Shown here: in pieces, positions 1 to 64,000 of the stretch
Position numbering within the stretch: the first letter of the stretch is position 1
Layout of the letters: each line of letters begins with the position of its first letter
From: Phascolarctobacterium sp.
Lineage (GTDB): Bacteria > Bacillota > Negativicutes > Acidaminococcales > Acidaminococcaceae
Length of the DNA: 64,000 nucleotides
Assembly: GCA_034086985.1 (NCBI GenBank)
Contig: JAXDZG010000002.1
Location: forward strand, 50,944-114,943
Direction: 5' to 3'
Made by a program: the position numbers and the translations under genes
The notes under the pieces: generated by a model
The model's database searches: none
What the model was told of the DNA's origin: nothing
What the model saw: the letters and a program-made list of their open reading frames with translations, nothing else

Positions 1-2
1 TT

Positions 3-3000
3 ACCCAAAAGGAGCGCCCCATGGTGGCTGCTGCTAAGGTGTATGTTTTGGAGGGCAAGCTGAGTGCTGAGGACGTTGAGAAGATTAAGGCTTATTGCAT
101 CAACCCCATTGAAGCGCGTGAAGCAGAGCAGGCTAAGCCAGAAACCTTAATCAGCACCTGCGAGGAGCCGGAAAAGGTTAAGTCCGTAGCAGGCTTTTTG
201 ACCATGACCAAGGATGAGGCTGAAGCTCTGCGCAAGGAAATGGGCTTGGCTATGAGCCTTGAAGACTTGCTCTGGTGCCAAAAATATTTCAAGGAAGAGC
301 ACCGTGAGCCCACTATTACCGAAATCCGCGTGCTGGATACCTATTGGTCCGACCACTGCCGTCATACTACCTTTATGACCCAGATTGAGGATGTGGACAT
401 TGTTCCCAGCACCTTCACCAAGCCCGTGCAAGAGGCTTATGATAAATATATGGCTGCTCGTGATGCCGTTTATGGTGAGAACACTGAGCGCCCTGTAACC
501 TTGATGGATATTGCTGTTATCGGCATGAAGAAGCTGCGTCAGGAGGGCAAGCTGGCTGATTTGGACCAATCCGAGGAAATCAATGCTTGCTCCATCGTAG
601 TGCCCATCGAAGTGGATGGCAAGACCGAGGACTGGCTGGTTATGTTTAAGAACGAAACCCATAACCATCCCACGGAAATCGAGCCCTTCGGCGGTGCTGC
701 TACCTGCCTGGGCGGCGCTATCCGCGACCCCCTGTCCGGTCGCTCCTATGTATACCAGGCTATGCGCGTTACCGGCTGCGCCGATCCGCGCACTCCTGTA
801 AGCGAGACTCTTAGCGGTAAGCTGCCCCAGCGCAAGATTACTATCGGCGCTGCTGCTGGCTACAGCTCCTATGGCAACCAGATTGGTTTGGCAACCGGTC
901 ATGTTCAAGAATATTATCATGATAAATTCGTAGCTAAGCGTATGGAAATTGGCGGCGTTATGGGTGCGGCTCCTCGCAGTGCGGTGCGTCGTGAGCGTCC
1001 TGCCGCTGGCGATATCGTTATCCTCTTAGGTGGCAAAACCGGTCGCGATGGCTGCGGCGGTGCAACCGGCTCCTCCAAGGAGCATACTGTGGACTCTTTG
1101 ATGAGCTGCGGTGCTGAGGTACAAAAGGGTAATCCTCCCACTGAGCGCAAGATTCAACGTTTGTTCCGCAATCCCGCTGTAACTGCCATGATTAAACGCT
1201 GCAACGACTTTGGCGCTGGCGGTGTTTCCGTTGCAATTGGCGAGCTCACCGATGGCCTCGTAATTGATTTGGACAAGGTTCCCAAGAAATATGAGGGCTT
1301 GGACGGCACCGAGCTGGCTATTTCTGAATCCCAGGAGCGCATGGCTGTGGTTATTGAAGCCGAAAACCGTGACGCTTTCATTAAATATGCTGATGAAGAA
1401 AACCTTGAGGCAACTGTTGTGGCCGAGGTTACCGCAGAGCCGCGTTTGGTAATGTTCTGGCGTGGGGATAAGATTGTAGATTTGTCCCGTGCTTTCCTGG
1501 ACACCAACGGTGTTGCTCAACACACCAATGTAACTGTTTCTGAAGAAAAGGCTGAGAATGTGTTCGAGCGCGTGCCGGCAGAGGTTACTGCTGCCGCTGA
1601 CTTGGAGGCTGCTTGGCTGGCCAATATGGGTCGCCTCAATGTGTGCAGCCAAAAGGGTCTCTCCGAGCGCTTTGACAGTACCATCGGTCGTGGTACCGTT
1701 ATTATGCCCTTTGGTGGCAAGACCCAGCTGACTCCGGCCGAGGGCATGGTTGGTCGCATTCCTGTGCTCCACGGCAATACCACCGCTGCCAGCGTTATGG
1801 CCTGCGGTTATAACCCGGATGTGGCTTGCTGGAGCCCCTTCCACGGCGCTATGTACGCTGTAACTGAGTCCGTTGTACGCGCTACTGCACTGGGCGCTGA
1901 CCCTGCTAAGCTACGCCTGACTCTGCAAGAGTACTTCCCCAAGCTGCACGATTCCACCAGCTGGGGCCAACCCTTTAGCGCACTCTTAGGTGCCTTCACT
2001 ACGCTGGATGCGCTGGAGCTGCCTGCTATCGGCGGCAAGGACTCCATGAGCGGTACCTTTATGGATAAAACTGTTCCGCCTACTTTGGTTTCCTTTGCTG
2101 TAGGCGTTATCGATGGCGACAAGGCCGTTTCTGCTGAGTTCAAGGCAGCAGGGGATGAGGTCATCTTCCTGTCCTGTCCGCGTGACAATGCAGAGGTATT
2201 GGAATTTGCAGCTCTGCGCAAGAATTTGACAGCTGTACACGCAGCTATGGAAGCAGGCAAGATTAAGGCTGCTGCAGCTGTGAAGGAGGGCGGTATCGCT
2301 GCTCTGGTAACCACCATGGCTATGGGCAATGAGCTGGGCTTTGAGTTCATTAAGCCCTTCCATGATCCGGAAAGTCTCTTTACGCTGCAGCCCGGTGGCA
2401 TGGTGCTGGAGCTGGCTGCTGGCGTGGATGCTGAAGAGGTTTTCGCTGGCTTGGACTACATGGTACTGGGTCACACCACCGCCAATGCAGGCATCGCTAT
2501 CAATGATACCGTGATTGCTGCGGATAAGGCTTTGGCTGCTTACCGCGAGCCTTTGCAGAAGATTTTCCCAGATAGCCTGCCCAAGGTGGAGGAGCCTGCG
2601 GACATCAATATGCCGCTCTATACTGCTAAATTGGCTCTGACTGCGCCGGTAAATATCGCTAAGCCCCGCGTATTCATCCCTGTTTTCCCCGGTAACAACT
2701 GTGAATACGATAGTGCTCGCGCCTTTGAGGCTGCTGGTGCCGAGGCTAATACCTTCATTATTCGCAACCTGACCGCTGCTGCTATTGAAGAATCCGTAGA
2801 AGCAATGGTTAAGTATATCAATAATTCCCAAATCGTGATGATTCCCGGCGGCTTTAGCGCTGGTGATGAGCCGGACGGCAGTGGCAAATTTATTGCTACT
2901 ATGTTCCGCAACCCGCGCATTAAAGAAGCTATCAGCGATTTGCTGGAGAATCGCGATGGCTTGATGCTGGGCATCTGCAACGGCTTCCAAGCTTTGATTA

Positions 3001-3458
3001 AGCTGGGTCTGGTGCCCTACGGCGAGATTTGCGATATGACCAGCGCATCTCCGACCTTGACCTTCAATAATATCGGTCGCCATATTTCTCAAATTGTGAC
3101 CACTCGCGTTGTTTCCAATAAATCTCCTTGGTTCAGCCTGTGCGAGCCCGGCGAGGAGCATGCCATCGCTGTTTCTCATGGTGAAGGCCGCTTCTATGCA
3201 CCGGAGGCTACGATTAAAGAGCTCTTTGCTAACGGCCAAGTAGCTACTCAATATGTGAATGCTGAGGGCGTGCCCACTATGAACACTCCGTTCAATCCTA
3301 ACGGCAGCTTGTACGCTATCGAGGGTATCACCAGTCCCGATGGACGCATCCTGGGCAAGATGGGCCACAGCGAACGCTTCGCTCCCGGACTCTTCCGCAA
3401 TGTTGCTGGCGAGAAGGACCAGAAGATTTTCCTGAGCGGTGTGAACTATTTTAAATAA
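3..3458 (+). CDS. purL: Phosphoribosylformylglycinamidine synthase, large fused type (5'-truncated by window edge)
   Basis: Motifs DTYWSDHCRH, KNETHNHPTEIEPFGGAATC and glutaminase GICNGFQ/GKMGHSER; the frame is open back to position 3, so the true start lies upstream. Confidence 0.97.
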   Translation, partial: TQKERPMVAAAKVYVLEGKLSAEDVEKIKAYCINPIEAREAEQAKPETLISTCEEPEKVKSVAGFLTMTKDEAEALRKEMGLAMSLEDLLWCQKYFKEEHREPTITEIRVLDTYWSDHCRHTTFMTQIEDVDIVPSTFTKPVQEAYDKYMAARDAVYGENTERPVTLMDIAVIGMKKLRQEGKLADLDQSEEINACSIVVPIEVDGKTEDWLVMFKNETHNHPTEIEPFGGAATCLGGAIRDPLSGRSYVYQAMRVTGCADPRTPVSETLSGKLPQRKITIGAAAGYSSYGNQIGLATGHVQEYYHDKFVAKRMEIGGVMGAAPRSAVRRERPAAGDIVILLGGKTGRDGCGGATGSSKEHTVDSLMSCGAEVQKGNPPTERKIQRLFRNPAVTAMIKRCNDFGAGGVSVAIGELTDGLVIDLDKVPKKYEGLDGTELAISESQERMAVVIEAENRDAFIKYADEENLEATVVAEVTAEPRLVMFWRGDKIVDLSRAFLDTNGVAQHTNVTVSEEKAENVFERVPAEVTAAADLEAAWLANMGRLNVCSQKGLSERFDSTIGRGTVIMPFGGKTQLTPAEGMVGRIPVLHGNTTAASVMACGYNPDVACWSPFHGAMYAVTESVVRATALGADPAKLRLTLQEYFPKLHDSTSWGQPFSALLGAFTTLDALELPAIGGKDSMSGTFMDKTVPPTLVSFAVGVIDGDKAVSAEFKAAGDEVIFLSCPRDNAEVLEFAALRKNLTAVHAAMEAGKIKAAAAVKEGGIAALVTTMAMGNELGFEFIKPFHDPESLFTLQPGGMVLELAAGVDAEEVFAGLDYMVLGHTTANAGIAINDTVIAADKALAAYREPLQKIFPDSLPKVEEPADINMPLYTAKLALTAPVNIAKPRVFIPVFPGNNCEYDSARAFEAAGAEANTFIIRNLTAAAIEESVEAMVKYINNSQIVMIPGGFSAGDEPDGSGKFIATMFRNPRIKEAISDLLENRDGLMLGICNGFQALIKLGLVPYGEICDMTSASPTLTFNNIGRHISQIVTTRVVSNKSPWFSLCEPGEEHAIAVSHGEGRFYAPEATIKELFANGQVATQYVNAEGVPTMNTPFNPNGSLYAIEGITSPDGRILGKMGHSERFAPGLFRNVAGEKDQKIFLSGVNYFK

Positions 3459-3507
3459 GGTAGCCTACTCACGTGCCTACTACTAAGCGCATAGTATAGT
3501 AAAATCA

Positions 3508-3552
3508 AAACTCCGACTGATTCACTTTTAAATAGTGAATTGGTCGGAGTTT
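3508..3552. terminator. Bidirectional intrinsic terminator between convergent purL and AAA gene
   Basis: AAACTCCGACTGATTCACT / AGTGAATTGGTCGGAGTTT inverted repeat with A/T runs on both flanks. Confidence 0.75.
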
Positions 3553-3573
3553 GTTGTTTGAATAGAAATTCTG

Positions 3574-5163
3574 CTATACTTTTTCGTACTTTTCAATTAC
3601 ACATTGATGTTCTTTGCTGCTGGTATCGTAGCTAATGCCAACCAAAAGCATTTCGCCTGCATAGCTTTCAATGGAAGCAGGGTACTTTTTATCCTTGATC
3701 TGTTTGATGGCAGTTTTGGCATCCTTATTCCACTTTAGCTCAGCGATAATCGCAGGATAGTACTGTGCATACTCTGGCTTGGGTAAGAAGACAAAATCTG
3801 CAAAGCCACGGCCGGCAGGGTACTCACGAATGGGCTTAAAATAGTACTGCATTGCACTTAAATATGCAATTGCTAAAACGCTGCTTAAAGAGTTTTCATT
3901 GTTATACTGAATTGCTGAAGCAAAGTCCATGTGAATTCGTTCTATACCACTGGCTACTTTCTCGCCATTCATATCTAGAGTAGCCTCTAGCAGTTGTTGT
4001 GACTTCTTCTGCAGAGCTATAAGTTCATTCCATCTTGTGCTTTCTGTAGCTACCGTCAGCTCCTGGCGGATTTCTTCATTGGGGATGAAGGCTGCTTGCT
4101 CTATCTGGTTAAAGGCAAGGTAACCCAAGTGGATGAGATAGGTGAGCACATCATCGCGGTTTTTAAAGCTTATGGTATCGTTCTTAAAGGTAGTAGTATT
4201 AACCTTAACTGATGCACCGGAAAGCATTTCGATAATGGCAGTTTTGAGACCATCAAAATCCATGTTTATCAAGGGTATAATAGCTTCATAAGAACCTGTT
4301 TCGGACCAATAGCTGCGGAACTTACCCTTAAGCAAGGTGCTGACAACTGCTTTAGGATTATACACTTGGTAGTCCTCCAAAAGATAGCCATCATACCATT
4401 TTTTTACTTTCTCAAAATCCATACCGTATTTGGCACATAAGCCCATAACTTCTTCCTCTGTGAAGCCTATGTATTGAGCTAGATCAGTAGCCTCAAGCAT
4501 AGTGAATTCGTCGAAGTTATTCAAGGCGGATTGTGTCTTTTCTTTTTTTATGGGCAAAATACCTGTAAGATAAGCTAATTGCACATATTTTGTAGGCTCA
4601 ACACCTTTGAAAAGCCCTCTAAGAAAGCTAATATACTCCTCCTGCACACTCTTATTGGCTGCTTCATCGCGAATTAAGACGTCCCATTCATCAATGATAA
4701 TGATAAACTTTCTTCCTGTTAAGGTATTGATGCGTGCCAGCGCCTCTGGCAGGGAGGTTGTATTGTCTGCAACCTCATTAGGATAGTATTCCTTGAGCTC
4801 TTGGATAGTTTTTTCGGTGATATATGTGACCACCTTTTCTGGGCTTCCAGCTGGCTCCAGACACCACTGAATATCCAAATGAATAACATCATATTTATTT
4901 AAATGCTTCGCGAAATCAGCGCTTTTACTAATGGCTAGCTTGGCAAACATTGCTTGCGAGGAGCAGCCCTTACTATAATAAGCCGTAAGCATGTTGGCTG
5001 TAATGGATTTGCCAAAACGGCGGGGACGACTATTGCAAATATAGCCCTGCAAGGTATTCATTACTTTGTTTGTATAGGCAATTAAGCCTGTTTTATCCAC
5101 GTATATTTCAGAATTAAGTGCAACCTGAAATGCTCCGTTATCAGGGTTTACGAATGTACCCAT
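3574..5163 (-). CDS. AAA-ATPase-like domain + C-terminal PD-(D/E)XK nuclease (PDDEXK_9-type) protein
   Basis: YVDKT, RPRRFGKS Walker A variant, IIIDEWD Walker B, C-terminal GFADFVF...IAELK; RBS GAAAGGAGG precedes ATG at 5163. Confidence 0.85.
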   Translation of the reverse strand: MGTFVNPDNGAFQVALNSEIYVDKTGLIAYTNKVMNTLQGYICNSRPRRFGKSITANMLTAYYSKGCSSQAMFAKLAISKSADFAKHLNKYDVIHLDIQWCLEPAGSPEKVVTYITEKTIQELKEYYPNEVADNTTSLPEALARINTLTGRKFIIIIDEWDVLIRDEAANKSVQEEYISFLRGLFKGVEPTKYVQLAYLTGILPIKKEKTQSALNNFDEFTMLEATDLAQYIGFTEEEVMGLCAKYGMDFEKVKKWYDGYLLEDYQVYNPKAVVSTLLKGKFRSYWSETGSYEAIIPLINMDFDGLKTAIIEMLSGASVKVNTTTFKNDTISFKNRDDVLTYLIHLGYLAFNQIEQAAFIPNEEIRQELTVATESTRWNELIALQKKSQQLLEATLDMNGEKVASGIERIHMDFASAIQYNNENSLSSVLAIAYLSAMQYYFKPIREYPAGRGFADFVFLPKPEYAQYYPAIIAELKWNKDAKTAIKQIKDKKYPASIESYAGEMLLVGISYDTSSKEHQCVIEKYEKV

Positions 5164-5362
5164 ATTGGCTGCCTCCTTTCCGTAATAAACAACTCTTTTG
5201 TTTATTATTTTACCACAACTACATAAACAAATAAAGAACATACTTTACCCTAATTAGTTACCTAAAAAATGTATTATCACCTCCCGCATCACCTCTAACC
5301 GGCGTCCTGCGAGCCCCCGAGCGAACTTCGAATGCTCGGCTTATTTTTTACCTTGGAACGTC

Positions 5363-5391
5363 TTGCGGGGGTGGTACAAATGTGCTACAAT
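5363..5391 (+). promoter_or_regulatory. Sigma-A promoter of the polysaccharide locus
   Basis: TTGCGG-N17-TACAAT with extended -10 TG. Confidence 0.55.
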
Positions 5392-5466
5392 ATAGGCGGG
5401 TATAAGCAAATAAAGTAGGCTATTTTTCCCAAAGGTATAAATTATGCGGTGATTGGGGTAGATGTG

Positions 5467-6876
5467 ATGAAGCGCTATGCTGGAATGATTTCAATATTGC
5501 TTTTCATAGCGCTGGATTATGTGGCCTTGGTCGCAGCGGAGCAGTGCGCTTTTTATATGCGCAACAACTTTTTTAGAACAAGCACACTGCATATTTCATG
5601 GATAAACTTTTGGATTATATTCCCATGCCTTTATATTTTTTTCATAAATATGAATCAGCTCTATAGTCGCCTCCGTCCCTTTTACAAGGAAGTGGAAAAG
5701 CTTTTCGTGTCTTCCTGCTATGGGACCTTGGCCGTGGTTTTGCTGCTTTATATTGCCAAGATTTCTGAGCATACCAGCCGCTTTTTTGTGGTGGCCTTCG
5801 GTGTTTTGGCGTTTATCTTTTTAGCATTAATGCGCTATCTTTTAAAGAACCTTTTGCAGAGACGGCAGATGCTCTTGGCACCCGTAATTATTATTGGTGC
5901 CGGCAAAACGGCGGAGCTTTTGGTGAAGTCCTTGCGCAACGACCCAGGTATGGGCTACAAGATTATTGGCCTATTGGAGGATAACAAGGTACAACAGGGC
6001 ATTCTTGAGCAGTACCCTGTTCTAGGCGGTTTCCAAGATGCGGAGCGCATTATTATGGAAACTGGTGTGAAGCGAGTTTTTGTGGCGGCTCCGGGCTTGG
6101 CGGATCATGATTTAGGCATGCTGATTTATCGCATCCAGCCTTTAGTAAAAAATATGGGCGTTATTACAAATCTGGTGGGCGTGCCCACTGGCACCGTCGA
6201 GGTGGAAAGCATTTTTAATGAAAAGCTTTTAATCCTGCGCCTTAAGAATAATTTAGCTAGACCTTTAAACAGATGCATCAAGACAGTTTTGGATTATGCT
6301 TTGACCATCATTGGCACGGTTCTTATTGCTCCGATTTTGCTCTTCATTGCACTTTGGATTTATAAGGATTCTCCAGGGCCAGTGATTTATAAGCATGTGC
6401 GGATTGGTAAGGGTGGCAAGGCCTTTCCCTGCTATAAATTCCGTAGTATGGTGATGAATTCCAAGGAAATGTTGGAGGAGATATTGGCTAAGGATCCGGC
6501 TGCTCGCGCTGAGTGGGAGGGGGATTTTAAGCTGAAGAATGACCCACGCATTACGAAAAGTGGTGCTTTCCTGCGTAAGACTAGTCTTGATGAGCTGCCG
6601 CAGATTTTTAATGTTTTGCGAGGGGAGATGAGCCTTGTGGGGCCGCGTCCCATTGTGCAGGAAGAGCTGGCTCGCTATGGCGAGTTTGTGGATGATTATC
6701 TAATGGTTAAGCCGGGGATTACCGGCATGTGGCAAGTTAATGGTCGCAGCGACACTACCTATGACGAGCGCGTACAGATGGATAGCTGGTATGTGCGGAA
6801 CTGGAGTGTGTGGCTGGATTTTATGCTGCTGTGGAGAACGATTAAGGCTGTGGTTGCTGGAAAGGGAGCATATTGA
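5467..6876 (+). CDS. wbaP: Undecaprenyl-phosphate sugar-1-phosphate transferase (WbaP-type initiating PGT)
   Basis: N-terminal TM helices; C-terminal KFRSM, DPRIT..G.FLRKTSLDELPQ, GEMSLVGPRP, KPGITGMWQV. Confidence 0.9.
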   Translation: MKRYAGMISILLFIALDYVALVAAEQCAFYMRNNFFRTSTLHISWINFWIIFPCLYIFFINMNQLYSRLRPFYKEVEKLFVSSCYGTLAVVLLLYIAKISEHTSRFFVVAFGVLAFIFLALMRYLLKNLLQRRQMLLAPVIIIGAGKTAELLVKSLRNDPGMGYKIIGLLEDNKVQQGILEQYPVLGGFQDAERIIMETGVKRVFVAAPGLADHDLGMLIYRIQPLVKNMGVITNLVGVPTGTVEVESIFNEKLLILRLKNNLARPLNRCIKTVLDYALTIIGTVLIAPILLFIALWIYKDSPGPVIYKHVRIGKGGKAFPCYKFRSMVMNSKEMLEEILAKDPAARAEWEGDFKLKNDPRITKSGAFLRKTSLDELPQIFNVLRGEMSLVGPRPIVQEELARYGEFVDDYLMVKPGITGMWQVNGRSDTTYDERVQMDSWYVRNWSVWLDFMLLWRTIKAVVAGKGAY

Positions 6877-7736
6877 TGAGTGTGCCAGTTACAGTGGTAT
6901 TACCTACTTGCAATGCTGGTAGTAGATTTAGAGAATGTGCTGAAATATTGGCTAAGCAGTCGGCAAATATAGCAGAGGTGCTTGTAATAGACTCCTCTTC
7001 TGATGACGAGACTGTGGATATTGCTAAAGACTATGGCTTTCATGTAGAGGTTATTGCCAAACCTTACTTTGGTCATGGCAAGACAAGGCAATATGCTTTA
7101 GAAAAGGCGCAGACTGAAATAGTTGTTTTTATGACTCAGGATGCGTTGCTCAAGGATGAGTATGCTGTGCAAGAGCTTATTGAATTTTTACTCAGTGATG
7201 AAGCTCTTGCAGCAGTATATGGAAGGCAATTACCTTATCCACATACGGGACCTTTAGGTAGCTTTGCTAGGCTATACAACTATCCTGACTATTCTTTTAT
7301 TAATACATTTGCTGATAAGAAGAAAAAGGGAATCAAGACAGCTTTTTTATCTGACTCTTTTGCAGCATATAAAAAGTCACTCTTGCTTCAAATAGGTGGC
7401 TTTCCCAAGCATGTCAATTTTGGCGAGGATACTTATGCAGCTGCTAAACTCTTGATGGCTGGTTATAAGACAGGTTACTGTGCCGAAGCAATGGTTTATC
7501 ATGCTCATGATTATAGCTTGCAGCAAGAGTTTTTGAGATGTAGGCAGATAGGGCAGTTTCATAAAGAAGAAACTTGGCTCTTGGAAACCTTTGGTAAGGC
7601 CGAGGGTGAGGGGTTACGATACATTGTGCAGGAAGCTAGGTATCTAATGAGATGTGAGGAGTATCTTCAGGTAGGATTTGCATTTATTCACAATATGGTA
7701 AAGTATTTTGGTTACAAAACGGGTGTTTTGATATGA
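6873..7736 (+). CDS. GT2 glycosyltransferase, rhamnosyltransferase-like
   Basis: VIDSSSDD, FGHGKTR, FMTQDA, FGED, VYHAHDY motifs. Confidence 0.8.
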   Translation: MMSVPVTVVLPTCNAGSRFRECAEILAKQSANIAEVLVIDSSSDDETVDIAKDYGFHVEVIAKPYFGHGKTRQYALEKAQTEIVVFMTQDALLKDEYAVQELIEFLLSDEALAAVYGRQLPYPHTGPLGSFARLYNYPDYSFINTFADKKKKGIKTAFLSDSFAAYKKSLLLQIGGFPKHVNFGEDTYAAAKLLMAGYKTGYCAEAMVYHAHDYSLQQEFLRCRQIGQFHKEETWLLETFGKAEGEGLRYIVQEARYLMRCEEYLQVGFAFIHNMVKYFGYKTGVLI

Positions 7737-8443
7737 TATCAGTCTGTATGGCTACATATAATGGAGAGAGGTTTATTGAAGAACAGCTATATAGCATTTT
7801 AAGGAATCTTTCGACAAAAGATGAAATTATTATATCTGATGATGCTTCTAGTGATGGAACACGCACACTTATTGAGCACATTATGAAAAAAGATTCTAGA
7901 ATAAGATTGCTAACTGGACCTAAAAAAGGTATCATAGCCAACTTTGAAAATGCTATAGTCCAAGCCAAAGGCGAAATCATTTTTTTAAGTGATCAAGATG
8001 ATGTATGGTGTGATAACAAGGTATCCAAGGTGCTTGATTGCTTTGCTGATGAGAGAACAAAGGTAGTTGTTCATGATGCGTATGTAGTAAATGAATACAT
8101 GGAGGTTTTACTTCCAAGCTATTTTGGTTTTAGAAAATCAGGTTCTGGATTTATAAAGAATATCATAAGAAATTCATTTGTTGGATGTTGTATGGCTTTT
8201 AGAAAGGATTTACTTTCAGTTGTTTTTCCAATACCTAAGAATATTGAGATGCATGATCAATGGATTGGTATTTGTGGGGAGATGAATGGCCAAGTAGTGT
8301 TTTTAAAAGACAGGCTTCTTTATTATCGCAGACATGGTGATAATTCGTCTAGTTTGGCTAAGCATCATACAGTATATAAAATGATTCGAAACAGATGTAT
8401 GTTTTGTCTTAGGCTAACGTTAAGGATGTGTAAGATAGTATAA
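7733..8443 (+). CDS. GT2 glycosyltransferase (RgpB-like rhamnosyltransferase)
   Basis: SVCMATYNGERFI, ISDDASSD, FLSDQDDVW, MHDQWI, YRRHGDN. Confidence 0.85.
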   Translation: MISVCMATYNGERFIEEQLYSILRNLSTKDEIIISDDASSDGTRTLIEHIMKKDSRIRLLTGPKKGIIANFENAIVQAKGEIIFLSDQDDVWCDNKVSKVLDCFADERTKVVVHDAYVVNEYMEVLLPSYFGFRKSGSGFIKNIIRNSFVGCCMAFRKDLLSVVFPIPKNIEMHDQWIGICGEMNGQVVFLKDRLLYYRRHGDNSSSLAKHHTVYKMIRNRCMFCLRLTLRMCKIV

Positions 8444-9318
8444 TGCAAAATAAAGCCGTAAATGAATACAAAATTGCAGGTTGTGTAATTTTGTATTTTC
8501 CTAATAATGAAGTGATTGAAAACATAGAGAGTTACATTACAAAGCTGGATCAATTATATGTTGTAAATAATGGTGGCGGAGAAATTGTTTTTGAGACACT
8601 AAGTAAGCGTTACAAGAATCTTGCTCTAATCAATTATGATGAGAATAATGGTATTGCTAAACCTTTAAATGACGTATTGAGTTTAGCCAAGGATAGATAT
8701 GATTTTTTACTAACGATGGATCAAGATAGCAAGTTTTCAGATACTATTGATTATTATTTGGAATCTTTATGTCAGTTTGATTGGAAGAGTACGTTGGGGC
8801 TAGGGCCACATTTAAGATTAAATAATGTCACTGATACTTGTAAAGAGAAGAATTTAAAATGGAAAAAAGTTTTTTCAGTAATTACTAGTGGAAATATTAT
8901 AAATATCAGTAATGCAGTTCGCATAGGTTGTTTTTTAGAAGATTTATTTATTGATGAAGTTGATAATGAGTTTTGCTATCGTGGCTATATAAAGGGTTAT
9001 TATACATACCAATCTACAGGTGACATATATATAGATCACAATTTGGGAAACCAAAAGAAGATAAGATTAATCAGAGATTTTCATCCTACTATGCATAACT
9101 ATATTAGGACTTATTATATTTTTAGAAACAAGACTTATGTTATTAGAAATTATCACGATATAAGTTTTCTCTTGATGTGGAGAGAATATTACTGGAGGAT
9201 GTTTAAACTATTGGTTTCTAAAACGTTTTTTGAAAATGATAAAAAAAGAAAGCTTCACTCTGTTTTTCGTGGAATATATCACGGATTAACTAATAACATG
9301 GGTAAGAAAGACTTCTAG
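8443..9318 (+). CDS. GT2 glycosyltransferase, rhamnosyltransferase-like
   Basis: NNGIAKPLN, LTMDQDS, VITSG, LFIDEVDNEFC, RTYYIFRN. Confidence 0.8.
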   Translation: MQNKAVNEYKIAGCVILYFPNNEVIENIESYITKLDQLYVVNNGGGEIVFETLSKRYKNLALINYDENNGIAKPLNDVLSLAKDRYDFLLTMDQDSKFSDTIDYYLESLCQFDWKSTLGLGPHLRLNNVTDTCKEKNLKWKKVFSVITSGNIINISNAVRIGCFLEDLFIDEVDNEFCYRGYIKGYYTYQSTGDIYIDHNLGNQKKIRLIRDFHPTMHNYIRTYYIFRNKTYVIRNYHDISFLLMWREYYWRMFKLLVSKTFFENDKKRKLHSVFRGIYHGLTNNMGKKDF

Positions 9319-9359
9319 ACTGTCTTATCTTATAGATTGTTGTATATGGAGGTCATGTT

Positions 9360-10247
9360 ATGAAAGGTATTGTATTAGCAGGTGGCAGTGGTACTAGGCT
9401 GTACCCACTGACTATGGTTACAAGTAAGCAATTATTGCCGGTTTATGATAAGCCGATGATTTACTATCCTTTATCAACTTTAATGCTGGCAGGAATTAGA
9501 GAAATTCTAATTATCTCCACGCCTACTGACACCCCTAGATTTGAAGCTCTGCTGGGTGATGGCAGTGATTTCGGTTTGAAATTATCTTACAAAGTGCAGC
9601 CTTCTCCTGATGGCTTGGCTCAGGCTTTCTTGCTTGGTGAAGAGTTCATTGGTGATGATGCTTGTGCCATGGTGCTTGGTGATAATATTTTTTATGGTAA
9701 TGGCTTTGGTAAAATTTTGCGTGCTGCAACTCAAGATGCTGAAGAAAATGGACGTGCCACAGTCTTTGGTTATTATGTAAATGACCCTGTGCGCTTTGGT
9801 GTCGTTGCTTTTGATGAAAAGGGCAAGGCTACTTCTATTGAGGAAAAGCCCCAGCAACCTAAGTCTAACTACGCTGTTACAGGCCTGTATTTCTATCCTA
9901 AGGGAGTGAGCGCTAAAGCTCATGAAGTTAAGCCGTCTGCTCGTGGTGAATTGGAAATTACTACCTTAAATGAAATGTATTTGCATGAAGATATACTCGA
10001 CGTGCAGCTTTTAGGTCGCGGTTTTGCTTGGCTTGATACAGGTACTATGAATAGCCTTGTTGAAGCTGCAGAGTTTGTGAAAATGGTATCTGAGCGTCAG
10101 AGCATCACTATTTCTGCATTAGAGGAAATAGCTTATCTTAATAAATGGATTGATAAAGATAAGCTGATGGCCAGCGCTGAGCGTTATGGCAAGAGTCCCT
10201 ATGGACAGCATTTAAAACGTGTAGCTGAGGGTAAGATAAAGTATTAA
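9360..10247 (+). CDS. rfbA: Glucose-1-phosphate thymidylyltransferase (RmlA)
   Basis: [40 protein letters not shown]. Confidence 0.97.
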
Positions 10248-10259
10248 GGAGAAAACCAA

Positions 10260-10862
10260 ATGGCACAAATTAAAGTAACTAAATGTCCTATAGAGGGCTT
10301 ATATATTATTGAGCCTGCTGTGCATGGCGATAAACGCGGTTATTTCATGGAGACCTATAACCAAAAGGATATGCAGGAATGCGGTCTCAATATGGTTTTT
10401 GTGCAAGATAATCAAAGCATGAGCGTTAAAGGCGTGTTGCGTGGCTTGCATTTCCAGAAAGAGTTTCCTCAAGGTAAGCTTGTGCGTGTTATTAAAGGTA
10501 GCGTTTTTGATGTGGCTGTGGATTTGCGCGCTGGAAGCAAGACATATGGACAATGGTACGGTGTTGAGTTAACTGAAGAGAATAAGAAGCAATTTTATAT
10601 CAGCGAGGGCTTTGCTCATGGTTTTTTAGTTTTGAGCGATGAGGCAGAGTTCTGCTATAAAGTAACTGATTTTTATCATCCGGGTGATGAGGGCGGTTTA
10701 GCTTGGAATGACCCCGCCATAGGGATTCAATGGCCTCATTTAATTGGTGAGTATCCAGGCAATGCAGATGCTTCTGGCTATAAATTAGCAGATGGTACTG
10801 CGTTAAATCTGAGTGATAAAGATCAGAAATGGGAAACTTTAGAAAATACTTTTAAGTTTTAA
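10260..10862 (+). CDS. rfbC: dTDP-4-dehydrorhamnose 3,5-epimerase (RmlC)
   Basis: DKRGYF, VQDNQS, LRGLHFQ, GFAHGF. Confidence 0.96.
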   Translation: MAQIKVTKCPIEGLYIIEPAVHGDKRGYFMETYNQKDMQECGLNMVFVQDNQSMSVKGVLRGLHFQKEFPQGKLVRVIKGSVFDVAVDLRAGSKTYGQWYGVELTEENKKQFYISEGFAHGFLVLSDEAEFCYKVTDFYHPGDEGGLAWNDPAIGIQWPHLIGEYPGNADASGYKLADGTALNLSDKDQKWETLENTFKF

Positions 10863-10879
10863 TTACTTGAGGTGTAGTA

Positions 10880-11803
10880 ATGAAGGTTTTGGTAACAGGC
10901 GTTAATGGCCAATTAGGTCATGATGTAATGAATGAGTTGGCTAAGCGTGGTATAGAAGGTATTGGCAGTGATTTAAAAGAGAAATACATTGGTGTTGAAG
11001 ATGATTCTGCTGTTACCACCATGCCATATGTGTCTTTAGATATTGTTGATGACGAAGCAGTGATAAAAGTTATTAGGGGTATTATGCCAGATGCTGTTAT
11101 ACATTGTGCGGCATGGACAGCTGTAGATGATGCTGAGATTGATAAAAATAAGGATAAGGTATTAGCTATAAATGCAGTTGGAACAAGTAATATTGCAAAA
11201 GCATGTGTCGCGGTTAGGGCTAAGCTTTTATATGTTAGTACGGACTATGTTTTTAATGGTACCGGTATAAAGCCATGGCAACCTTATGATACAACATGCC
11301 CTGTGAATTTTTACGGCAATAGTAAACTGAAGGCCGAAAAATTTATATCAGAATATATGACTCAATATTACATTGTCAGAACTGCATGGGCTTTTGGTGC
11401 CAATGGCAATAACTTTGTAAAAACTATGCTGAGTCTAGGGAAGAAGTATGACACTTTGCGAGTTGTAGATGATCAGATAGGAACACCTACATATACATAT
11501 GATTTAGCTAGATTATTAGTTGACATGATAGAAACGGATAAATATGGGATTTATCATGCAACAAATGAAGGTGGCTACATATCATGGGCTGACTTTGCAA
11601 AAGAGATATTTAAATTAGCAGGATACTCTACAAAGGTTGTACCAGTTTCAACTTTAGAGTATGGGTTATCGAAGGCTAAAAGACCACTAAATAGTAGATT
11701 GGACAAAAGTTGTCTTTTAAAGAATGGATTCTGTCCATTACCTAGTTGGCAAAACGCATTAGCAAGATATATAAATGATTTGGAGTGTCACAATGTTATC
11801 TAA
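10880..11803 (+). CDS. rfbD: dTDP-4-dehydrorhamnose reductase (RmlD)
   Basis: GVNGQLG, HCAAWTAVD, STDYVF, YGNSK, DDQIGTPT. Confidence 0.93.
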   Translation: MKVLVTGVNGQLGHDVMNELAKRGIEGIGSDLKEKYIGVEDDSAVTTMPYVSLDIVDDEAVIKVIRGIMPDAVIHCAAWTAVDDAEIDKNKDKVLAINAVGTSNIAKACVAVRAKLLYVSTDYVFNGTGIKPWQPYDTTCPVNFYGNSKLKAEKFISEYMTQYYIVRTAWAFGANGNNFVKTMLSLGKKYDTLRVVDDQIGTPTYTYDLARLLVDMIETDKYGIYHATNEGGYISWADFAKEIFKLAGYSTKVVPVSTLEYGLSKAKRPLNSRLDKSCLLKNGFCPLPSWQNALARYINDLECHNVI

Positions 11804-12575
11804 TATCAAAGGGTTTGGATTGTTTAAATACAAGTGGCTTTTACAGGAGTTAATAACTAGGGATTTAAAAATAAAGTATCGCAGATCAGTATTGGGATAC
11901 TTTTGGAGTGTACTAAATCCGTTGCTAATGATGGCTGTATTGACGGTTGTATTCTCTAGCTTTTTTCGTTTTGACATAAAAAACTATCCAGTATATTTAT
12001 TAACAGGTCAATTGTTGTTTTCTTTTTTTTCTGAAGCAACGAATATGGCAATGAGTTCTATTTTGATGGGAGCTTCTTTAATTAAGAAGGTGTATTTACC
12101 TAAGTACATTTTTCCAGTATCAAGAGTGTTTTCTTGTTTTACGACTATGATATTTTCTCTGATAGCTTTGTGTATTGTAATGATTGTAACAGGAGCTGAG
12201 TTTTATTTAACTATTATATTGTTGCCGATAGTGCTAGCATACTTCTTGCTCTTTTCTATAGGGATAAGTTTGGTATTATCTGTAATGGTAATTTTCTTTA
12301 GGGATGTTCAGTATTTGTATGGAGTGTTTTTGACTGCTTTGACATATTTAACTCCCATATTCTATCCCTTATCTATCCTTCCTGAGACAGTAAAGACTTA
12401 CATGGCCTTTAATCCTATGTATATTTATATAGAGCTTTTTAGAAAAATTATGATGTATGGACAGTGGCCTACTGTTGAAGAACATGCTGTTTGTTTAATT
12501 ATAGCGATTGTTTCTTTGGCAATAGGAGTTAATGTTTTTAACAAGCATCAGGATGATTTTATTTTGTATATCTAG
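11793..12575 (+). CDS. wzm: Polysaccharide ABC exporter permease (Wzm/RgpC)
   Basis: RDLKIKYRRSVLGYFWSVLNPL, FFRDVQY, YLTPIFYP, NPM; RBS GGAG before ATG 11793. Confidence 0.93.
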   Translation: MLSNIKGFGLFKYKWLLQELITRDLKIKYRRSVLGYFWSVLNPLLMMAVLTVVFSSFFRFDIKNYPVYLLTGQLLFSFFSEATNMAMSSILMGASLIKKVYLPKYIFPVSRVFSCFTTMIFSLIALCIVMIVTGAEFYLTIILLPIVLAYFLLFSIGISLVLSVMVIFFRDVQYLYGVFLTALTYLTPIFYPLSILPETVKTYMAFNPMYIYIELFRKIMMYGQWPTVEEHAVCLIIAIVSLAIGVNVFNKHQDDFILYI

Positions 12576-12583
12576 AGGTAGAA

Positions 12584-13318
12584 ATGAAGAATGCGATAGA
12601 AGTTCACAATGTTTCTATGAGGTTTAATCTTGCCAGAGAAAGAGTCGATAATCTCAAAGAATGGGTTGTAAGAAAACTAAAATTTAAAGAATCTATAAGT
12701 GTAGACGAGTTCTGGGCGTTGCAGGATATTAGTCTGGAAATTCCTAAAGGAGATTCATTTGCTATTATAGGATCCAATGGTAGTGGTAAAAGTACATTGC
12801 TAAAAATAATAAGTGGTATTTTAAAGCCTACTAAAGGCATTGTAAAAGTTGATGGCAGCATTGCACCATTAATTGAACTAGGGGCTGGATTTGATATAGA
12901 GTTGACTGGTCGAGAGAATATTTTTCTTAACGGAGCAGTTCTAGGTCATAGTAGACGCCTGATGGAGGAAAAATATGATGAAATCATAGACTTTAGTGAA
13001 TTAAAGGCGTTTGAAGATGTCCCGGTTAAGAATTATTCTAGTGGTATGTTGGCAAGATTAGGATTTTCCATTGCTACTATTGTTAAACCAGATATATTAA
13101 TTGTTGATGAGATATTAGCGGTTGGGGATTATGCTTTCCAAGAAAAGTGCAGGAAGAGAATGGAAGAAATGATGAGTGGAGGTTCTACTGTGGTACTTGT
13201 TTCTCATTCGGATGAGGATATAAGACGAGTGTGCAAACATGCTACTTGGATAAACAAGGGGCATAATATGTATGTTGGAGATAGCAATATTGCATTAGAG
13301 AAATATCATAGTTTATAA
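12584..13318 (+). CDS. wzt: Polysaccharide ABC exporter ATPase (Wzt/RgpD), short form
   Basis: GSNGSGKST, YSSGM, LIVDE, VSH; 244 aa. Confidence 0.93.
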   Translation: MKNAIEVHNVSMRFNLARERVDNLKEWVVRKLKFKESISVDEFWALQDISLEIPKGDSFAIIGSNGSGKSTLLKIISGILKPTKGIVKVDGSIAPLIELGAGFDIELTGRENIFLNGAVLGHSRRLMEEKYDEIIDFSELKAFEDVPVKNYSSGMLARLGFSIATIVKPDILIVDEILAVGDYAFQEKCRKRMEEMMSGGSTVVLVSHSDEDIRRVCKHATWINKGHNMYVGDSNIALEKYHSL

Positions 13319-13324
13319 AATGAG

Positions 13325-14164
13325 GTGAGTTTAGTGAGCAAGGTCTTGGTAACGGGTGCAAATGGATACATAGGCAGACATGTAGTAAAAAGATTGTGTG
13401 ATTTAGGTCATAGTGTTATTGCAGCAGATTTTAAGTTTACAGACTTGGATGAGCGAGCCATTACATGTAAAGTCCCTATTTTTAGTGGTGATGAAGATAT
13501 ATATGAACAACTCGGAAGTCCGGAGGTATGTATCCATTTAGCTTGGCGGGATGGTTTTGTTCACAACTCAAATAATCATATGGGTGATTTGTCACATCAT
13601 GTTACGTTCCTTCGTAATATGATGGAGGGAGGACTTAAATCCTTGGCAGTCATGGGAACTATGCATGAGATTGGATATTGGGAAGGGCCAATAGATGAAA
13701 ATACTCCTTGTAAGCCTTTATCTCAATACGGAATTGCAAAAAATGCCTTAAGAGAAAGCATTGTATTATTAGCAGATGAAAAGAATTGTATTCTTCATTG
13801 GTTGAGGGCCTATTATATTACTGGTGATGATCTAAAGGCATCTAGTATATTCTCGAAGATAACTAGAGCTGCACAAGAAGGATTAAAAGAGTTTCCATTT
13901 ACATCTGGAAAGAATAGATACGATTTTATTGATGTAGAAGACCTAGCTAGGATGATCGTTGCTGCAAGTTTACAGGACCAGATAAATGGCATTATTAACG
14001 TATGTAGCGGGAATCCTATTTCGTTGGCTGAAAAAGTAGAAGGGTTTATTGCTGAACATGACTATGACATCAAGTTAGTTTATGGAGCATATCCTGACAG
14101 GCCGTATGATAGTCCTTGTGTATGGGGAGATAATTCAAAAATAAGAGCAATACTGGAAGGGTGA
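13325..14164 (+). CDS. NAD(P)-dependent extended SDR nucleotide-sugar reductase/epimerase
   Basis: TGANGYIG Rossmann motif, YGIAK catalytic YxxxK, RYDFIDVED. Confidence 0.8.
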   Translation: MSLVSKVLVTGANGYIGRHVVKRLCDLGHSVIAADFKFTDLDERAITCKVPIFSGDEDIYEQLGSPEVCIHLAWRDGFVHNSNNHMGDLSHHVTFLRNMMEGGLKSLAVMGTMHEIGYWEGPIDENTPCKPLSQYGIAKNALRESIVLLADEKNCILHWLRAYYITGDDLKASSIFSKITRAAQEGLKEFPFTSGKNRYDFIDVEDLARMIVAASLQDQINGIINVCSGNPISLAEKVEGFIAEHDYDIKLVYGAYPDRPYDSPCVWGDNSKIRAILEG

Positions 14165-14171
14165 CTTTATT

Positions 14172-15386
14172 TTGGAGCCGATTACTCAAAAAGCATACAG
14201 GGTTTTAGTAAAGAAACAAAGTAAATATTATTATTTCTTTAAATATTATTTATTAAACAAAGTGAGAATAAATAAATATAATGCAAAAAGAGTAATAATG
14301 TTTAGGCTTGATCTAATGGGAGATTGTACTATGTTTACAAGCTCTGCTATAGCTATACGGAATATGTATAAAGACAGGCCTATGACAATTGTATGTTTAT
14401 CTGCATGCAAAGCTGTTTTTGAAAGATTAAATATCTTTGACGAAATTATTACAGTTGATTTTAGACCAGAGGCTATTAATTTTTCTTCTTTGGAGAAAGT
14501 TATTTGCAAGATTAGAGAAAAGGAGTATGATTTATTACTTCAACCTCAGCTATCCAAATTTCCTTTAGCAGACATTCTAGCTATAGCCACAAAGTGTAAT
14601 ACTAGAATATCGATCGATACAAAGCCTGACAATAGTTCATGCAAATGGATAAAAATTGCTAATAGGATTTATGATATATTAATAGATTATACAAAAGATA
14701 AAGTTGTTAGCGAATTTCAATATTATGGTGAGTTTATTAGAGGATTAGGGTTTACTGATTATAGGACGAGTAGGCCCTTTTTGCCGTATAATGGACAAAA
14801 CTTCCTTAAGGAAAAGTATTATGTGCTATATCCTTGTGGTTCAGTAAATTGGAAATGGTGGCCTGCCGAGAATTATGCTATGGTAGCAGATTATATATAT
14901 AATAAGACAGGGTATAAGGGAGTGATACTCGGAGTAGAATCAGAAAAGCAGGTGGCTTTAAAGATAATTAATAGTTCTGTGTGCAAAACAGCTGGACTAT
15001 TAGATTTTAGTGGAAAAACTACGGTAAATGATGTAGTAGATTTAATTGGCAATGCTGAATTTGTGATTTCTAATGACACAAGCGGTGTGCATATTGCATC
15101 TGCCACTAATACACCATCTATTGCTTTGATAGGCGGAGGACATTTCGGGAGATTCCTGCCTTATGGATTAGAAAATGTAAAGCCAAGTGATAATTTGCCA
15201 TTTGTTGCATATGAAAAAATGGAATGTTTCAATTGTGATTGGCATTGGCATATAATCAACAAAAGAAATCGTAACTGCCTTGATAACATATTACAAGGGA
15301 ATGTGATTCCTTGTATAGCCAATATAGGGGTTGAAAAGGTAAAATGCCTCGTAGATAAGATTCTTCAGAAAGGCAAGCATAAGTAA
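14172..15386 (+). CDS. GT9 family glycosyltransferase (heptosyltransferase-like)
   Basis: RLDLMGD, K.WP.ENY, VISNDTSGVHIASATNTPSIAL. Confidence 0.85.
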   Translation: MEPITQKAYRVLVKKQSKYYYFFKYYLLNKVRINKYNAKRVIMFRLDLMGDCTMFTSSAIAIRNMYKDRPMTIVCLSACKAVFERLNIFDEIITVDFRPEAINFSSLEKVICKIREKEYDLLLQPQLSKFPLADILAIATKCNTRISIDTKPDNSSCKWIKIANRIYDILIDYTKDKVVSEFQYYGEFIRGLGFTDYRTSRPFLPYNGQNFLKEKYYVLYPCGSVNWKWWPAENYAMVADYIYNKTGYKGVILGVESEKQVALKIINSSVCKTAGLLDFSGKTTVNDVVDLIGNAEFVISNDTSGVHIASATNTPSIALIGGGHFGRFLPYGLENVKPSDNLPFVAYEKMECFNCDWHWHIINKRNRNCLDNILQGNVIPCIANIGVEKVKCLVDKILQKGKHK

Positions 15387-15387
15387 A

Positions 15388-17325
15388 ATGATAGAAAGAA
15401 ATTACAAAAGACTATGCATATACTTTATTTATGATAAGAATGGAATAATTGATGATTACATAGTATATCAATTAAAAGAGTTAAGGAAAGATGTGGATTT
15501 TATTTTTTGTGTTGTAAATGGGGAACTTACTGATATTAGTGAAAGTAAAATCAAAGGTATTGTTGATTGTGTCTATAAAAGGGAAAATGTAGGAAATGAT
15601 ATCGGTGCATACAAAGCAGCCATAGAAAAATTACGATGGGAAAACATCAGAGAATATGATGAATTAGTAATAATGAATTTTACATGTTTTGGGCCAATTT
15701 ATCCATTTAGAGAAGTATTTGAATGGTCTGAAAATCAGGATGTAGATTTTTGGGGTTTAACCTTGGATGAAAAAAGCGATTGGCTTGAGAGCAAGAAATA
15801 CTTACATTATAATAAATCTCGTATTCATTATCAATCTAATTTTCTCGTTCTGAGGAGGAGATTGTTAGAGTCTAAATTGATAGAAGACTTTTTTTATGAT
15901 ATTCCAAAAGACTCAAAGTATATCGAATCAGGATGTTTTTATGAGTACGCTTTTCCTGGCTTTTTTGAAGAGCATGGATATAAAGGAGCTGTTTATTGTA
16001 ACGAGAAAGATGATTTAAACTATCCGTTACTTTATAATCCTGTGAAATTAATGAGAAAGTATAGGATGCCATTAGTGAAAAAGCGTAGCTTCTTTCATCA
16101 TTATACAGATTTTTTGAATAATTCTGGCGGCGAGCCTACTGCTAATCTTATAGATTTCATAAAAGATAACACTAATTACGATATGGGCCTGATTTGGCAA
16201 TCTATTTTAAGAACATGTTCATTATCAGATGTGGTTAGGGTAGCTCAGTTAAATAGAGTGATTACTAGCAAATTTCTAGTAAGTGATAAGAGTTTCAATA
16301 GTAAAGTTGGAATTATTTTTCATACATATTATGAGAACTTATTTGAAGAAGATAGCGATTATTTGGTTAATCTTCCAGAGAATATAGATCTGCTGATAAC
16401 TACAGATACTGTATCCAAAAAGGAGACAATAGAGAATATACTATCTTCGAAGGATATCAATGGTTCAGTAAAAGTTGTAACTAATAGAGGTAGAGATGTA
16501 TCTGCACTATTAGTTGGATGTTATGATTTTGTAATGAATCATGATTTAATATGCTTCGTACATGATAAAAAAACACCTCAATTGAAACCCTATAGTGCTG
16601 GTAGATCTTGGGCTTATAAATTAAAAGAGAATACTATTGGTAATAGGTTGTTCATACAAAACGTAGTTTCGCTTTTTGAGAATGAACCTAATTTAGGTAT
16701 TGCATTTCCATCGTATCCAAATCATAATGTGTTCTCAACAGTTGTTGGAACAGGTTGGACAGGTAATTTTGATTCTACTAAGAATTTACTCGATAAATTC
16801 GGAGTAAAAGTCAAGATTAATGAGCGTACATTATGTGTTGCGCCTCTAGGTACATGCTTCTGGTTTAGGACTGATGCGTTAAAAAAAGTGTTTAATGGAG
16901 TGGGCGGACAAAAGTGGAGTTATGATGATTTTCCAGCCGAGCCCAACAAAGTCGATAATACTATACTTCATGCAATAGAGCGATCGTTAGCTTATTTTGC
17001 TCAGGATGCAGGGTTTTATCCAGTATATTTATATAATGATAAATATACTGAGATAGAATTAACTAACTTGGAGTTTAATAAGACTGGCTCTACAGAGATG
17101 AGGGCATGGGTTGACAAATTAGCAATGGATGCAATAGGTGTGGACAGCACTTGTCAAACAAATGAAGAAGTATTGAACAGATATGAAGGAAAAATCAACT
17201 ATGGCATTAGACAAAGTCTTTTGCATTTAGCCTTTGCCGTTAGGTGTAAATATCCTACGTTTTGGAGTATATTATTACCAATAAGAAGAATTGGACAAAA
17301 ATTATTAAAAATAAAAACAAAATAA
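15388..17325 (+). CDS. Rhamnan synthesis protein F (RgpF) family, two-domain
   Basis: RENVGNDIGAYK, N.TCFGP, DFWG, HYQS.F, second domain NRGRDV, VHDKK, GTCFWFR, LHAIER. Confidence 0.88.
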   Translation: MIERNYKRLCIYFIYDKNGIIDDYIVYQLKELRKDVDFIFCVVNGELTDISESKIKGIVDCVYKRENVGNDIGAYKAAIEKLRWENIREYDELVIMNFTCFGPIYPFREVFEWSENQDVDFWGLTLDEKSDWLESKKYLHYNKSRIHYQSNFLVLRRRLLESKLIEDFFYDIPKDSKYIESGCFYEYAFPGFFEEHGYKGAVYCNEKDDLNYPLLYNPVKLMRKYRMPLVKKRSFFHHYTDFLNNSGGEPTANLIDFIKDNTNYDMGLIWQSILRTCSLSDVVRVAQLNRVITSKFLVSDKSFNSKVGIIFHTYYENLFEEDSDYLVNLPENIDLLITTDTVSKKETIENILSSKDINGSVKVVTNRGRDVSALLVGCYDFVMNHDLICFVHDKKTPQLKPYSAGRSWAYKLKENTIGNRLFIQNVVSLFENEPNLGIAFPSYPNHNVFSTVVGTGWTGNFDSTKNLLDKFGVKVKINERTLCVAPLGTCFWFRTDALKKVFNGVGGQKWSYDDFPAEPNKVDNTILHAIERSLAYFAQDAGFYPVYLYNDKYTEIELTNLEFNKTGSTEMRAWVDKLAMDAIGVDSTCQTNEEVLNRYEGKINYGIRQSLLHLAFAVRCKYPTFWSILLPIRRIGQKLLKIKTK

Positions 17326-17363
17326 AATATTCTAATTTATTATGTAAATGGAGGATAAATACA

Positions 17364-18410
17364 ATGCGGGGGGGAAAAAGGCTTTTAGAACTAGAAGTAA
17401 TAAGAATATTTGCTTGCCTCTGTATTTTGATAATACATTTTAATGCGCAAGTATCTGGATGGAGTCAGTTCGGAAGGTTTGAATATCCTAATCATTTAAT
17501 CCCAAACTTTTATTTTGATGTTTATTTGGGTGAGATAGGTGTGGGTTTGTTCTTTATTCTATCTGGTGCCGGCCTATACAATGGATACAATTTTAATATT
17601 TTAACAATGGGTAGCATAAAATCTTTTTATGTAAAAAGAGCTAAATCTTTATATCCATATTTTTGGGTGGCATATATATTTGCAAGTTTTGCAAGTTTCT
17701 TGTGGTACAAAGGGATGAGCATGAGTAAGCCAATTGTTATTGTAACGAGCATTCTGGGAATAGATGGATATATGGGGATGTTGTTTAACAGATATAGCGG
17801 CTTCTATCAAGTAGGGGAATGGTTTTTAGGATGTATAATAATCATATACCTATTTTATCCTTTTTTGTCATTTTCCTTAAATAAAGCTCCTATCATAACA
17901 TGTTTGGCGGTTGTATTACTGTATTTTTCTTTTATAGGCAAATGGCAATACCATTGGTTTTTCTTTCAGTTTCCTTATATTCTGTTCGGATATTTTTATA
18001 TGAAATGGTTTCGGCATAGAAATAGTATAGAGTTAATACTTGGAGCATTTATGTTATCTTTACTTAGGATAGCATTTGGTCCTTCAATGCACTATTACTC
18101 GAAATCTATTGTAACATGTATTGTGTTGTTTATATTGATTACATCCATATATAATGCCTTGGATGCAAAATACAATATTACTAACTCTCCAAAAATATCA
18201 ATATTCATTCAAAAAGTTGCTATTATGACGTATCCTGCTTTTTTAATACATCATAAACTGATTACAATGATGGCTCCGATGTTTAATTTACAAGTTTTTC
18301 CATACAGATATACAGTAATGTTGTTTTTGGTATATATTTCTATTGTTAGTTATCTAGCCTTTAATCTATATGGATTTACAAATACTATTGTGAAAAAAAT
18401 AACGATTTAG
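17364..18410 (+). CDS. Acyltransferase_3 family membrane O-acyltransferase
   Basis: ELEVIRIFA...IIHF, GVGLFFILSG, FYVKRAKSLYP, GEWFL; about 10 hydrophobic segments; RBS GGAGG before ATG 17364. Confidence 0.85.
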   Translation: MRGGKRLLELEVIRIFACLCILIIHFNAQVSGWSQFGRFEYPNHLIPNFYFDVYLGEIGVGLFFILSGAGLYNGYNFNILTMGSIKSFYVKRAKSLYPYFWVAYIFASFASFLWYKGMSMSKPIVIVTSILGIDGYMGMLFNRYSGFYQVGEWFLGCIIIIYLFYPFLSFSLNKAPIITCLAVVLLYFSFIGKWQYHWFFFQFPYILFGYFYMKWFRHRNSIELILGAFMLSLLRIAFGPSMHYYSKSIVTCIVLFILITSIYNALDAKYNITNSPKISIFIQKVAIMTYPAFLIHHKLITMMAPMFNLQVFPYRYTVMLFLVYISIVSYLAFNLYGFTNTIVKKITI

Positions 18411-18452
18411 CAAATGTTGCCCTATTCATATTGTTAACCAAGGAGGTTTATC

Positions 18453-19016
18453 ATGGAAAATATTATTAAACAACGCTTCTCGGACCACCTGGAGGTGGCT
18501 CAAGCGGTAATGAATAGTGAGATTTTGGGCCAGATTGAGACCGTTGCTACAGCTATCAAAAAAGCCTTGGCTGAGGGTCACAAAGTCCTCTTTTGTGGTA
18601 ACGGCGGCAGTGCGGCGGATAGCCAGCATTTGGCTGCGGAATTCGTAGGTCGTTTTCAAAAGGAGCGCTGCGGCCTGCCTGCGATTGCACTTACGGTTGA
18701 CACTTCTATTTTGACTGCTGTGGGCAATGACTACGGCTTCGACAAGGTTTTTGTGCGCCAGGTGGAAGCGTTGGCGCAACCAGGTGATGTTTTAGTGGGT
18801 ATTTCCACCAGCGGCAACAGCCCCAATGTGGTAGCAGCTATTGAACTGGCTAAGACCAAGGGGATGTACTGCGTAGGCATGACCGCAGCTGGTGGCGGTA
18901 AAATGGCTTCCTTATGCGATGCATGCATTGCTGTGCCGGCCAAGATTACGGCCCGCGCTCAGGAGATGCATATTTTGATAGGCCACATTTTATGTGAGCT
19001 AGTGGATGGTGAATAA
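18453..19016 (+). CDS. gmhA: D-sedoheptulose-7-phosphate isomerase
   Basis: [38 protein letters not shown]. Confidence 0.96.
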
Positions 19017-20496
19017 TTTGGGCTCAGCTGTAATAACCTTTTTAGCAGAGCAAATTAAAAATGTGCGCATTGCCGTGCTTGGTGATGTGATGCTGGATAG
19101 ATATTTCCATGGCGAGGTAAAGCGCATCTCCCCGGAGGCGCCGGTGCCGGTGACGAAAATTAATCGCATTAAGTCGGTGCTGGGCGGTGCTGCCAATGTG
19201 GCAGCAAATCTGGCTCATTTGGAATGCCAGGTTTTCATGGGCGGTGTGACCGGTGATGATGAAAACCGTGTGCTCTTAGAAAAGCTCATGGATGCGGCTG
19301 GCATTAACCACAGTGGCTTGGTAAAAAGCGCTCGTCGTAAAACTATTACGAAGCTGCGCGTGCTAGGCGGTAATCAGCAAATGCTGCGTCTTGATTTCGA
19401 GGAAACCGGCGATTTATATCCTGAAGAAATTGTGGAGCTGCGCCAATGGCTGGCTACTCTTTTGGATCAGGGCTTGGATGGCATTATCGTCTCCGACTAC
19501 GCTAAGGGCGTGTGCTCCGACGTTTTTTGCCAATGGGTGATTAATCAGGCCCATGCGTATAATATCCCTGTCCTCATCGATCCCAAGGGCGCGGACTGGA
19601 CTAAGTATCGTGGCTGCGATTTTATCACTCCCAATTTGAAGGAAATGTGCGAGGCAGCTGGCTGCACTCGCGATAATGAGGATGGCGCGGTAGTGGAAAT
19701 GGCCCGCGCTGCCAAGGATAAATACCACATTAAAAATGTGGTGGTTACCCGCAGCGAGCGGGGCATGTCCCTCGTCAACGACAGCGAGGTGCTGCACAGT
19801 CCGGCCACAGCCATCGAGGTTTTTGATGTGTCGGGCGCAGGCGATACGGTGGCAGCTACGCTGCTGGCCGGCGTGGCCGGCAAGCTGGAGCTGGCGGACG
19901 CCATCTACATGGCCAACCGAGCCGCCGGCATCGTGGTGGCGAAGGTTGGCACCTATCCCGTGCATCGGGACGAGCTGCTGAAGGATTTGCTCACCGAGGA
20001 GCGCAAGCAGGGCCGTGGCTATAGAACACTGAGCTGGCAGGAAATCGCTTCCTTAGCCGCAACATGGAAGGCCTGCGGTGAGAAAATCGTCTTTACTAAT
20101 GGTTGCTTTGATATCCTTCATGTGGGTCATGTAACCTATTTGGAGAAGGCCCGTAACTTAGGCAAGCACTTGATTGTGGGCCTGAACACGGATGCTTCCG
20201 TGCGTCGTCTGAAGGGCGAAACCCGTCCGCTAGTGCACGAGATGGACAGAGCAAGAGTGCTGGCAGCCTTGGCTTGCGTGGATGCGGTGGTGCTGTTTGA
20301 CCAAGATACGCCTACAGAATTAATCGAAAAAATTCGCCCCGATATTCTGGTCAAGGGCGGGGATTATCGTCCCGATCAGGTGGCAGGCCGTGAATATGCG
20401 GGCGAGGTACGCATTATAGAGTTTGAAGATGGTTATTCCACCACTGGAGTAGTAGAAAAGATTGCCAACATGGTGAAGCGAGGAGATATATTATGA
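19006..20496 (+). CDS. hldE: Bifunctional heptose-7-P kinase / heptose-1-P adenylyltransferase
   Basis: [30 protein letters not shown] (kinase); [19 protein letters not shown] (nucleotidyltransferase). Confidence 0.95.
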
Positions 20497-21512
20497 CTAT
20501 TATCGTAACCGGTGGTGCCGGATTTATTGGTTCAAATTTTATATTTCACATGCTGGAGAAGTATCCAGAATATCGCATTATCTGCTTGGATAAGCTGACC
20601 TATGCAGGTAATTTGTCTACTTTAGAGAGCGTTATGGATAACTCGAATTTCCGCTTTGTAAAAGCAGATATCTGTGATAGAGAAGCAGTGTATAAGCTTT
20701 TTGAAGAAGAGCATCCTGATATTGTAGTTAATTTCGCAGCTGAAAGCCATGTGGACCGTTCTATTGAAGACCCTGGGATTTTCTTAGAGACCAATATTAA
20801 AGGTACTGCTGTGCTGATGGATGCTTGCAGAAAGTACGGCATTAAGCGTTATCATCAAGTTTCTACAGATGAAGTATATGGTGATTTGCCTTTGGATAGA
20901 CCAGATTTGTTCTTCACTGAGGAAACTCCTATTCATACTAGCAGCCCGTATTCTTCGTCCAAAGCTGGTGCAGATTTGTTGGTTATGGCGTATCATCGTA
21001 CTTATGGCTTGCCTGTGACTATTTCCCGTTGCAGCAATAACTATGGGCCCTATCACTTCCCTGAGAAGCTCATTCCCTTAATGATTGCTAATGCGTTGGC
21101 AGATAAACCTTTACCGGTATATGGTGAGGGGATTAATGTGCGTGACTGGCTCTATGTTGAGGATCACTGTAAGGCCATTGATTTGATTATTCATAAGGGT
21201 AGAGTAGGAGAAGTTTATAACATCGGTGGGCATAACGAGATGCGTAACATTGATATTGTGAAGCTGATTTGCAAGGAATTAGGCAAGCCTGAAAGCTTGA
21301 TTACCTATGTAACTGACCGCAAAGGTCATGATATGAGATATGCAATTGATCCGACTAAGATTCATAATGAATTAGGTTGGCTGCCTGAGACCAAATTCGC
21401 TGATGGCATTAAGAAAACCATTAAATGGTATCTTGAGAACAAAAAATGGTGGCAGGATATCATTAGTGGTGAATATCAGAATTACTATCAAAAAATGTAC
21501 GGTAATAGATGA
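20493..21512 (+). CDS. rfbB: dTDP-glucose 4,6-dehydratase (RmlB)
   Basis: GGAGFIGS, FAAESHVDRSI, STDEVYG, YSSSK, PEKLIP, RDWLYVEDH. Confidence 0.97.
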   Translation: MTIIVTGGAGFIGSNFIFHMLEKYPEYRIICLDKLTYAGNLSTLESVMDNSNFRFVKADICDREAVYKLFEEEHPDIVVNFAAESHVDRSIEDPGIFLETNIKGTAVLMDACRKYGIKRYHQVSTDEVYGDLPLDRPDLFFTEETPIHTSSPYSSSKAGADLLVMAYHRTYGLPVTISRCSNNYGPYHFPEKLIPLMIANALADKPLPVYGEGINVRDWLYVEDHCKAIDLIIHKGRVGEVYNIGGHNEMRNIDIVKLICKELGKPESLITYVTDRKGHDMRYAIDPTKIHNELGWLPETKFADGIKKTIKWYLENKKWWQDIISGEYQNYYQKMYGNR

Positions 21513-21520
21513 ACATAATG

Positions 21521-21550
21521 AAAAACACCCCGCCACTGGCGGGGTGCTTT
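21521..21550. terminator. Terminator hairpin between convergent rmlB and rpn
   Basis: CACCCCGCCA-C-TGGCGGGGTG flanked by AAAAA and CTTT. Confidence 0.7.
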
Positions 21551-21573
21551 CTAGATAGGGAAATGTATGGACT

Positions 21574-21792
21574 TTACTGAATGGCTAGCTCCTTCATCAG
21601 CTCTTTACGATAAGTCTTATCTGTGATTACGCGGTCAACATCCTCATTTCTACCCATAGATTTAAGCTTGGTAAGTAAGGCAGCGAAGCGGTCTTCACCA
21701 ATTGCTAAACCACGAGCTTCACCAGTAGCTTCACCTTCGTTATAGCCTTCGGCTCTACTAATCTTCCGAACGAGATCTAAAGTTTTACCCAT
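21574..21792 (-). CDS. Candidate in-frame intragenic small protein (RpnS-like antitoxin, 72 aa)
   Basis: AAAGGAGAUG SD-like sequence 8 nt before in-frame ATG (MGKTLDLVRK...) inside the rpn ORF. Confidence 0.5.
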   Translation of the reverse strand: MGKTLDLVRKISRAEGYNEGEATGEARGLAIGEDRFAALLTKLKSMGRNEDVDRVITDKTYRKELMKELAIQ

Positions 21793-22425
21793 AGTCGTGT
21801 CATCTCCTTTAACTTTTCGCATAGCATCAGCCAAGACAGGATAGTGCATCTCTTCTGGCTTAGTACATTTAAAATCGCTAATTAATTTACCAATATCGTC
21901 ATTGCCGATATAGTTGTTATTTACATAGAGAATATGAGCCCTGTCCTCAAAAGGAATGCCTAGATTGGTGACAGTGCGTTCTATCGGATAGAGAGGCAAA
22001 TTGCGCTTCCATCTATCGCCAGTGAAAAAGATTACATATGTTGTAGGCAAAGCCTTAAAGTCAGCCTTGATGGGCAGATTATGTACATCAATAGAGCTGC
22101 TGTAATAGCGAGCACGTTCAGGGGTAGCACCGCTAGTCAGGTTTTGCACTTCAACATTATAGATGTTATTGTTATCATCCTTAGCGAGAATATCTAAACG
22201 CACAGACCTATAGCCATGATTCCTTAAGGGATACTCAGTTTTTGTGCTCTCAACAGTGAGCTTCTTGTCCTTTAAAAGTACATTGAGCAGAAGCTGGGAG
22301 CAAGCCTTTTCTTTAAAGACTTTTTTCAAGCAATGATGGTCTGTGAGCTTAGTCTCTTGGGCAATCTTTTTGGTAATAGCCTTGCGAACCTTTTTGTCGG
22401 ACAGGTCAAGTTTGATCATTTTCAT
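21574..22425 (-). CDS. Rpn family (PDDEXK_2) recombination-promoting nuclease / putative anti-phage toxin
   Basis: DHHCLKKVF, VRLDILAKD, NVEVQ, RARYYSS.ID, C-terminal EG..EG...G repeats. Confidence 0.88.
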   Translation of the reverse strand: MKMIKLDLSDKKVRKAITKKIAQETKLTDHHCLKKVFKEKACSQLLLNVLLKDKKLTVESTKTEYPLRNHGYRSVRLDILAKDDNNNIYNVEVQNLTSGATPERARYYSSSIDVHNLPIKADFKALPTTYVIFFTGDRWKRNLPLYPIERTVTNLGIPFEDRAHILYVNNNYIGNDDIGKLISDFKCTKPEEMHYPVLADAMRKVKGDDTTMGKTLDLVRKISRAEGYNEGEATGEARGLAIGEDRFAALLTKLKSMGRNEDVDRVITDKTYRKELMKELAIQ

Positions 22426-22590
22426 TATAACACGATCCTTTGCAATTTACTAGCGCTAGGGGTGGATTTTTGTAGGTGCCCGACCTACTATAGTCATAAT
22501 AGCACAAATAGTCAGATAAATCAAGCCTTAATAAGAAAATTTTTATATATTAGAAAATTACAAGAGCGTTTTGCGCTTCGAGGTACTACC

Positions 22591-25500
22591 ATGTCGATTT
22601 TTGACAGCTTCACCAGGAGGAACAGTTTAATAAAGACACTGCGCTTCAGGCTAGAGCCCATGTTTGGGACTAGTGAGCAGCTGGCAAAAATAGGCGTGCT
22701 GGAGCGCGATCAAGAGCGCAGCGAGAACTGGGAAACAGTGCGCGCAGTGCTGCGCCGCGTGGATGCGTCGTTTGTAGAAAAGGCGCTCACAGAAGAAGTG
22801 GATTTGGACTGGCGGCCGCTAGCAACAGCATTAAAAGCAAAGAATGCTGTATACGAAAATGAAAAAAATAATAGTAATGAGATAGAGCTGTCACAAGATG
22901 AAAGTGGCAAGAAAGCTTTGCTACAGTCAGAAAAGAATAGGGCTGAGATTAGCAAAGAGCTCGTAAAGCAGCAGGCAGAGATGCGCAAAGCAGTGGCGAA
23001 GCTGCTGACAAAGCATGGCGATTATAAGAACATTACCAATCCGACCAAAGCCATAAAAATGGCGGCGGAGGCAGTACAGAGTGATGCTGAAGCGCGAGCG
23101 GTGGCCCAGTATCTGCGCTTTACTACAGTGTTAACAGATTATTTTGCCCATAAAAAAGCCTATTTTGGCCATGAAGTGAGAAGGACAACAATCGCTTACC
23201 GCATCGTGCACGTAAATTTTCCTATCTATCTGGAAAACTTGCGCTTAATGAAGCAATATGCTCAGGCTGGGTTGGACTTACAAAATAAATTTATCTTTAC
23301 TTATTTAGAAATTAATGGCTACAACAAATGCTTGGTGCAGAGTCAAATCGATAGCTATAACCAAGCTGTTGGCCAAATCAATAAACAGCTGCGGCGGCTA
23401 TATGCCGAGCACAAGCTACCGGAAACTTTAAAAGGTGTGCCACTAAAGCTCAAGGCGCTGCAAAAGCAAGTGCTGAGCGTGGGCGAGGAAAAGCCCATAG
23501 AGTTTGCTAAATACGCGGACATGCAAGCAGCAGTGCAGGGCTTACAGGAAGCGCTGGCGCAACGGTTCAGTGGCTTAGAGCAAGCCTTCAGTCAATGTGA
23601 GGGAGAGCTGCAAGATGAGTACGCAGCTAAGCAAGAGACCGTAACAGAAGCCTCCAAGGCGCTGCTTTTTAGAGAGCAAGAGGTAGCGAGTATCGTCTCC
23701 ATTAAGGATTATCTAACGGCAGTGCTAGCCTTAAGGCGTTTCGTGAAAGGAGTGCTTCGTGAAGAGGTACAGCAATATAAAGGGCAAGCTCAGAGCTCTG
23801 AGAATGCTCTAGTAGCTGAAGATGCTTCGCAAGCTGATGCTGAGGCCAAGCAAAGGCTTTCTCTCGCCTGCAGTGAAGCCTGGGAAATATTAGCTAGTGT
23901 ACCTCAGCTATACGCCAAGGTGCGCAATTACTTAACCCGCAAGCCTTATAAGCAGGAGAAAATTAGACTCTTTTTTGACTGCGCTGCCTTTGGTAAGGGC
24001 TGGGATGTGAATAAAGAGGCCGCTTATTTAGTAAACTTGTTTAGGCGGGACAGTCATTACTATCTTGGCATCAGGCGCCAGGGAGCGAAAATAGATTTCG
24101 ATGCCATAGCGACTAAATGTACCGAGCAGGAGCCATGCTACGAAAAGATGGTCTACAAAGCCTTTGATTTCATCAAGGGCATGCCCGCTGTAGTCTTTTC
24201 CAAAATGATTTTGCAAAAATTTGTAGACGGTGCTAGTGAAGTGGTGCTAGAGGGTGAGCAATTCAGCCAGCCTTTAGTAGTAACCAGAGCGGATTTTGAA
24301 CAAAAATACTATGTAGAGAATGGTAAGCTGCGGGAGCGCGAGCCTGAGGATGTGCCCTATCTCAAGCAGTATCTAACTAAAACAGGGGATGAGGCAGGCT
24401 ATAAAGCGGCAGTGTCCCAGCGCATAGAGCTAGCCAAGCGTTTTATAAAAGCCTATAAAACCTTCGCCTTTTTTGATATGTCCAAGCTGCGAGCCACCCA
24501 AGACTATGACTCTTGGATAGAATTCATTACCCATGTGAACGAATTTACCTATGGCTTAAGCTGGCAAAAAAATTCCGAAGCAAGCCTAAAGCAGTTAGTG
24601 GAAAAGGGTGACTTGTTTCTATTTCGCTTGGAGAACCGCGACTTTATGCGCGATGCCAGCGATGAAGTAAGTGGGGACGAGCAAACCCAGCTGTGGCGCG
24701 CCTTGTTTAGCCAGCTAAATCAAGAAGATCGCATCCTGAAGCTTTTGGGCGGTGTGGAAGTGTACTACCGTCCGGCTTCCGCGCCTGCCAAGGTAAGTCA
24801 CAAGCAGGGCAGTGTTATCGTCAACAAAATAGACAGCGAGCATAATCCCCTGCCAGCGGAGCTCGTGCGTAATATTAGTCACTATTTAAACGGCAAAACT
24901 AAAAAGCTCTTACCAGAAGCGGCTCAGCTCATGGCCCAAGACAAAGTAAAATGGAAACAAGCGGCTCAGGATATCATCAAGGATAAACGCTATACCCAGG
25001 ACCAAATGCTAGCCCATTTTCCCATAGCCATCAACTATCGCTGTGCTAGCAACGATTATAGCTTCAACAGGGATGTGCGAGAGTTGCTGCAGGGGAATAC
25101 CGCAGTCAATATTTTGGGACTGCATTTGGGTGGCGACAATTTGGCTGAGGCAGTCATTCTTGACCAAAACGGCAAGCAGCTTTATGCCAAGGCTTATAAT
25201 CAATTCAATAATTATAATTACTACCAAGCTCTTGTATTGCGAGATGAAGCAAGGAAGCAGGCCCAACGAAACTGGCTGCAACAGCAAAAGATTAAGAATC
25301 TTCGCCAAGGCTTTATGGCAGCCCTTACTAATGAAGTGTGCAAGCTCATTTTAAAGTACAACGCCGTGGTTGTGCTGGAGGACTTCAGTAAGAACAAGGG
25401 TAGTAGGGGAGCGGCGCCCAAGCTCTATATGCAGTTTGCGCTGAATCTACTGCATAAGCTTAATTACTTAGTACTCAAGGAACGCGAGCCCATAGAGCCA

Positions 25501-25764
25501 GGAGGACTGCTGCAGGGCTATCAGCTTGCTCCCAAGGTAGTAAGCCTAGCGGGCTTTGCCAACCAAATTGGCTGCGTTCTTTTCGCCTTACCTAGCAATG
25601 GGGAGGGCGAGCCTGAGGACATGTCCGAGGCCTATTTATTGGCCTTAAAGGGCTGCCTCATGGTGCAGCGCATCCACCAAGCCAAGAGCTTGGATAAAGT
25701 AGATTTTATGCTAAAGCAAAAACAGTGGCTTGGCTTCCTCAAGGAGCGAGACTTCAGCTCCTAA
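22591..25764 (+). CDS. cas12a: Cas12a (Cpf1)-like protein, predicted nuclease-dead and lacking the Nuc domain; orphan, 1057 aa
   Basis: MSIFDSF...SLIKTLRFRLEP (WED-I), IAYRIVHVNFPIYLEN (REC1), YAKVRNYLTRKPY, GWDVNKE, LFLFRLENRDF, IIKDKRYT..HFPIAINY, NAVVVLE, GGLLQGYQL, AYLLALKG are colinear with AsCas12a; RBS GAGG precedes ATG 22591. Confidence 0.93.
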   Translation: MSIFDSFTRRNSLIKTLRFRLEPMFGTSEQLAKIGVLERDQERSENWETVRAVLRRVDASFVEKALTEEVDLDWRPLATALKAKNAVYENEKNNSNEIELSQDESGKKALLQSEKNRAEISKELVKQQAEMRKAVAKLLTKHGDYKNITNPTKAIKMAAEAVQSDAEARAVAQYLRFTTVLTDYFAHKKAYFGHEVRRTTIAYRIVHVNFPIYLENLRLMKQYAQAGLDLQNKFIFTYLEINGYNKCLVQSQIDSYNQAVGQINKQLRRLYAEHKLPETLKGVPLKLKALQKQVLSVGEEKPIEFAKYADMQAAVQGLQEALAQRFSGLEQAFSQCEGELQDEYAAKQETVTEASKALLFREQEVASIVSIKDYLTAVLALRRFVKGVLREEVQQYKGQAQSSENALVAEDASQADAEAKQRLSLACSEAWEILASVPQLYAKVRNYLTRKPYKQEKIRLFFDCAAFGKGWDVNKEAAYLVNLFRRDSHYYLGIRRQGAKIDFDAIATKCTEQEPCYEKMVYKAFDFIKGMPAVVFSKMILQKFVDGASEVVLEGEQFSQPLVVTRADFEQKYYVENGKLREREPEDVPYLKQYLTKTGDEAGYKAAVSQRIELAKRFIKAYKTFAFFDMSKLRATQDYDSWIEFITHVNEFTYGLSWQKNSEASLKQLVEKGDLFLFRLENRDFMRDASDEVSGDEQTQLWRALFSQLNQEDRILKLLGGVEVYYRPASAPAKVSHKQGSVIVNKIDSEHNPLPAELVRNISHYLNGKTKKLLPEAAQLMAQDKVKWKQAAQDIIKDKRYTQDQMLAHFPIAINYRCASNDYSFNRDVRELLQGNTAVNILGLHLGGDNLAEAVILDQNGKQLYAKAYNQFNNYNYYQALVLRDEARKQAQRNWLQQQKIKNLRQGFMAALTNEVCKLILKYNAVVVLEDFSKNKGSRGAAPKLYMQFALNLLHKLNYLVLKEREPIEPGGLLQGYQLAPKVVSLAGFANQIGCVLFALPSNGEGEPEDMSEAYLLALKGCLMVQRIHQAKSLDKVDFMLKQKQWLGFLKERDFSS

Positions 25765-25774
25765 ACAATATGTC

Positions 25775-25818
25775 AATACCTACTAGTTAGGCGAAGTATG
25801 TGTGTTAAAATTGTAGGC
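25775..25818 (+). CRISPR. Single degenerate Cas12a-repeat-like hairpin plus possible spacer (mini crRNA candidate)
   Basis: AATACCTACTAGTTAGGC vs canonical handle AATTTCTACTNNNGTAGAT, with compensatory T-A to C-G stem change; 11 nt after the cas12a stop; not a multi-repeat array. Confidence 0.45.
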
Positions 25819-25875
25819 TTGGATGCTTAAACAAAATGCTTTAAGACGGCCGCGAAAATTGTTCATAAAGACCAA

Positions 25876-25917
25876 TAAAAAACCGCTACACCCCAGATGA
25901 GTGTAGCGGTAATTTTT
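25876..25917. terminator. Bidirectional terminator between cas12a-like and fba
   Basis: ACCGCTACAC / GTGTAGCGGT stem with A-run before and T-run after. Confidence 0.8.
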
Positions 25918-25926
25918 ATGCGGTGA

Positions 25927-26856
25927 TTACAGTCTGTTGGAGCTGTTCAGCACGTCGCGCATCTTGTGAGCAACCATGTCTTGGATTGCTTGACGAGCGG
26001 GCTTCAGGTATTGACGAGGATCGAAATCGCCGGGGTTCTCTACGAAATGCTTGCGGATGGAAGCAGTCATAGCCAAACGCAGGTCGGTATCGATATTGAT
26101 CTTGCAAACGCCGAACTTGCCAGCGCGCAGCAGCATATCCTCGGGAACGCCTTGAGCGCCGTCTAATTTGCCACCGTACTTGTTGCATTCTTCAACGAAG
26201 GCAGGGATAACGGTGGAAGCACCGTGCAGTACCAGGGGGAAGCCGGGCAGCAGATTGGTGATTTTTTCCAGACGAGCAAAATCCAGCTCCGGTTTGCCCT
26301 TGAATTTATAAGCGCCATGGCTGGTGCCGATAGCAATAGCCAAAGAGTCGCAGCCGGTGCGCTCTACGAATTCTACTGCTTGGTCGGGGTCGGTGTAGGT
26401 GGCGTCCTTAGCAGCAACCTTAACAGCGTCCTCAACGCCTGCCAGCTTGCCCAATTCAGCCTCAACAACAACGCCGCGCTCGTGAGCATATTCAACTACA
26501 CGACGGGTCATTTCGATGTTTTCTTCAAAGGGATGCTTGCTGCCGTCGATCATAACGGAGGTGAAGCCGCCATCAACGCAGGCCTTGCAGATTTCAAAAT
26601 CTTCGCCATGGTCCAGGTGCAGGCAGATGGGCAGACCAGTGTCCTCAACAGCAGCCTCAACCAGCTTCATCAGGTAAATGTGGTTAGCATACTTACGAGC
26701 GCCGGCAGAAACCTGCAGAATCAGCGGGGATTTTTCGGCTTGGGCTGCAGCCACAATACCTTGGATGATTTCCATGTTATTCACGTTGAAGGCACCTACT
26801 GCATAGTGGCCTTCATAAGCTTTTTTGAACATTTCGGTAGAAGTTACTAAAGGCAT
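25927..26856 (-). CDS. fba: Class II fructose-1,6-bisphosphate aldolase
   Basis: GAFNVNN, LHLDHG, SVMIDGS, VEAELG, AIGTSHGAYK, VLHGAS, KINIDTD. Confidence 0.97.
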   Translation of the reverse strand: MPLVTSTEMFKKAYEGHYAVGAFNVNNMEIIQGIVAAAQAEKSPLILQVSAGARKYANHIYLMKLVEAAVEDTGLPICLHLDHGEDFEICKACVDGGFTSVMIDGSKHPFEENIEMTRRVVEYAHERGVVVEAELGKLAGVEDAVKVAAKDATYTDPDQAVEFVERTGCDSLAIAIGTSHGAYKFKGKPELDFARLEKITNLLPGFPLVLHGASTVIPAFVEECNKYGGKLDGAQGVPEDMLLRAGKFGVCKINIDTDLRLAMTASIRKHFVENPGDFDPRQYLKPARQAIQDMVAHKMRDVLNSSNRL

Positions 26857-26936
26857 TAATATTCCTCCTTAATTATCAGCCCGCAGGCTGAGTTATCCAA
26901 TGTCTATATACTAATTATAGCACACTATTGGCTTAT

Positions 26937-27650
26937 TTAGTATAGAATTTTGCGCAAATCTTCCGGTAAAGTGCGAGTAATTTCTAGCTCATAGTCGCCC
27001 ACAGGATGCTTGAAGGCCAGGCGATATGCGTGTAGGGCATGGCGGGACTGTGGTCCGGGAGTGCCATATAGATTATCGTCTACCAAGGGATGGCCAAGAT
27101 AAGCCAGATGCACGCGAATCTGGTGGGTGCGTCCTGTGAAGAGGCGCAGCTTGAGCAGGGTGTTGGGACCGTGGTAGCCCAGCACAGTGTAGGCTGTTTT
27201 AGCTTCCTTGCCTCGCGTGAAGTCCACGCAGCGCTCGATAATACTGCCATCCTTGCGGGCAATGGGCGCATCAATTAAGCCTTGCTGCTGCCCGATATGA
27301 CCTTGGGCAATAGCCAAATATTCCTTCACTACCTCCTGCTGGCTCAGCCAAAATTGAATAATAGGCTCCTTGGCAAAAATCACTAGGCCGGATGTGTTTC
27401 TATCTAATCTAGAAACTGGATGAATGTCGGCCGTGATGCAGCGCTCAGCGTAATATGCCTTCACCAAATCATAAAGAGTGCCGTTCCATTGGCTTACCGT
27501 GGGGTGCACCAGCATGCCCGCGGGCTTATCGATGATGAGCATAAAATCGTCCTCATAGGCGATCATGGCAGGAGTGAGCACTTGGGGCAGAAGAGGCTGC
27601 CACGCTTCGGTTTGCAAAGCGTTATTGCTTACAGCTTTACTAGCTTCCAT
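26937..27650 (-). CDS. RluA family pseudouridine synthase
   Basis: IDKPAGMLVHP, SRLDRNTSG, TGRTHQIRVH, LHAYRL. Confidence 0.92.
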   Translation of the reverse strand: MEASKAVSNNALQTEAWQPLLPQVLTPAMIAYEDDFMLIIDKPAGMLVHPTVSQWNGTLYDLVKAYYAERCITADIHPVSRLDRNTSGLVIFAKEPIIQFWLSQQEVVKEYLAIAQGHIGQQQGLIDAPIARKDGSIIERCVDFTRGKEAKTAYTVLGYHGPNTLLKLRLFTGRTHQIRVHLAYLGHPLVDDNLYGTPGPQSRHALHAYRLAFKHPVGDYELEITRTLPEDLRKILY

Positions 27651-27661
27651 AGCCTTAAGCC

Positions 27662-27853
27662 TTAATGCAGCTGGATGGGCGCCTTATCCACCACTTCAAT
27701 ATTATCCAACTGGGCCTTCAATTGGCCGCGGATATTGGCTAAATAACGCTTATAAAGCTCCTTTTGCTCGGCCAATTCCTCGGCGGTTAGACCTTCCTTT
27801 TTCTTTTTATGAGCCAGCTCGTTAATGCGCTCAATCATTTCCTTCATTTCCAT
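27662..27853 (-). CDS. DUF896 (YnzC-like) small protein
   Basis: IERINELAHKKK.EGLT.EE..EQ.ELY..YL; RBS AGGAG before ATG 27853. Confidence 0.85.
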   Translation of the reverse strand: MEMKEMIERINELAHKKKKEGLTAEELAEQKELYKRYLANIRGQLKAQLDNIEVVDKAPIQLH

Positions 27854-27969
27854 GGGAAACAACTCCTTTCTATTGTAAAATGGGGCAAATGGCCCTCGTG
27901 TTTTGTAAGTTTATCATTCATTATATTATAGCAAAGGAGTCTCTCAGGGGCAAGAAGAAGCTAGTTTTA

Positions 27970-27998
27970 TTGACTGACTATGCTAATTGTGTTATCAT
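27970..27998 (+). promoter_or_regulatory. Sigma-A promoter of the ABC importer operon
   Basis: TTGACT-N17-TATCAT with extended -10 TG. Confidence 0.7.
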
Positions 27999-28128
27999 GA
28001 TAGGAGTGTTAATAAGAATGGCTCCTGAGGTAGGAAAAGCGCTATTTTAGGCACTTTCTTGGCATAAGCAGGTTTGCATTCAGGAGCATTAAGCTAGGCA
28101 TAAAATTGTAATGAGTAGGTGATGATAT

Positions 28129-29085
28129 ATGCAATGGAAAAGGATTGCCGGTGCTTGCTTGTGCGTAGCAGCGTTAGCTTTGGCGGGCTGCGGCGGTGGC
28201 CAGAATAAGCAGGCTGTGGATAGCAGCAAGGCTTATTTATCCTTAAAGGATGTGGCAGGACGCCAGGTAGTGCTGGCCAAGAAGCCGGAGCGTGTGGTGA
28301 GCCTGAGTCCGTCCTATTTGGGCATGATCGAGGCCGTAGGCGGTAAAATAGTGGGCCGCGCCTCCTCTAAGGTGGGCACCATCCCTGAGTCCATGAAAAG
28401 CGTGCCGGAAATTGGCTTTGTCTTTAATATTAATATGGAAAGTCTTGTGGCTCTGCGTCCCGATTTAGTACTGGCAGGACGCAATCAGCACGAAAAGTTT
28501 GTGCCGCTTTTAGAGTCCAACAAGATTAATGTCATTGAATTTGATGCCAAAACCTATGACGAAGTGAAGCAAACGGTGAAGGTTTTGGGCGATATTTATG
28601 GCAATTCGGACAAGGCAAAGGCAGAAAACGAACTTTTGGATAAGGAGATTAACGCCATTAAGGCTAAGCTGCCCAAGGATAAAAAGCGCATTGTGATTAT
28701 GCATGCTACGGCTAGCAGTGTCACCGTAGAAGGCTCTCGCAGCATTGCGGGCTGTGTCAGCGATATTTTGGGCTTTGAGAATGTGGCTGCGGCTGCCTTA
28801 AAGGGTAAGTCCGATAAAACTCCCTACAGCATGGAAAGCTTGGTAGGTCAAAATCCTGACTTGATTTTCATTACCTCCATGGGCAAGGCGGAGGAAATTG
28901 AAAACCGCCTGCGCAAGGATTTCAAAAAGAACCCTGCTTGGAACAGCCTCACTGCAGTGCAGCAGGGCAAGGTTTACGTGCTTCCGGAGCGCCTGTTTTT
29001 GATTAACCCCGGCCTGCGCTATCCGGAGGCTGTGGCCTACATGGCTAAGCAGGTCTACCCAGAGGTTTTTAAAGATGGCAAATAA
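28129..29085 (+). CDS. Fe-siderophore/cobalamin-type ABC substrate-binding lipoprotein
   Basis: Lipobox LAGC; KPERVVSL, NMESLVALRPDLV, NPDLIF, P.LR.PEA. Confidence 0.88.
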   Translation: MQWKRIAGACLCVAALALAGCGGGQNKQAVDSSKAYLSLKDVAGRQVVLAKKPERVVSLSPSYLGMIEAVGGKIVGRASSKVGTIPESMKSVPEIGFVFNINMESLVALRPDLVLAGRNQHEKFVPLLESNKINVIEFDAKTYDEVKQTVKVLGDIYGNSDKAKAENELLDKEINAIKAKLPKDKKRIVIMHATASSVTVEGSRSIAGCVSDILGFENVAAAALKGKSDKTPYSMESLVGQNPDLIFITSMGKAEEIENRLRKDFKKNPAWNSLTAVQQGKVYVLPERLFLINPGLRYPEAVAYMAKQVYPEVFKDGK

Positions 29086-30097
29086 AGGCTTGGACGGAGC
29101 AGTGGAGCGCTTTGGCATCAACCGCACTGCTTGGCGTTTGACAATCTTAATCTTGTTTTTATTTTTGGCGCTGTTGGGCGCGTTTTTGAGCCTCACCAAG
29201 GGCTCCAGCGTGATTACCATGGAGCAAATAGTGCAGCTTTTGCTGCATCCGGGAGAGGACCCACAGAGCCAGATTATCTGGAATATTCGTATGCCCCGCA
29301 CCATTGTGGGCGCGCTGGTGGGCATCAATTTATCCTTATCCGGCGCTATTTTGCAGGCCATTATGCGTAATCCCTTGGCTGATCCCCATATCATCGGTAT
29401 CTCCAGCGGCGCAGGCCTGGCTGGCGTGGTAATCATGATTTTATTTCCCGCCTTGGAATATTTGATTACCCCGGTAGCCTTTGTAGGCGCTATGCTAGCG
29501 GCTATTTGCATTTATATTTTGGCTTGGAAAAACGGCATTAAGCCCGTGCGCATTATTCTGGCCGGTGTGGCTGTGTCCGCCTTTTTGAGTGCGGGCATCA
29601 GCGGCCTGATGATTTTCTATAGTGACAGAGTGCATGGAGCATTGATGTGGATGGTAGGCGGCTTGGCAGCCCGCAGTTGGCCTCATGTGAATATTATTCT
29701 GCCCTATGCAATCATCGGCTTAGTCTTGGCCTTGGCTAGTGCGTCTTATTTGAACATCCTGCAGCTGGGCGACGAAATGGCTCGCGGCCTGGGCGTGAAT
29801 GTGGAGGTAACCCGCATTATTATGACGGCTATTGCGGCACTTTTGGCAGCTAGCGCAGTTAGTGTTGTAGGGCTGTTGGGCTTTGTAGGCCTCGTTGTAC
29901 CCCATGCTGCTAGGCTTTTAATCGGCAGTGACTACCGTTATTTGCTACCTGCAGCGGCGCTATTAGGCGTGGCTATTGTGACGCTGAGCGATACCTTTGC
30001 TCGCGTGATTTTTGCGCCTATTGAGCTGCCCGTGGGCATTATTATGGCCTTTTTAGGCGCACCCTTCTTTCTGTTTTTGTTAAGGAGGGAGATCTGA
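29075..30097 (+). CDS. FecCD/BtuC family ABC permease
   Basis: IRMPR, RNPLADP.IIGISSGA, GFVGLVVPH, ELPVGII.A..GAPFF. Confidence 0.92.
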   Translation: MANKGLDGAVERFGINRTAWRLTILILFLFLALLGAFLSLTKGSSVITMEQIVQLLLHPGEDPQSQIIWNIRMPRTIVGALVGINLSLSGAILQAIMRNPLADPHIIGISSGAGLAGVVIMILFPALEYLITPVAFVGAMLAAICIYILAWKNGIKPVRIILAGVAVSAFLSAGISGLMIFYSDRVHGALMWMVGGLAARSWPHVNIILPYAIIGLVLALASASYLNILQLGDEMARGLGVNVEVTRIIMTAIAALLAASAVSVVGLLGFVGLVVPHAARLLIGSDYRYLLPAAALLGVAIVTLSDTFARVIFAPIELPVGIIMAFLGAPFFLFLLRREI

Positions 30098-30882
30098 TGA
30101 CAGCGATTTTGGCAGCCCATAATATTGATGTGGGCATCAATAAAAAGATCATTGTGCATGATCTTTCCTTGGAAATTCCTGAGGGCAAAATTACAGCGAT
30201 TATCGGCCCCAATGGCTGTGGCAAAAGCACGACCTTGAAGGCTATCTCCCGCATTTGGCCCGTGGAGAAGGGGAGTATTACCTTTAAGGGCAAGGATATT
30301 AAGGCTTTCAGCCATCGGGAGTTCGCTCAATGCTTGGCGATTTTGACCCAAGCGCCCACGGCACCGACGGATTTGACGGTGCAGGATTTGGTGGAGATGG
30401 GGCGTTTTCCTCATCGAGGCTTTTTAGGGCGCGGGGACAAGGATGATGCCAAGCATGTGGAGTGGGCTTTGGAGCAGACCAATATGACTAGCATGAGGCA
30501 TCGCCTTTTGCACACCTTGAGTGGTGGCGAGCGGCAGCGAGCTTGGATTGCTATGGCCTTGGCTCAGCGTCCCCAGGTGTTGCTTTTGGACGAGCCTACG
30601 ACCTATCTCGATATTTGCCATCAGCTGGAGGTTATGCAGCTTTTGGTGAAGCTTAATCGTGAGTTAGGCTTGACGGTAGTGATGGTTATTCACGAGCTTA
30701 ATCACGCCATTCAGTACGCTGATTATGTGGCGGTGATTAAGTCAGGGCGCTTAGTGACCTGCGGTGAGCCGAAGGAGATAGTGACCTCAAAGCTTTTGGC
30801 GGATGTGTTTAGAGTGCAAGCAGACGAATTCGCATGCAGCAATGGTTTGAGAGCGTTAGTGCCTGTGGATTTGTGTAAATAA
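30097..30882 (+). CDS. FecE/BtuD family ABC ATPase
   Basis: GPNGCGKST, LSGGERQR, LLDEPT, HELN. Confidence 0.92.
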   Translation: MTAILAAHNIDVGINKKIIVHDLSLEIPEGKITAIIGPNGCGKSTTLKAISRIWPVEKGSITFKGKDIKAFSHREFAQCLAILTQAPTAPTDLTVQDLVEMGRFPHRGFLGRGDKDDAKHVEWALEQTNMTSMRHRLLHTLSGGERQRAWIAMALAQRPQVLLLDEPTTYLDICHQLEVMQLLVKLNRELGLTVVMVIHELNHAIQYADYVAVIKSGRLVTCGEPKEIVTSKLLADVFRVQADEFACSNGLRALVPVDLCK

Positions 30883-30892
30883 GTAAAGTGAA

Positions 30893-31214
30893 GGCACATT
30901 AGCAATCAGCCGCGTAAATGGGCCAAATAATTGGTGCATGTGGATTTTTGTTAATAAGTAGATTGGCACATTAGCAAATCAGCAAGCGAGCTACGAATTT
31001 TAGCGAATGAGTGGCTTGGTACAATGGCCTCAAGGGTTCGAAAAAGTAAATTGTTCTGCGAGACAAATAGTACCCCGCAGAGGCCAATTGAACCCCACGA
31101 AATTCGCGTACCCCTGCTAGGACTGTTTCCTGCATAACTATGCTACGTTCGTGGTATTTCTATAAAAAGCTTTGCACTAAAAATTCGTCGCGAACGGCTG
31201 ATTGCTAATGTGCC
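30893..31214. mobile_element. MITE-like non-coding element with terminal inverted repeats
   Basis: GGCACATTAGCAATCAGCCG (30893-30912) is the perfect reverse complement of 31195-31214; a second left-end copy is at 30965-30983. Confidence 0.6.
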
Positions 31215-31259
31215 ATGCAGACTTACTGATGTACTAATTTACTAAGTTTAATAAAGAAT

Positions 31260-31298
31260 AACCCCTAAAGTAAGGTTTTGAGCCTCACCTTAGGGGTT
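31260..31298 (-). terminator. Terminator downstream of the hydrogenase operon
   Basis: AACCCCTAA / TTAGGGGTT stem. Confidence 0.6.
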
Positions 31299-31317
31299 TG
31301 CTGTTTGTTATGTTAAA

Positions 31318-33045
31318 TTATACGAGATAGTTCTTCTCCTTCACGTGGTTGGAGTGGAGGAGGCGCTCAGCGCGCTCGCTGAGGGGCTTCTCAAGATACT
31401 CGCTATACAGCGTTACCACGTCGGGGTTGTTGTGAGATTGACGCAGCTTGCGCTCGTCGTCCAGCTTGTACAGCTTCTTGCCCAACATGCCGGCACGTTC
31501 CTGGCCGTCATGAATGGGCTGGCCGCCGCCGCCCACGCAGCCGCCGGGGCAGGCCATGACTTCTACGAAGTCATAATGCACCTTACCGGCCTGCAAATCC
31601 TCGATGAGGCGTCCGGCATTACCAAGGCCGCTGACGGTGCAGGTACGCAGGGTTTTCCCTGCGATGGTAAACTCGCGCACCTTGCGGCCCTTCTCACCGC
31701 GCACATCTACGAAGGCGTCTGCTGGCGCTTCTTCGCCGGTCATGGCGAAGTACGCAGTACGCAGCGCTGCTTCCATAACGCCGCCGGTAGCGCCAAAGAT
31801 AACGCCGGCGCCGGTGCTCTTGCCCAAAGGATTATCGAACTCTTCCTCAGGCAATGTAGCAGGGTTGATATGCTCGGCCTTAAGCAGACGCACGAACTCG
31901 CGGGTAGTCAAAACGATGTCGATATCGTGGGTACCGCTGCTACGCATGGAGAGCAGGGCTGCCTCGCGTTTCTTGGAAACGCAGGGCATTACGGAAATGG
32001 AGCAGATTTCCTTGGGCTTCAGGCCCTTCTTCTCGGCGAAGTAGGATTTCAAAATAGCGCCAAAAATCTGTTGGGGAGATTTAGTGGTGGACAGGTTGGG
32101 CACGAACGCAGGGTATTTTTTGGTCACATAGCTGACCCAGCCGGGGCAGCAGGAGGTGAACATGGGCCAACGATAGCCTTCAGGGTCTTGCAAGCGCTCC
32201 AGAAGCTCGTTAGCCTCCTCCATAATGGTTACGTCCGCAGCGAAGCTGGTGTCGAAAACATAGTCGAAGCCGATGCGACGCAGGGCGGCAGCCATGCGGC
32301 CCTCGGTGGCCATTTCTTCCGGCATATTAAAGGCTTCGGCCCAGGCAGTGCGCACTGCAGGCGCAACCTGGACAGCAGTGATCTTGGTAGAATCTGCCAG
32401 CGCTTCATAAACCTTGGGAACATCATTGCGCTCCTTCAGAGCGCCAACGGGGCAGTGGGTGATGCATTGACCACAGAGACTGCAGTTGGAGTCCTCGATG
32501 CACATATTTCCGGCCACGTCCACAGTGGTGCGGGAGCCGGTGTTTTGCACATCCCAAATATGCAAATCCTGCACTTTATCGCAGATTTGCACGCAGCGCA
32601 TGCACTTAATGCATTTTTTGGAGTCGCGAATAAGGGGGAAGTTTTGGTTCCAGGGAGTATCCACTACATCGCGCTCAAAGGGAATATCGAAAATGCCCAA
32701 ATCATTGGACAGCTTTTGCAGGCTGCAGTTACCGCTGCGCACACAGGTTGCACACAGGCAATCATGCTGGGAGAGAATCAGCTCCACATTGGTGCGGCGT
32801 ACACTGCGAGCCTTGGGGGAATTAGTATAGACAACGAGTCCTTCCTGTACGGGGGTGGTACAGGAGGTGACCACACGATTTTGTCCTTGGATTTCTACAA
32901 CGCAAACCTTGCAGGCACTGATTTCATTGATGTCCTTTAAAAAGCACAGACGGGGAATATCAATACCAACGGTGGCAGCGGCCTGCATAATTGTAGTGCC
33001 CTCGGGAACGGAAACTTTTAAGCCGTCAATAGTCAGGTTTACCAT
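31318..33045 (-). CDS. hydA: [FeFe] hydrogenase catalytic subunit, group A, with 2Fe-2S and 4Fe-4S domains
   Basis: H-cluster motifs TSCCPGW, MPCVSKKRE, EVMACPGGCVGGGGQP; N-terminal ferredoxin cysteines. Confidence 0.95.
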   Translation of the reverse strand: MVNLTIDGLKVSVPEGTTIMQAAATVGIDIPRLCFLKDINEISACKVCVVEIQGQNRVVTSCTTPVQEGLVVYTNSPKARSVRRTNVELILSQHDCLCATCVRSGNCSLQKLSNDLGIFDIPFERDVVDTPWNQNFPLIRDSKKCIKCMRCVQICDKVQDLHIWDVQNTGSRTTVDVAGNMCIEDSNCSLCGQCITHCPVGALKERNDVPKVYEALADSTKITAVQVAPAVRTAWAEAFNMPEEMATEGRMAAALRRIGFDYVFDTSFAADVTIMEEANELLERLQDPEGYRWPMFTSCCPGWVSYVTKKYPAFVPNLSTTKSPQQIFGAILKSYFAEKKGLKPKEICSISVMPCVSKKREAALLSMRSSGTHDIDIVLTTREFVRLLKAEHINPATLPEEEFDNPLGKSTGAGVIFGATGGVMEAALRTAYFAMTGEEAPADAFVDVRGEKGRKVREFTIAGKTLRTCTVSGLGNAGRLIEDLQAGKVHYDFVEVMACPGGCVGGGGQPIHDGQERAGMLGKKLYKLDDERKLRQSHNNPDVVTLYSEYLEKPLSERAERLLHSNHVKEKNYLV

Positions 33046-34889
33046 TTTAAGGTTCTGCCTCCTTTCAAGGTACTAAAGCCAAATTTATCGCAGCGCAGGC
33101 AGCGACCGGCCTCTTGGCAAGCCTCCTGAACTGTCATACCGCATTCCATGGGCGCAAAGGTTTTCTTGCGCTCGCCAGCTTCCTTCTCGGTGAGCTGGAT
33201 ACGACCGCAAGGACGCTTGTCATCAATGGAGGGGTCGGGAATTTCTACATCACAGGTAATGATGTGCTCATAGCCTAAATATTCATCGATATTGGCTGCA
33301 GCAACCTTACCGGCTGCGATAGCACGGATAACGGTGGCAGGACCGGTTACGCAGTCACCGCCGGCAAAAACGCCCTCGTTATTGGCCAATTCACTGCTGG
33401 ACAGAGCGGAGATGGTACCGCGCTTAATCTTAATGCCGGCCTCTTCAAAGGGACGCAGCATAATGCCTTGGCCGATAGCCACTACGATAATGTCGCAGGG
33501 AATGCGCTGCAAATCCACATCCGCATGGATGGGACGAGCGCGACCCCAGGCGTCGATGGGACCGATGATTTGGGGCTCTACCCACAGGGCGGCCACCTTG
33601 CCGTTAGCGTCGGCTTCAATATGATGGGGAGCCTTCAGACCGTAGAGCTCAGCGCCCTCGGCAATAGCGCCCTCGATTTCCTCGGGCAGAGCGGTCATAT
33701 CGTCCTGACGACGACGATAAGCAATGATAACCTTTTTCGCGCCTAAGCGAATGGAGCTGCGGGTGCAGTCCATGGCTACGTTGCCACCGCCGATGACAAC
33801 AACGGTTTTATCCTTAAAGTCAGGCATTCTTTCCTCGCCGATTTCACGGAGCATTTCTACAGCGCTGATAACGCCCTGGGAATCCTCGCCGGGAATGCCA
33901 ATTTTTTTATCAGTATGAGCGCCGATGGCAATATAAACAGCGTCAAATTCAGAGCGCAGCTTTTCGAAGGGGATTTCACCCTCGCCATTACCAACGCGGC
34001 TGTTTAAATGCACCTCCACGCCGGTGGAGAGAATGGCGTCAAGGTCCTCCTGCAAGCGTTCGCGGGGGAAGCGATAAGCGGGGATGCCGTAGCGCAGCAT
34101 GCCGCCGAGCTTGCTCTTTTCTTCAAATACTACTGCATGGTGACCCATGAGCTCCAGATAATATGCAGCGGAAAGACCACTGGGGCCGCCGCCGATAATA
34201 GCAATGCGCTTGCCGGTGGATTTTTCCTTTTCGGGTACGGGCACAGTATTGCTGGGAGCATTGTCCACAGCCATGCGCTTTAAGCCGCGAATATTGATGG
34301 CAGCATCAATCATGTTGCGGCGGCAGCGGGACTCGCAGGGATGCTCGCAAATAAGGCCGCAGGCAGTGGGGAAGGGATTATCCTTGCGGATAAGCTTCAC
34401 AGCATCAGCGTAACGACCAGCGCCTACTAAAGCGATATAGCCGGGAATATCCACCTGAGCAGGGCACAGAGCCACGCAGGGAATGGATTGATGCAGATGC
34501 ACGGAGCATTTGCCCTTTTTTATGTGGTTAATATAGTCTTCGCGGAAGCCTTCTAAGCCAGCCAGCACCATTTTGGCTGCCTCGAAGCCGATAGCGCAGT
34601 CAGCACTATTAGCTACGTTTTCCGCAGTGCTTTGGATTAAATCCAGTGTCTCCATGGTAGCTTTACCATCGAGTACGTCTTCCATTAAATTTTGTAATTG
34701 GGCCAGACCAACGCGACAGGGAACACATTTGCCACAGGTTTGAGCGTGGCAAACCTTTAAGAAAGAGAGCTGCAGGTCAACAGGGCACAGTCCCGGAGGG
34801 CTGGCGATGATGTGTCGCTCTAGGTCTTTATATAAGCGTTCGACCGTCAGTTGGGCTTGGTCAGGTGTTGCGATTTTTAAACGACTCAT
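33039..34889 (-). CDS. NuoF-type 4Fe-4S + GltD-like NAD(P)H flavoprotein, hydrogenase partner
   Basis: CGKCVPCRVG, CPAQVDIPGY, CEHPCE..C, GGGPSG, GGGNVAMD, GDCVTGP, EAGRCLRC. Confidence 0.88.
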   Translation of the reverse strand: MSRLKIATPDQAQLTVERLYKDLERHIIASPPGLCPVDLQLSFLKVCHAQTCGKCVPCRVGLAQLQNLMEDVLDGKATMETLDLIQSTAENVANSADCAIGFEAAKMVLAGLEGFREDYINHIKKGKCSVHLHQSIPCVALCPAQVDIPGYIALVGAGRYADAVKLIRKDNPFPTACGLICEHPCESRCRRNMIDAAINIRGLKRMAVDNAPSNTVPVPEKEKSTGKRIAIIGGGPSGLSAAYYLELMGHHAVVFEEKSKLGGMLRYGIPAYRFPRERLQEDLDAILSTGVEVHLNSRVGNGEGEIPFEKLRSEFDAVYIAIGAHTDKKIGIPGEDSQGVISAVEMLREIGEERMPDFKDKTVVVIGGGNVAMDCTRSSIRLGAKKVIIAYRRRQDDMTALPEEIEGAIAEGAELYGLKAPHHIEADANGKVAALWVEPQIIGPIDAWGRARPIHADVDLQRIPCDIIVVAIGQGIMLRPFEEAGIKIKRGTISALSSSELANNEGVFAGGDCVTGPATVIRAIAAGKVAAANIDEYLGYEHIITCDVEIPDPSIDDKRPCGRIQLTEKEAGERKKTFAPMECGMTVQEACQEAGRCLRCDKFGFSTLKGGRTLKW

Positions 34890-34939
34890 ATTCATCCTCC
34901 CAAAAAGCATACACTAATTGATAAATTGGTATACTTTAT

Positions 34940-34968
34940 ATTATACCTAAAAACTCGCCAAACTGCAA
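34940..34968 (-). promoter_or_regulatory. Sigma-A promoter of the hydrogenase operon
   Basis: Minus strand TTGCAG-N17-TATAAT. Confidence 0.6.
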
Positions 34969-35165
34969 GTTTTTAAGACAAGAATATGTGTATACATCTT
35001 AACAGATTAGTGAAAAATATGGGCAAAATAAGAAATCAAGGTGGCTTTTTTCGCCGCCTTTCTTTTTTCTCATCCCCAACTGTGTTATACTTATCAATAA
35101 AGGGCGAACAATTTTATCTGCTTAGATAAACGGCAAATAAAATTTCTAGATAGAGGTGTTTTAGT

Positions 35166-36548
35166 ATGAAATTATCCATGGTTCATTTAGTTAGCTTGGT
35201 ATTGACGCTGGTGCTGACCATGTTGCCCGGCATCATCGCCTCCCGGCGCATCAAATCCGCCGACGACTATAACGTCGGCGGGCGCAGCGCCGGTGTAGGC
35301 CTTGTGGCCGGCAGCATTATCGGCACCATCGTGGGCGGTGCAGCCACCGTCGGTACGGCCCAGCTGGGCTTCAAGCTGGGCCTCACCGCCTGGTGGTTCA
35401 CCCTGGGCAGTGGCATCGCGCTGCTTATCATGGCGCTTTTTTATGCCAAGCCCCTGCGTGCTAGCGGATTAACTACAGTAGCGGAGTTTCTCGTCACCAA
35501 TTACGGCAAGCCAGCGGGCTGGCTTGCTACTGTAAGCTCCTGCGCCGGCATTTTCTTTAGCATTGTAGCTAGTACTTTAACTGCTTTGCATTTGGTAGCT
35601 GGTATTTTCGGCGTCAACCTGTATGTTTCCGCCGTGCTCATTCTGCTTATTACCGCAGGCTTCGTCTTCTTCGGCGGCATCAGCGGCAGCGGCATGGCCG
35701 GCATCATCAAGATTGTGTTAATTTTCGCCAGTATTTTTGTAGGCGGTGTTTTGGCCTTTTTAAATATGGGTGGCAGTGCCGGCCTAGCTGCCGCGTTACC
35801 GGCTCACCCTTGGTTCAGCCTTTTCGGCCGCGGGGTGGAGGACGGCCTCTTCAGTCTTTGCTCCATGATCGTAGGCGTTATTTCGACCCAAACATATGTG
35901 CAAGCGCTGTTCAGCGCCAAGGATAGCAAGACCGCAGCCGTGGGCTGCGTCACTGCGGCCTGCATCGTCATCCCTGTGGGCTTGCCCTCTGTGATGATTG
36001 GTATGTTCATGCATGTGAACCATCCCGGCATCAATTCCATTGATGCCCTGCCTCTGTATTTGTCCACTTATCTGCCTGATTGGCTGGGCGGTATTGGCCT
36101 AGCAGCCCTCTTGCTTTCAGCCCTGGGCTCCATTGCAGGCCTTGCCCTAGGCATCGGTACCATGATTAGCCGCGATATTATCAGCAAGCTGTGGCGCAGT
36201 GCTACCTCTGTAAATTTGCTTTGGGCCAGCCGCTTTAGCGTGCTTTTGGCAGCGGCCTCGGCCATCGTCTTCGTTTTCTTCCATCTTGATTCTTCTGTGC
36301 TAGAATGGAACTATCTCTCCATGGCCCTCAGGGGCAGCGGCATCTTTTTACCGCTGACCTTCTGCGTCTTTTTCCCCAACAGGGTGCGGGCCTCCATGGG
36401 TGTGGCAGCCATGGGTGCAGGCATTTTCGCAGCACTTTTTTGGAAGCATATCAGCCCCTGGCAGATTAATAGCCTGTTCCCCGCGCTGTTCTATAACTTG
36501 ATTTTCTTGGCGGTGGGGTTATACTGGGGCAAAAAAGGTGAGGAGTAA
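35166..36548 (+). CDS. Sodium:solute symporter family transporter
   Basis: DDYNVGGRS, GGAATVG.AQ.G, TVAEFL..NYG; about 12-13 TM segments. Confidence 0.85.
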   Translation: MKLSMVHLVSLVLTLVLTMLPGIIASRRIKSADDYNVGGRSAGVGLVAGSIIGTIVGGAATVGTAQLGFKLGLTAWWFTLGSGIALLIMALFYAKPLRASGLTTVAEFLVTNYGKPAGWLATVSSCAGIFFSIVASTLTALHLVAGIFGVNLYVSAVLILLITAGFVFFGGISGSGMAGIIKIVLIFASIFVGGVLAFLNMGGSAGLAAALPAHPWFSLFGRGVEDGLFSLCSMIVGVISTQTYVQALFSAKDSKTAAVGCVTAACIVIPVGLPSVMIGMFMHVNHPGINSIDALPLYLSTYLPDWLGGIGLAALLLSALGSIAGLALGIGTMISRDIISKLWRSATSVNLLWASRFSVLLAAASAIVFVFFHLDSSVLEWNYLSMALRGSGIFLPLTFCVFFPNRVRASMGVAAMGAGIFAALFWKHISPWQINSLFPALFYNLIFLAVGLYWGKKGEE

Positions 36549-36595
36549 TACCTTCTGGACAGTCGTGAAAGTTTAGTTTTTATAAAGGAAATCTT

Positions 36596-39500
36596 ATGAG
36601 CGAAAATAAATTTACCCATTTACATGTGCATACGGAATATAGCCTGCTGGACGGTGCTTCCAAAATTCACGAGCTGGTGGCCTATGCCAAGGAGCTGGGC
36701 ATGGACGCCTTGGCCATTACGGACCATGGTGCTATGTATGGCGCGGTAGAGTTTTATCAGGAATGCACCAAGCAGGGCATTAAGCCCATTTTAGGCTGCG
36801 AGGTTTATTTAACCACGGGCTCCCATTTTGAAAAAAATAATCGGGGCATGTTCCATCTGATTTTGCTAGCGGAAAACGAAACTGGCTACCATAATCTTAT
36901 GAAGCTGGTGAGCATCGGTCAGGTGGAGGGCTTTTACTACAAGCCCCGTATAGATAAGGACGCCCTTAGGGCACACAGTGAGGGCCTGATTTGCCTCAGC
37001 GCTTGTATCGCCGGAGAGCTGCCGGTGCTGATTTTGCAGGATAATCTGGAGGGCGCACGGCGCTGCATTCAGGAATATATTGATATCTTTGGCAAGGATA
37101 ATTATTTTTTAGAAATCCAGGACCACGATTTGCCTGAGGAGCACAAGGTTACGGCGGTGCTGAAGCAGCTGGCCAAGGAGTTTGACTTAGGCCTTGTGGC
37201 TACTAACGATTTGCACTATGTAAGGCGTGAGGATGCGGCGGCTCAGGATATTTTGCTGTGCATCCAGACTACAAGCACAGTGGACGAGCCCGACCGCATG
37301 CGCTTTCCCAACGATAGCTTTTATTTGAAGAGCTATGAGGAGATGGCGGAGCGCTTTGGGGATTGTCCTGAGGCACTGGCAAATCCTAATAAAATTGCTG
37401 AGCGCTGCAATGTGCAGCTGGAGTTCGGTCATTTGCTCTTGCCGGAATTCCCCGTGCCCAAGGGCTTTGACACAGCCAGCTATCTGCGCCATTTGTGCGA
37501 GGAAGCGTTGCCCAAGCGCTATCCCCATGTGGATGATAAAATTCGTCAGCGTTTGGATTTCGAGCTTAAGATTATCAATGATATGGGCTACGATGCCTAT
37601 TTTCTCATTGTGTGGGATTTTATTAATTTCTGCAGGGAGAAGGGCATCCCTGTGGGGCCGGGGCGCGGCAGCGCCGCGGGCAGTGTGGTTGCGTATTTGC
37701 TCAACATTACCAATGTGGAGCCTTTGCGCTACCATTTGCTCTTTGAACGCTTTTTAAATCCGGAACGCGTCAGCATGCCGGATATTGATACGGACTTTTG
37801 CTATGTGCGCCGTCAGGAGGTGCTGGACTATGTGGTGCAGCGCTACGGCAAGGAGCGCGTAGCGCAGATTATTACCTTCGGTACGCTGCAGGCCCGTGCG
37901 GCGGTGCGTGACGTGGGCAAGGCCCTCGGCATGAGCTACGGCGCCGTGGATGAAATAGCCAAAATGATTCCCCGCGAGCTGGGCATTACGCTGGACAAGG
38001 CCCTGCATAATAAGGATTTGCGTGAAGCCTACGAGACACGGCCTGAGGTCAAGCAGCTGATCGATTTGTCTAAGAGCGTGGAGGGGCTGCCCCGCAACGC
38101 GGGTACCCACGCTGCAGGCGTTATCATTGCGCCCCATGACCTGCGGGAGTACGTGCCCCTGCAGCTGGGTGCTGATACAGATGGCATGATCACCCAATAT
38201 GATAAGGATAAGGTGGAGGAGCTGGGCCTCTTAAAAATGGACTTTTTGGGCCTGCGCACCCTGACCGTTATTGGCGACTGCATCGAATTTATTAAAGAAA
38301 CCACTGGTGAAGTGGTGGATATAGACAATATTCCCTTGGAGGATGAGGCTACCTGTGCCATGCTGCGCAGGGGCGACACCACCTGCGTCTTCCAGCTGGA
38401 ATCAGCGGGCATTACTAAGCTAGTGGTGGACCTTGCGCCTACTAGCTTCGAGGACTTAATCCCTCTTGTAGCTCTCTACCGCCCCGGCCCCCTGGGCACG
38501 GGTATGGCCGAGGACTTCATCGCCGGCCGTCACGGCCAGCGCACCGCCCAGGTGCTCCATCCCCTGATGGAGCCCATTTTAGAGGATACCTACGGCGTTA
38601 TTCTCTACCAGGAGCAGGTAATGCAAATCACCTCCGCCCTGGCCGGCTTCACCCTGGGCCAGGCGGATATTATGCGCCGCGCCATGGGCAAGAAGAAGGC
38701 TTCCGTACTAGAGAGTATGCGCCAGGACTTTGTGGAAGGCGCGAAGCGCGAGCATGATATACCCGAGCAGCTGAGCCAGCAAATTTTCTCCCTTTTACAG
38801 CATTTTGCGGGCTATGGCTTCAATAAGTCCCACTCTGTAGCCTACGCTCTGGTGGCCTACCAAACGGCTTATCTAAAGGCTCACTGGCGACCCCAGTTTA
38901 TGGCGGCCTTCTTGAACAGCGTTATCGGCGATAGCGATAAGCTGAGCTGGTACATCTCCGTCTGCCGCAATGATAAAATTGATATTCTGCCGCCGGATGT
39001 TAATGAAAGCGGCTACCAATTCACCGTCCACGGCGGCAAGGCTATTCGTTTTGGCTTGGCCGGTATCAAGAGCATGGGCGATGCGGCAGTGCAGGAAATT
39101 ATTAAATCCAGAGCCAAGGATGGGCCCTTTACCAGCTTGATGGATTTTTGTAACCGTGTAAGCATGCGCCTTGTGAATAAGCGTGCTTTGGAAAATCTCA
39201 TTCGCAGCGGTGCTATGGATTCCTTTGGCGCCAAGCGCTCCCAGCTTTTGGAAGTGATGGAAAGGGTGGCGGATTTGGGCTCTGCGGCGCAAAAGGACAG
39301 GGCCGGAGGGCAGCTTGGACTTTTTGATGAGTCCGAGACTTTGGCTGCTACGGAAATTAGGCTTCCGGCTATGGAGGAGTTACCCAAAGCAGTTATTTTG
39401 CAAGATGAAAAGGAGCTTTTGGGCTTTTATGTAACGGATCATCCCTTAAGTGAATATAGCAAGGTTTTAGAGCGTTATATGCCCCTGTATCAATTTGTGG

Positions 39501-40003
39501 GTGAGACAAGCATCAAGGATGGACAGCTGGTGCGGGTTGCAGGCATTATTGCCAACTGCACCATCAAAAACACGAAAAAGGGCGACACCATGGCTCTGCT
39601 TACGCTGGAGGATTTCACAGGACGCTGCAGTGTCATTGTCTTCAGTCGCGTGTACCACGAATGTCTGCGGGAAATACATGAGGATGGCATTGTGGCCATT
39701 GAAGGGCGCTTCAGCGTGGATGAGCGTGAAAGCAAAATTGTGGCTCAAAGGGTAGTTCCCCTGAGCAACAGGATTCCCAGCGAGGTCAAGCTGAAGATTG
39801 AAGCTTATTTGGAAAATCCCTTGGTGCAAAGGGAGCTTTTAAATGCCTTCCAAAAATTTCATGGCAATGACATCGTCTACCTGAAGCTCATGGGCTCTCG
39901 TAAAATTGTCAAGACCACACCCAATTATTGGGTTAACAGTCAGGCCGAGGGCTTTAAGGAAGCCATGGAAAGAATTTTAGGTAAGGATTGCTTTGTCCAA
40001 TAA
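36596..40003 (+). CDS. dnaE: DNA polymerase III alpha subunit
   Basis: PHP HLHVHTEYSLLDG, GRGSAAGS, MPDIDTD, KMDFLGL, GYGFNKSH, C-terminal OB fold. Confidence 0.98.
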   Translation: MSENKFTHLHVHTEYSLLDGASKIHELVAYAKELGMDALAITDHGAMYGAVEFYQECTKQGIKPILGCEVYLTTGSHFEKNNRGMFHLILLAENETGYHNLMKLVSIGQVEGFYYKPRIDKDALRAHSEGLICLSACIAGELPVLILQDNLEGARRCIQEYIDIFGKDNYFLEIQDHDLPEEHKVTAVLKQLAKEFDLGLVATNDLHYVRREDAAAQDILLCIQTTSTVDEPDRMRFPNDSFYLKSYEEMAERFGDCPEALANPNKIAERCNVQLEFGHLLLPEFPVPKGFDTASYLRHLCEEALPKRYPHVDDKIRQRLDFELKIINDMGYDAYFLIVWDFINFCREKGIPVGPGRGSAAGSVVAYLLNITNVEPLRYHLLFERFLNPERVSMPDIDTDFCYVRRQEVLDYVVQRYGKERVAQIITFGTLQARAAVRDVGKALGMSYGAVDEIAKMIPRELGITLDKALHNKDLREAYETRPEVKQLIDLSKSVEGLPRNAGTHAAGVIIAPHDLREYVPLQLGADTDGMITQYDKDKVEELGLLKMDFLGLRTLTVIGDCIEFIKETTGEVVDIDNIPLEDEATCAMLRRGDTTCVFQLESAGITKLVVDLAPTSFEDLIPLVALYRPGPLGTGMAEDFIAGRHGQRTAQVLHPLMEPILEDTYGVILYQEQVMQITSALAGFTLGQADIMRRAMGKKKASVLESMRQDFVEGAKREHDIPEQLSQQIFSLLQHFAGYGFNKSHSVAYALVAYQTAYLKAHWRPQFMAAFLNSVIGDSDKLSWYISVCRNDKIDILPPDVNESGYQFTVHGGKAIRFGLAGIKSMGDAAVQEIIKSRAKDGPFTSLMDFCNRVSMRLVNKRALENLIRSGAMDSFGAKRSQLLEVMERVADLGSAAQKDRAGGQLGLFDESETLAATEIRLPAMEELPKAVILQDEKELLGFYVTDHPLSEYSKVLERYMPLYQFVGETSIKDGQLVRVAGIIANCTIKNTKKGDTMALLTLEDFTGRCSVIVFSRVYHECLREIHEDGIVAIEGRFSVDERESKIVAQRVVPLSNRIPSEVKLKIEAYLENPLVQRELLNAFQKFHGNDIVYLKLMGSRKIVKTTPNYWVNSQAEGFKEAMERILGKDCFVQ

Positions 40004-40139
40004 GTGGCTTTTTTTAGCTAAAAAATGTTAAATATGCAACGGTTATACAAGAATAGCGGAAATAGACTTGCAAGTCTATACTGAAAAATGATACAATATA
40101 GAGAGTCATGTGTATATAACAATTGCAAGGAGGCTGCAA

Positions 40140-40934
40140 ATGAATATTATAGTATGTATTAAACAAACTCCGGATACTGAGAAGGTAAAATTCAATCCGG
40201 AAACTCGTACCCTGCTGCGTGAAGGCGTTGAAAATATTATGAACCCCTTCGATATGCAGGCTTTGGAAACTGCCCTGATTATGAAGGACAAATTCGGTGG
40301 TAAGGTTACCTGCATTTCCATGGGCCTGCCCCAAGCAACCGACGTGTTGAAGGAAGCTCTGGCTATGGGTGCGGATGATGCTGCTCTCATTAGTGACCGT
40401 GCTTTGGCAGGCTCCGATACCCTGGCTACCAGCTTGACTCTGGCTGCTGCTATTAAAAAGATTGGCGACTATGATTTGATTCTGTGCGGCAAGCAGGCAG
40501 TGGATGGCGACACCGCTCAGGTTGGCCCCGAAATCGCTGAGCATTTGGGCTTGCCCCAAATCACCGGCACCTTAAAGCTGGATTATGTGGACGAGCGTTT
40601 TGTTGCTTATCGTGAAAATGATAACTATTCCGAAACCTTGGCTTGTGCAGCACCCTTGCTGGTTACTGTAAACACCGCTGAAAAGGAGCCCCGTTTTGCT
40701 AGCATTAAGGGTAAAATGAAGGCACGCAAGGCTAAAATTCCCACCTGGACCATTGAGGATTTGGGCTTGGCACCGGAGCAAGTAGGTCTGATTGGCTCTC
40801 CCACCAAGGTTAGAAAATCCTTCACCCCGACTCCGCCGGAAATCCACAGCGAAATCATTGCTGAGGAAGATTTGGATGTAGCTGTAGATATGCTGTTTGA
40901 GAAGCTTGTAAAAGCTGAAATTATTACTCGTTGA
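40140..40934 (+). CDS. etfB: Electron transfer flavoprotein beta subunit
   Basis: IVCIKQTPD, NPFD, DRALAGSDTLAT, DGDTAQVGP, EPRFASIKG; RBS AGGAGG. Confidence 0.93.
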   Translation: MNIIVCIKQTPDTEKVKFNPETRTLLREGVENIMNPFDMQALETALIMKDKFGGKVTCISMGLPQATDVLKEALAMGADDAALISDRALAGSDTLATSLTLAAAIKKIGDYDLILCGKQAVDGDTAQVGPEIAEHLGLPQITGTLKLDYVDERFVAYRENDNYSETLACAAPLLVTVNTAEKEPRFASIKGKMKARKAKIPTWTIEDLGLAPEQVGLIGSPTKVRKSFTPTPPEIHSEIIAEEDLDVAVDMLFEKLVKAEIITR

Positions 40935-40935
40935 G

Positions 40936-42138
40936 GTGAATGATATGGCAATGAAAGTAGATAGAGATAAATGTATCGGCTGTGAATCCTGCACCATGGT
41001 CTGCCCCGTAGGCGCCATCAGCATGGTTGACGGCAAAGCAATGATTGACCCTGAACAATGCATTTCCTGCGGCGCTTGCGTTGGCGAATGCCCTGTTGAG
41101 GCTATCGCTCCTGAGGCAAGTGCTAAGGCTGAGGTTGCTAATAACGAGGGCAAGGATATGTGGGTAATTTGCGAGCTGGATAAGGGCGATGCTCTGCCGG
41201 TTTGCTACGAGCTCATCGGCGCTGCCAATGGCCTGGCTAAGAAGGCCGGCGACAAATGCTGCGCAGTTATTATTGGCAATGGCGTAGCTGAGCTGCCCGC
41301 GAAAATGATTGCTGCTGGTGCGGACAAGGTATATGTAATCGATAGCGATAAATATACCGACTACCACACCGAATTATATACCGATGCAGTGTGCCAATTG
41401 GTAGAGGCTTATAAGCCCTCCGCTTTGATGCTGCCCGCAACCATTGATGGTCGCGATTTGGCTCCGCGCATTGCAGCACGCCTGCACACCGGACTGTGCG
41501 CTGATTGCACCGCCGTTGATATTACTGATGATAATTTGGTAGCCTGGACCCGTCCTGCACTGGGCGGCAACATCTATGCCACCATCGTCTGCGACGAGCA
41601 TCGTCCGCAAATGGGCACCGTGCGTCCGAAGGTATTCAAGCCCTTGGAGCCCGATGCAAGCCGTACCGGTGAGGTAATTGCCTTCACTCCGGTGGACAGA
41701 GTAGAAAATAAAGTAGAAATCCTGAAGAAGGTTCCCAACGCAGGCAGCAACTCCATTAAGCTGGAGGACGCCGAGGTTATCGCAGCTGGTGGCCGTGGCA
41801 TGGGCACTCAAGAAAACTTTGACAAGCTGGCAGAGCTGGCAGGCCTTTTTGAAAAGGGCGCTGTAGCAGGCTCTCGTGCTGTTATCGACGCTGGCTGGAT
41901 GGCTCATTCCCAACAGGTTGGCCAATCCGGTAAGACAGTTACTCCGCACATCTATTTTGCCTGCGGTATCAGCGGCGCTGTACAGCATATTTCCGGCATG
42001 AAGGAATCCGACGTTATCATCGCCATCAATAAGGACGCTACTGCACCCATCTTTACTGTAGCTCATTATGGCATCGTGGGCGATGTTAATGTAATCCTGC
42101 CCAAGCTCATCGAAAAAATTAAAGCTTACAAAGAATAA
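40936..42138 (+). CDS. etfA: Electron transfer flavoprotein alpha subunit with N-terminal 2x[4Fe-4S] ferredoxin
   Basis: CIGCESC...CP and CISCGACVGECP; GLCADCT, TRPALGGN, QVGQSGKTV, GISGAVQH. Confidence 0.93.
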   Translation: MNDMAMKVDRDKCIGCESCTMVCPVGAISMVDGKAMIDPEQCISCGACVGECPVEAIAPEASAKAEVANNEGKDMWVICELDKGDALPVCYELIGAANGLAKKAGDKCCAVIIGNGVAELPAKMIAAGADKVYVIDSDKYTDYHTELYTDAVCQLVEAYKPSALMLPATIDGRDLAPRIAARLHTGLCADCTAVDITDDNLVAWTRPALGGNIYATIVCDEHRPQMGTVRPKVFKPLEPDASRTGEVIAFTPVDRVENKVEILKKVPNAGSNSIKLEDAEVIAAGGRGMGTQENFDKLAELAGLFEKGAVAGSRAVIDAGWMAHSQQVGQSGKTVTPHIYFACGISGAVQHISGMKESDVIIAINKDATAPIFTVAHYGIVGDVNVILPKLIEKIKAYKE

Positions 42139-42284
42139 GTTTAACTAATATCATTCCATTCACTAGAGGCGTTCTATTTTTAGGATGCCTCTAGCGTTGT
42201 TCAAGAGATAAATATTTAATATTTAAAATATTTATCATTTTCAATACAGAAAAAAGGGAAAAGGTTCCCAATAGGAGTTTTACT

Positions 42285-42479
42285 ATGTGGAAGGTATTAT
42301 ATATCGCTCCAACTGAAGCACAAGCTCAACGTATTCAGCAGCTGCTGACGGAAAGTGGCTTTTTGGTAAAGGTCAAAAGCTCCGGCGGCAAGCATAATAA
42401 GGCTTTTGAAATCTGCGTGCCCGTCTCCGAGGCGGAGGACGCTTATGAGGTTTTGTGTGAACATAAATTTCAGTGCTGA
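42285..42479 (+). CDS. Small conserved protein (DUF2007-like)
   Basis: MWKVLYIAP...LL.ESGFLV...EICVP.SEAEDA; RBS AGGAG. Confidence 0.6.
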   Translation: MWKVLYIAPTEAQAQRIQQLLTESGFLVKVKSSGGKHNKAFEICVPVSEAEDAYEVLCEHKFQC

Positions 42480-42494
42480 GGGGGTTCGGTTCTG

Positions 42495-44246
42495 ATGAAA
42501 AAAACAAAAATTATTTGTACCATGGGTCCTGCCACTGATGATGTGTCCTTGCTGACCCAAATGATGCAGTCCGGTATGGATTTAGCCCGCTTTAACTTTT
42601 CTCATGGCAATCACGAGGACCATGGCAAGCGTCTAAGCCTAGTGCGCCAGGCTGCTGCCAGGGCAGGTAAGGTTATTGCTACCATTGCCGATACTAAGGG
42701 CCCTGAGATGCGCCTCGGCATGTTCAAGGATAACAAGGTACAGCTCAGCGAGGGTGATGAGTTCACCCTGACTACGGCAGATTATTTGGGAGACGAGCAT
42801 AAGGCTCATGTGAACTACGCAGGTCTGCCTGAGGAGCTTACTGTGGGCAGCAGCATTCTTTTGGCTGACGGCCTGCTTTCCTTAAAGGTAACTGCCATCG
42901 AGGGCTGCGAAATTCATACCATAGTAGTGAACGGTGGCGAGCTCAGCTCCCGCAAGCGCGTGGCCTGCCCCGGCATCGAGCTGAAGCTGCCCTTCCTGTC
43001 CGAGCAGGATAAATCCGACATTCTCTTCGCAGCTAAAAACGATATGGATTATGTGGCCGCTTCCTTCGTGCAAAAGGCGGATGATGTTATCGCCATTCGC
43101 AAGGTGCTGGAGGAAAATGGCTATCACATGGGCATCATTTCCAAGATTGAAAATGAAGCCGGTGTGAAGAATATTGACGAGATTATCAATGTCTCCGACG
43201 GCGTCATGGTAGCCCGTGGAGATCTGGGCGTGGAGATTCCTACGGAGGATGTGCCCATTGTGCAAAAGGAGATTATTTCCCGCTGCAACAAGGCTGGCAA
43301 GCCCGTTATCACCGCCACCCAAATGCTGGAGAGCATGATGAATAGCTATCGCGCGACCCGAGCCGAGGCTAGTGATGTGGCCAACGCTATTTATGATGGC
43401 AGTGATGTTATCATGCTCAGCGGTGAGACTGCTTCCGGAAAATATCCCTTGGAGGCAGTGCAGACCATGGCCAAGATTGCAGAGCGCACGGAAAAATCCT
43501 TGGATTATATTGCTTTGTTCCGCAAGAAGGGTCTGGCAGAGCGCATTCATTCTACGGACGCCATTAGCCATGCTACGGTGCAGATTGCTACAGAAATTCG
43601 CGCCAACGCTATTTTAACTATTACTGAGTCCGGCTTTACGGCCCGCATGATTGCTAAATATAAGCCCTGGTCCCAGGTTGTGGCTATGTCCCGTGTGGAA
43701 AAGAGCGTGCGTATGATGCAGCTGTATTGGGGTGTGGAGCCTATTTTAGGGCCCTATAGCACCAATACTGACGAGATGATCGAGCTGAGCCTGCAATGTG
43801 CACTGCATAATGGTGCCATCAGCGATGGCTCCTCCGTTGTGATTACAGCCGGTGTGCCCATTGGCACTCCCGGTAGTACGAATTTGATTAAGGTGGTTAC
43901 TGTGGGAAATAAGCTTTTAAGTGGTACTGGTATCGGTCGCCGCAGCGTCACCGGTAAGCTGTGCATTTGCAGCACCAGTGCTGATTTTGCCAATAAATTA
44001 CAAAAGGGCGACGTTCTGGTTGTGGACGTGCTCAACGATGAATTTGTACCGGCAGCTTCTAGCAAGGCAGCTGCCATTATCGCCGAGGAAGGCGGCCTGA
44101 CCTCCTCCACTGCTATTGTGGGCATCACCTGCGGTCTGCCCGTCATTGTCGGCGCAGCTCGTGCTGTGAGCACCTTGCCTGACGGCGCGCTGGTAACGGT
44201 GGACCCGGTCAGCGGCGACGTTTACGAAGGCGATATTAATCTGTAA
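42495..44246 (+). CDS. pyk: Pyruvate kinase with C-terminal PEP-utiliser swivel domain
   Basis: KTKIICTMGP, RFNFSHG, DTKGPE, MVARGDLGVE, ATQMLESM, MLSGETA. Confidence 0.97.
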   Translation: MKKTKIICTMGPATDDVSLLTQMMQSGMDLARFNFSHGNHEDHGKRLSLVRQAAARAGKVIATIADTKGPEMRLGMFKDNKVQLSEGDEFTLTTADYLGDEHKAHVNYAGLPEELTVGSSILLADGLLSLKVTAIEGCEIHTIVVNGGELSSRKRVACPGIELKLPFLSEQDKSDILFAAKNDMDYVAASFVQKADDVIAIRKVLEENGYHMGIISKIENEAGVKNIDEIINVSDGVMVARGDLGVEIPTEDVPIVQKEIISRCNKAGKPVITATQMLESMMNSYRATRAEASDVANAIYDGSDVIMLSGETASGKYPLEAVQTMAKIAERTEKSLDYIALFRKKGLAERIHSTDAISHATVQIATEIRANAILTITESGFTARMIAKYKPWSQVVAMSRVEKSVRMMQLYWGVEPILGPYSTNTDEMIELSLQCALHNGAISDGSSVVITAGVPIGTPGSTNLIKVVTVGNKLLSGTGIGRRSVTGKLCICSTSADFANKLQKGDVLVVDVLNDEFVPAASSKAAAIIAEEGGLTSSTAIVGITCGLPVIVGAARAVSTLPDGALVTVDPVSGDVYEGDINL

Positions 44247-44250
44247 GGCT

Positions 44251-45261
44251 ATGGATGCTCTTGATGCTGTTTGTGGTATGGATGAATCCTTGGCTTTAGA
44301 GGTTTGTCTTGCCGTACGCCAAAATAAGCTTGAGGCAGCCCAGGCTACTTTTGAGAAGATTTTGGTAGTACAGGAGGATAAAGAGTTTCTTGCTCTCATA
44401 AAGCTGGCCCTGCTTGCTGCTTTACGCAAGGAGCAAGAGTTAATGGCCTTACATTGGTTAGAGGCGAGTAAAAAGCGGCTTAAAGCAGTCTTTGCGAAAG
44501 CAGAGCTGGCAGAGGAAGGGGCCAGTCTTTTAGAGACCTGGTGCTTTGCCTGCTGTGACCATCGTTTAGAAAATATGCGTGTAGCGCTTACAAGCTTAGT
44601 GCGTCAGTGGTTTAGAGCCACAGGCTCTAGCACGGAGGCCCAAGCACTAGAAAAGGAGCTGCTCAACATGGCTGCCCGCATGGTGCGCCGTGGTTGGCAG
44701 CAGGAGGCTAGGTGGCTGCTGCGCTTACTGGCCTGGCGCGTCCTGCGCTGCCAGAGCTTGGATGCTTGGCAGCGGCTTTTGGCACAGCTCTCCTTGCATT
44801 TTACGGTGTACGCTCGCTGGGATGGCTTCGCCAAGGCCTGCGAGGCGTATGGGGAGCTGGTGCTGCTGCTAGTGGTGCTGGTGCGGCGCGCAAAGCGCGA
44901 CGCACAACGTTACCAGCAAGCGGAGTTACAGGCGCACCGCAAGCCCTTGACCGAGCAGCAGCGAGCTGCTGCGCTCAAGCTGGCGCTGCGCACGGTGCGT
45001 GATTTGGTAACGACTATTGCTCGCACTTCCATGCAGGACGATATGGATATCTTCCGCCAGTGGTACCAATATTTATGGCAGCTGGCAGGAGATGACCAGC
45101 TTAAAAAGCAGCAGCTCATGTTGCTGCTGCAGCTGGCCATCCGTTATTGGCAGCGTACGCTGCCCAAGAGCAGCAAAAAGCAGGTGCGCTTTTTGCAGGA
45201 TTTGCTAGAGCCAAGCTTCATCAGCGCCGAGTATGAGGCGCTGCTTGAGAGAATCGCTTGA
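44251..45261 (+). CDS. Hypothetical all-helical protein
   Basis: 336-aa Leu/Ala/Arg/Trp-rich ORF directly after pyk; no motif recognised. Confidence 0.65.
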   Translation: MDALDAVCGMDESLALEVCLAVRQNKLEAAQATFEKILVVQEDKEFLALIKLALLAALRKEQELMALHWLEASKKRLKAVFAKAELAEEGASLLETWCFACCDHRLENMRVALTSLVRQWFRATGSSTEAQALEKELLNMAARMVRRGWQQEARWLLRLLAWRVLRCQSLDAWQRLLAQLSLHFTVYARWDGFAKACEAYGELVLLLVVLVRRAKRDAQRYQQAELQAHRKPLTEQQRAAALKLALRTVRDLVTTIARTSMQDDMDIFRQWYQYLWQLAGDDQLKKQQLMLLLQLAIRYWQRTLPKSSKKQVRFLQDLLEPSFISAEYEALLERIA

Positions 45262-45271
45262 AGTGAGCCTT

Positions 45272-45317
45272 CTCCCCTTAAAAAACTTTAAGGGGAGGTG
45301 CCGAGCTTGCGAGGCGG
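45272..45317. repeat. REP-like palindromic intergenic unit
   Basis: CTCCCCTTAAA/TTTAAGGGGAG hairpin then GGTGCCGAGC..GAGGC; the latter recurs at 53848-53868. Confidence 0.5.
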
Positions 45318-45369
45318 AGAAAATTTGCAAGTCCTCAAGTCCTAAACTTTAATTAATGAGGTAAAAATC

Positions 45370-46251
45370 ATGGCTAAAATTGTTGTAGTAGGTAGCTGTA
45401 ATATCGATATTACAGTGGAGTGCGACCGCTGGGCCAAGCCTGGCGAGACCATTTTTGGCAAGCGCCTCACTGTAAACCCCGGTGGCAAGGGTGCCAACCA
45501 GGCTGTGGCTGCCGCCCGCTTAGGTGCGGAGGTAAGCATGGTGGGCTGCATCGGCGACGATGTCTATGGTCAGTTGGTGCAAAAGGCGCTCAAGGAAAAT
45601 AATGTGGACGCCACCTATGTGAAGGTGCTGGCCGGTGAAAACAGCGGCACTGCCCACATCACGGTGGCCGAAAACGATAATAGCATTATCGTTATCAAGG
45701 CCGCTAACGATTTAGTATCCCCGGCGCTTATCGACGAGGCTTGGGATACCATCAAGCAGGCGGATATGGTGCTTTTGCAGCATGAAATTCCCGCCGCTAC
45801 CAACGCATATGTTATCGAAAAATGCTACGCTGCCGGTGTGCCCGTGTTGCTCAACCCCGCTCCCGTGGCTCCGGTGCCCCAGGAGCTTTTGGATAAGGTA
45901 ACCTACCTTACTCCCAACGAGCACGAGGCTGCCATCCTCTTTGCCGGGGAGGGCAAGGCGGATATCCTAGGTCGCAACCAGGGTAAAGTGATTATGACCT
46001 TGGGCAGCAAGGGCGTAGCCTATGCAGAAAAGGGTCAGGTTTATAATGTATCGGGCTTTAAAGTGCAGCCCGTGGACACCACTGGCGCTGGCGATACCTT
46101 CAACGGTGCCTTTGCTGTGGCTCGTGCCAACGGCAAGAATATGTACGATAGCATCAGCTTTGCCAACGCGGCAGCAGCGCTGTCCGTGCAAAAGCTGGGC
46201 GCTCAGGGCGGTATGCCTTATTTAAACGAAGTAGAGGAGATGCTTGAGTAA
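45370..46251 (+). CDS. rbsK: Ribokinase
   Basis: PGGKGANQAVAAARLG, TPNEHE, DTTGAGDTFNG. Confidence 0.95.
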   Translation: MAKIVVVGSCNIDITVECDRWAKPGETIFGKRLTVNPGGKGANQAVAAARLGAEVSMVGCIGDDVYGQLVQKALKENNVDATYVKVLAGENSGTAHITVAENDNSIIVIKAANDLVSPALIDEAWDTIKQADMVLLQHEIPAATNAYVIEKCYAAGVPVLLNPAPVAPVPQELLDKVTYLTPNEHEAAILFAGEGKADILGRNQGKVIMTLGSKGVAYAEKGQVYNVSGFKVQPVDTTGAGDTFNGAFAVARANGKNMYDSISFANAAAALSVQKLGAQGGMPYLNEVEEMLE

Positions 46252-46649
46252 TGCAAAAGGGTGGAATGTTAAACAGCTCCATTGCCAAGGTGCTGGCTGA
46301 CTTGGGTCACACCGATACCATCGTTATCGGCGACTGTGGCTTGCCCGTACCGGCAGGCGTGTCGAAAATTGACTTGGCGCTTAAGCCTGGAATGCCCTCC
46401 TTTGTGGATGTGGTTACCGAGGTTGCCAAGCATATGGTTATTGAAAAAGTAGAGATTGCCAGTGAAATGAAGGAGCGTAATCCTCAGGTTTACGCTGCTA
46501 TGCAGGCTTTGTTCACCGAGCAGGAGTGGATTTACGACGAGAACCACGAAGCCTTTAAGGAAGCAACCAAAAAGGCGAAATGCGTGATTAGAACCGGCGA
46601 AATCACACCATACGCAAATATTATTTTGCACAGTAACGTTTTTTTCTAA
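46251..46649 (+). CDS. rbsD: D-ribose pyranase
   Basis: LGHTD.IVIGDCGLP, IDLAL, HEAFK, RTGE.TPYAN. Confidence 0.95.
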   Translation: MQKGGMLNSSIAKVLADLGHTDTIVIGDCGLPVPAGVSKIDLALKPGMPSFVDVVTEVAKHMVIEKVEIASEMKERNPQVYAAMQALFTEQEWIYDENHEAFKEATKKAKCVIRTGEITPYANIILHSNVFF

Positions 46650-46665
46650 TATTACCTGAAAATTA

Positions 46666-46764
46666 GGTGCGTTAGAAAGTATTAGATGCGAAGAAAGCCG
46701 ACGACGGCGTATCGAAAATACTCCTAGGAGTCTTTCTGAAGCAGATGATGCTTTATAACGCGCC
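46666..46764. repeat. 99-bp intergenic element with imperfect terminal inverted repeats
   Basis: GGTGCGTTAGAAAGTAT vs reverse complement of ATGCTTTATAACGCGCC (14/17). Confidence 0.5.
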
Positions 46765-46779
46765 CTGGAGAAGGATATA

Positions 46780-48261
46780 ATGGAAATAGAAATGAGAAAC
46801 ATCCACAAAGCCTTTGGTGCGAACAAGGTTTTGAAGGGTGTTAATTTAAAATTAAAAAGTGGCGAGGTCCATGCCCTCATGGGCGAGAACGGTGCCGGTA
46901 AGTCCACCCTTATGAACATCCTCACCGGTATTCATAAGCAGGACCAGGGCCAGATTTTCGTGGATGGCAAGGAGGTTTGCTTCAAGAATCCCTTGGAGGC
47001 TGAGGCTGCCGGTATTGCCTTCATCCATCAGGAGCTCAATATTTGGCCCAATTTGACCATCTTGGAAAATCTTTTCATGATGCACAGTGTGGCCAATTCC
47101 TGGGGCGTGCTGGACTTCAAAAAAATGCGCCAAATCGCTGAGGAAAAATGCAAGGAAATAGCCATTGATTTGCCCCTGGACGCAGAAGCAGGGGAGTGCA
47201 GCGTGGGCCAGCAGCAGATGACGGAAATCGTGCGCAACCTGCTGGTGGATGCCAAGGTAGTCATCATGGACGAGCCCACTGCGGCCCTCACTGAGCGCGA
47301 AACCGAGAAGCTTTTTGAAGTAATGCGCTCCCTGAAAAAGCGTGGCGTGGCCATGGTTTATATTTCCCACCGCATGGAGGAGGTTTTTAGCCAGTGCGAC
47401 ACCGTCACCGTCATGCGTGATGGGGTGTCCGTGGATACCAAGTCCGTTACTGATTACGGTCGCGAGCAAATCGTACGCGACATGGTAGGCCGCTCCATTA
47501 CCGAGTTCTATCCCCCTCGCACCAATAAACCCGGCGAGGTAGTGCTGGAGGTGAAGAACTTCCATCAGCCAGGTCTTTTCAAGGACATCAGCTTCAACCT
47601 GCGCAAGGGCGAAATCTTGGGCGTAGCTGGCCTCATGGGCGCTGGTCGCACGGAAATCATGCGCGCTATTTTTGGCGTAGATGGTTGCCAGAGCGGTGAG
47701 GTGAGCCTCAAGGGTCAGTCCATTGTCATCAAGAAGCCCGAAGACGCTATCAAGGCCGGTATCGGCTTTGTTACGGAAAACCGCAAGAGCGAGGGCTTGA
47801 TTTTAGACTTTTCCATCCTGCGCAATATTGCACTGCCCAGTGTGGATAGCTTTGCCAAGAAGAGCGTCATTAATTTTAAAAGCCTCAACGATTTTGCCCA
47901 CAAAATGGCCTCCAAGCTGGGCGTGAAGGCTCAGGATCTTGATTTGGAGGCCGGTGCCCTGTCCGGCGGTAACCAACAAAAGGTAGTTATCGCTAAATGG
48001 GTCGGCAAAAAGCCCGACATTATCATCATGGACGAGCCCACCCGCGGCATCGATGTGGGTGCCAAGCGCGATATTTATGAGCTTATGAATGAGCTGACGG
48101 CCAGTGGTGTTTCCATTATTATGGTTTCCTCCGAGCTGCCGGAGGTTTTGGGCATGAGCGACCGCATCATGGTTATCCATGAGGGACGCATTGCCGGTGA
48201 GCTGCTCCATGACGAAGCAGATCAAGAAAAAATAATGGCCTTGGCAACGGGAGGGCAATAA
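46780..48261 (+). CDS. rbsA: Ribose ABC transporter ATPase (two NBDs)
   Basis: GENGAGKST, MDEPTAAL, LSGGNQQK, DEPTRGIDVGAK. Confidence 0.93.
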   Translation: MEIEMRNIHKAFGANKVLKGVNLKLKSGEVHALMGENGAGKSTLMNILTGIHKQDQGQIFVDGKEVCFKNPLEAEAAGIAFIHQELNIWPNLTILENLFMMHSVANSWGVLDFKKMRQIAEEKCKEIAIDLPLDAEAGECSVGQQQMTEIVRNLLVDAKVVIMDEPTAALTERETEKLFEVMRSLKKRGVAMVYISHRMEEVFSQCDTVTVMRDGVSVDTKSVTDYGREQIVRDMVGRSITEFYPPRTNKPGEVVLEVKNFHQPGLFKDISFNLRKGEILGVAGLMGAGRTEIMRAIFGVDGCQSGEVSLKGQSIVIKKPEDAIKAGIGFVTENRKSEGLILDFSILRNIALPSVDSFAKKSVINFKSLNDFAHKMASKLGVKAQDLDLEAGALSGGNQQKVVIAKWVGKKPDIIIMDEPTRGIDVGAKRDIYELMNELTASGVSIIMVSSELPEVLGMSDRIMVIHEGRIAGELLHDEADQEKIMALATGGQ

Positions 48262-48264
48262 AAA

Positions 48265-49194
48265 ATGAATATGAAAGCAATGTTAAAAAAATCCGGTTCC
48301 GTCATCGGACTGGTAGCGCTGTTTGCAGTTATTTCCTGCTTGAACAGCAGCTTTATCGAGCCTAGCAATTTAAAAAATCTGCTGCGTCAGGTTTCCATCA
48401 ATGCGCTGATTTCCTTTGGTATGACCTTCGTCATTTTAACCGGCGGCATTGATTTGTCCGTAGGCAGTATTCTAGCCTTGAGCTCCGTGCTCATGGGTAG
48501 CTTTATTAAGGGTGGCATGGACCCCATTTTGGGCATTGTACTGGCCTGCTTAATCGGCGCCGTGCTTGGCTCTGTGAACGGTGTGATCATCACCAAGGGC
48601 AAGGTAGCTCCCTTTATTGCGACCTTGGCCACCATGACCATTTTCCGCGGTCTGACTTTGGTTTATACCAATGGTAACCCCATCAGCAGCTTAACGGAAA
48701 GCGAAGCCTTCCACGGCTTTGGCCAAGGCTTCTTTTTAGGATTGCCCGTACCGGCCCTCATGATGCTTTTGATGTTCGCTGTGTCCTACTTCATTTTGCA
48801 CAAGACTACGCTTGGTCGCAAAACCTACGCTGTAGGCGGCAACGAAAAAGTTTCCTTTATTGCCGGTATTAAGATTGACCGCATCAAAATTTTCGCTTAT
48901 ACTATTACAGGCTTCCTTTGCGGTATGGCAGGCGCCATCCTCACCAGCCGTCTGAACAGTGCTCAGCCCACCGCCGGCACCGGCTATGAGCTGGACGCTA
49001 TCGCAGCTGTAGTGCTGGGCGGTACCAGCCTGAGCGGCGGCAAGGGCCGCATTGTGGGCACCATCATCGGCGCCCTCATCATCGGCACCTTGAATAACGG
49101 CCTGAATATCTTAAACGTATCCAGCTTCTACCAACAAGTTGTCAAAGGTATTGTAATTTTGCTGGCAGTCCTCATGGACCGCAAAAAGTCTTAA
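48265..49194 (+). CDS. rbsC: Ribose ABC transporter permease
   Basis: GGIDLSVGS, PFIATL, YAVGGN, YELDAIAAVVLGGTSL.GG.G. Confidence 0.92.
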   Translation: MNMKAMLKKSGSVIGLVALFAVISCLNSSFIEPSNLKNLLRQVSINALISFGMTFVILTGGIDLSVGSILALSSVLMGSFIKGGMDPILGIVLACLIGAVLGSVNGVIITKGKVAPFIATLATMTIFRGLTLVYTNGNPISSLTESEAFHGFGQGFFLGLPVPALMMLLMFAVSYFILHKTTLGRKTYAVGGNEKVSFIAGIKIDRIKIFAYTITGFLCGMAGAILTSRLNSAQPTAGTGYELDAIAAVVLGGTSLSGGKGRIVGTIIGALIIGTLNNGLNILNVSSFYQQVVKGIVILLAVLMDRKKS

Positions 49195-49218
49195 TTTATT
49201 TTAGGAGGAATCTTCCCA

Positions 49219-50133
49219 ATGAAAAAACTTCTTTTAGTACTCTCTTTAATCGTAGCTATGGCTATGATGATTGTTGGCTGCGGTGGCGGCGACAAGAAGG
49301 ATGCTGCTAAGGACGGCGCTAAGAAAATCACCGTTGGCTTTGCCGTATCCACCCAAAACAACCCCTTCTTCGTAGACCTGGCTAAAGGCGTGCAAGCTAA
49401 GGCTAAGGAAATGGGCGTTAATGTAAAAATCGTTGACGCACAAAACGACCCCGCTAAGCAAGCTAACGACATTGCTGACCTGCTGCAATCCAACATCAGC
49501 GTGCTGCTGGTTAACCCTGTTGACTCCGCTGCTATCTCCACCTCTGTAAAGGCTGCTAACAAGGCTAATATCCCCGTAGTATGCCTGGACCGCAGCGCTG
49601 ACGCTGGTAAGGTAGTATCCCTGGTTGCATCTGATAACGTAAAGGGCGGCGAAATGGCTGCTGAATACATTATCAAAAAGCTGGGCGAAAAGGTAAAGGT
49701 TGCTGAATTGGAAGGTATCCCCGGCGCATCCGCTACTCGTGAACGTGGCCAAGGCTTCCACAAGCTGGCTGACAGCAAGCTGACCGTTGTTGCTAAGCAA
49801 TCCGCTGATTTCGACCGTTCCAAGGGCTTGACCGTAGCTGAAAACATGCTGCAAGCTAACCCGGATGTAAAGGCTATCTTCGCTCATAACGACGAAATGG
49901 CTCTGGGCGCTATCGAAGCTGCTAAATCCGCAGGCAAAAAGATCTTCATCGTTGGCTTTGACGGCACCGCTGACGGCGTAAAGGCTGTAGAAAACGGCAC
50001 CATGAGCGCAACCATCGCTCAACAACCGGAAGTAATGGGCAAGCAAGGTTTGGAAGTAGCTGTTAAAGCTGCTAAGGGCGAAAAGGTTGAAGCTAAGGTT
50101 TCTGCACCCCTGAAGCTCATCGAAAAGAAATAA
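49219..50133 (+). CDS. rbsB: Ribose ABC substrate-binding lipoprotein
   Basis: Lipobox IVGC; STQNNPFF, NPVDS, DRS, ADFDR.KG, NDEMALGA, GFDG. Confidence 0.92.
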   Translation: MKKLLLVLSLIVAMAMMIVGCGGGDKKDAAKDGAKKITVGFAVSTQNNPFFVDLAKGVQAKAKEMGVNVKIVDAQNDPAKQANDIADLLQSNISVLLVNPVDSAAISTSVKAANKANIPVVCLDRSADAGKVVSLVASDNVKGGEMAAEYIIKKLGEKVKVAELEGIPGASATRERGQGFHKLADSKLTVVAKQSADFDRSKGLTVAENMLQANPDVKAIFAHNDEMALGAIEAAKSAGKKIFIVGFDGTADGVKAVENGTMSATIAQQPEVMGKQGLEVAVKAAKGEKVEAKVSAPLKLIEKK

Positions 50134-50194
50134 TTTAAAGCCAATTATTTGACCAACAAGATATTACTCACTTCCTGACAACTTGTGAGAACAC

Positions 50195-50229
50195 AGAAAC
50201 CCTCGTAGTATATGCTACGGGGGTTTTCT
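50195..50229 (+). terminator. rbs operon terminator
   Basis: AAACCCTCGTAG / CTACGGGGGTTTT stem with T tail. Confidence 0.75.
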
Positions 50230-50346
50230 TATGCCTTGATGAAAGCGTTTGAAACAGGCTTGTAAGGCAAAAGCACACAAATTTTGTAAACTGCTTTACA
50301 CAAATAAACGATTTACAAAAAGCTATAAGTATTTTGTAAAAAATAG

Positions 50347-50375
50347 TTGACGCCCACTAGAAGTGGTAGTACAAT
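50347..50375 (+). promoter_or_regulatory. trp operon promoter
   Basis: TTGACG-N17-TACAAT. Confidence 0.75.
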
Positions 50376-50404
50376 AGGCACAACTTCAAAAAAGACCACA
50401 AACC

Positions 50405-50685
50405 GTTGAGATGGAGATCAAATCGGTAGATGCGCTTACAGAGAGTCCGGGGAGCTGAAAGCCGGGTAGAGATGCAGACCGACAAATGGACCATTGAGGG
50501 TGCAGTCAAATCGAGCTTTAGGGTTCTTAGGCTTGAGAGTATTCTGCAACGTAACGCCTGCGTTAGGGGCGAGGGATGTGATGGCATCCTGCTAGAGTGC
50601 GCTACAAGTAGCGAAACAAGGTGGTACCGCAGGTATATGTATAGTATGGCCTGTCCTTGATATGTTCGAGGACGGGTCTTTTTTA
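50405..50685 (+). ncRNA. Trp T-box riboswitch leader
   Basis: AGAGA and GCTGA stem-I motifs, specifier TGG (50487-89), T-box AAGGTGGTACCGC (50618-30), terminator GCCTGTCCTTG/CGAGGACGGGT-T6; precedes trpE. Confidence 0.92.
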
Positions 50686-50708
50686 TTGTAGTAATACGAG
50701 GTGACAAG

Positions 50709-52172
50709 ATGTTGAATTTGACTTTGGAGCAGGTCAAGGCTTATGGCCAGGAGTACAAGGCCGTGCCCGTGGCTAAGGAATGCTTGGCCGATATGCTGAC
50801 GCCCCTGGCCTTCCTGGATAATGTACGGCGCAGCAGCCGCACCTATTTTCTTTTAGAAAGTATCGAGGGCGGTGAGCACTGGGCTCGCTACTCCTTCGTG
50901 GGCTATGACCCGGTGCTGCGGCTAAAGATTACCGATGGCAATGCGGAAATCATCAGCGGCGCAGCGGTGAAGTATCAGGAAAAGGATCCCCTGAATTGCA
51001 TCCGCAATATTCTGGCCGAGTACAAGGCTCCTCAAATCGAGGGTCTGCCCAATTTCACCGGCGGCCTGGTAGGTACCTTCGGCTTCGACTTCATGCGCTA
51101 CTGCGAGCCCGATATGAAGGTCAACAAGGAGCGCAAGGCGGATTTCGCCGATGTGGACTTGATGCTTTTCGATAAGCTTATCGCCTTTGATCATCTGAAG
51201 CAAAAAATCTTCTTGATTGCCAATGTGAAGACCGACAACGTAGAAGTGAACTACGCTAGGGCGGAGCGGGAAATAGCGGCCATGGAAAAAATGCTGCTCA
51301 TGCCCATCCAACCCTTCAATCCGCCGAGAGCGAAGCTGGGTAAATTTACCAGCAACCAAAGTCGAGAGCAATATAATGCCAACATCCTCAAATGCAAGGA
51401 ATACATCAAAAACGGCGATGCCTTCCAAATTGTGTATGCACAAAAATTCAGCGCCACCTATGATCAGGACTTATTCAGCGCTTATCGTTATTTAAGAACC
51501 ACCAACCCCAGCCAATACATGGTTTTCATGCATAATGATGATGTGGAAATCGCCGGTAGCTCTCCGGAGACGCTGCTCAAGGTAGTGGGACGCAAGGTCA
51601 TTAGCATGCCCATTGCAGGCACCAGACGGCGTGGCAAGACCTTAGAAGAGGACTTGGCACTGGAAGCGGAGCTTCTGGCCGATGAAAAGGAAACCGCCGA
51701 GCACAATATGCTGGTGGACCTAGGCCGCAACGATGTGGGGCGTGTCTGTGACTTCGGTACCGTGAAAGTCAGCGACTACAAGGCCATCAAGCGCTTCAGC
51801 CATGTGATGCACATCACCAGCAAGGTGACAGGCCAGCTCAGTGAGGATAAGGATGCGCTGGATGCGCTGAGAGCAGTATTTCCCGCCGGTACTCTTAGCG
51901 GTGCACCAAAGATTAGAGCCTGCGAGATTATCGACGAGCTGGAGCCGGAGCGCCGTGGTATCTACGGCGGTGGCATGGGCTATCTGGACTTCGGTGGCAA
52001 CATGGACATCTGCATTACCATCCGCACCATGGTGAAGAAGGGCGATAGGGTCTACATCCAAGCTGGTGGCGGCATCGTCTTTGACAGCGTGGTAGACAAT
52101 GAATTCCAAGAGACAGTGAATAAGGCCGGGGCCTGCATGAACGCCCTGCGCATGACGGCAGAGGAGGAGTAA
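50709..52172 (+). CDS. trpE: Anthranilate synthase component I
   Basis: LLESIEGGE.W.RYS, NPSQYM, PIAGTR, EHNMLVDLGRND, PAGTLSGAPK. Confidence 0.96.
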   Translation: MLNLTLEQVKAYGQEYKAVPVAKECLADMLTPLAFLDNVRRSSRTYFLLESIEGGEHWARYSFVGYDPVLRLKITDGNAEIISGAAVKYQEKDPLNCIRNILAEYKAPQIEGLPNFTGGLVGTFGFDFMRYCEPDMKVNKERKADFADVDLMLFDKLIAFDHLKQKIFLIANVKTDNVEVNYARAEREIAAMEKMLLMPIQPFNPPRAKLGKFTSNQSREQYNANILKCKEYIKNGDAFQIVYAQKFSATYDQDLFSAYRYLRTTNPSQYMVFMHNDDVEIAGSSPETLLKVVGRKVISMPIAGTRRRGKTLEEDLALEAELLADEKETAEHNMLVDLGRNDVGRVCDFGTVKVSDYKAIKRFSHVMHITSKVTGQLSEDKDALDALRAVFPAGTLSGAPKIRACEIIDELEPERRGIYGGGMGYLDFGGNMDICITIRTMVKKGDRVYIQAGGGIVFDSVVDNEFQETVNKAGACMNALRMTAEEE

Positions 52173-52175
52173 AAC

Positions 52176-52742
52176 ATGATTTTAATTATCGACAATTATG
52201 ACAGCTTTACTCATAATCTGTACCAGCTCATCGGCGAAATTAACCCGGATATCAAGGTTGTACGCAATGATAAAATCACCATTACTGAGATAGAAGCGCT
52301 AAACCCCGACCACATTATTATTTCCCCGGGTCCGGGCAATCCCCAGCAAGCAGGCATCTGCCTAGAGGTGATTAAGCGCCTCAGCGGGAAATATCCCATC
52401 TTGGGCGTATGCCTCGGCCATCAGGCCATAGGTGAAGCCTTCGGCGGTAAGGTAGTGCATGCACCGGAAATCGTCCATGGCAAGAGCGATAAGGTGTATA
52501 TCTTAAAGGAGAGTCCACTCCTAGCAGGCATGGAAAACGGCTTCCAAGCCGCTCGCTATCACTCCTTGATTGTGGAGCCAGAGAGCTTGCCTCAGTGCCT
52601 TGAGGTGATTGCCGAGACGGCCAAGCACGAGATTATGGCCCTGCAGCACAAGGAATACAAGGTCTATGGCGTACAGTTCCATCCCGAGTCCATCATGACA
52701 CCTGAGGGCAGAACCATTCTCAAAAATTTCTTAAGTTTATAA
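52176..52742 (+). CDS. trpG: Anthranilate synthase component II
   Basis: IDNYDSFT, ISPGPG, GVCLGHQ, ARYHSL, QFHPES. Confidence 0.96.
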   Translation: MILIIDNYDSFTHNLYQLIGEINPDIKVVRNDKITITEIEALNPDHIIISPGPGNPQQAGICLEVIKRLSGKYPILGVCLGHQAIGEAFGGKVVHAPEIVHGKSDKVYILKESPLLAGMENGFQAARYHSLIVEPESLPQCLEVIAETAKHEIMALQHKEYKVYGVQFHPESIMTPEGRTILKNFLSL

Positions 52743-52826
52743 GGCTTGTTATCCCGTAAAGAATGCGGGACACTGGTCAAGCTGAAAAATATAAAAATTA
52801 CTGTTTTTAATAAGGGAGAGATAAAC

Positions 52827-53843
52827 ATGATTAAGGAAGCAATTGTAAAAATCGTAGATAAAAAGGATTTGACCTATGACGAGGCCTATGCGGTAATTAA
52901 CGAGATTATGAGCGGCGAGACCAGCGCCACCCAAAACGCCGCCTTCCTGGCCGCCCTGTCCACCAAGAGCACCACCGCTGAAACCACCGACGAAATCGCT
53001 GGCTGCGCCGCCGCCATGCGCGACCACGCTACCAAATGCGAAACCGGCATGGATGTCTTTGAAATCGTGGGCACCGGCGGCGACAACGCCAACAGCTTCA
53101 ACATTTCCACCACCTCTGCGCTGGTGGCAGCAGCCGGCGGCATGAAGGTGGCTAAGCACGGCAACCGCGCTGCCTCCTCCAAATGCGGCACCGCTGATTG
53201 CCTTGAAGCCCTGGGCGTAAACATCCAGCAGGATCCGGAAAAATGCGTGGAGCTCCTAAAAGAAGTAGGCATGTGCTTCTTCTTCGCTCAAAAATACCAC
53301 ACTTCTATGAAGTACGTAGGCCCCATCCGTAAGGAGCTGGGCATCCGCACCGTGTTCAACATCTTAGGCCCCTTGACCAACCCCGGCAGCCCCAAGCTGC
53401 AGCTTTTGGGCGTGTATGACGAGTATTTAGTACAGCCTCTGGCTCAGGTATTGATTAATTTGGGCGTAAAGCGCGGCATGGTTGTCTATGGACAGGACAA
53501 GCTGGACGAGATTTCCCTCAGCGCACCCACCACCGTGTGCGAATTCAAGGACGGCTGGATGAAAAATTATGTGATTAAGCCGGAGGACTTTGGCTTCGAG
53601 CGCTGCACCAAGGCCGATTTACTGGGCGGTCTGCCGGAGCAGAATGCTAAGATTACCAGAGCGATTTTAAGTGGCGTGCAAGGCCACAAGCGCAATGCAG
53701 TGCTGATGAACGCTGGTGCAGCGCTCTACATCGGTGGCAAGGCTGAGAGCCTTGCCGATGGCATCAAGCTGGCAGCAGAAATTATCGACAGCGGCAAGGC
53801 CTTGGCAACGCTGGAGAAATTCATCGAGGTAAGCAATAAATAA
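52827..53843 (+). CDS. trpD: Anthranilate phosphoribosyltransferase
   Basis: [30 protein letters not shown]; RBS GGGAG before ATG 52827. Confidence 0.96.
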
Positions 53844-53939
53844 GCAGGGTGCCGAGCAAGGACGAGGCACGCAATGCTTAAAGTGAAATGCTTAAAATAG
53901 AATGCGTTAAGAAGAAACTAAGTTAAAGGATACATTGAC

Positions 53940-54716
53940 ATGATATTAGACGATATTGCAGATTACACTAAGCTGAGAGTGAAGCGCTTAAAGGAACAAA
54001 AAAGTCTTTATGCAGTACGGGATGAGGCTGAAGGAAGGCCCGCTGGTAAAGACTTTCAAGCAGCCTTAGCTGCTCCGGGGTTGAGTGTAATTGCAGAATT
54101 AAAGCAGGCCTCGCCCTCCAAGGGGCTCATCGCCCCTGGCTTCGAGGGCCTCTACCTGACCAAGGCCCGTCAGTATGAAGAGGGCGGCGCCGCCGCCATC
54201 TCCTGCCTGACGGAGCCGCGGTTCTTCCTCGGCAGCGACGAGTACCTGCGCCAGGTACGGGCAGCGGTGGAGCTGCCCATCCTGCGCAAGGACTTCACCG
54301 TCGATGCCTACCAAATTTACGAGGCCAAGTGCCTGGGGGCCGACGCAGTGCTGCTCATATGCAGCCTGCTCAGCCCGGCTCAGCTGGCCGAGTACCTGTG
54401 CCAAGCCCACGAGCTTGGTATGAGCGCTTTGGTAGAAGCACATGATGCCGATGAGGTTGGCGCCGCCCTTACGGCCGGCGCTGGCATCATCGGCGTGAAC
54501 AACCGCAACCTGAAGGATTTCAGCGTCAATCCGCTGAACAGTCTGCGGCTGCGGGAGCAAATCCCGCAGGATAAAATCTTCGTCGCCGAAAGCGGCATTA
54601 CCAAGGCCAGCGATTGCGCTGGGCTCAAGGCCGCGGGAGTGCAGGCCGTGCTGGTGGGCGAGGCACTGATGCGTAGCAGCGACCCGGCGGCCATGCTGCG
54701 GGAAATGAGGGCGTAA
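53940..54716 (+). CDS. trpC: Indole-3-glycerol-phosphate synthase
   Basis: IAELKQASPSKG, ISCLTE, LRKDF, GVNNRNL, AESGI. Confidence 0.96.
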   Translation: MILDDIADYTKLRVKRLKEQKSLYAVRDEAEGRPAGKDFQAALAAPGLSVIAELKQASPSKGLIAPGFEGLYLTKARQYEEGGAAAISCLTEPRFFLGSDEYLRQVRAAVELPILRKDFTVDAYQIYEAKCLGADAVLLICSLLSPAQLAEYLCQAHELGMSALVEAHDADEVGAALTAGAGIIGVNNRNLKDFSVNPLNSLRLREQIPQDKIFVAESGITKASDCAGLKAAGVQAVLVGEALMRSSDPAAMLREMRA

Positions 54717-54720
54717 GCTA

Positions 54721-55359
54721 ATGACCAAAGTAAAAATCTGTGGCTTGACTCGCACAGAAGACATTGAGTGCGCTAATAGCGTGCAGCCTGACTTCATCGG
54801 CATGGTTTTTTATGCCAAAAGTAAGCGCGCCGTAACTGCTGAGCAGGCGGCGACGCTGAAGGCCAAGCTGAACCCCAATATCAAGGCTGTAGGCGTTTTC
54901 GTCAATAACGAGCTTGACTTTATTGCTAATTTAGCTCAAGCTGGTATAATAGATATCATTCAGCTCCACGGAGACGAGGATGGAGCCTATATTCAAAGGC
55001 TCCGTGAGGCGCTGCCTAAGCCTAACATTCCCATCATCAAGGCCATTAGAATCCGTAGCGAGGAGTCCCTGCAAGGCTTGGAGGCCTATCCGGTGGACTA
55101 CTTCCTCTTCGACACTTATAAGGCAGGGCACTACGGCGGCACCGGGGAACGCTTTAATCTGGAGCTGGAGTCCATTCATATTCCCAAGCCCTATTTCATG
55201 GCCGGTGGCCTGGACGCGAGCAACATAGCTGAGGTTATCGCGGCCAATCCTAAGGCCTTTGCCGTGGATGTAAGCGGCGGGGTGGAGGACAGCGTCACTG
55301 GGCTCAAGGATCCACAGAAAATGGCAGATTTTGTGGCTCAGGTAAGACAAAATAGTTAA
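54721..55359 (+). CDS. trpF: Phosphoribosylanthranilate isomerase
   Basis: KICGLT, QLHGDE, YGGTG, AGGL, DVSGGVE. Confidence 0.95.
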   Translation: MTKVKICGLTRTEDIECANSVQPDFIGMVFYAKSKRAVTAEQAATLKAKLNPNIKAVGVFVNNELDFIANLAQAGIIDIIQLHGDEDGAYIQRLREALPKPNIPIIKAIRIRSEESLQGLEAYPVDYFLFDTYKAGHYGGTGERFNLELESIHIPKPYFMAGGLDASNIAEVIAANPKAFAVDVSGGVEDSVTGLKDPQKMADFVAQVRQNS

Positions 55360-55425
55360 ACTATTGTATAATAGTAGCATAACACTTTAGATAATATGAT
55401 AAAAAGTTTAGGGAGAGGTGCAAAT

Positions 55426-56610
55426 ATGACCAAGGGTAGATATGGTATTCACGGCGGCCAATACATGCCGGAAACACTGATGAATGCAGTGCTGGAGCTG
55501 GAGGCAGCCTACGAAAAATATAAAAATAATCCTGAATTTAAGGCTGAGCTGGCCCAATTATATCATGAATATGCCAATAGACCGTCCCTCTTGTACTATG
55601 CAGAGCGCATGACCAAGGATTTGGGCGGTGCCAAGATTTATCTGAAGCGCGAGGATTTGAACCACACCGGCGCTCATAAAATTAACAATGTTTTGGGCCA
55701 GATTTTATTGGCCAAAAAGATGGGCAAAAAGCGCGTTATTGCCGAGACCGGCGCTGGTCAGCACGGCGTAGCCACTGCCACCGCAGCAGCTCTCATGGGC
55801 ATGGAATGCGTTGTGTACATGGGCAAGGAGGACTGCGAGCGCCAGAAGCTGAATGTGTTCCGCATGGAGCTTCTTGGCTCCAAGGTTGTACCCGTGGAAA
55901 GCGGCACCGGCACCCTGAAGGATGCTGTCAACGAGGCTCTGCGTGTATGGACGGAGCGCGTTGAAGATACCTATTACGTGCTGGGCAGCGTTATGGGACC
56001 CCATCCCTATCCTGAAATCGTCCGCGATTTCCAAAAGATTATCGGTGAAGAAATTCGCGCTCAAATGCTGGAAAAAGAGGGTCGTCTGCCCGACGTGCTC
56101 ATCGCCTGCGTAGGCGGCGGCTCCAACGCCATGGGCATGTTCTACGACTTTATTGAAGATAAAAACGTGCGCCTTATCGGCGTGGAGGCTGCTGGCCTGG
56201 GCGTGGATAATCCTAAAAACGCAGCTACCATTGCCAACGGTCGCCTGGGCATTTTCCACGGCATGAAGAGCTATTTCCTGCAGGATGAATACGGCCAAAT
56301 CGCGCCTGTATATTCTATTTCCGCAGGTCTGGACTATCCCGGCATTGGCCCTGAGCACGCCTATCTTCACGACAGCGGTCGCGCTGAATATGTGCCCGCT
56401 ACGGACCAAGAGGCTGTGGACGCCTTTAACTATCTGTCCAAAATCGAGGGCATTATTCCCGCCATCGAGAGCGCCCATGCTGTGGCTCATGCTATGAAGA
56501 TTGCGCCCACCATGGACAAGGACAAGATCATCGTAATCAATATTTCCGGTCGTGGCGACAAGGACGTAGCCGCAATCGCACGCTATATGGGGGTGGACTT
56601 ACATGACTAG
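55426..56610 (+). CDS. trpB: Tryptophan synthase beta chain
   Basis: [45 protein letters not shown]. Confidence 0.97.
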
Positions 56611-57385
56611 AATTCAGGAAGCATTTGCAAAAAATAAAAAGCTGTTCATCGGCTTCGTTACCGCCGGTGACCCCAATCTGGCTACCACCAAGGAGCTGGT
56701 GCTGGCCATGGTGAAGGCCGGGGTAGGCATCGTGGAGTTTGGCATTCCTTTCTCCGACCCTGTGGCCGAAGGTCCCGTCATCCAGCGCGCTGATTTGCGT
56801 GCTCTGGAGGCAGGCACTACCACCGACAAGATTTTCGACCTGGTAGCCGAGCTGCGTAAGGAAACCCAGGTGCCCCTGGTATTCTTGACCTATGCCAATC
56901 CCATCTACGCCTACGGCGCTGAAAAATTCTTCACCCGCTGCGAGGAAAGCGGCGTGGACGGTGTGATTATCCCCGATATTCCCTACGAGGAGCGCGAGGA
57001 AATGCGCCCCTATAGCGAGCCTCATAAGGTAGCTCTGGTGCCCCTGATTGCGCCCACCTCCCGTGACCGCATCCAAAAGATTGCCAAAATTGGCCAAGGC
57101 TATATCTATATCGTGTCCTCCTTGGGCGTGACCGGTGTGCGCAAGGAAATTACCACCGATATTAACGCCATTGTGGATGAGATTCGTCAGGTTACCGACG
57201 TGCCCTGCGCTGTAGGCTTTGGCATTGCCACTCCCGACCAGGCCTATGCTATGGCTAAGGCCAGTGATGGCGCTATTGTTGGCAGCGCCATTGTGAAAAT
57301 TGTGGAGCAATATGGCGAGGCATCTCCCAAATATGTATACGAATACTGCAAGGAAATGGTGGAAGCAGTAAACAAAGCCTGCTAA
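56603..57385 (+). CDS. trpA: Tryptophan synthase alpha chain
   Basis: [34 protein letters not shown]. Confidence 0.96.
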
Positions 57386-57400
57386 CCAAGCTTGAAGAAA

Positions 57401-57437
57401 ACCCTCCTGTTGTGTTACAATGGGAGGGTAATTTTTT
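57401..57437 (+). terminator. trp operon terminator
   Basis: ACCCTCC / GGAGGGT stem followed by a T run. Confidence 0.7.
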
Positions 57438-57479
57438 GGAGATATCTTAGATATTTTTTGGAAAAGAGGTTTTGCCTTT

Positions 57480-58730
57480 ATGAATAAGATGCAAGCAAGA
57501 TTAACGGAGCGCTTTTTGCGTTATGCAGCCATTTCTTCTCAAAGTATAGCAGGTGCGCCCGTTGTTCCCTCCACTCCCGGCCAACGTCAGCTGGCAGAGC
57601 TGCTCAAGAGTGATTTGGCTGAGCTGGGCTTGGTGGATTTAGAAATCAGCGAGTATTCCGTGCTCACCGGCCATCTGCCTAGCAATCTGCCTGCAGACTA
57701 CCACAAGGTGCCTACAGTGGGCTGGGTTGCCCATCTGGACACTGTTAATGTAAACCTGTCCCCCGATGTACATCCCCAAATCGTGAAGAATTATCAGGGT
57801 GGGGACGTGCTACTGAACGCTGAAAAGCAAATCTATATCAAGGTCAGCGAGCATCCGGAGCTGGAAAAATACATTGGCAGCGATTTGATTACCAGCGATG
57901 GCACCTCCGTGCTGGGTGCTGATAACAAGGCTGCTATTGCTAATTTAATGGTGGCTCTGGAAACCCTGCATGAGGACCCCAGCATTCTCCACGGCGATAT
58001 TTATGTATGCTTTGTGCCCGACGAGGAAGTAGGCCTGTGCGGTTCCAAGAAGATGGATTTTAGCAAATTCCCCGTGGATTTTGCCTATACCATCGACTGC
58101 TGCGAGCTGGGTGAGGTGGTGTACCAAACATTTAACGCCGGCAGCGCTACTATTAAGGTGCAGGGCGTAACTGCTCATCCTATGTCTGCTAAAAACACCT
58201 TGGTAAATCCCACTCTCGTATGTGTGGATGTAATCAATTGCCTCGATAGAATGCAGACTCCGGAGCACACCGAGGGCACCGAGGGCTTTATTTGGGTAGA
58301 ATCCCTGAAAACCAATGTGTCCGAGGCTACCTTGAACCTCAAGATTCGCGACCATAACAAGGCCTTGTACGAAGCTCGCAAGAAGTACATTACGGACGCA
58401 GTGGAATTTGTGAAGGCTAAAAATCCCAAGGCTAAGGTGGAGCTGAAGATTGTGGATGTGTATGGCAATATTGCGGACGCTATTACTCCGGAAAACCGCG
58501 TCTGCGTGGACCATATTTTCGCGGCTATGGCAGAGCTGGGCATCACTCCCAAGGATATTGCTATGCGCGGCGGCACCGATGGCTCCTTTATTTCTACAAA
58601 GGGCATTCCTACGCCCAACTATTTCACCGGCGCTCACAATTTCCACTCCTATGCTGAGTTTATGCCCATGACGGCTGTGGAAAAGAGCTGTCAGATGACC
58701 TTGAAGCTGATTGAGTTGATTACCAAATAA
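57480..58730 (+). CDS. pepT: Peptidase T (M20B tripeptidase)
   Basis: AHLDT, GTSVLGADNKA, PDEEVG, MRGGTDG, PNYFTG.HNFHS. Confidence 0.95.
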   Translation: MNKMQARLTERFLRYAAISSQSIAGAPVVPSTPGQRQLAELLKSDLAELGLVDLEISEYSVLTGHLPSNLPADYHKVPTVGWVAHLDTVNVNLSPDVHPQIVKNYQGGDVLLNAEKQIYIKVSEHPELEKYIGSDLITSDGTSVLGADNKAAIANLMVALETLHEDPSILHGDIYVCFVPDEEVGLCGSKKMDFSKFPVDFAYTIDCCELGEVVYQTFNAGSATIKVQGVTAHPMSAKNTLVNPTLVCVDVINCLDRMQTPEHTEGTEGFIWVESLKTNVSEATLNLKIRDHNKALYEARKKYITDAVEFVKAKNPKAKVELKIVDVYGNIADAITPENRVCVDHIFAAMAELGITPKDIAMRGGTDGSFISTKGIPTPNYFTGAHNFHSYAEFMPMTAVEKSCQMTLKLIELITK

Positions 58731-58746
58731 AAGGCTGGACAGTCTT

Positions 58747-58780
58747 AAGCCTCCTCTAACTTAGGTTAGGGGAGGCTTTT
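58747..58780 (+). terminator. pepT terminator
   Basis: AAGCCTCCTCTAAC / GTTAGGGGAGGCTTTT. Confidence 0.8.
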
Positions 58781-58804
58781 TGGCGTCCACTTTTTAGCAA
58801 GAAC

Positions 58805-58960
58805 TTGCCAAATAGTTGGCAAAATTTGACAACTAAATAAAAATAGAGCTTGCAATATTGGCAAATAGTTGCTATAATTAAGCTAAACAAGAAACTATGC
58901 TAGCATAAGGAGGCTTTAGGTATGCAAACAGAAGATTTACGCAAGCTAGTTGGCAAAATT
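58805..58960 (+). promoter_or_regulatory. Promoter (TTGCAA-N17-TATAAT) with three operator-like sites
   Basis: TTGCCAA-ATAG-TTGGCAA (58805-22), TTGGCAA-ATAG-TTGCTAT over the -10, and a 14-nt repeat TAGTTGGCAAAATT inside the ORF. Confidence 0.55.
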
Positions 58961-60427
58961 CAGCATATGCAATGTGAAATGCAAACTATCGAGCTTAAAG
59001 CTGCCAACAAGGGCTGTCCTACAAGGCTTTACGATACACTTTCCAGCTTTTCTAATCAGGATGAGGGCGGGATAATCATCTTTGGCTTGGATGAAAAGAA
59101 GAATTATGCCGCGGTGGGCGTATATGACCCGCAGGATTTGCAAAAAAAGGTTACCGAGCAATGCAACCAGATGTCGCCGGTAGTGAGAGCTTTATTTACG
59201 ATTTGCGAGCTTGACAACAGCATCATCGTTGCTGCAGAAATTCCCGGCATAGATGTGGCGGAACGCCCTTGCTTTTATCGTGGAACCGGCAGGCTGCGTG
59301 GTTCCTTTATTCGCGTGGGTGATGCTGATGAGCCCATGAGTGAATACGAGATTTACAGCTATGATGCTTTTCGTAAGCGTATTAGGGACGATATTCGTGA
59401 AGCGCCGGGAGCCAGGCGCAGCTTCCTTGACGAAGAAAAGCTTGCAGCATTTCTGCAGGCTGTAAAAAGGGACCGTAAGCATTTGTCTTTGCATGTGGGC
59501 GATGAGGATATTTTGGAGCTCATGGGAGTGACTATTAATAGGCAGCCAACTCTAGCAGGGGAGCTGTGCTTTTCCAAATATCCTCAGGGAGTATTTCCCC
59601 AGCTATGTATTACGGCGGTGGCCTTGCCGGGGAAGGTGATGGGGGAGCCGGGCCTTGAGGGCGAGCGCTTTATTGATAACGAGCGCATTACGGGCACCAT
59701 CGCAGAGATGGTGGATGAGGCAGTGGATTTTGTCAATCGCAATAGCCGCCATAGCACGATTATTGATGACAAGGGCAAGCGTATGGATAGGGATGAGTAT
59801 CCTCTCAAGGCTGTGCGCGAGGCCATTTTAAATGCACTGGTGCATCGGGATTATAGCATTCATTCGGAAAATGTGCCCGTGCGAATTGAGCTTTATCGGG
59901 ACCGTCTGGAGATTATTTCCAGTGGTGGCTTATATGGTAGATTAACGCTGGATGCCTTGGGCAAAATGCGCCCTGATACTCGCAACAGTGCTTTGGCCAA
60001 TATTTTGGAGATCATGCATGTGACTGAAAATCGCTATAGTGGTATTCCCACCATTTATTATGAGCTGAAGCAGGCACAGCTGCCGGACCCTGTTTTTACT
60101 ATACGGCAGGGTGAATTTGTGGTTATTTTTAAGAGCAAGATTGCCCAGATTTATGAATTGTCCAAGCCCCAAGTGCTTATGGCCAAGGAGGCTGTGGAGC
60201 CTTATGGCGTTAAGCCTAAAAAGCAGGCCTTGACCATGGAGGAAAGCCTGCTGGAGTTTTGTGAGCAGCCTCGCGCACGGCAAGAGATCATCGACTTTTT
60301 GGGCTTTTCCAGATATTATGCTATGTCCAAAATTGTGCAGCCACTGCTGGATGCAGGCAAGCTGGCTTTGACCATGCCGGATAAGCCTAAAAGCTCGAAG
60401 CAGCGGTATGTGAGGGTTTTAGGATGA
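58922..60427 (+). CDS. Schlafen AlbA_2 + HATPase_c_4 + C-terminal HTH protein (often labelled RecG-like)
   Basis: TIELKAA, SFSN..GG.IIFGLDE, REAILNALVHRDYS, RLEIISSGG, RNSAL, GIPTI, C-terminal KP.SSKQRY. Confidence 0.85.
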   Translation: MQTEDLRKLVGKIQHMQCEMQTIELKAANKGCPTRLYDTLSSFSNQDEGGIIIFGLDEKKNYAAVGVYDPQDLQKKVTEQCNQMSPVVRALFTICELDNSIIVAAEIPGIDVAERPCFYRGTGRLRGSFIRVGDADEPMSEYEIYSYDAFRKRIRDDIREAPGARRSFLDEEKLAAFLQAVKRDRKHLSLHVGDEDILELMGVTINRQPTLAGELCFSKYPQGVFPQLCITAVALPGKVMGEPGLEGERFIDNERITGTIAEMVDEAVDFVNRNSRHSTIIDDKGKRMDRDEYPLKAVREAILNALVHRDYSIHSENVPVRIELYRDRLEIISSGGLYGRLTLDALGKMRPDTRNSALANILEIMHVTENRYSGIPTIYYELKQAQLPDPVFTIRQGEFVVIFKSKIAQIYELSKPQVLMAKEAVEPYGVKPKKQALTMEESLLEFCEQPRARQEIIDFLGFSRYYAMSKIVQPLLDAGKLALTMPDKPKSSKQRYVRVLG

Positions 60428-60432
60428 TGGAT

Positions 60433-60466
60433 AAGCCTCCCCTGACTGATGTTGTGGGAGGTTTTT
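60433..60466 (+). terminator. Terminator after the AlbA_2 gene
   Basis: AAGCCTCCC / GGGAGGTTTTT. Confidence 0.65.
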
Positions 60467-60651
60467 GCGTGAGATTAATAAAAACCATGAAATTCAATAT
60501 AAACATTTGTTTCCTGTTGCGTTTCGCAAGGGATAAATATTTAGTATATCTGTACTTTTACAAGAGACAGCCACCTGCAAGGTGGGTTGGCTTTAAGCTG
60601 AAAGTCCGAATTTGTTGAATCTGGAACGTGTGTAAGAAAGAGTGAGAGGCT

Positions 60652-63600
60652 ATGGCGAAACTATTTATAACCCCTTTAGGAAGCAGCTGTCGTGATAAAT
60701 TCTGTGAAGAGCTACAAGGCTTAGAGTACGGTAAGGGAGCTATCGTACTGCCAAACCGCATAGTGATGGATAATGTACGCAAGCGCTATGCCAATGTGGA
60801 GACGATTGGTATCGATACATTGGCTACAAAGCTATTGAATATGAACGGATATGTGACTTTTCACCAGATCAATAGGCGTAGTCAGGAGCTTATTGTGGAG
60901 GATTTTCTCCATACCTTGGCTGAACAAAAGCAACTGGAGTATTTTGGTGAGCTTATCGAAAAGCCTGGCTTTGTCAAGGCCATGACCTCTTTAGTAGGGC
61001 AGCTTTCAAGAAGTGGTTCTACCCAACAAGAGATTGTAAGTGTTTTGAGTGCTTGGGGTAGACTTGGTCATTTGGGACAAAAGGATAAGGAAGTAGCTCT
61101 GCTTTATAAATTCTACCGTCAATATTTAAAGGATAAGCAATGGTTTGATCTAGAGGGCAAGTACCGCTTGGCCCTATATGTATTGCAGGATGAGCAGGCA
61201 AAACTGCCATGGGAGCAGCTGTATTTTTGTGATTTTTATAGCTTTGATGCTTTGCAGCTGGAGCTTATTAAGGCTTTGGGTAAACGCTGCAAGGTACAAA
61301 TTGGTTTGTGCTATGAAAAAAATCTTGAAGGAACGGAGCGGGAGAAGCTCTTTGAAGCTACCAAAGCTACCTATATGGAGCTGGAATCCTTCTGCCTTGA
61401 GGAGGGTATAGAGCAGTATGCTCCTTCTTATGAAGTTTCTAGTGGCTGTGCTCATCTAATTCAGAGCTTCGGCTTACAATGCACTGCCATGCCTCAAAGC
61501 GATGCTGTGCAGCTATATGGCTTTACCAAGAACGAACAGGAGCTAAGATATGCTTTGACTCAGGTGAAGCGCTTGCTCAAGGAGGGGGTCGCTTCGGAGC
61601 AAGTTCTCATTACTGTGCGCGATTTAAATCAGTTCACTGGCTTACGCCTTATTGCTGATGAATATGGTGTGCCTATTAATCTTGCACAAACAAGCAGTCT
61701 AGCAGTACAGCCTCTAACGGAGCTGCTAAAGCTTGCTTTAAAGGCTGCAGTGGACAACCATGATGGCGCTGAAGCCTACATTAAGCTTTTAACAGCACCC
61801 TTAGCGCGTATTTTGCTACACATAGATGGTGAGGCCATTAATCAATTACGTCAGGAAAACTATTTTAAGTCTCGCAGCAGTGTGCAAGAAAAAATGCGGG
61901 AGGAAGGCTTATTAGACGCTGTCATTCAACAAATAGATGTATTTTTGCAGAATGTGTCAGCAAAAGCAGAACTTGTTACCTATGCTAAGCAAATGCTAGA
62001 GCTAGTTTCGCAATTGCAGCTGGAAAGAACTATGGGCTTACTATATAAGGAAGGCAAAATTGAGCTCGCAGGGATGCGTCTCGTGTTACAAAGCAAAGGA
62101 CTGTTAGTGCAGGCTATCCAGCAGCTCATGGATGATTATGTAAGCTGTGGACAGGCTGAAAAGCCTCTTACCTTAACTGAATGGCAGCAAATTCTGGCAG
62201 ATGCCGTACAAGAGGCCAATATTGTTATTCAGCAAGGACGACCGGATGGTGTTTTGCTCACAGAGGTAACCAATGTACAGGGTTTAGCCTTTGATTATGT
62301 ATTTGTGTTGGGCCTGCGAGAAGGAGTATTTCCCAAGGTTAATAACGAGAACTGGATTTATAATGATAAAGAGCGTAAGGAGCTTAAGGGAGCAGGCTTG
62401 GAGCTGCCCAATACATCTTTGGCCTATGCTGAGGATGCAGGCTTTTTCGGAGCGACCCTTGGCTGCGCGTGTAAACAGCTGGTGCTGAGCTATTTTCAAG
62501 ATGACCAGGCAGGAGCTAGCGCATATATAGGCTCAGTGCAAAGACTTTTTATCGATGCTAAGCCACACATCAACAATAAGGGTGAGGCAGAGGAGCAGGA
62601 GCAGCAGGTGGTTATCAATCCGGCTAAGCACTGTGCCTCGGCGGAAGAATTGTCCCAAGGTGTACGTCGAACAAATGATGCTTGGCTACGAGAATACTGG
62701 AGTGTGCATACTCTAGAAGCAGCCGAAGCTGATTATAGGCGCAGGGAAAATATGCAGTATAATGGAGTACTTACAGATGGTGCTTTGCAAAAACAGGTAG
62801 CAAAAGAGGTAGGAACAAGCTTTAGTGCCAGCGCCTTGGAGCTCTATGCAGCCTGTCCCTTCCAATATTTGGGACAGCGCGTGTGGCGTCAGCAGGAATT
62901 CGCTGCCATGGAGGATGAGCTCACACCAGTAGATGAGGGAGACTTACTGCACCAGGTGCTGGCAAGCTTTACCGAAAAGCATCTATATGCGAAAATAAGT
63001 GAGTTACCCTTGGCTGATTTGGAGCAAGAATTGGCAGATATTTTTGAGGACGCAGCACAGGAGGCTTTGGCGCAGGGTAAAATAGTGAATAGCTTGCTTT
63101 GGCAAGCAGAAGCACCGCGTTTGCTGGCCATGCTGAAGCGTTGGCTGCGCTATGAGTACGAGGACCAAAAGGGTTGGAGCTTCACTCCCTGTGCTGTGGA
63201 ATGGGACTTTAGCTCTAAAAATGGCAAGCCATTACACATGCGTCTAAGTGATGGCACTAGAGTTTCCTTAAATGGGCGCATTGATAGAATTGATAGTGAT
63301 GGGCAGCGCCTATTTGTTACGGACTATAAGCGCAGCTCAGGCTCTGTGCCTAGCAGCAAGGATTTAGCAACGGGCTTTGATGTGCAGCTGCCCCTGTATA
63401 TGCTGGCTGTAGCAGGCCTGTATAAGGATGCTAATCGTGTGGCCGGTGGCTGTTATTATGTATTGCAAAAGGGTGAACGCAAGAGTAGCCTGTTATTAGA
63501 ACAAGTGGACAATGATAATGTTGTTGATGGCAAACGCTATACCAAGGAGATTAGCCAGAGCTGGGATAGCTTCCAAGGCTTTGCCCAAAAGCTGATTGCC

Positions 63601-63735
63601 GGGTATATTGAAGGGATTTATACCGGGAATTTTGCTGTGGCTCCGCGCAAAAGCTGCAGTGATTATTGCCAGTTGAAGGATATATGTCGTTTAGCACAAG
63701 TGGGACAGGACAAGGGAGGCAGTGAAAATGAGTGA
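60652..63735 (+). CDS. addB: AddB/RexB-like helicase-nuclease subunit B
   Basis: SASALELYAACPFQY, GDLLH, LNGRIDRID, VTDYK, QLPLY, Fe-S CSDYC...C; overlaps the addA start. Confidence 0.9.
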   Translation: MAKLFITPLGSSCRDKFCEELQGLEYGKGAIVLPNRIVMDNVRKRYANVETIGIDTLATKLLNMNGYVTFHQINRRSQELIVEDFLHTLAEQKQLEYFGELIEKPGFVKAMTSLVGQLSRSGSTQQEIVSVLSAWGRLGHLGQKDKEVALLYKFYRQYLKDKQWFDLEGKYRLALYVLQDEQAKLPWEQLYFCDFYSFDALQLELIKALGKRCKVQIGLCYEKNLEGTEREKLFEATKATYMELESFCLEEGIEQYAPSYEVSSGCAHLIQSFGLQCTAMPQSDAVQLYGFTKNEQELRYALTQVKRLLKEGVASEQVLITVRDLNQFTGLRLIADEYGVPINLAQTSSLAVQPLTELLKLALKAAVDNHDGAEAYIKLLTAPLARILLHIDGEAINQLRQENYFKSRSSVQEKMREEGLLDAVIQQIDVFLQNVSAKAELVTYAKQMLELVSQLQLERTMGLLYKEGKIELAGMRLVLQSKGLLVQAIQQLMDDYVSCGQAEKPLTLTEWQQILADAVQEANIVIQQGRPDGVLLTEVTNVQGLAFDYVFVLGLREGVFPKVNNENWIYNDKERKELKGAGLELPNTSLAYAEDAGFFGATLGCACKQLVLSYFQDDQAGASAYIGSVQRLFIDAKPHINNKGEAEEQEQQVVINPAKHCASAEELSQGVRRTNDAWLREYWSVHTLEAAEADYRRRENMQYNGVLTDGALQKQVAKEVGTSFSASALELYAACPFQYLGQRVWRQQEFAAMEDELTPVDEGDLLHQVLASFTEKHLYAKISELPLADLEQELADIFEDAAQEALAQGKIVNSLLWQAEAPRLLAMLKRWLRYEYEDQKGWSFTPCAVEWDFSSKNGKPLHMRLSDGTRVSLNGRIDRIDSDGQRLFVTDYKRSSGSVPSSKDLATGFDVQLPLYMLAVAGLYKDANRVAGGCYYVLQKGERKSSLLLEQVDNDNVVDGKRYTKEISQSWDSFQGFAQKLIAGYIEGIYTGNFAVAPRKSCSDYCQLKDICRLAQVGQDKGGSENE

Positions 63736-64000
63736 TTTTAAGCCTAATGATGAGCAAATGGCTGCTATTTTAGCTATTGACTCCAATGTGTCTGTTTCTG
63801 CAGGTGCTGGCAGTGGCAAAACTAAGGTTTTAGTAGAGCGCTTTTTACATATCTTGGAGCAGGATTTGCCTGCATATAGTCCCGGAAAACAACTCAAGCT
63901 GGATGCAGGCAATATTTTAGCTATTACCTTTACGCGCAAGGCAGCAGGAGAGATGAAGGAAAGAGTGCGCAAAAGTATTGAAAAGCGCCTGGAGACTGAT
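63728..64000 (+). CDS. addA: AddA/UvrD-family helicase subunit A (3'-truncated; not in the ORF track)
   Basis: ATG at 63728 gives MSDFKPNDEQMAAI...SAGAGSGKTKVLVERF...ILAITFTRKAAGEMKERV. Confidence 0.92.
   Translation, partial: MSDFKPNDEQMAAILAIDSNVSVSAGAGSGKTKVLVERFLHILEQDLPAYSPGKQLKLDAGNILAITFTRKAAGEMKERVRKSIEKRLETD

Follow-up and report, generated by a model that had tools for sequence, protein, structure and literature searches.

What does a Cas12a homologue do once the residues and the domain that cut DNA appear to be lost, and when a single fixed RNA element, in place of a CRISPR array, lies beside its gene? The question is raised by a gene at positions 22591–25764 of the 64-kb window, i.e., the whole stretch of DNA that was analysed; all coordinates refer to this window and to its plus strand unless stated otherwise.

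Start site, domains and catalytic residues

The product of the gene is a Nuc-less, RuvC-inactivated Cas12a homologue of 1057 aa, assigned by its match to the NCBIfam family TIGR04330 (cas_Cpf1; 453 bits, cutoff 300) and by its colinearity with AsCas12a. An earlier note on this DNA had described an intact reading frame colinear with Cas12a, and the frame is indeed unbroken. A phmmer search of the PDB with the protein gave an E value of 1.8e-108, and AsCas12a was the top Foldseek match (E value 7e-32) of a moderate AF2 model (pLDDT 66.6, pTM 0.40), which was used for fold assignment only and is too uncertain at the residue level. The Pfam domains RuvC_1 and REC1 are present and NUC is absent. 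Based on the profile match and on sequence comparisons, the Nuc-less protein is nested within Cas12a. The start was placed at 22591 because the N-terminus (MSIF..FTRRNSLIKTL) and the ribosome-binding site GAGG (22580–22583) are conserved in all relatives; the surrounding start region GAGGTAC..CCATGTC is kept at all loci, even where the DNA further upstream is unrelated. Starting further upstream, at an ATG at 22333, would give a longer reading frame, but one that overlaps the gene of the divergent neighbour.

Residues were mapped by alignment to native AsCas12a numbering. The catalytic Asp of RuvC-I (D908) is replaced by His845 (25123–25125), as read by eye in the earlier note; H, R or Y, and in no case D, is found at this position across the clade. 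Glu930 (25378–25380), which had been equated with E993 of RuvC-II, is invariant across the clade. The third equivalence then proposed, of Asp1010 (25618–25620) with D1263 of RuvC-III, stands for the window protein, but not as a conserved feature, because the family shows D, G, K, A and other residues there; RuvC-III is thus effectively lost in the clade as well. The D-E-D triad of an active RuvC site is lacking both in the window protein, on account of H845, and in the clade. P1066 of AsCas12a aligns to P1001 and D1263 to D1010, and therefore the 196-aa Nuc domain (residues 1067–1262 in AsCas12a) is replaced by the 8-residue linker SNGEGEPE (25594–25617), in agreement with the short linker noted before. 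The Pfam NUC domain (PF18510) is absent from 24/24 clade members. The shortening of REC, earlier put at ~70 aa, amounts to ~75 aa missing at the start of REC2 relative to canonical Cas12a; the rest of REC2, together with REC1 and PI, is retained.

The WED-III segment (24799–24981) carries, by alignment, the pre-crRNA RNase residues H737 (H800 in AsCas12a; 24799–24801), K746 (K809; 24826–24828) and K797 (K860; 24979–24981). Both lysines are invariant in the clade, and the position of H737 is occupied by His in 16 and by Tyr in 4 of 20 sequences. The handle-binding motif YYRPAS, the equivalent of K548 and the motif GWDVNKE are conserved in the clade too. In PI, the PAM-reading Lys (K607, motif MIPKC) corresponds to Ala533 (24187–24189); all clade members have A, G or S here, as against K/R in canonical and sister Cas12a. 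Given this replacement, PAM-dependent unwinding of dsDNA may be altered or lost.

With the RuvC-I Asp gone, the RuvC-III Asp unconserved and Nuc deleted, the capacity to cut DNA is, as judged from the sequence, lost. It is very improbable that DNA is still cut, either by a non-canonical active site or by a recruited nuclease such as the product of the adjacent PDDEXK_2 gene acting in trans. The invariance of E930 would be compatible with residual cutting, as would the PD-(D/E)XK gene that neighbours the Nuc-less gene in three subclades and persists as a remnant in a fourth. However, the variability at RuvC-I and RuvC-III leaves no alternative conserved triad, the Nuc domain needed for substrate loading is gone, and many intact copies have no PDDEXK_2 gene alongside.

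A crRNA-like element 3' of the gene

The earlier note had reported that the window contains no repeat array. None was detected in the 64 kb with TRF, a repeat finder, a scan of k-mers and Rfam; what had been overlooked is a lone crRNA-like element of repeat origin at 25775–25851. Arrays were likewise absent from 23 related loci, the occurrence of a canonical array near relatives having been raised as a counter-argument. An element of ~80 nt directly follows the stop codon in every 3'-complete copy of the gene (20 loci and the window); there is exactly one per 3'-sequenced gene copy, and no other in the ~360 kb of Phascolarctobacterium DNA searched. The element is more conserved than the protein. 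Between the window and the locus L010 it is identical at 80/80 positions, despite a dS of 0.44 for the gene, and the sequence past ...GACGGCC, beyond the element, drifts freely.

The element consists of a handle that is a degenerate Cas12a repeat (AAUACCUACUAGUUAGGCG), of a spacer-like stretch and of a covarying 3' hairpin. In the window the solitary handle (AATACCTACTAGTTAGGCG; 25775–25793) begins 10 nt past the stop codon and was identified by its similarity to the CRISPR repeat of the sister clade, with whose 3' handle it shares AATA[TC]CTACTA (11–12 nt). It could fold into a Cas12a-like 4-bp CCUA/UAGG hairpin that is compatible with all element variants, the changes in support of this stem being of the wobble type only (L019 and L022). 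The fixed spacer-like stretch (AAGTATGTGTGTTAAAATTGTA; 25794–25815), delimited by locus comparison, is A/U-rich and single-stranded; it measures 19–31 nt in relatives, and its first 13 nt (AAGUAUGUGUAUU) are conserved. The two-tier 3' hairpin (25816–25851), with the outer stem GGCU/GGCC and the inner stem CUUAAA/UUUAAG, is based on compensatory variants that include GACCG/CGGUC, UCUUA/UAAGA, ACUUAA/UUAAGU and GUCUUAAA/UUUAAGAC. A different inner stem proposed by RNAalifold (U7-A24..U10-A21) was rejected, as it is broken in L019 and L021. The hairpin may be what remains of a second repeat. No Rfam family matches the element, whether by gathering threshold or by E value; its origin from a type V-A repeat is established at the level of sequence comparison.

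Downstream, a predicted bidirectional intrinsic terminator (25882–25910, both strands) would close the unit of gene and RNA and also serve the convergent aldolase gene. Hairpin or terminator-like sequences were seen by eye, in printed flanks, downstream of the element at several other loci. Another hairpin, upstream of the gene (GTAGGTGCCCGACCTAC; 22472–22488), was rejected as a crRNA, because it is confined to the closest relatives and sits in the predicted promoter/5' UTR of the divergent PDDEXK_2 gene. One compensatory change in this hairpin was found, in L001.

The conserved "spacer" could instead be a scaffold. In another reading, which we consider improbable, the RNA serves as a structural cofactor or as a substrate instead of a guide, and the protein binds or processes RNA (for example in autoregulation of its own mRNA 3' end or in RNA targeting) with no DNA recognition. 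This would agree with the loss of the PAM-reading Lys, with a spacer start as conserved as the handle, with an AUAC/GUGU pairing of the spacer start to the 5' end that fits all variants, and with the RNase residues being the best conserved functional site. The role of REC1 and PI, on the other hand, is to hold the RNA-DNA duplex and the PAM duplex, and both are kept, with the shortened REC2, under purifying selection over ~600 aa. The conservation of the K548 equivalent and of GWDVNKE also speaks against a mere cofactor, and the single-stranded stretch of 19–31 nt between handle and hairpin has the length of a guide.

Clade, genomic neighbourhood and search for a target

At least 20 intact relatives share 45–90% identity, all without Nuc and without the RuvC-I Asp, and dN/dS is 0.13–0.21 (six pairs). 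Those relatives that have names come from Phascolarctobacterium MAGs. In the homologues collected, the Nuc deletion and the loss of the RuvC-I Asp are clade-wide and no pattern of random decay is seen. The earlier suggestion of domestication as opposed to decay is upheld by these intact proteins and dN/dS values, by the retained RNase residues and by the conserved crRNA-like gene strictly linked 3' of the reading frame. That the gene is merely what a decaying type V-A locus has left behind, devoid of function, is scarcely credible, even though the locus has lost its array and adaptation genes, the protein its nuclease residues and Nuc, and some copies are broken. At L002 the gene is broken into two ORFs, and short ORF pieces of it are numerous on long contigs, so that it seems dispensable in some strains. 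More than 20 full-length copies nevertheless persist over the above range of identity, and decay is effectively refuted already by the same clean deletion in all copies, by dN/dS and by an adjacent RNA element that is better conserved than the coding sequence.

Full-length Cas12a proteins with RuvC-I substitutions are common (15 of ~200 retrieved), and the sole related text located is a single sentence on large Cas12a branches with altered catalytic sites (PMC10691335). The searchable literature contains no Nuc-less, dead Cas12a clade, as had been supposed, and as far as it goes the novelty lies in a Nuc-less form that has a single fixed guide; the RuvC-I substitution alone is not new.

The absence of cas1, cas2 and cas4 from the 64 kb was confirmed by a Pfam scan, in which no cas1-like ORF was found and the scanned ORFs of at least 200 aa were those of housekeeping or polysaccharide biosynthesis; several other ORFs of the window were identified solely via their L010 orthologues. 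No cas genes were found in the neighbourhoods of the relatives, and no tnsB, tnsC or tniQ in any neighbourhood examined. The gene is located in variable islands with divergent TA modules (ParE/Phd, BrnTA, HEPN/MNT, RelB), PDDEXK_2, AAA_15/AAA_21-RloB and integron-cassette-like genes. In the window the neighbour is a divergent PDDEXK_2 (Rpn-like) nuclease gene (21574–22425, minus strand), and every PDDEXK_2 match in 315 kb adjoins the Nuc-less gene. This neighbour is frequent and non-obligatory; it was rejected as an obligatory partner since it is missing beside intact close relatives (L015 vs L016). The gene is mosaic, with a dS of 0.44 that far exceeds the values of four flanking genes (0.05–0.06 in three of them and 0.23 in the other). 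It recurs at the end of O-antigen/polysaccharide operons. A sigma gene lies nearby in the P0017 subclade only.

No above-chance match to the spacer was found in the window, 25 related loci, PLSDB, INPHARED or IMG/VR, and none in the 500–600 nt upstream of the gene copies (15–18 loci). The window was scanned with 16-mers allowing up to 2 mismatches and all loci with 16–22-mers allowing up to 6, and 8–9-nt seeds were also used; the upstream regions were compared by longest common substrings against shuffles and scanned for targets with a 13-nt seed allowing up to 3 mismatches and with TTN plus an 11-nt seed. The top spacer match (16/22, at -218 in L016) was rejected, being absent from the homologous intergenic region of L011. 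The likeness to the element of a polysaccharide-operon promoter (window ~5380–5430, TAGGCG...GTAGGCT) was set down to chance; the nhmmer profile is silent there at E < 50 and an ungapped R-loop is impossible. Comparison of the element by blastn with plasmid and phage collections returned chance matches only. A gut-phage match (MT836022) looks like chance and is without a TTTV PAM, and scans of IMG/VR for element, spacer and protein gave nothing relevant.

These results bear on a reading in terms of conflict or defence instead of housekeeping regulation, whereby the RNP with its fixed guide would shut down a conserved sequence of a plasmid, phage or other mobile element, or would control neighbouring toxin or nuclease genes as part of a CreTA-like addiction circuit. 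Such a role appears rather unlikely, although several features of the locus would suit it: the variable islands and their content, the adjacency of all PDDEXK_2 matches, a mosaic dS typical of conflict genes, and the pseudogenised copies, the broken one (L002) being that which lacks PDDEXK_2. The closest relatives are, moreover, plasmid-borne nuclease-dead Cas12a proteins with arrays but no adaptation genes. Conservation of the spacer across paralogues of 45% identity, however, argues for a conserved cellular target over fast-evolving invaders. The phage, plasmid and viral collections held no protospacer, complementarity to neighbouring promoters is at chance level, intact close relatives lack PDDEXK_2, and no viral contig in IMG/VR carries a copy of the gene.

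Proposed mode of action and relation to known systems

The protein is best read, on sequence evidence, as a non-cutting RNA-guided binder. The locus is probably a type V-A system reduced to a nuclease-dead effector and a single CreR-like guide, acting by binding. Its first part would be a Cas12a descendant that keeps WED, REC1, PI, the RuvC-fold scaffold and a shortened REC2 and does not cut DNA; the second would be one hard-wired crRNA-like RNA in the 3' UTR of the gene, composed of a handle, a spacer of ~20–30 nt and a 3' hairpin. Gene and RNA would be co-transcribed. The conserved residues suggest that the protein cleaves immediately 5' of the handle through its remaining WED RNase site and keeps the RNA. 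By analogy with CreR-Cas12a, TldR, Cas12m and Cas12c, the RNP would bind, without cutting, a conserved site in nucleic acid that matches the 13-nt start of the spacer and would block or modulate transcription in trans. We put forward more tentatively, as a possibility, that the clade serves as a chromosomal transcription factor, RNA-guided and dedicated to a single conserved Phascolarctobacterium locus, its guide excised from its own 3' UTR. That locus may be a surface-polysaccharide gene, given the recurrent position of the gene at the end of O-antigen/polysaccharide operons.

Cas12a is the best-studied type V enzyme. To our knowledge, the exaptation of RNA-guided nucleases to regulators is known for TnpB (TldR), Cas12f (dCas12f-sigmaE) and Cas12k and is undescribed for Cas12a. 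If the clade is a chromosomal transcription factor, TldR and dCas12f would for the first time have a counterpart derived from Cas12a, and the clade would be the end state in the evolution of a CreR-type regulatory circuit once the immune function is lost. Active Cas12a, the plasmid-borne form with an array and D-to-N in RuvC-I, and the chromosomal Nuc-less form with a fixed guide provide a natural series in one lineage. It makes the route from immune effector to regulator testable, including the dispensability of Nuc, part of REC2 and the PAM lysine for binding. The protein would also represent a naturally minimised dCas12a scaffold, ~20% smaller than engineered ones, and the clade points to a regulatory or conflict system, so far unrecognised, in a commensal that is common in the human gut.

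Among known systems, Cas12a itself (AsCas12a, PDB: 5B43) is homologous over the whole length at ~30% identity, with the same order of WED, REC1, REC2, PI, RuvC and bridge helix, conserved pre-crRNA RNase residues, and a predicted RNA with a 5' handle of V-A repeat origin. Unlike Cas12a, the Nuc-less protein has no RuvC-I Asp, no conserved RuvC-III Asp, no Nuc, a REC2 shorter by ~75 aa and no PAM-reading Lys; its locus is devoid of an array and of cas1/2/4, and the only guide-like RNA is fixed and lies in the 3' UTR. The closest full-length relatives are those of the sister clade P0037/P0186-188 (36% identity, 948 bits), in which RuvC-I is inactivated (D to N), adaptation genes are absent and the repeat handle matches the element. 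In contrast to the Nuc-less form, they have retained Nuc and the whole of REC2 as well as the PAM Lys and the Asp of RuvC-III, and are carried on a plasmid of ~105 kb with a real 7-repeat array and diverse spacers of 26–27 nt.

Cas12k (V-K CAST), Cas12m and Cas12c are further Cas12 proteins that naturally lack DNase activity and function through binding. Cas12k, however, works with Tn7 genes and a tracrRNA, neither of which is present at the Nuc-less loci, whereas Cas12m and Cas12c act in immunity and keep the CRISPR arrays that these loci lack. The dCas12f-sigmaE activators are likewise CRISPR effectors without nuclease or array that retain a repeat-derived guide; they are derived from Cas12f and form an obligatory operon with rpoE (PMC13472631), whereas the Nuc-less loci have no conserved sigma-factor partner. 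TldR shares the inactivated RuvC, the loss of a C-terminal nuclease-supporting module, an adjacent gene for one fixed guide RNA without an array, and a presumed RNA-guided repression. It descends directly from TnpB, has ~400 aa and an omega-RNA with a 3' guide, is often phage-borne and targets the fliC and oppA promoters, whereas the Nuc-less protein is Cas12a-derived, ~1000 aa long and chromosomal, with a predicted crRNA-type 5' handle.

CreR is a degenerate mini-CRISPR that guides Cas12a to repress a promoter via partial complementarity; it occurs together with a full, active CRISPR-Cas12a system, is located upstream of cas12a and has the promoter of that gene as its target (10.1101/2023.03.10.532045). 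The present element differs in being the only guide, in lying downstream of a dead effector, and in that no target was found in its own promoter or close to it. It shares with CreR/CreA, including the V-A CreR of Moraxella bovoculi, the architecture PsiR1 - PsiS - PsiR2 (10.1101/2023.03.10.532045), in which a degenerate but still recognisable repeat is followed by a fixed spacer and by another repeat that is strongly degenerated. In both, PsiR1 resembles the related repeat, here that of the sister clade, and the RNA is presumed to guide binding and not cutting.

A family of Cas12a homologues without the Nuc domain

The ORF at positions 22591–25764 (+) is intact, as an earlier note made from the sequence alone had claimed, and encodes a product of 1057 aa. 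An in-frame ATG further upstream, at 22333, would run into the divergent neighbour. The RBS GAGG (22580–22583) and the N-terminus MSIFDSFTRRNSLIKTL are kept across all relatives, those with unrelated upstream DNA included, and the start is therefore placed at 22591. The product is a Cas12a homologue: it scores 453 bits against NCBIfam cas_Cpf1 (cutoff 300), Pfam detects RuvC_1 and REC1 with NUC absent, and Cas12a chains are the sole phmmer matches in the PDB (E value 1.8e-108). The AF2 model, of moderate quality (pLDDT 66.6), likewise matches the structures of Cas12a only (E value 7e-32).

In the alignment to AsCas12a (As, native numbering), D908 corresponds to H845, with ILGLHLGGDNL in place of IIGIDRGERNL, and E993 corresponds to E930. 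Because P1066 and D1263 align to P1001 and D1010, the 196-aa Nuc domain (As 1067–1262) is replaced by SNGEGEPE; about 75 aa are also absent from the start of REC2. The D908-to-His change, the clean Nuc deletion and a REC shortened by some 70 aa, all proposed in the earlier note, are thus borne out. In an alignment of 20 sequences of the clade, i.e., the Nuc-less relatives, the Nuc deletion is common to all 20, the RuvC-I Asp is replaced in every sequence, by H, R or Y, and E930 is identical throughout. The RuvC-III Asp (D1010 here) is variable, so that the statement that E993 and D1263 are kept holds across the clade for the former, but for the latter in this protein and not for the clade as a whole. 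Beside these losses, residual or recruited cutting appears highly improbable. The pre-crRNA RNase residues As H800, K809 and K860 are represented by H737, K746 and K797, both lysines being invariant in the clade, and the K548 equivalent and the motif GWDVNKE are also kept. Every clade member has A, G or S instead of the lysine that reads the PAM (As K607, "MIPKC").

A search of 5.8 billion proteins returned 24 proteins of about 1000 aa with 45–100% identity, none of which has Pfam NUC; the next-best matches were canonical Cas12a of about 1270 aa with about 30% identity. The clade members named by NCBI are Phascolarctobacterium MAGs, several genomes having two paralogues. The dN/dS is 0.13–0.21 (Nei-Gojobori, six pairs). 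The clade is a family and not a wreck; this ratio and the clade-wide loss of Nuc and the RuvC-I Asp uphold the earlier proposal of domestication, and leave decay with hardly any probability.

A solitary repeat-derived RNA element

When the flanks of all loci are compared, a conserved element of some 80 non-coding nt stands out (25775–25851 in the window). The distance from the stop codon to this element is 10–25 nt, except in one locus, where it is about 56 nt. The earlier note, which reported no repeat array, was correct in that the window has no CRISPR array, but it overlooked this solitary element. There is one element per gene in every copy with a sequenced 3' end (20 loci and the window), and no further copy was found anywhere in about 360 kb. 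The element is better conserved than the protein: its first 32 nt are nearly invariant though proteins are only 45% identical, and between the window and the related locus L010 it is identical at 80/80 positions, while the gene has a dS of 0.44. The sequence past ...GACGGCC drifts.

The element consists of a handle, AAUACCUACUAGUUAGGCG, which can form a CCUA/UAGG hairpin, the variants of L019 and L022 fitting as wobble pairs; a spacer-like, single-stranded A/U-rich stretch of 19–31 nt, conserved in its first 13 nt (AAGUAUGUGUAUU); and a two-tier hairpin. In the latter, GGCU/GGCC alternates with GACCG/CGGUC as compensatory variants, and CUUAAA/UUUAAG has the compensatory variants UCUUA/UAAGA, ACUUAA/UUAAGU and GUCUUAAA/UUUAAGAC. 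A terminator lies 3' of the element in the window, and several other loci have a hairpin or terminator-like sequence there, as judged by eye.

When 1.84 billion representatives were searched with a profile, two full-length Cas12a, P0037 (948 bits) and P0038 (716 bits), scored far above all other Cas12a (at most 587). The P0037 group (P0186–188) retains Nuc, full REC2, the RuvC-III Asp and the PAM Lys, and has a D-to-N change in RuvC-I (ILGINRGERNL in the P0186 group). Its contig of about 105 kb encodes Rep3, MobA/MobL, ParA, DnaB and HipA, with no cas1/2/4. About 190 nt downstream of the gene is a genuine array of seven repeats (CTCTAATAACTAAAGTAATATCTACTATTGTAGAC) with diverse spacers of 26–27 nt (in L024, gene 10001–13789 and array 13971–14400; also in L025). 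This locus would seem to be a plasmid-borne V-A system that naturally binds without cutting. The invariant AATA[TC]CTACTA is found both in the 3' handle of this sister repeat and at the element's 5' end. It follows that the element is made up of a lone degenerate V-A repeat, a fixed spacer and, 3' of these, a second repeat that has degenerated strongly.

The last codons of the ORF with the stop (CTCCTAA...) and the gap of 10 nt that follows, window 25755–25774, are similar to the 5' half (CTCTAATAA...) of that repeat, as are the corresponding positions in the related loci L001 and L002. The whole 36-nt repeat may thus survive, overlapping the stop codon, or the likeness of this AT-rich stretch could be due to chance.

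Variable neighbours and a mosaic gene

Across loci, only the unit of RBS, ORF, RNA and terminator is constant, and what surrounds it differs. Three subclades have a divergent PDDEXK_2 (Rpn-like) gene upstream and a fourth has a remnant of one, and every PDDEXK_2 match in 315 kb adjoins the dead-Cas12a gene. Intact close relatives occur without PDDEXK_2, which is therefore ruled out as an obligatory partner. A perfect hairpin, GTAGGTGCCCGACCTAC (window 22472–22488), lies in the divergent intergenic region, overlapping the predicted PDDEXK_2 promoter/5' UTR; it is found in the closest relatives only, with a compensatory change to GTAGGG...CCCTAC in L001. Alternative upstream neighbours are ParE/Phd, BrnTA, HEPN/MNT and RelB modules, AAA_15/AAA_21-RloB, and an integron-cassette-like pair. 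The last (L003 8263–9728) is directly upstream of the gene; one product matches Pfam "Integron cassette protein" (M1E1E6-like), the other no family.

A polysaccharide/O-antigen cluster is found just upstream of the gene in five contexts (window 5449–21512, L003, L016, L017 and L019). That of the window is a 16-kb co-directional polysaccharide/LPS operon of low GC (32–42%), encoding a WbaP-like sugar transferase, GT2s, a heptosyltransferase, RgpF, an acyltransferase, HldE and RfbB. The other window ORFs scanned with Pfam belong to polysaccharide biosynthesis or housekeeping; defence-like products are an AAA-ATPase_like and PDDEXK_9 protein (3574–5241, −), divergent from the operon, and a Schlafen AlbA_2 and HATPase_c_4 protein beside addB (58922–60427, +). 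In the P0017 subclade (L013 4200–7941 and L014), the gene is part of an apparent mobile element with a SNF2 helicase, Peptidase_M23 and a 751-aa protein. Shortly downstream of the gene's neighbours, a sigma-70 gene is apparently split by an IS605-type TnpB insertion (Sigma70_r2/r3 ORF, tnpB, Sigma70_r4 ORF).

Between the window and L010 (1719–4889), the gene's dS of 0.44 is about 7-fold above that of three of four flanking genes (PDDEXK_2, fba and rluA, 0.05–0.06; the fourth, 28129–29085, 0.23). Codons 1–100 are nearly identical and codons 800–1000 differ at about 24% of nucleotides, a mosaic that indicates allele shuffling anchored on conserved ends. Broken copies exist, namely L002 and, among 90% clusters, many short ORFs on long contigs; the gene is therefore accessory. 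L002 (455–3469), the sole copy at the window's rfbB-adjacent position without PDDEXK_2, comprises two ORFs (455–1591 and 1856–3469) with the RNA element still intact; pseudogenisation or a faulty MAG assembly could account for the split. A role in conflict or defence is possible, though not likely; in its favour are the location in islands, the mosaic pattern, the existence of pseudogenes and the sisters borne on plasmids.

Proposed function and relation to known systems

We regard the catalytic and domain losses, the purifying selection, the gene–RNA linkage and the descent of the RNA from a repeat as established. In the best-supported model, which we hold to be fairly probable, gene and RNA would be co-transcribed, the retained WED RNase would cleave 5' of the handle, and the RNP would bind, without cutting, a conserved site set by the spacer start AAGTATGTGTATT, acting in trans as a CRISPRi-like regulator. 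Searches of the window, related loci and upstream regions, and of plasmids, phages and IMG/VR, found no spacer target above chance; this absence and the lost PAM lysine count against the model. That the RNA is a cofactor or substrate, with no DNA targeting, is rather unlikely.

Such regulation has a precedent in the CreR/CreA mini-CRISPRs, which have the same PsiR1-PsiS-PsiR2 design as the element and, with Moraxella Cas12a, repress a promoter guided by partial complementarity (10.1101/2023.03.10.532045). In full-text literature searches we found no Cas12a clade described as lacking Nuc or as having a single guide, in agreement with the earlier note, which knew of no natural nuclease-dead, Nuc-less clade. 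The nearest statement is one sentence on altered catalytic sites in large Cas12a branches (Altae-Tran et al. 2023; PMC10691335). Consistent with it, RuvC-I is substituted in 15 of about 200 full-length Cas12a retrieved, which are P0037, P0038 and P0186–P0188 (sister-clade) and other representatives (P0097, P0110, P0125, P0141, P0143, P0170, P0183, P0208, P0210, P0220 and P0221; Asp to N, S, T, I, H or K); the latter may be the branches in question. What is new here is the distinctive set of losses together with a CreR-like guide in the gene's own 3' UTR. TldR, dCas12f-sigmaE and Cas12k are already-known nuclease-dead Cas12/TnpB derivatives with fixed guides, and among such derivatives the present clade is, as far as the literature searches go, the first of the Cas12a lineage.

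Follow-up and report, generated by a model that had tools for sequence, protein, structure and literature searches.

A nuclease-dead Cas12a homologue with a single conserved crRNA-like element downstream of its gene in Phascolarctobacterium

The locus and its Cas12a homologue

In the 64,000-nucleotide stretch of Phascolarctobacterium sp. DNA analysed here (the window), a gene for a large Cas12a-like protein lies between a divergently oriented nuclease gene and a convergent fba gene, and it is followed on the same strand by a short conserved RNA element. The features are listed below.

21574–22425, − strand: divergent upstream neighbour, a nuclease of the Rpn/PDDEXK_2 family (neighbour annotation)
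22591–25764, + strand: nuclease-dead, Nuc-less Cas12a homologue, 1057 aa (Pfam, HMMER, NCBIfam, AF2 model)
24799–24993, + strand: WED-III RNase motif H737/K746/K797/Y801, aligned to AsCas12a H800/K809/K860/F864
25111–25134, + strand: degenerate RuvC-I motif ILGLHLGG, catalytic Asp replaced by His845 at 25123–25125 (alignment)
25378–25380, + strand: RuvC-II Glu930, kept and invariant in the clade (alignment)
25591–25620, + strand: junction at residues ~1001–1010 where a segment of ~195 aa containing Nuc is absent (alignment)
25775–25792, + strand: crRNA-type 5' handle AAUACCUACUAGUUAGGC, 18 nt, stem CCUA/UAGG (conservation, pairing)
25793–25806, + strand: fixed guide-like 14-mer GAAGUAUGUGUGUU, nearly invariant between loci
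25816–25851, + strand: 3' hairpin, outer stem GGCU/GGCC, inner stem CUUAAA/UUUAAG, with 95% of cells paired
25882–25910, strand unassigned: hairpin resembling a terminator, located between the RNA element and the convergent fba gene (called on the − strand by the scan)

The start codon was assigned to the Met at 22591, the longest open reading frame beginning earlier, at 22333. The resulting 1057-aa protein yields Pfam matches to RuvC_1 (3e-43) and REC1 (3e-20), scores 453 bits against the NCBIfam Cas12a model TIGR04330 (cutoff 300), and gives E-values of 1e-99 to 1e-108 in a phmmer search of the PDB, with AsCas12a at about 1e-99. An AF2 model with a pLDDT of 84.8 gave a Foldseek TMq of 0.71 to AsCas12a. 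The nearest relatives are Cas12a proteins, which speaks against descent from TnpB or Cas12f.

The original prediction that the DNase had been lost is borne out. The RuvC-I sequence IDRGE of AsCas12a reads LHLGG, with His845 in place of the catalytic Asp, the RuvC-III motif DADANGAY is degenerate throughout the clade, AsCas12a residues ~1069–1266 correspond to about 9 residues, and the 1057-aa protein gave no match to the Pfam NUC domain (PF18510). Among the residues implicated in PAM recognition, the equivalent of AsCas12a K548 is kept (VNKE), while that of K607 is Ala (MPAVVF) and the positions of S542 and N552 are changed. The recognition of DNA might thus be modified or absent.

Neither the window nor any of 27 loci yielded a CRISPR array, neighbouring genes gave no Pfam matches to cas1, cas2 or cas4, and the Tn7-like genes tnsB, tnsC and tniQ were absent from the called neighbours. 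The position taken by the Rpn gene in the window is occupied in other loci by toxin-antitoxin modules of varying type.

The downstream RNA and the RNase site

A single conserved element of ~80 nt follows the stop codon, on the strand of the gene, in all 22 motif-carrying loci, at a distance of 11–61 nt and, in most of them, of 11–17 nt; in the window the gap from stop codon to handle is 10 nt. A covariance model recovers it at 68–100 bits, one copy per locus, and detected no further copies elsewhere in the window. The alignment has 34 invariant columns, the first being the first A of the handle, and sequence conservation thus begins at the predicted processing site, 25774/25775, 4 nt upstream of the stem. 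The element is near-invariant over a set of loci in which the proteins span 45–100% identity. No Rfam family reached the gathering threshold, and over 25700–25950 only chance-level matches appeared at E-values up to 10.

The handle stem CCUA/UAGG is 100% paired in 15 sequences. Its outer C-G pair replaces, by compensatory change, the outer U-A pair of the canonical UCUAC/GUAGA stem (present in the plasmid-like locus L147, described below), and in L008 and L024 the U-A pair has become U-G. Two pairs of the 3' hairpin also show compensatory change, and pairing of the RNA amounts to 95%, against 17–54% when the partners are slid. Covariation is modest, there being little variation in the sequence. 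In L002, L004, L016, L017 and L022 the 3' hairpin seems to have a longer basal stem, and no such extension is apparent in the window.

Over the loci the guide-like segment has the 14-nt consensus GAAGUAUGUGURUU, in which positions 2, 4, 5, 10 and 14 differ between lineages. A guide-related search sequence is GAAGTATGTGTATT, and guide variants occur in L002, L008/L024, L023 and L006/L007.

Two other interpretations of the element were rejected. An RNAalifold structure in which the guide pairs with the 5' part of the handle is broken, uncompensated, in L008/L024 (G to C) and in L023 (U to A). A small open reading frame looks unlikely to be conserved, as linker lengths in different loci differ by 1 to 13 nt, mostly by amounts that are not multiples of three. 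The expectation that the region downstream of the gene contains an RNA partner is supported by this crRNA-like element, and its presence once per locus, with conservation starting at the predicted cut site, together with the synonymous variation of the RNase codons described below, indicates that the protein almost certainly uses this RNA.

The putative RNase site lies within 24799–24993, translated in frame as HKQGSVIVNK...IIKDKRY. Counted from Met 22591, the codons of H737, K746, K797 and Y801 occupy 24799–24801, 24826–24828, 24979–24981 and 24991–24993. In the HMMER alignment these residues fall, with no gap between, on H803, K812, K863 and F867 of the AsCas12a chain, the numbering of which carries a 3-residue tag, such that the native residues are H800, K809, K860 and F864. 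The spacing of 9 and 60 aa between His and the two Lys, with Tyr at the F864 position, is therefore exactly as originally claimed and, given the gap-free alignment and an E-value of about 1e-99, the match reflects homology and not chance.

Conservation of these residues among the Nuc-less homologues is uneven. Both Lys are invariant (22/22), but the catalytic His is kept in 17/22 only, being replaced by Tyr in five members of two non-sister lineages which still carry the downstream RNA. His is retained in 157 of the 158 other Cas12a cluster representatives, and the constraint on it is therefore weaker in the Nuc-less clade than in ordinary Cas12a. All three RNase codons vary synonymously with the amino acid unchanged, and the 9/60 spacing is invariant; the His codon alternates between CAT and CAC among the 17 keepers and the Tyr codon between TAT and TAC in the Tyr forms. 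Moreover, 12 of 158 full-length representatives of Cas12a lack the RuvC-I Asp, and H-K-K is kept in every one of these, which indicates that retention of the RNase site after loss of the DNase is recurrent.

The further claim, that selection still acts on guide processing, is not fully borne out, in view of the change of His to Tyr, the occurrence of the Lys motifs throughout Cas12a and the existence of three pseudogene copies. Judged from the residues, self-processing by the protein is plausible and apparently dispensable in some lineages; the five RNA-keeping Tyr homologues imply either that catalysis is not indispensable or that Tyr substitutes for His.

WED-III lysines contact the 5' end of crRNA. 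It is possible, if unlikely, that His and the two Lys are kept for folding of the WED domain and for holding the 5' end of the handle, the RNA being produced from its own promoter or trimmed by a host RNase. K746 and K797 lie in VNK and DIIKDKRY, among the most conserved motifs of all Cas12a proteins, and because these motifs are common to the whole family their conservation cannot tell catalysis from structure or RNA binding. His, the sole catalysis-specific residue, is the one that is replaced, and the TAT/TAC variation suggests that an aromatic residue is the requirement. In L008 and L024, both of the Tyr lineage, the RNA lies 61–69 nt past the stop codon, behind a separate hairpin, but the gap is 14 nt in L006 and L007, also with Tyr, so that His and Tyr forms are not set apart by the length of the gap. 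Retention of His in most homologues with variation in its codon also runs counter to a purely structural role, as do the short gaps of most loci, too small to accommodate a promoter unless it lies within the coding sequence, and the onset of conservation exactly at the canonical cleavage position.

Proposed function and alternative readings

In our assessment it is slightly more probable than an even chance that the protein is a Cas12a derivative which has lost DNA cutting and, with a single crRNA-like RNA in its own 3' UTR, acts as a non-cutting binder of a fixed site. The crRNA-binding WED/REC architecture is retained and the RNase triad is complete in this copy. Gene and RNA would be carried on one transcript, as suggested by the distance of 10 nt between stop codon and RNA, the lack of a predicted promoter-like site between 25213 and the RNA, and a shared terminator; the hairpin at 25882–25910 is taken to terminate the + strand transcript as well, since its stem is followed by T-rich sequence on that strand too. 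The protein would bind the handle and cut at 25774/25775, a position indicated by homology and by the start of conservation, freeing one guide per mRNA. The complex would then recognise a fixed complementary sequence, most likely in DNA, leave it uncut and serve as a repressor or other site-specific factor in the manner of TldR, dCas12f and Cas12m. Arguing against this reading are the five Tyr homologues, the failed searches for a target, the changes at PAM-reading positions, the differences between lineages at five guide positions, the three pseudogenes and the modest covariation. More tentatively, and at somewhat less than an even chance, we suggest that the whole Phascolarctobacterium clade constitutes a chromosomal RNA-guided factor of fixed specificity, with a self-excised 3' UTR guide whose excision may feed back on expression, and that this factor binds one conserved site and thereby controls host genes or a mobile element.

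Among full-length proteins the nearest relative is P0037, which has Asn for the RuvC-I Asp, retains Nuc and is encoded on a 14-kb plasmid-like contig (locus L147) together with Rep3, MobA/MobL, DnaB and Dam. This locus lacks an array and carries a single canonical repeat followed by sequence resembling the fixed guide; this plasmid-borne, RuvC-dead relative, which keeps Nuc, may already carry the guide-like sequence of the dead clade. These properties, and the location of the L004, L005 and L022 copies in mobile-element-like regions, would fit a decoy or competitor of mobile-element origin that sequesters crRNAs or sits at a fixed site to the advantage of a plasmid, with the chromosomal copies descending from it. 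We regard this as improbable: in the dead clade the handle has moved away from the canonical stem and so points to a private RNA more than to capture of host crRNAs, and most dead-Cas12a copies are flanked by housekeeping genes. Viral contigs, moreover, yielded no relatives of the protein or of the RNA, for which reason a phage origin was likewise rejected.

Searches for a target of the guide in the window, allowing 3 mismatches, recovered the RNA gene and nothing else, and no match appeared in the 275 kb of all loci with up to 2 mismatches or in the plasmid-like locus. In the flanks of each gene (600 nt upstream, 500 nt downstream), matches were no better than for shuffled sequences. The 14-mer gave at least 120 matches in viral contigs, which are attributed to chance because they show neither PAM enrichment nor extension of the match. 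A local regulator of the CreR/CreA type, with the guide partly pairing with the promoter of its own gene or of a toxin-antitoxin neighbour, is therefore very doubtful, although most loci have a divergent toxin-antitoxin or Rpn gene upstream and crRNA-like regulators adjoining cas12a are known (10.1101/2023.03.10.532045; PMC10120712); apart from the failed searches, the guide is constant while the neighbours differ between loci.

A decaying type V-A remnant with no present function is equally far-fetched, despite one 90% cluster in which many members are fragments and three pseudogenes with the RNA motif intact (L012, two in-frame stops; L021, a ~240-aa deletion and a frameshift; L019, a 5' truncation), as at least 20 intact homologues of ~1000 aa persist at identities down to 45% with about 190 invariant columns, catalytic-site codons vary synonymously and the RNA is near-invariant over the same evolutionary distance.

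From each of the naturally dead Cas12 relatives (TldR, dCas12f-sigmaE, Cas12m and Cas12k) a new use of RNA guidance has emerged. The literature searched described neither a Nuc-less Cas12a with a fixed guide nor an equivalent exaptation of a dead Cas12a; the fixed-site reading, if correct, would be the first case of the large Cas12a scaffold being exapted, a parallel to TldR and dCas12f. The clade offers a compact, naturally dead Cas12a (~1000 aa) with a private, diverged handle, and a natural arrangement that places the guide within the 3' UTR of the mRNA, from which it is probably self-excised. The His and Tyr versions, which carry the same RNA, constitute a natural experiment on the RNase site, and identification of the target would reveal what a gut anaerobe controls or keeps out by means of a hard-wired guide.

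Relation to known systems

The protein shares with Cas12a (Cpf1) of type V-A systems, such as AsCas12a, its fold and domain order (WED, REC1/2, PI, RuvC, bridge helix), the WED-III RNase triad, and a 5' AAU..CUACU handle with a short stem and the guide located 3' of it. It differs in that the Nuc domain is gone, the RuvC-I Asp is lost, RuvC-III is degenerate and Lys607 has become Ala, and in having one fixed RNA in the 3' UTR of its own gene instead of a CRISPR array with cas1, cas2 and cas4. The handle stem, at 4 bp (CCUA/UAGG), also departs from that of canonical Cas12a and is 1 nt shorter.

Other type V effectors, Cas12c, Cas12m and Cas12k, are naturally free of DNase activity and perform RNA-guided DNA binding without cutting (PMC12669027), but they belong to other subtypes and keep CRISPR arrays, Cas12k being associated with Tn7 genes, none of which applies here. 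Standalone repeat units and CreR RNAs of V-A loci provide examples of non-immune crRNA-like RNAs (PMC10120712; 10.1101/2023.03.10.532045), and they resemble the present element in consisting of a single repeat-like unit adjoining cas12a. They accompany active Cas12a with arrays, however, in most cases from a position upstream of the gene, and the pairing partner of CreR is the cas promoter, whereas the present unit lies downstream of a dead effector and searches near the gene found no target.

TldR (TnpB-like nuclease-dead repressors) and dCas12f-sigmaE are array-free dead RuvC-family proteins with a single conserved short-guide RNA (PMC10705468; PMC13472631). Their guides match a conserved genomic target, usually near the regulated genes, while none was found here in 275 kb and the window. 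The present protein also differs from them in deriving from the large Cas12a and not from TnpB or Cas12f, in having its guide 3' of a crRNA-type handle and not at the end of a long omega or guide scaffold, and in keeping, as predicted from its residues, an RNA-processing site of its own. With their dead RuvC, absence of an array and one gene-linked conserved guide RNA, apparently exapted for fixed specificity, TldR and dCas12f are nevertheless its closest analogues.

RNase-site residues and loss of the DNase

The finding extends beyond the RNase triad to a clade of Nuc-less dead Cas12a homologues with a single conserved crRNA-like RNA encoded in the 3'-UTR. The long open reading frame at 22333-25764 (+) encodes the Cas12a-like protein, and the Cas12a alignment of its N-terminus begins at Met 22591 (MSIFDSFTRRNSLIKTLRF), yielding 1057 aa. 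The longest frame starts 258 nt upstream of this real start (22333-22590 (+)), overlapping the divergent Rpn gene, and automatic annotation may give too long a protein, of 1143 aa. A RuvC-independent pre-crRNA RNase site is known from FnCas12a (H843, K852 and K869) and AsCas12a (H800). The corresponding codons, with residues numbered from Met 22591, are:

24799 (+), H737
24826 (+), K746
24979 (+), K797
24991 (+), Y801

A phmmer search of PDB chains gave exclusively Cas12a matches, including 8kgf (1.8e-108) and AsCas12a 5b43 (6e-99). In the phmmer alignment the four residues match, gap-free, H803, K812, K863 and F867 of the AsCas12a chain, the numbering of which carries a 3-residue tag, such that the native residues are H800, K809, K860 and F864. 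The original prediction that H737, K746 and K797 have the AsCas12a spacing, with Tyr at the F864 position, was therefore right, its interval ending exactly at the H737 and Y801 codons and, judged by the alignment, the match is one of homology and not a chance pattern.

The loss of the DNase, also predicted, was confirmed. Pfam detects Cas12a RuvC_1 and REC1 domains in the protein and no NUC domain, the RuvC-I motif IDRGE has become LHLGG with Asp replaced by His845, and about nine residues take the place of AsCas12a 1069-1266 (~195 residues). RuvC-II Glu930 is retained and the RuvC-III DADANGAY motif is degenerate throughout the clade. The AlphaFold model (mean pLDDT 84.8) has AsCas12a as its best structural match (TMq 0.71), and the NCBIfam model would still label the protein Cas12a.

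A word-indexed search revealed 24 short homologues (~820-1058 aa) with 45-100% identity, the source names given being only Phascolarctobacterium MAGs; below these there is a gap, followed by full-length Cas12a at about 30% identity, and clustering at 50% reduces the whole clade to one representative. Nuc and the RuvC-I Asp are absent from all 22 aligned members, with His, Arg or Tyr at the Asp position. The next-best proteins in an exhaustive search, P0037 (1264 aa) and P0038 (1235 aa), look like intermediates, retaining Nuc and carrying Asn for the RuvC-I Asp. Among the 158 nearest full-length Cas12a cluster representatives (P0037-P0185), 12 show replacement of this Asp (by N, S, C, I or T), all 12 keeping the RNase triad H-K-K, and natural RuvC-mutant Cas12a may be fairly common. 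The P0037 contig is plasmid-like, encoding Rep3, MobA/MobL, DnaB and Dam, and carries a single repeat and guide without an array. Many members of the P0006 cluster of short homologues are fragmentary.

A crRNA-like element after the stop codon

Comparison of the flanks of eight loci, with proteins down to 45% identity, revealed a near-identical stretch immediately after the stop codon. Its core yielded seven genome matches in public collections, all to Phascolarctobacterium MAGs, four metagenome matches and none in the viral collection. All 22 occurrences in the loci analysed lie 11-61 nt past a dead-Cas12a stop on the same strand, which bears out as very probable the earlier suggestion that the protein uses an RNA; variants occur in four further loci. 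The features in the window are:

25775-25792, Cas12a-like 5' handle, AAUACCUACUAGUUAGGC
25793-25806, guide-like 14-mer, GAAGUAUGUGURUU
25816-25851, 3' hairpin with outer stem GGCU/GGCC and inner stem CUUAAA/UUUAAG
25882-25910, terminator-like hairpin downstream of the element

The Cas12a handle has the form AAUUUCUACU-loop-GUAGAU and, by sequence, the element's handle is recognisably of this kind; the canonical AAUAUCUACUUAUGUAGAG is present in the P0037 locus. The handle stem CCUA/UAGG is paired in all 15 distinct sequences, with U-A changed to U-G in two, and its outer pair is C-G where the canonical stem has U-A. The 14-mer varies only at positions 2, 4, 5, 10 and 14 and is followed by a variable AU-rich linker preceding the 3' hairpin. 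Pairing holds in 95% of cells, against 17-54% when partners are slid, and covariation support is modest because compensatory changes occur at only two pairs. With a covariance model, each locus yields a single copy (68-100 bits) and the window has no second one. No Rfam family matches the element, and CRISPR arrays and adaptation genes are absent from every locus examined.

Three pseudogenes retain an intact RNA motif: L012:1574-4585 (-) has two in-frame stops, L021:12208-14150 (-) a ~240-aa deletion and a frameshift, and L019:757-1410 (-) a 5' truncation. Two MAGs each carry two diverged paralogues (L011 and L014 in HGM14017; L013 and L017 in SARD11_bin.025), each gene with its own RNA and guides differing at only one or two positions. 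Only the window, at 22472-22490 (+), and the close relative L001 have a perfect hairpin, GTAGGT-GCCCG-ACCTAC, within the promoter region that separates the divergent Rpn and dead cas12a genes; the hairpin's 3' arm, extended by two bases to ACCTACTA, matches the initial eight bases of the handle core.

Probable release of the RNA and search for its target

With only 10 nt between the stop codon (25762-25764) and the handle, and no promoter-like site predicted from 25213 to the RNA, the RNA would, on the simplest reading, belong to the mRNA and need release. The protein very probably binds the element and probably excises it from its own transcript. The predicted selection on guide processing found partial support. 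K746 and K797 are invariant in 22/22 homologues with constant 9/60 spacing, all three RNase codons vary synonymously (CAT/CAC, AAA/AAG, AAG/AAA), and the invariant columns start at the handle's first A, the preceding base varying, so that the conservation boundary lies 4 nt upstream of the stem, at the Cas12a repeat cleavage position. Against this, His is replaced by Tyr in 5/22 Nuc-less homologues, in two lineages that a neighbour-joining tree does not place as sisters, both of which have the RNA; since ordinary Cas12a has His in 157/158 representatives, its constraint is weaker in the clade. The lysine-bearing motifs are conserved across all Cas12a and these lysines touch the crRNA 5' end, and their conservation is therefore no proof of catalysis. 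The three pseudogenes with intact RNA motifs also limit the case for self-processing.

A fixed RNA implies one specificity for the complex. In TldR and dCas12f, likewise, a nuclease-dead protein lacks an array and has a short guide that leads into a hairpin (PMC10705468, PMC13472631); by analogy with this pattern, the best guess is that the complex binds under RNA guidance and does not cut, acting in repression or in some other site-specific role. No guide target was found in the window, across 275 kb of loci, near dead-Cas12a genes or in the plasmid-like P0037 locus (L147); the 14-mer matches to viral contigs, among the matches listed, were attributed to chance. Of the PAM-related positions (AsCas12a numbering), K548 is retained, S542 and N552 have other residues and K607 is replaced by Ala, and the PAM may differ from TTTV. 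In the P0037 locus, GCGAAUAUGUUUAUGAAUAAUUUUU occurs five nucleotides past the canonical repeat and is similar to the clade's GGCGAAGUAUGUGUAUUGAUUUUU, a short match which could be chance and which hints that the fixed guide predates Nuc loss.

Genomic neighbourhood and relation to known systems

An Rpn/PDDEXK_2 gene (21574-22425 (-)) lies directly upstream and divergent. This position almost always holds a toxin-antitoxin-type module, the family differing by locus:

Rpn/PDDEXK_2: window, L001, L002, L007
RelB: L006
ParE-Phd: L008, L023
HEPN-MNT: L009
HicAB: L024/25
BrnTA: L026

The position turns over, since L006 and L007, and likewise L008 and L024, share downstream genes and carry unlike modules. 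P0006 and P0022 (L002 and L007, from one sample) are 49% identical overall and nearly the same in their first ~36 residues; the intergenic and PDDEXK_2 sequences upstream are likewise similar. This suggests that the 5' end underwent recombination or gene conversion, a possible route of upstream-cassette exchange. In the P0017 lineage (L004:6200-9941, L005:3964-7705) dead cas12a follows a sigma-70 family gene in the same orientation, and that gene is apparently interrupted by a TnpB (OrfB_IS605) insertion between its r2-r3 and r4 parts. The region, which includes an SNF2 helicase, an M23 peptidase and numerous genes without annotation, resembles a mobile element.

By sequence homology the protein is a Cas12a, although the active RuvC, Nuc, array and adaptation genes that define type V-A are all absent. 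The 2025 CRISPR classification includes inactivated V-C, V-M, V-O, V-P, V-K and Cas12b3 and no dead Cas12a of the Nuc-less, fixed-RNA kind (PMC12669027), and our literature search, of partial coverage and thus not proof of novelty, yielded no description of one. Previously described neighbours of cas12a include standalone repeat units and CreR RNAs (PMC10120712; 10.1101/2023.03.10.532045), but they accompany active systems and CreR targets a local promoter, neither of which holds here. The system would work most like the exapted dead effectors TldR and dCas12f, from which it differs in its descent from Cas12a, in its crRNA-type RNA, whose handle precedes the guide on the 5' side, and in its retained, probable self-processing site.

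Follow-up and report, generated by a model that had tools for sequence, protein, structure and literature searches.

The stretch of DNA analyzed here, a 64,000-nucleotide window of a Phascolarctobacterium genome, carries a gene for a Cas12a-derived protein with a single guide unit downstream, placed among glycan, Rpn-like, and housekeeping genes without cas1, cas2, or cas4. The features on which our reading draws are as follows:

5449 to 6876, + strand: sugar-phosphate transferase gene (PF02397), which opens the glycan locus ending immediately upstream of the dead Cas12a gene
22591 to 25764, + strand: gene for the nuclease-dead Cas12a-derived protein without a Nuc domain (1057 aa, starting MSIFDSF)
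23995 to 24015, + strand: WED PAM-reading motif KGWDVNK, with K469 (= As S542) and K475 (= As K548), placed by three alignments
24175 to 24204, + strand: PI-domain helix KGMPAVVFSK, in which K529, G530, P532, A533, and K538 correspond to As K603, M604, P606, K607, and K613
25123 to 25125, + strand: codon of H845, which replaces the RuvC-I catalytic Asp (As D908), GIDRGE having become GLHLGG
25775 to 25792, + strand: degenerate Cas12a crRNA 5' handle, AATACCTACTAGTTAGGC, with the stem CCTA/TAGG; an overlapping 18-mer recurs exactly elsewhere
25793 to 25816, + strand: fixed guide ("spacer"), its first 11-14 nt conserved between loci
25817 to 25851, + strand: second conserved module of 35 nt, probably a degenerate second repeat, with the hairpin CTTAAA/TTTAAG
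25882 to 25910, no strand assigned: terminator hairpin that closes the gene-plus-guide transcription unit and is shared with a convergent aldolase gene

The protein has the WED-REC1-REC2-PI-RuvC fold of Cas12a, as judged by Pfam, profile alignment, and Foldseek. Pfam matches RuvC_1 and REC1, with weak matches to REC2 and PI (PI E=0.009). HMMER pairwise alignment and the family profile are collinear with AsCas12a (PDB 5B43) up to RuvC-II, residues 1-951 of the profile aligning with AsCas12a 4-1073 in a single stretch, and the AlphaFold model (pLDDT 83) matches Cas12a structures with TM-scores of 0.63-0.71 in Foldseek. As in Cas12a, the pre-crRNA RNase residues H800, K809, and K860 are present, here as H737, K746, and K797, although the RNase His is a Tyr in 3/15 family members. 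In contrast to Cas12a, the protein is nuclease-dead. The RuvC triad is incomplete: D908 has become His (family members have H, R, or Y), E993 is intact, and the RuvC-III Asp, D1263, is kept in the window copy and lost in most members. Furthermore, the Nuc domain is deleted from all members (~190 residues, As 1067-1259), and Pfam finds no match to PF18510 (Nuc) in the 1057-aa protein. In a tree built with FastTree, the dead protein falls within Cas12a, with the full-length P0109 and P0110 as its sister group; no searched genome of the family contains P0109.

Purifying selection acts on the whole protein (dN/dS 0.135 against the G071 copy, dS 0.64), and the PI domain is its most constrained part (dN/dS 0.088); between more distant copies, synonymous sites are saturated. 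The gene is patchy in the genus, occurring in 5/43 other species, and the G060 copy is disrupted by two stop codons. Full-length copies of 45-90% identity occur in many metagenomes; a metagenome scan returned only 3 loci, all short.

The constraint on the PI domain bears directly on how this protein may recognize DNA. The preliminary description, made from the letters alone, had pointed to the motifs GKGWDVNKE and IKGMPAVVFS and had equated K469, K475, and A533 with AsCas12a S542, K548, and K607. Both motifs are present in the translated gene: positions 23995-24189 (+) read KGWDVNKE...DFIKGMPA, from K469 (codon 23995-23997) through K475 (24013-24015) to A533 (24187-24189). The equivalences hold in three alignments, namely HMMER pairwise alignment against AsCas12a and AmCas12a chains, a MAFFT alignment of 21 sequences, and an alignment of 122 sequences. 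Among 15 family members, position 542 (As numbering) is Lys in all (21-sequence MAFFT) and at position 548, 13 have Lys and 2 have Arg, while position 607 is Ala, Gly, or Ser in every member and never Lys, the residue that would have told against the proposed rewiring. One of the two PAM-reading lysines is thus retained (K548 as K475) and the other replaced (K607 by A533). Within the PAM-reading helix, substitution affects the central base-reading Lys and spares the flanking K529 and K538 and the proline P532; A533 lies within a confident helix, 527-535, of the AlphaFold model, its equivalence to K607 coming from sequence alignment.

These substitutions are unusual among Cas12a proteins. Of 116 other representatives, 90 carry K, 9 carry R, and only 2 carry S at position 607; K at position 542 is limited to 7 of them. 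The rewired pattern is nonetheless not exclusive to the dead family, judging from aligned natural sequences: elsewhere, a basic 542 accompanies a non-Lys 607 (5/8 vs 18/106, p=0.008), and P0110, the nearest full-length relative, is a natural Arg542/Arg607 form. The dead family shares with the engineered AsCas12a RR variant (S542R/K607R, PDB 5XH7) a basic 542 and, at the candidate sites described below, C at PAM position -2; unlike AsCas12a and the RR variant, it has Ala, Gly, or Ser at 607 rather than Lys or Arg. In AsCpf1, the single change S542R suffices for strong activity on TTCC and TCCC PAMs (bioRxiv 10.1101/091611). Ala mutants at the 607-type Lys of canonical enzymes lose most of their activity (PMC7817983), and thus binding by the dead protein may be weak. 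Because the PI domain is the most constrained region and the helix lysines and proline are kept, the sequence evidence argues for re-tuned PAM reading rather than its loss.

A guide unit follows the stop codon, with no promoter-like site between the two. The 18-mer overlapping its handle occurs exactly in 8 places in 6 genomes, always immediately 3' of the family gene; elsewhere in the family, the class sample, and viral contigs it is absent beyond chance. In the second module, hairpin pairing is possible in 91-94% of cells, with covariation that is not significant among the 8 sequences, and RNAalifold favors pairing of handle to seed, also without covariation. Rfam returned no match. The repeat pattern of canonical Cas12a systems (TCTAC..GTAGA) was not found, nor was a canonical type V-A system in the genome or a CRISPR array in the window or the whole genome; a periodic repeat on contig C6 was rejected as an array because it is a protein repeat. 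An upstream hairpin (22462-22490) was also set aside as a core element of the family, as it is unique in the genome and found only in the syntenic loci of G000 and G071. The window system combines a fixed, conserved guide with a dead nuclease under purifying selection.

Candidate target sites for the guide number four, with seed matches of 11-13 nt, in three genomes (one in G000, two in G079, and one in G072). The coding sites each cover the codons for KFRSM in a sugar-phosphate transferase gene at the head of another glycan operon. In G000, the best genomic seed match (G000:C2:169903) lies outside the window, in a different locus, where a PF02397 gene encodes KFRSMC; no other 11-nt seed match occurs in the genome, and at 18/24 this one ties for the best overall match. 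In G079 the gene is present twice and so is the site, both sites lying in genes that come first in their glycan operons: guide b and site C36 share a rare A at position 10, giving a 13-nt seed, and for guide a, which has a mismatch at seed position 2, C44 is the unique match with <=2 mismatches in 18. The G072 site is non-coding, in the leader of a wzz-first operon at about +36 from an 11/12-consensus promoter, and retains AAATTCA plus 17 nt, its 7-nt 5' flank being identical to that of the coding sites. This exact type of site occurs in 3/44 genus genomes, all three of them gene carriers; in G071 and G082, which have both gene and guide, we found no site. Where a locus contains the dead Cas12a gene, its transferase gene has CGT as the Arg codon and evades the seed, as in the window, where the KFRSM codons (~6433) use CGT and give no guide match. 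The genome-wide scan found no seed match at the gene's own promoter (near 22426-22590), and phage matches were limited to chance-level hits to Pseudomonas phages. The idea that the PAM-distal half of the guide co-varies with its target within each genome was rejected by the full guide-by-site matrix; because guide and sites are both AT-rich, PAM-distal matches are not clearly genome-specific.

All four sites are flanked by TTCA at the PAM position. The warning that TTTV-restricted searches could miss the real site is supported, in that the only candidate natural protospacers found carry TTCA and such a search would have passed over them; target searches for this family must not be limited to TTTV. 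However, the four sites derive from one conserved motif, so that they amount to one or two independent observations in favor of TTCA. At each site the guide reads in the sense direction of the mRNA and would pair with the template strand, the arrangement in which DNase-dead Cpf1 represses best (PMC5460296).

From the substitutions and their conservation, the loss of the nuclease, the conserved guide unit, and the TTCA-flanked matches, we infer DNA binding, a PAM preference, guide processing, and repression by the dead Cas12a. The protein may be a natural RNA-guided gene silencer that has lost its nuclease and whose guide matches the lead genes of rival surface-sugar clusters. In this model, gene and guide unit would be transcribed together, and the conserved WED RNase site would excise the guide from the 3' UTR. 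The domesticated protein would still load this crRNA-like guide and bind double-stranded DNA beside a PAM. Its PAM pocket would be re-tuned by exchange of the minor-groove Lys (As K607) for a small residue and addition of a Lys at the major-groove position As S542, two changes that together would accept a C:G pair at PAM position -2, and hence TTCA or TTCV rather than TTTV. The complex would pair with the template strand through the 11-13-nt seed and a few further bases, either where the first gene of another surface-glycan operon encodes KFRSM or in that operon's 5' leader, and would block transcription in the manner of CRISPRi. We favor a reading in which the protein binds DNA under guidance by RNA, depends on a TTCV-like PAM, and represses rival glycan loci; our confidence in it is evenly balanced. 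A fuller version we offer more tentatively: that these proteins are trans-locus silencers, by which one glycan locus shuts rival operons at their first gene or leader via a TTCV-type PAM (Lys469 present, minor-groove Lys removed), and that they form the reduced extreme of a broader clade of Cas12a proteins, naturally RuvC-dead and regulatory rather than immune, that includes P0109 and P0110.

Alternatively, PAM reading may essentially still favor T-rich, TTTV-like PAMs through other contacts, the transferase match being due to chance or shared ancestry and the true target unknown or lost. The seed length is near single-genome chance, with about one 11-nt match expected per genome; two carrier genomes lack a site; and the G000 site sits in a truncated transferase gene of a decayed locus, although the protein is under purifying selection. 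Moreover, wild-type AsCpf1 already cuts TTCV weakly (bioRxiv 10.1101/091611), so TTCA flanks are no proof of an altered preference. We nevertheless consider this explanation rather unlikely, as three genomes repeat the match at the same functional site, including the position-10 variant, with two sites for two gene copies in G079, one in an operon leader in G072, and a consistent strand orientation at all four.

A further possibility is that loss of the Lys607 equivalent removes PAM discrimination altogether, leaving specificity to the guide. The preliminary description had proposed rewired reading that was non-TTTV, relaxed, or PAM-independent; loss of Lys607, gain of Lys at 542, retention of Lys548, and the TTCA flanks agree with the first part, while PAM independence appears unlikely. 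A small residue at 607 in all members, the change of M604 to Gly, the weak Pfam match to PI, and the loss of TTTV-dependent activity in K607A-type mutants (PMC7817983) are all consistent with relaxation. Yet no part of the protein is under stronger constraint than the PI domain; K475, K529, P532, and K538 are retained; and an invariant new Lys469 occupies a position facing the PAM duplex. The non-coding G072 site keeps the 7-nt 5' flank of the coding sites, and an enzyme without a PAM requirement would settle on the DNA that encodes its guide, where AGGC occupies the PAM position. We judge relaxed or PAM-independent binding improbable.

RNA targeting, also raised in the preliminary description, fares worse. 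Loss of the nuclease and Nuc domain with retention of the RNase site might suggest an RNA-targeting or RNA-binding protein, either Cas12a2-like or a processing or sequestering factor, and RNA-targeting Cas12a relatives are on record (PMC12669027). However, the guide shares the sense of the mRNA at each of the four candidates, which leaves the template DNA strand as its only possible pairing partner; the duplex-reading parts of WED and PI and the wedge helix are conserved; and a search of the genome found no canonical type V-A system or array with which to interfere. This reading is very improbable. That the gene is a decaying relic without present function, as the broken G060 copy and the patchy occurrence might suggest, is scarcely credible against a dN/dS of 0.135 at a dS of 0.64, full-length copies in many metagenomes, and an invariant RNA element.

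Returning to the proposed PAM-dependent silencer, we can compare it with known systems. With Cas12a it shares the guide layout, the handle lying 5' and the spacer 3', and the placement of the PAM 5' of the protospacer; the dead family differs in having one hard-wired guide in place of an array and cas1/2/4. The guide unit may also be likened to CreR of type V-A systems, a mini-array of degenerate repeat, spacer, and degenerate repeat that represses without cleavage (bioRxiv 10.1101/2023.03.10.532045). In CreR, one degenerate repeat provides the handle, the spacer is partly complementary to a chromosomal site beside a PAM, and the second repeat is strongly degenerated; the layout here fits this plan, with a probable second repeat and a partial match at a candidate site flanked by TTCA, although there is no cognate canonical repeat for comparison. 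CreR partners with an active Cas12a in a system with a normal array alongside, and it targets the cas12a promoter at a TTTA PAM (bioRxiv 10.1101/2023.03.10.532045), whereas here the protein itself is nuclease-dead, its guide unit is in the 3' UTR, the gene's own promoter is unmatched, and the flank is TTCA.

Full-text searches and classification papers yielded no description of the dead-Cas12a family or its function, and if our reading is true, this would be the first natural Cas12a-derived transcription regulator we have found described. It would also represent a natural solution to the PAM change that engineers reached by S542R/K607R, and could provide a compact (~1000 aa), self-processing, DNase-free, non-TTTV binder for CRISPRi and base-editor scaffolds.

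The broader context may be the choice of surface structures. TldR, which derives from TnpB (PMC10705468), and the DNA-binding-only Cas12c, Cas12m, and Cas12k resemble the present system in their inactivated RuvC and adjacent fixed guide, with a host surface-structure gene as the likely target, a combination that points to RNA-guided transcription control. Unlike TldR, the dead Cas12a has a large Cas12a ancestry rather than a TnpB or small Cas12 one, keeps its self-processing site and 5' handle, and has candidate targets inside or just before the first gene of a glycan operon. If our reading is true, it would connect RNA-guided control with the choice of surface glycans in a genus abundant in the human gut. 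UpxZ proteins are trans-locus inhibitors of Bacteroides capsule loci, small proteins that act on the UpxY antiterminator. In both cases a factor of one surface-polysaccharide locus would switch off transcription of others, the mechanism proposed here being RNA-guided DNA binding.

The PAM-reading residues lie within window 23995-24189 (+), which translates as KGWDVNKE...DFIKGMPA and falls in an open reading frame that opens at 22333 and encodes a protein ending at 25764. Translation most likely begins with the ATG at 22591 (MSIFDSF...), giving a 1057-aa protein; the upstream part of the frame overlaps a divergent PDDEXK_2 gene, and MSIF begins all homologues. On this numbering, HMMER pairwise alignments with solved Cas12a chains equate AsCas12a S542, K548 and K607 with K469, K475 and A533, exactly the residues named in a preliminary description of this DNA, and M604-I605-P606 with G530-M531-P532. 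The same columns are recovered in a 21-sequence MAFFT alignment and in a 122-sequence alignment, neither of which places a Lys at the 607 equivalent, and the family profile (1-951) matches the AsCas12a chain (4-1073) in a single collinear stretch.

The protein belongs to a family encoded in Phascolarctobacterium gut MAGs; members are ~1000 aa long and share 45-90% identity. All 15 aligned members carry Lys at position 542; at 548, 13 have Lys and the other two Arg; at 607, every member has Ala, Gly or Ser and none has Lys (0/15). In 116 other Cas12a representatives, obtained by searching 1.84 billion proteins exhaustively, position 607 is mostly Lys (K 90, R 9, N 5, H 4, S 2), position 548 is Lys in 97, and position 542 is Lys in only 7. 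Judged by these columns, the rewiring of PAM reading that had been proposed for this protein is more than chance and holds family-wide.

The lysines flanking the altered position in the PI helix are retained (K529 and K538, equivalent to AsCas12a K603 and K613), as are P532 and, largely, REC1 T167; the M604 equivalent is Gly. Between the source genome and G071, another carrier of the family gene, dN/dS is 0.135 for the whole protein (dS 0.64) and 0.088 for the PI region, the lowest among the regions tested. The AlphaFold model (pLDDT 83.2; 83-94 in the PI region) places A533 within helix 527-535, and the structures it resembles most are those of AsCas12a and AmCas12a (TM-scores of 0.63-0.71, normalised to the query). 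We read the PAM-duplex-binding module as maintained and re-tuned, not degenerating. The earlier suggestion of a PAM-independent binder thus fares poorly, because constraint on the PI region and retention of K529, P532 and K538 favour a protein that still depends on a PAM.

Nuclease function has been dismantled by comparison with Cas12a proper, whose hallmarks (nuclease, Nuc domain, K607 and array) this protein lacks. RuvC-I GIDRGE has become GLHLGG, with His in place of D908 (H, R or Y across the family). E993 is retained, D1263 is retained in the source genome's copy and lost in most members, and a segment equivalent to AsCas12a 1067-1259, including the whole Nuc domain, is absent from every member. 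The pre-crRNA RNase residues H737, K746 and K797 are retained. No cas1, cas2 or cas4 occurs near the gene, and no CRISPR array was found in the window or in the 2.25-Mb genome. A k-mer scan did pick out an array-like ~90-100 nt periodic repeat outside the window, at G000:C6:2200-3000 of the source genome, which we rejected as a glycine-rich protein-coding repeat; the gene is autotransporter- or adhesin-like.

P0109 (1264 aa) and P0110 (1235 aa), the closest relatives of full length, have a NUC domain and carry Asn at the RuvC-I Asp. In a FastTree phylogeny of 40 Cas12a sequences they form the clade (P0110,(P0109, family)), with SH-like support of 100 and 99, so the catalytic Asp was probably lost before the Nuc domain was deleted. 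Positions 542/548/607 are unusual throughout this clade, reading R/K/R in P0110 and E/S/K in P0109; with Arg at both 542 and 607, P0110 is the natural equivalent of the engineered RR variant. In non-family Cas12a, basic residues at 542 are associated with a non-Lys 607 (5/8 versus 18/106; 122-representative alignment; Fisher p=0.008, not phylogeny-corrected), which suggests that this pairing is a recurrent alternative PAM-reading configuration.

A conserved element lies 10-20 nt past the stop codon of every family gene with an available 3' end. In the window it comprises:

25775-25792, AATACCTACTAGTTAGGC, an AAU prefix and CCUA/UAGG stem with a U-rich loop, resembling a degenerate Cas12a 5' handle
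25793-25816, putative spacer, beginning GAAGTATGTGT
25817-25851, 35-nt module with a CTTAAA/TTTAAG hairpin and the length of a Cas12a repeat, probably a degenerate second repeat

The AT-rich portion of the spacer differs in sequence and length between loci. Across six genomes of the genus, the 18-mer ATACCTACTAGTTAGGCG has eight exact copies, each immediately 3' of a family gene, and this identity persists while synonymous sites of the family genes are saturated. It had no further copy in 140 Acidaminococcaceae genomes and was not found in viral contigs, and 401 genomes of the class gave only chance-level mismatched matches. There is no promoter-like site between gene and element, and a terminator lies downstream. 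The layout is that of CreR, the regulatory mini-arrays of active Cas12a (bioRxiv 10.1101/2023.03.10.532045). AGGC stands at the PAM position of the guide-encoding DNA, which would guard that DNA only if binding still depends on a PAM.

A whole-genome scan of the source genome with the 24-nt guide returned one 11-nt seed match, joint-best overall at 18/24 (about one such seed is expected per genome by chance). It lies 55 kb beyond the window, at G000:C2:169903, on codons for KFRSMC, the signature motif of PF02397 polyprenyl-phosphate sugar transferases. The surrounding glycan locus (G000:C2:168927-171241, also outside the window) is decayed and reads PF02397 transferase, WxcM/FdtA-like gene fragment and rmlB without its N-terminus; the transferase is truncated after about residue 373 of 475, beside other gene fragments. 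The dead Cas12a protein is under purifying selection although this site sits in a decayed gene.

Genome G079 has two dead Cas12a gene copies and three transferase genes. Its guide b (GAAGTATGTATAT...) matches the gene on contig C36 over a 13-nt seed that shares a rare A at position 10, and for its guide a, with a mismatch at seed position 2, the gene on C44 is the only off-self match with at most two mismatches in 18. Each of these two candidate targets opens an operon rich in glycosyltransferase genes. The third transferase of G079 and the one in the window (5449-6876) each head a locus with a dead Cas12a gene at its 3' end; in both the Arg codon is CGT, which breaks the seed. In G072 the same 24-nt island (AAATTCA + 17 nt) is non-coding: an 11/12-consensus promoter lies ~36 nt upstream of it and a Wzz-like first gene follows ~100 nt downstream.

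Only 3/44 genomes of the genus, all three carriers, contain the exact site type TTCAGAAGTATGTRTDT, and the genome with two gene copies contains it twice; the hypergeometric probability of this overlap is 0.0015, a figure to be read with the relatedness of the genomes, which are not independent. Two carriers, G071 (89% complete) and G082 (99% complete), have the module and yielded no site. In G060 (97% complete), which has no PF02397 gene, the family gene (L027 / G060:C100:73574-76585) is interrupted by two stops, one TGA and one TAA, and the downstream guide element is intact. PAM-distal matches between guides and sites are not genome-specific.

At all four candidate sites the guide corresponds to the non-template strand, so pairing would be with the template strand; inside genes, DNase-dead Cpf1 represses best with the guide against that strand (PMC5460296). 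This orientation also rules out pairing with mRNA, which makes the RNA targeting that the preliminary description had entertained unlikely. Its warning that TTTV-restricted searches could miss the real site was well founded, since TTCA precedes all four sites; as these derive from one conserved motif, the PAM evidence amounts to one or two independent observations.

In Cas12a, K548 contacts the PAM through the major groove and K607 through the minor groove. Ala at this Lys (AsCpf1 K607A and the matching Lys in LbCpf1) abolishes most activity (PMC7817983), S542R by itself makes AsCpf1 much more active on TTCC and TCCC, and S542R/K607R prefers TYCV, with the wild type cutting TTCV only weakly (10.1101/091611). 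Given these mutant effects, it is coherent that an invariant Lys 542 and a small 607 residue go together with TTCA next to the candidate sites. On structural reasoning, a G:C pair at -2 would place the amino group of guanine in the minor groove, where Lys607 would sit, and would leave O6/N7 open to a basic side chain on the major-groove side. The evidence fits a double-stranded-DNA binder that still depends on a TTCV-like PAM better than it fits a PAM-less binder or one that targets RNA.

From comparative sequence data, the best overall description is a dead Cas12a that has been domesticated together with a single hard-wired, CreR-like guide; the two plausibly silence rival surface-glycan operons. 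Functionally the system resembles TldR and the Cas12 effectors that only bind DNA, and possibly also UpxZ of Bacteroides. The searchable literature yielded no account of such a dead Cas12a family.

Upstream, the minus strand carries a PDDEXK_2 (Rpn-like) gene (21574-22590) between the dead Cas12a gene and an rmlB-like gene (20493-21512), the last glycan gene before it. It occurs at this place only in the source genome and G071; in G060 the Cas12a-like gene directly follows the rmlB-like gene. The same two genomes share an intergenic hairpin (22462-22490) with a compensatory change, GTAGGT/ACCTAC in the source genome versus GTAGGG/CCCTAC in G071.

Follow-up and report, generated by a model that had tools for sequence, protein, structure and literature searches.

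A candidate crRNA-like RNA encoded directly 3' of a predicted nuclease-dead, Nuc-less Cas12a derivative in Phascolarctobacterium

Among described systems, the type V-A crlRNAs (CreR in hosts and CracrVA1 in phages) are among the closest to the locus reported here. They are built from one psi-R, one psi-S and a terminator, are matured to a 19-nt handle with a 21-nt guide, and act with a nuclease-active Cas12a, cleavage being avoided by a partial match of ~10 nt to the cas12a promoter (10.1101/2024.10.29.618823). TldR proteins, which combine an inactivated RuvC with a fixed guide, are thought to repress transcription (PMC10705468). Recent work has established nuclease-dead relatives of TnpB and of Cas12f as natural transcription factors guided by RNA. 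Among type V enzymes Cas12a has been studied best, yet a Cas12a-derived equivalent of those regulators is not described in the searchable literature, where one survey only mentions that some Cas12a branches have altered catalytic sites, and where we also found no description of the protein clade discussed below or of its RNA.

The window, by which we mean the whole 64-kb stretch of Phascolarctobacterium sp. DNA that was analysed (64,000 nucleotides), carries a conserved element of ~85 nt at 25775-25858. With a probability that we put at roughly 0.6, this element encodes the single crRNA-like RNA of the adjacent gene, whose product is a nuclease-dead, Nuc-less derivative of Cas12a. It shares with the V-A crlRNAs a single psi-R in which the handle hairpin is preserved, a lone spacer-like segment, a hairpin and the lack of an array, and here too a Cas12a-type protein may be directed to bind without cutting. 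However, crlRNAs serve the active Cas12a of a full V-A locus, whereas the protein here appears dead and lacks Nuc; their RNA lies upstream of the gene and this one 3' of it; their psi-S matches the cas promoter, whereas the element has no match in the promoter of its gene; and the 3' hairpin of the window has no U-tract.

The locus resembles TldR (PMC10705468) in that a relative of an RNA-guided nuclease has an inactivated RuvC, a fixed guide gene, here a candidate, adjoins the 3' end of its gene, and an array is lacking. TldR proteins nevertheless measure ~400 aa and depend on a long omega-RNA scaffold that carries the guide at its 3' end, while the window protein derives from Cas12a, measures ~1000 aa and goes with a short 5' handle; flagellin and opp targets are known for TldR, and none was found for the window element. 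Non-cutting, DNA-binding type V effectors in new roles also include dCas12f-sigmaE (PMC13472631), Cas12k, Cas12m and Cas12c, but these belong to other Cas12 lineages, rely on tracrRNA or long scaffolds, and have either partners (a sigma factor, Tn7 machinery) or true arrays, whereas no partner is seen here. Racr (PMC10651486) likewise presents a solitary repeat unit outside any array, although as a phage- or plasmid-borne trap for host Cas, in contrast to the one-to-one association with its own dead effector seen here. AsCas12a, from the same bacterial family (repeat AAUUUCUACUCUUGUAGAU), has in common with the window protein the WED, REC1 and PI domains, the RuvC fold and the RNase residues. 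The window protein differs from it in lacking two catalytic carboxylates, Nuc, part of REC2, an array and cas1/2/4, and its handle has 18 nt instead of 19, a 4-bp stem and a C-G outer pair.

The gene upstream of the element (22591-25764, plus strand) encodes 1057 aa that are recognisable as a Cas12a homologue by Pfam, by alignment to solved Cas12a structures and across its clade, and by PADLOC. Pfam detects RuvC_1 (3.5e-43) and REC1 (2.8e-20); PADLOC assigns the ORF to Cas12a at 4e-193, with a match that stops at about position 1022 of the 1241 in the profile; and phmmer against solved Cas12a structures returns 1.8e-108, with AsCas12a among the best (2.5e-99). Comparison of homologue N-termini places the start codon at ATG 22591 and not at the longest-ORF start, 22333: the window protein begins MSIFDSF, and all homologues begin MSIF at the equivalent start, behind a conserved GAGGTA ribosome-binding site. 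The stop codon, TAA, occupies 25762-25764. A convergent class-II aldolase gene lies beyond it on the minus strand (25927-26856).

Alignment to solved Cas12a structures and to relatives of 1230-1350 aa shows that the window protein keeps WED, REC1, part of REC2, PI and the RuvC fold. The remainder of REC2 is missing, and alignments to Cas12a relatives show that the Nuc region, ~190 residues between the FxxP motif and RuvC-III, has been deleted; PF18510 (Nuc), present in all ~1270-aa relatives, is not found in the window protein. At RuvC-I, GIDRGE has become GLHLGG, an Asp to His change, and the same Asp is replaced by His, Arg or Tyr across the whole Nuc-less clade. The RuvC-III Asp (DANGAY) is lost and is not conserved across the clade, leaving the RuvC-II Glu as the sole remaining member of the Asp-Glu-Asp triad. 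With two of three catalytic residues and Nuc lost, the protein is predicted not to be a working Cas12a. Because it is nuclease-dead and Nuc-less on this prediction, the RNA element cannot be an interference crRNA. TRF, a repeat finder and a covariance model found no CRISPR array in the 64-kb window, and the called neighbour genes of the homologues, window included, contain no cas1, cas2 or cas4. The state of the protein and a second conserved hairpin at 25816-25851 go beyond what the first-pass annotation of this DNA had noted.

The residues for pre-crRNA cleavage have fared differently from those of the RuvC site. His, Lys and Lys are all kept in the window protein (in VSHKQG, VNK and IIKDKRY) and correspond to AsCas12a H800, K809 and K860, by numbering counted on the alignment. 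Both lysines are present in 14/14 clade members and the histidine in 11/14, with Tyr in the other 3/14. Since the three members with Tyr carry the same RNA, self-processing cannot be universal.

A Cas12a-repeat-like hairpin just past the stop codon was what had first drawn attention to this locus, and both its sequence and its position proved correct: AATACCTACTAGTTAGGC lies at 25775-25792, its first base being the 11th after the stop. The intervening gap (25765-25774, plus strand) is 10 nt long and variable, with a length of 8-14 nt in 12 variants and of 58 nt in one (locus L029); it holds no terminator in the window. The 18-nt degenerate repeat handle (psi-R, plus strand) is near-invariant among 13 variants and consists of an AAUA tail, a stem of CCUA (25779-25782) and UAGG (25788-25791), a CUAGU loop and a final C. 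When set against the canonical handle, AAUUUCUACU-loop-GUAGAU with its 5-bp stem (AAUU-UCUAC-loop-GUAGA-U), it matches ~11/16 specified positions. The AAU, CUACU and UAG of the canonical form are kept and the outer pair has changed from U-A to C-G, as had been claimed; the stem is shortened to 4 bp, with the innermost C-G and the G of GUAGA lost. Cas12a cuts pre-crRNA four bases 5' of the handle stem. In the window AAUA provides four unpaired bases before the stem, and in all variants conservation sets in exactly there.

Neither folding energy nor covariation adds to this comparison. The 4-bp handle hairpin, at -2.3 kcal/mol (z = -0.6), is not unusually stable, and the hairpins of the element are no more stable than shuffled controls. 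Variation within the handle is confined to two loop positions and one stem change among the 13 variants, the latter an A to G substitution in L029 that turns U-A into U.G and keeps the pair. As for covariation across homologue 3' flanks, the stem is kept in 13/13 variants, but none of them carries a compensatory double substitution in its handle, which leaves the fold without proof from covariation. What supports the predicted fold is conservation and homology. A search of Rfam gave nothing at gathering scores and noise only at E values up to 10. RNAalifold proposed a long hairpin (AUAC.UACU/AGUA.GUGU), which fits 11/13 variants and was set aside, being broken in L029 and L030, where the short handle hairpin becomes the minimum-energy fold; it is possible as a fold of the free RNA. 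Base pairing between the guide core and the 5' arm of the second hairpin was likewise rejected, the substitutions being, by eye, not compensatory.

The argument for function comes from the distribution and conservation of the element. The 18-mer occurs once in the window, against 0.13 matches expected at ≤3 mismatches. In 596 Gb of genomes the 19-mer has 8 occurrences, of which 7 lie directly 3' of a homologue gene and the eighth is a chance match without the remainder of the element. Every homologue locus that reaches the gene 3' end carries one element, directly 3' and on the strand of the gene, in line with the prediction that the hairpin would be conserved downstream of homologues. Neither TRF nor the repeat finder nor the covariance model, nor the clade loci themselves, revealed an orphan or second copy, and the two MAGs that carry two paralogues have one copy of the element with each. 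Among 13 distinct variants, from clade proteins 45-89% identical to the window protein, mean pairwise identity is 0.92 over the first 34 nt of the element and 0.71 over the rest, as compared with 0.60 in the last 120 nt of the coding sequence, 0.46 in the stop-to-motif gap and 0.50 in the next 90 nt downstream. Conservation so far above that of the CDS end and flanks shows that the motif is not a chance hairpin, and on these grounds we regard the element, which is of Cas12a-repeat origin, as functional. A non-functional leftover of a decayed CRISPR array might also take the form of a single repeat-like unit adjoining a decayed cas gene, but an identity of 92% over 34 nt in 13 lineages, between flanks at 46-50% and with position and spacing conserved, makes that explanation scarcely credible.

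All named clade loci belong to Phascolarctobacterium MAGs. The gene and its element occur in at least eight different chromosomal contexts, among them a mobile-element-like region, a PD-(D/E)XK_2 gene, toxin-antitoxin pairs and the ends of polysaccharide loci. The clade loci show no conserved partner gene, and it is the cas gene, rather than any neighbour, that the element accompanies. Similarity between loci ends ~15 nt before the ATG and ~25-30 nt past the second hairpin, and in four contexts a PD-(D/E)XK_2 transposase-family gene is the divergent neighbour. Such a pattern could also be produced by a site that acts at the DNA level, that is, a recombination or cassette-end sequence needed for movement of a mobile gene cassette. 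We consider this very unlikely: the other cassette end has no matching sequence, the covariance model finds one copy per locus, substitutions of the wobble type are tolerated, and the 5' half of the element is a Cas12a handle, with a near-canonical handle in a plasmid-like relative.

That relative forms a bridge to canonical Cas12a. In a profile search of 1.84 billion representatives, the Nuc-less clade forms one full-length 50% cluster, and the next-best matches are P0037 (1264 aa, 948 bits) and P0038, with ordinary Cas12a at ≤585 bits. The P0037 clade stands at 36% identity, and P0037, its three relatives and P0038 all keep Nuc and read GINRGE at RuvC-I, an Asp to Asn change. P0037 is encoded on a 14-kb contig (L035) that carries Rep3, iterons, a MobA/MobL relaxase and DnaB, and that on this gene content looks like a plasmid. 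Directly 3' of the P0037 gene, and nowhere else on the contig, stands a single AAUAUCUACUUAUGUAGAG, with no array; it matches 14/16 specified handle positions and its fold is identical to that of the AsCas12a handle (-4.8 kcal/mol). It too is followed by a hairpin, of 6 bp (GUGCAA/UUGCAU) with an 8-nt loop, which differs in sequence from the second hairpin of the window and lies 50 nt from the handle start, as compared with 51 nt in the window. The comparison shows that a solitary repeat handle behind a Cas12a gene with an altered catalytic site is an ancestral arrangement, from which the degenerate motif of the window descends. An apparent homology of the guide core to the sequence that follows the L035 handle is not significant (shuffling p 0.02-0.13), and the Nuc-less and P0037 clades probably carry different guide segments. 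Neither the Nuc-less clade nor P0037 or P0038 has relatives in viral contigs; PLSDB plasmids hold distant canonical Cas12a only, and JGI metagenomes contributed three loci only.

The strand of the element deserves separate consideration. Read on the minus strand, 25775-25808 would be a solitary CRISPR repeat of ~34 nt (UUAACACACAUACUUCGCCUAACUAGUAGGUAUU), either a relic or a Racr-like decoy. The conserved block does have the length of a Cas12a repeat, its minus strand ends in GUAGGU, which is closer to GUAGAU, and A/T-rich, -10-like strings are seen by eye just upstream on that strand at several loci. In L035, moreover, a strong hairpin between the stop and the handle has its U-run on the minus strand only, which in the minus direction places it behind the handle. 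However, the minus strand matches 8/16 specified handle positions as compared with 11/16 on the plus strand (counted on the sequence), and it has neither the AAU tail nor the U that follows the 5' arm. The G.U pairs of the L029 handle and of the second hairpin fit the plus strand only and become A.C on the other. A minus-strand 'spacer' would lie opposite the 3' end of its own gene, in antisense, with no terminator in the clade, while plus-strand terminators lie beyond the element in L002 and L004, where the next gene is co-directional, and in L028. Taken together, these observations make the minus-strand repeat distinctly unlikely and favour transcription of the crRNA-like RNA from the plus strand.

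In the window, the transcript of the cas gene and RNA likely ends at a 12-bp, G+C-rich hairpin at 25882-25919, preceded by an A-run and followed by a U-run. The hairpin itself (25882-25910) is called as terminator for the minus-strand aldolase gene, which converges on it, and AAUUUUUAU follows it in the plus direction.

The sequence behind the handle has a guide-like layout. The next 16 nt, GAAGUAUGUGUGUUAA (25793-25808, plus strand), form a conserved guide-like core (psi-S) with the consensus G(A/C)A(G/C)(U/A)AUGU(G/A)U(G/A)U(U/A)(A/G)(A/U); single substitutions occur at positions 2, 4, 5, 10, 12 and 14-16, each in individual lineages. The core runs into a variable A/U-rich tail (25809-25815), so that 25793-25812 reads GAAGTATGTGTGTTAAAATT and is followed by GTAGGC at 25813-25818. 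The second hairpin (25816-25851, plus strand), conserved in its pairing across variants, has an outer GGC/GCC and an inner 6-bp stem of CUUAAA (25826-25831) and UUUAAG (25840-25845) with an 8-nt loop; the inner stem is paired in 92% of cells, with several G.U pairs. It has no U-tract, and the terminator stands 30 nt further on. A semi-conserved tail, GCGAAAA (25852-25858; GAGAAAAT in other lineages), marks the end of the covariance-model match. From the end of the handle to this hairpin there are 23 nt in the window and 20-32 nt in the clade, typically 20-26 nt, a distance close to the length of a Cas12a spacer and one that supports the guide reading.

Of two placements of the guide that the first-pass annotation had offered, the one that starts at 25793 fits both the conserved 16 nt and the hairpin 20-32 nt past the handle. 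The other, in which CCTAC (25779-25783) would pair with GTAGG (25813-25817), does not hold, as CCTAC is invariant and its partner reads ATAGG, ATGAG, TAAGG or TATGG elsewhere. The same annotation had cautioned that TGTTAAAAT (25803-25811) is an extended -10 box, which would drive a separate sRNA of ~100 nt from near 25818. A TGn-TAAAAT match is indeed present in the window and in its closest relatives, L001 and L017, but other lineages have TGTATTGATTTTT, TGTATATTATTTA or TGTATAAAATTTT instead, a consensus scan of 25500-26100 finds no promoter-like site, and a promoter here would leave the invariant handle upstream unexplained. We regard a separate sRNA as highly improbable.

Searches for a target of the guide covered ~250 kb of carrier DNA, at most about one-tenth of a carrier genome, so a missing target is here absence of evidence. 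Within the window, a 20-mer with ≤3 mismatches and a 12-nt seed gave chance-level matches only, as did 16-mers with ≤3 mismatches at all loci (186 kb of related DNA); one recurring 3-mismatch match inside the gene's own 5' end is without a PAM and confined to close relatives. In the 450 nt upstream of each of 13 genes, where their own promoters lie, no seed of ≥6 nt matches beside a T-rich PAM, and the plasmid-like L035 contig contains no target for the guide core. In IMG/VR, 16-mers found 7-8 unrelated matches each, and TTTN plus seed found 59 raw matches in ~33 unrelated contexts, including a 12-contig family match that sits in a small ribbon-helix-helix-like ORF. In these searches the guide core met with chance-level or unrelated matches only. 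The original proposal of a 3'-UTR guide RNA is partly supported: what stands is a conserved, single-copy, repeat-derived element with no terminator between it and the gene, conservation that sets in at the Cas12a cleavage position, the three RNase residues and a guide start that fits at 25793; no target was found.

Besides the missing covariation, the unexceptional hairpin stability, the lost handle positions, the clade members with Tyr and the L035 hairpin described above, further observations weigh against the guide reading. No target was found for the 16-nt core, lineage substitutions at positions 2, 4 and 5 fall in the presumed seed, and the cores of two paralogues in one genome are near-identical, which would be odd for a regulator. 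That the core is near-identical across proteins 45% identical, and between paralogues, would also suit a structural or autoregulatory role, and the element may instead act in cis, with the protein binding and perhaps cleaving the handle in its own mRNA and so setting its own level. The 16 nt and the hairpin would then be conserved for RNA structure or protein contacts rather than for target pairing. Retention of the RNase residues would suit such a role, and RNAalifold pairs the core with the handle in 98.5% of cells. Against it, the testing substitutions, only two in number (L029 and L030), break that long hairpin, the WED, REC and PI domains with a whole RuvC scaffold (~1000 aa) exceed the needs of an RNA-binding autoregulator, and the distance to the second hairpin is that of a Cas12a spacer. 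We therefore judge a cis-acting element unlikely and retain the self-matured guide as the best explanation offered by the sequences.

We tentatively propose the following mechanism, inferring from the features above the strand and co-transcription of the RNA, its processing and binding, its guide function and the binding of DNA. The RNA would be transcribed together with the gene, as its 3' UTR, and the protein would recognise the degenerate handle (AAUA-CCUA-loop-UAGG-C) through its retained WED/RNase pocket. In most lineages, those with the His intact, the protein could then cut just 5' of AAUA and free the handle with its guide, the next ~16-23 nt serving as a fixed guide and the hairpin at 25816-25851 closing and protecting the 3' end of the RNA. 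The complex may bind a complementary DNA site without cutting it, and would thereby repress or block one conserved sequence, in a host locus or in a mobile element. In its fullest form, to which we give slightly less than even odds, this model describes a natural 'dCas12a' of Phascolarctobacterium with a hard-wired, self-matured 3'-UTR crRNA, which acts at one conserved DNA site, either as a transcription factor or to silence a mobile element.

If the guide reading holds, the element and its protein represent a kind of RNA-guided, nuclease-dead type V derivative with a hard-wired guide, and, if the model is true in full, the first Cas12a-derived counterpart of TldR and dCas12f. The plasmid-borne, Nuc-containing clade with its Asp to Asn change would then be an evolutionary intermediate, along a path visible from active Cas12a, through an Asp to Asn form with Nuc on a plasmid-like contig, to a Nuc-less form on the chromosome. 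The clade may offer a Cas12a scaffold that is naturally dead, compact (~1000 aa) and served by an orthogonal 18-nt handle, together with what appears to be an example from nature of an effector and its guide sharing one transcript, which would provide a natural precedent for single-transcript designs of Cas12a and crRNA. The Phascolarctobacterium carrier is a common commensal of the human gut, and the target, once found, would name a gut gene or mobile element under RNA-guided control.

The start of the window's gene for the nuclease-dead, Nuc-less Cas12a derivative is placed at 22591 by the starts of its homologues and by the ribosome-binding site. The longest open reading frame would begin at 22333, which is 258 nt too early (22333-22590) and takes this version of the gene into the start of the divergent PD-(D/E)XK_2 gene (21574-22425). 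Within the divergent promoter region between the two genes lies an inverted repeat, GTAGG-TGCCCGA-CCTAC (22472-22488), whose counterpart at the homologue locus L001 has the same arms and another loop (GTAGGGGCTTAACCTAC). Its 3' arm and the bases that follow (ACCTACTA) equal 8 nt of the 5' part of the handle, the degenerate Cas12a repeat that follows the gene. The repeat could be an operator or a product of chance. A search of the whole window (1-64000) against Rfam gave no RNA family at the gathering score, neither a tRNA or rRNA nor a riboswitch.

Two metagenome-assembled genomes each carry two diverged dead-Cas12a paralogues, HGM14017 at loci L012 and L015 and SARD11_bin.025 at L014 and L019, and a separate copy of the RNA accompanies every one of these paralogues; the handle is identical between the copies, and the 16-nt guide-like core nearly so. 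The histidine of the pre-crRNA RNase site is replaced by tyrosine in a sub-branch comprising P0019, P0021 and P0022 (loci L029, L010 and L011, respectively), and the handle is unchanged there. At L029 the gap between stop codon and handle is 58 nt, with an A/T-rich stretch immediately before the handle, so that the RNA at this locus may be transcribed from a separate promoter.

The 14-kb contig L035 carries a D-to-N, Nuc-containing Cas12a relative together with Rep3, MobA/MobL and DnaB genes, and on the two sides of the Rep3 gene (380-2730) an 18-nt iteron with the core GGTTACTTTTTGTCAT is repeated, at least 10 times in all; the contig is a plasmid-like replicon. Between the stop codon of the Cas12a relative and its handle is a 12-bp hairpin (L035 9403-9434; -21.5 kcal/mol, z = -8), which has a U-run on the minus strand only, with no minus-strand gene downstream. 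This hairpin may terminate antisense transcription or protect the 3' end of the processed mRNA.

At L004 (2200-5941), and likewise at L005, a TnpB-type gene (OrfB_IS605 and Cas12f1-like_TNB) lies upstream of the homologue and is flanked by two genes for sigma-70 fragments, one covering regions 2-3 and the other region 4, with an SNF2 helicase further upstream and a peptidase M23 gene downstream of the homologue. The whole has the look of a mobile element and is reminiscent of published sigma-TnpB associations. Elsewhere (L006, L010, L029, L030, L031 and the window's 21574-22425), a toxin-antitoxin pair (HEPN/MNT, ParE/Phd or BrnT/BrnA), a RelB antitoxin gene by itself, or a gene of the PD-(D/E)XK_2 transposase family is the divergent neighbour upstream. 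The Cas12a-like cassette is frequently found where a locus for cell-envelope polysaccharide ends, and such a neighbour pattern, with toxin-antitoxin and transposase-family genes and polysaccharide-locus ends, is typical of variable islands.
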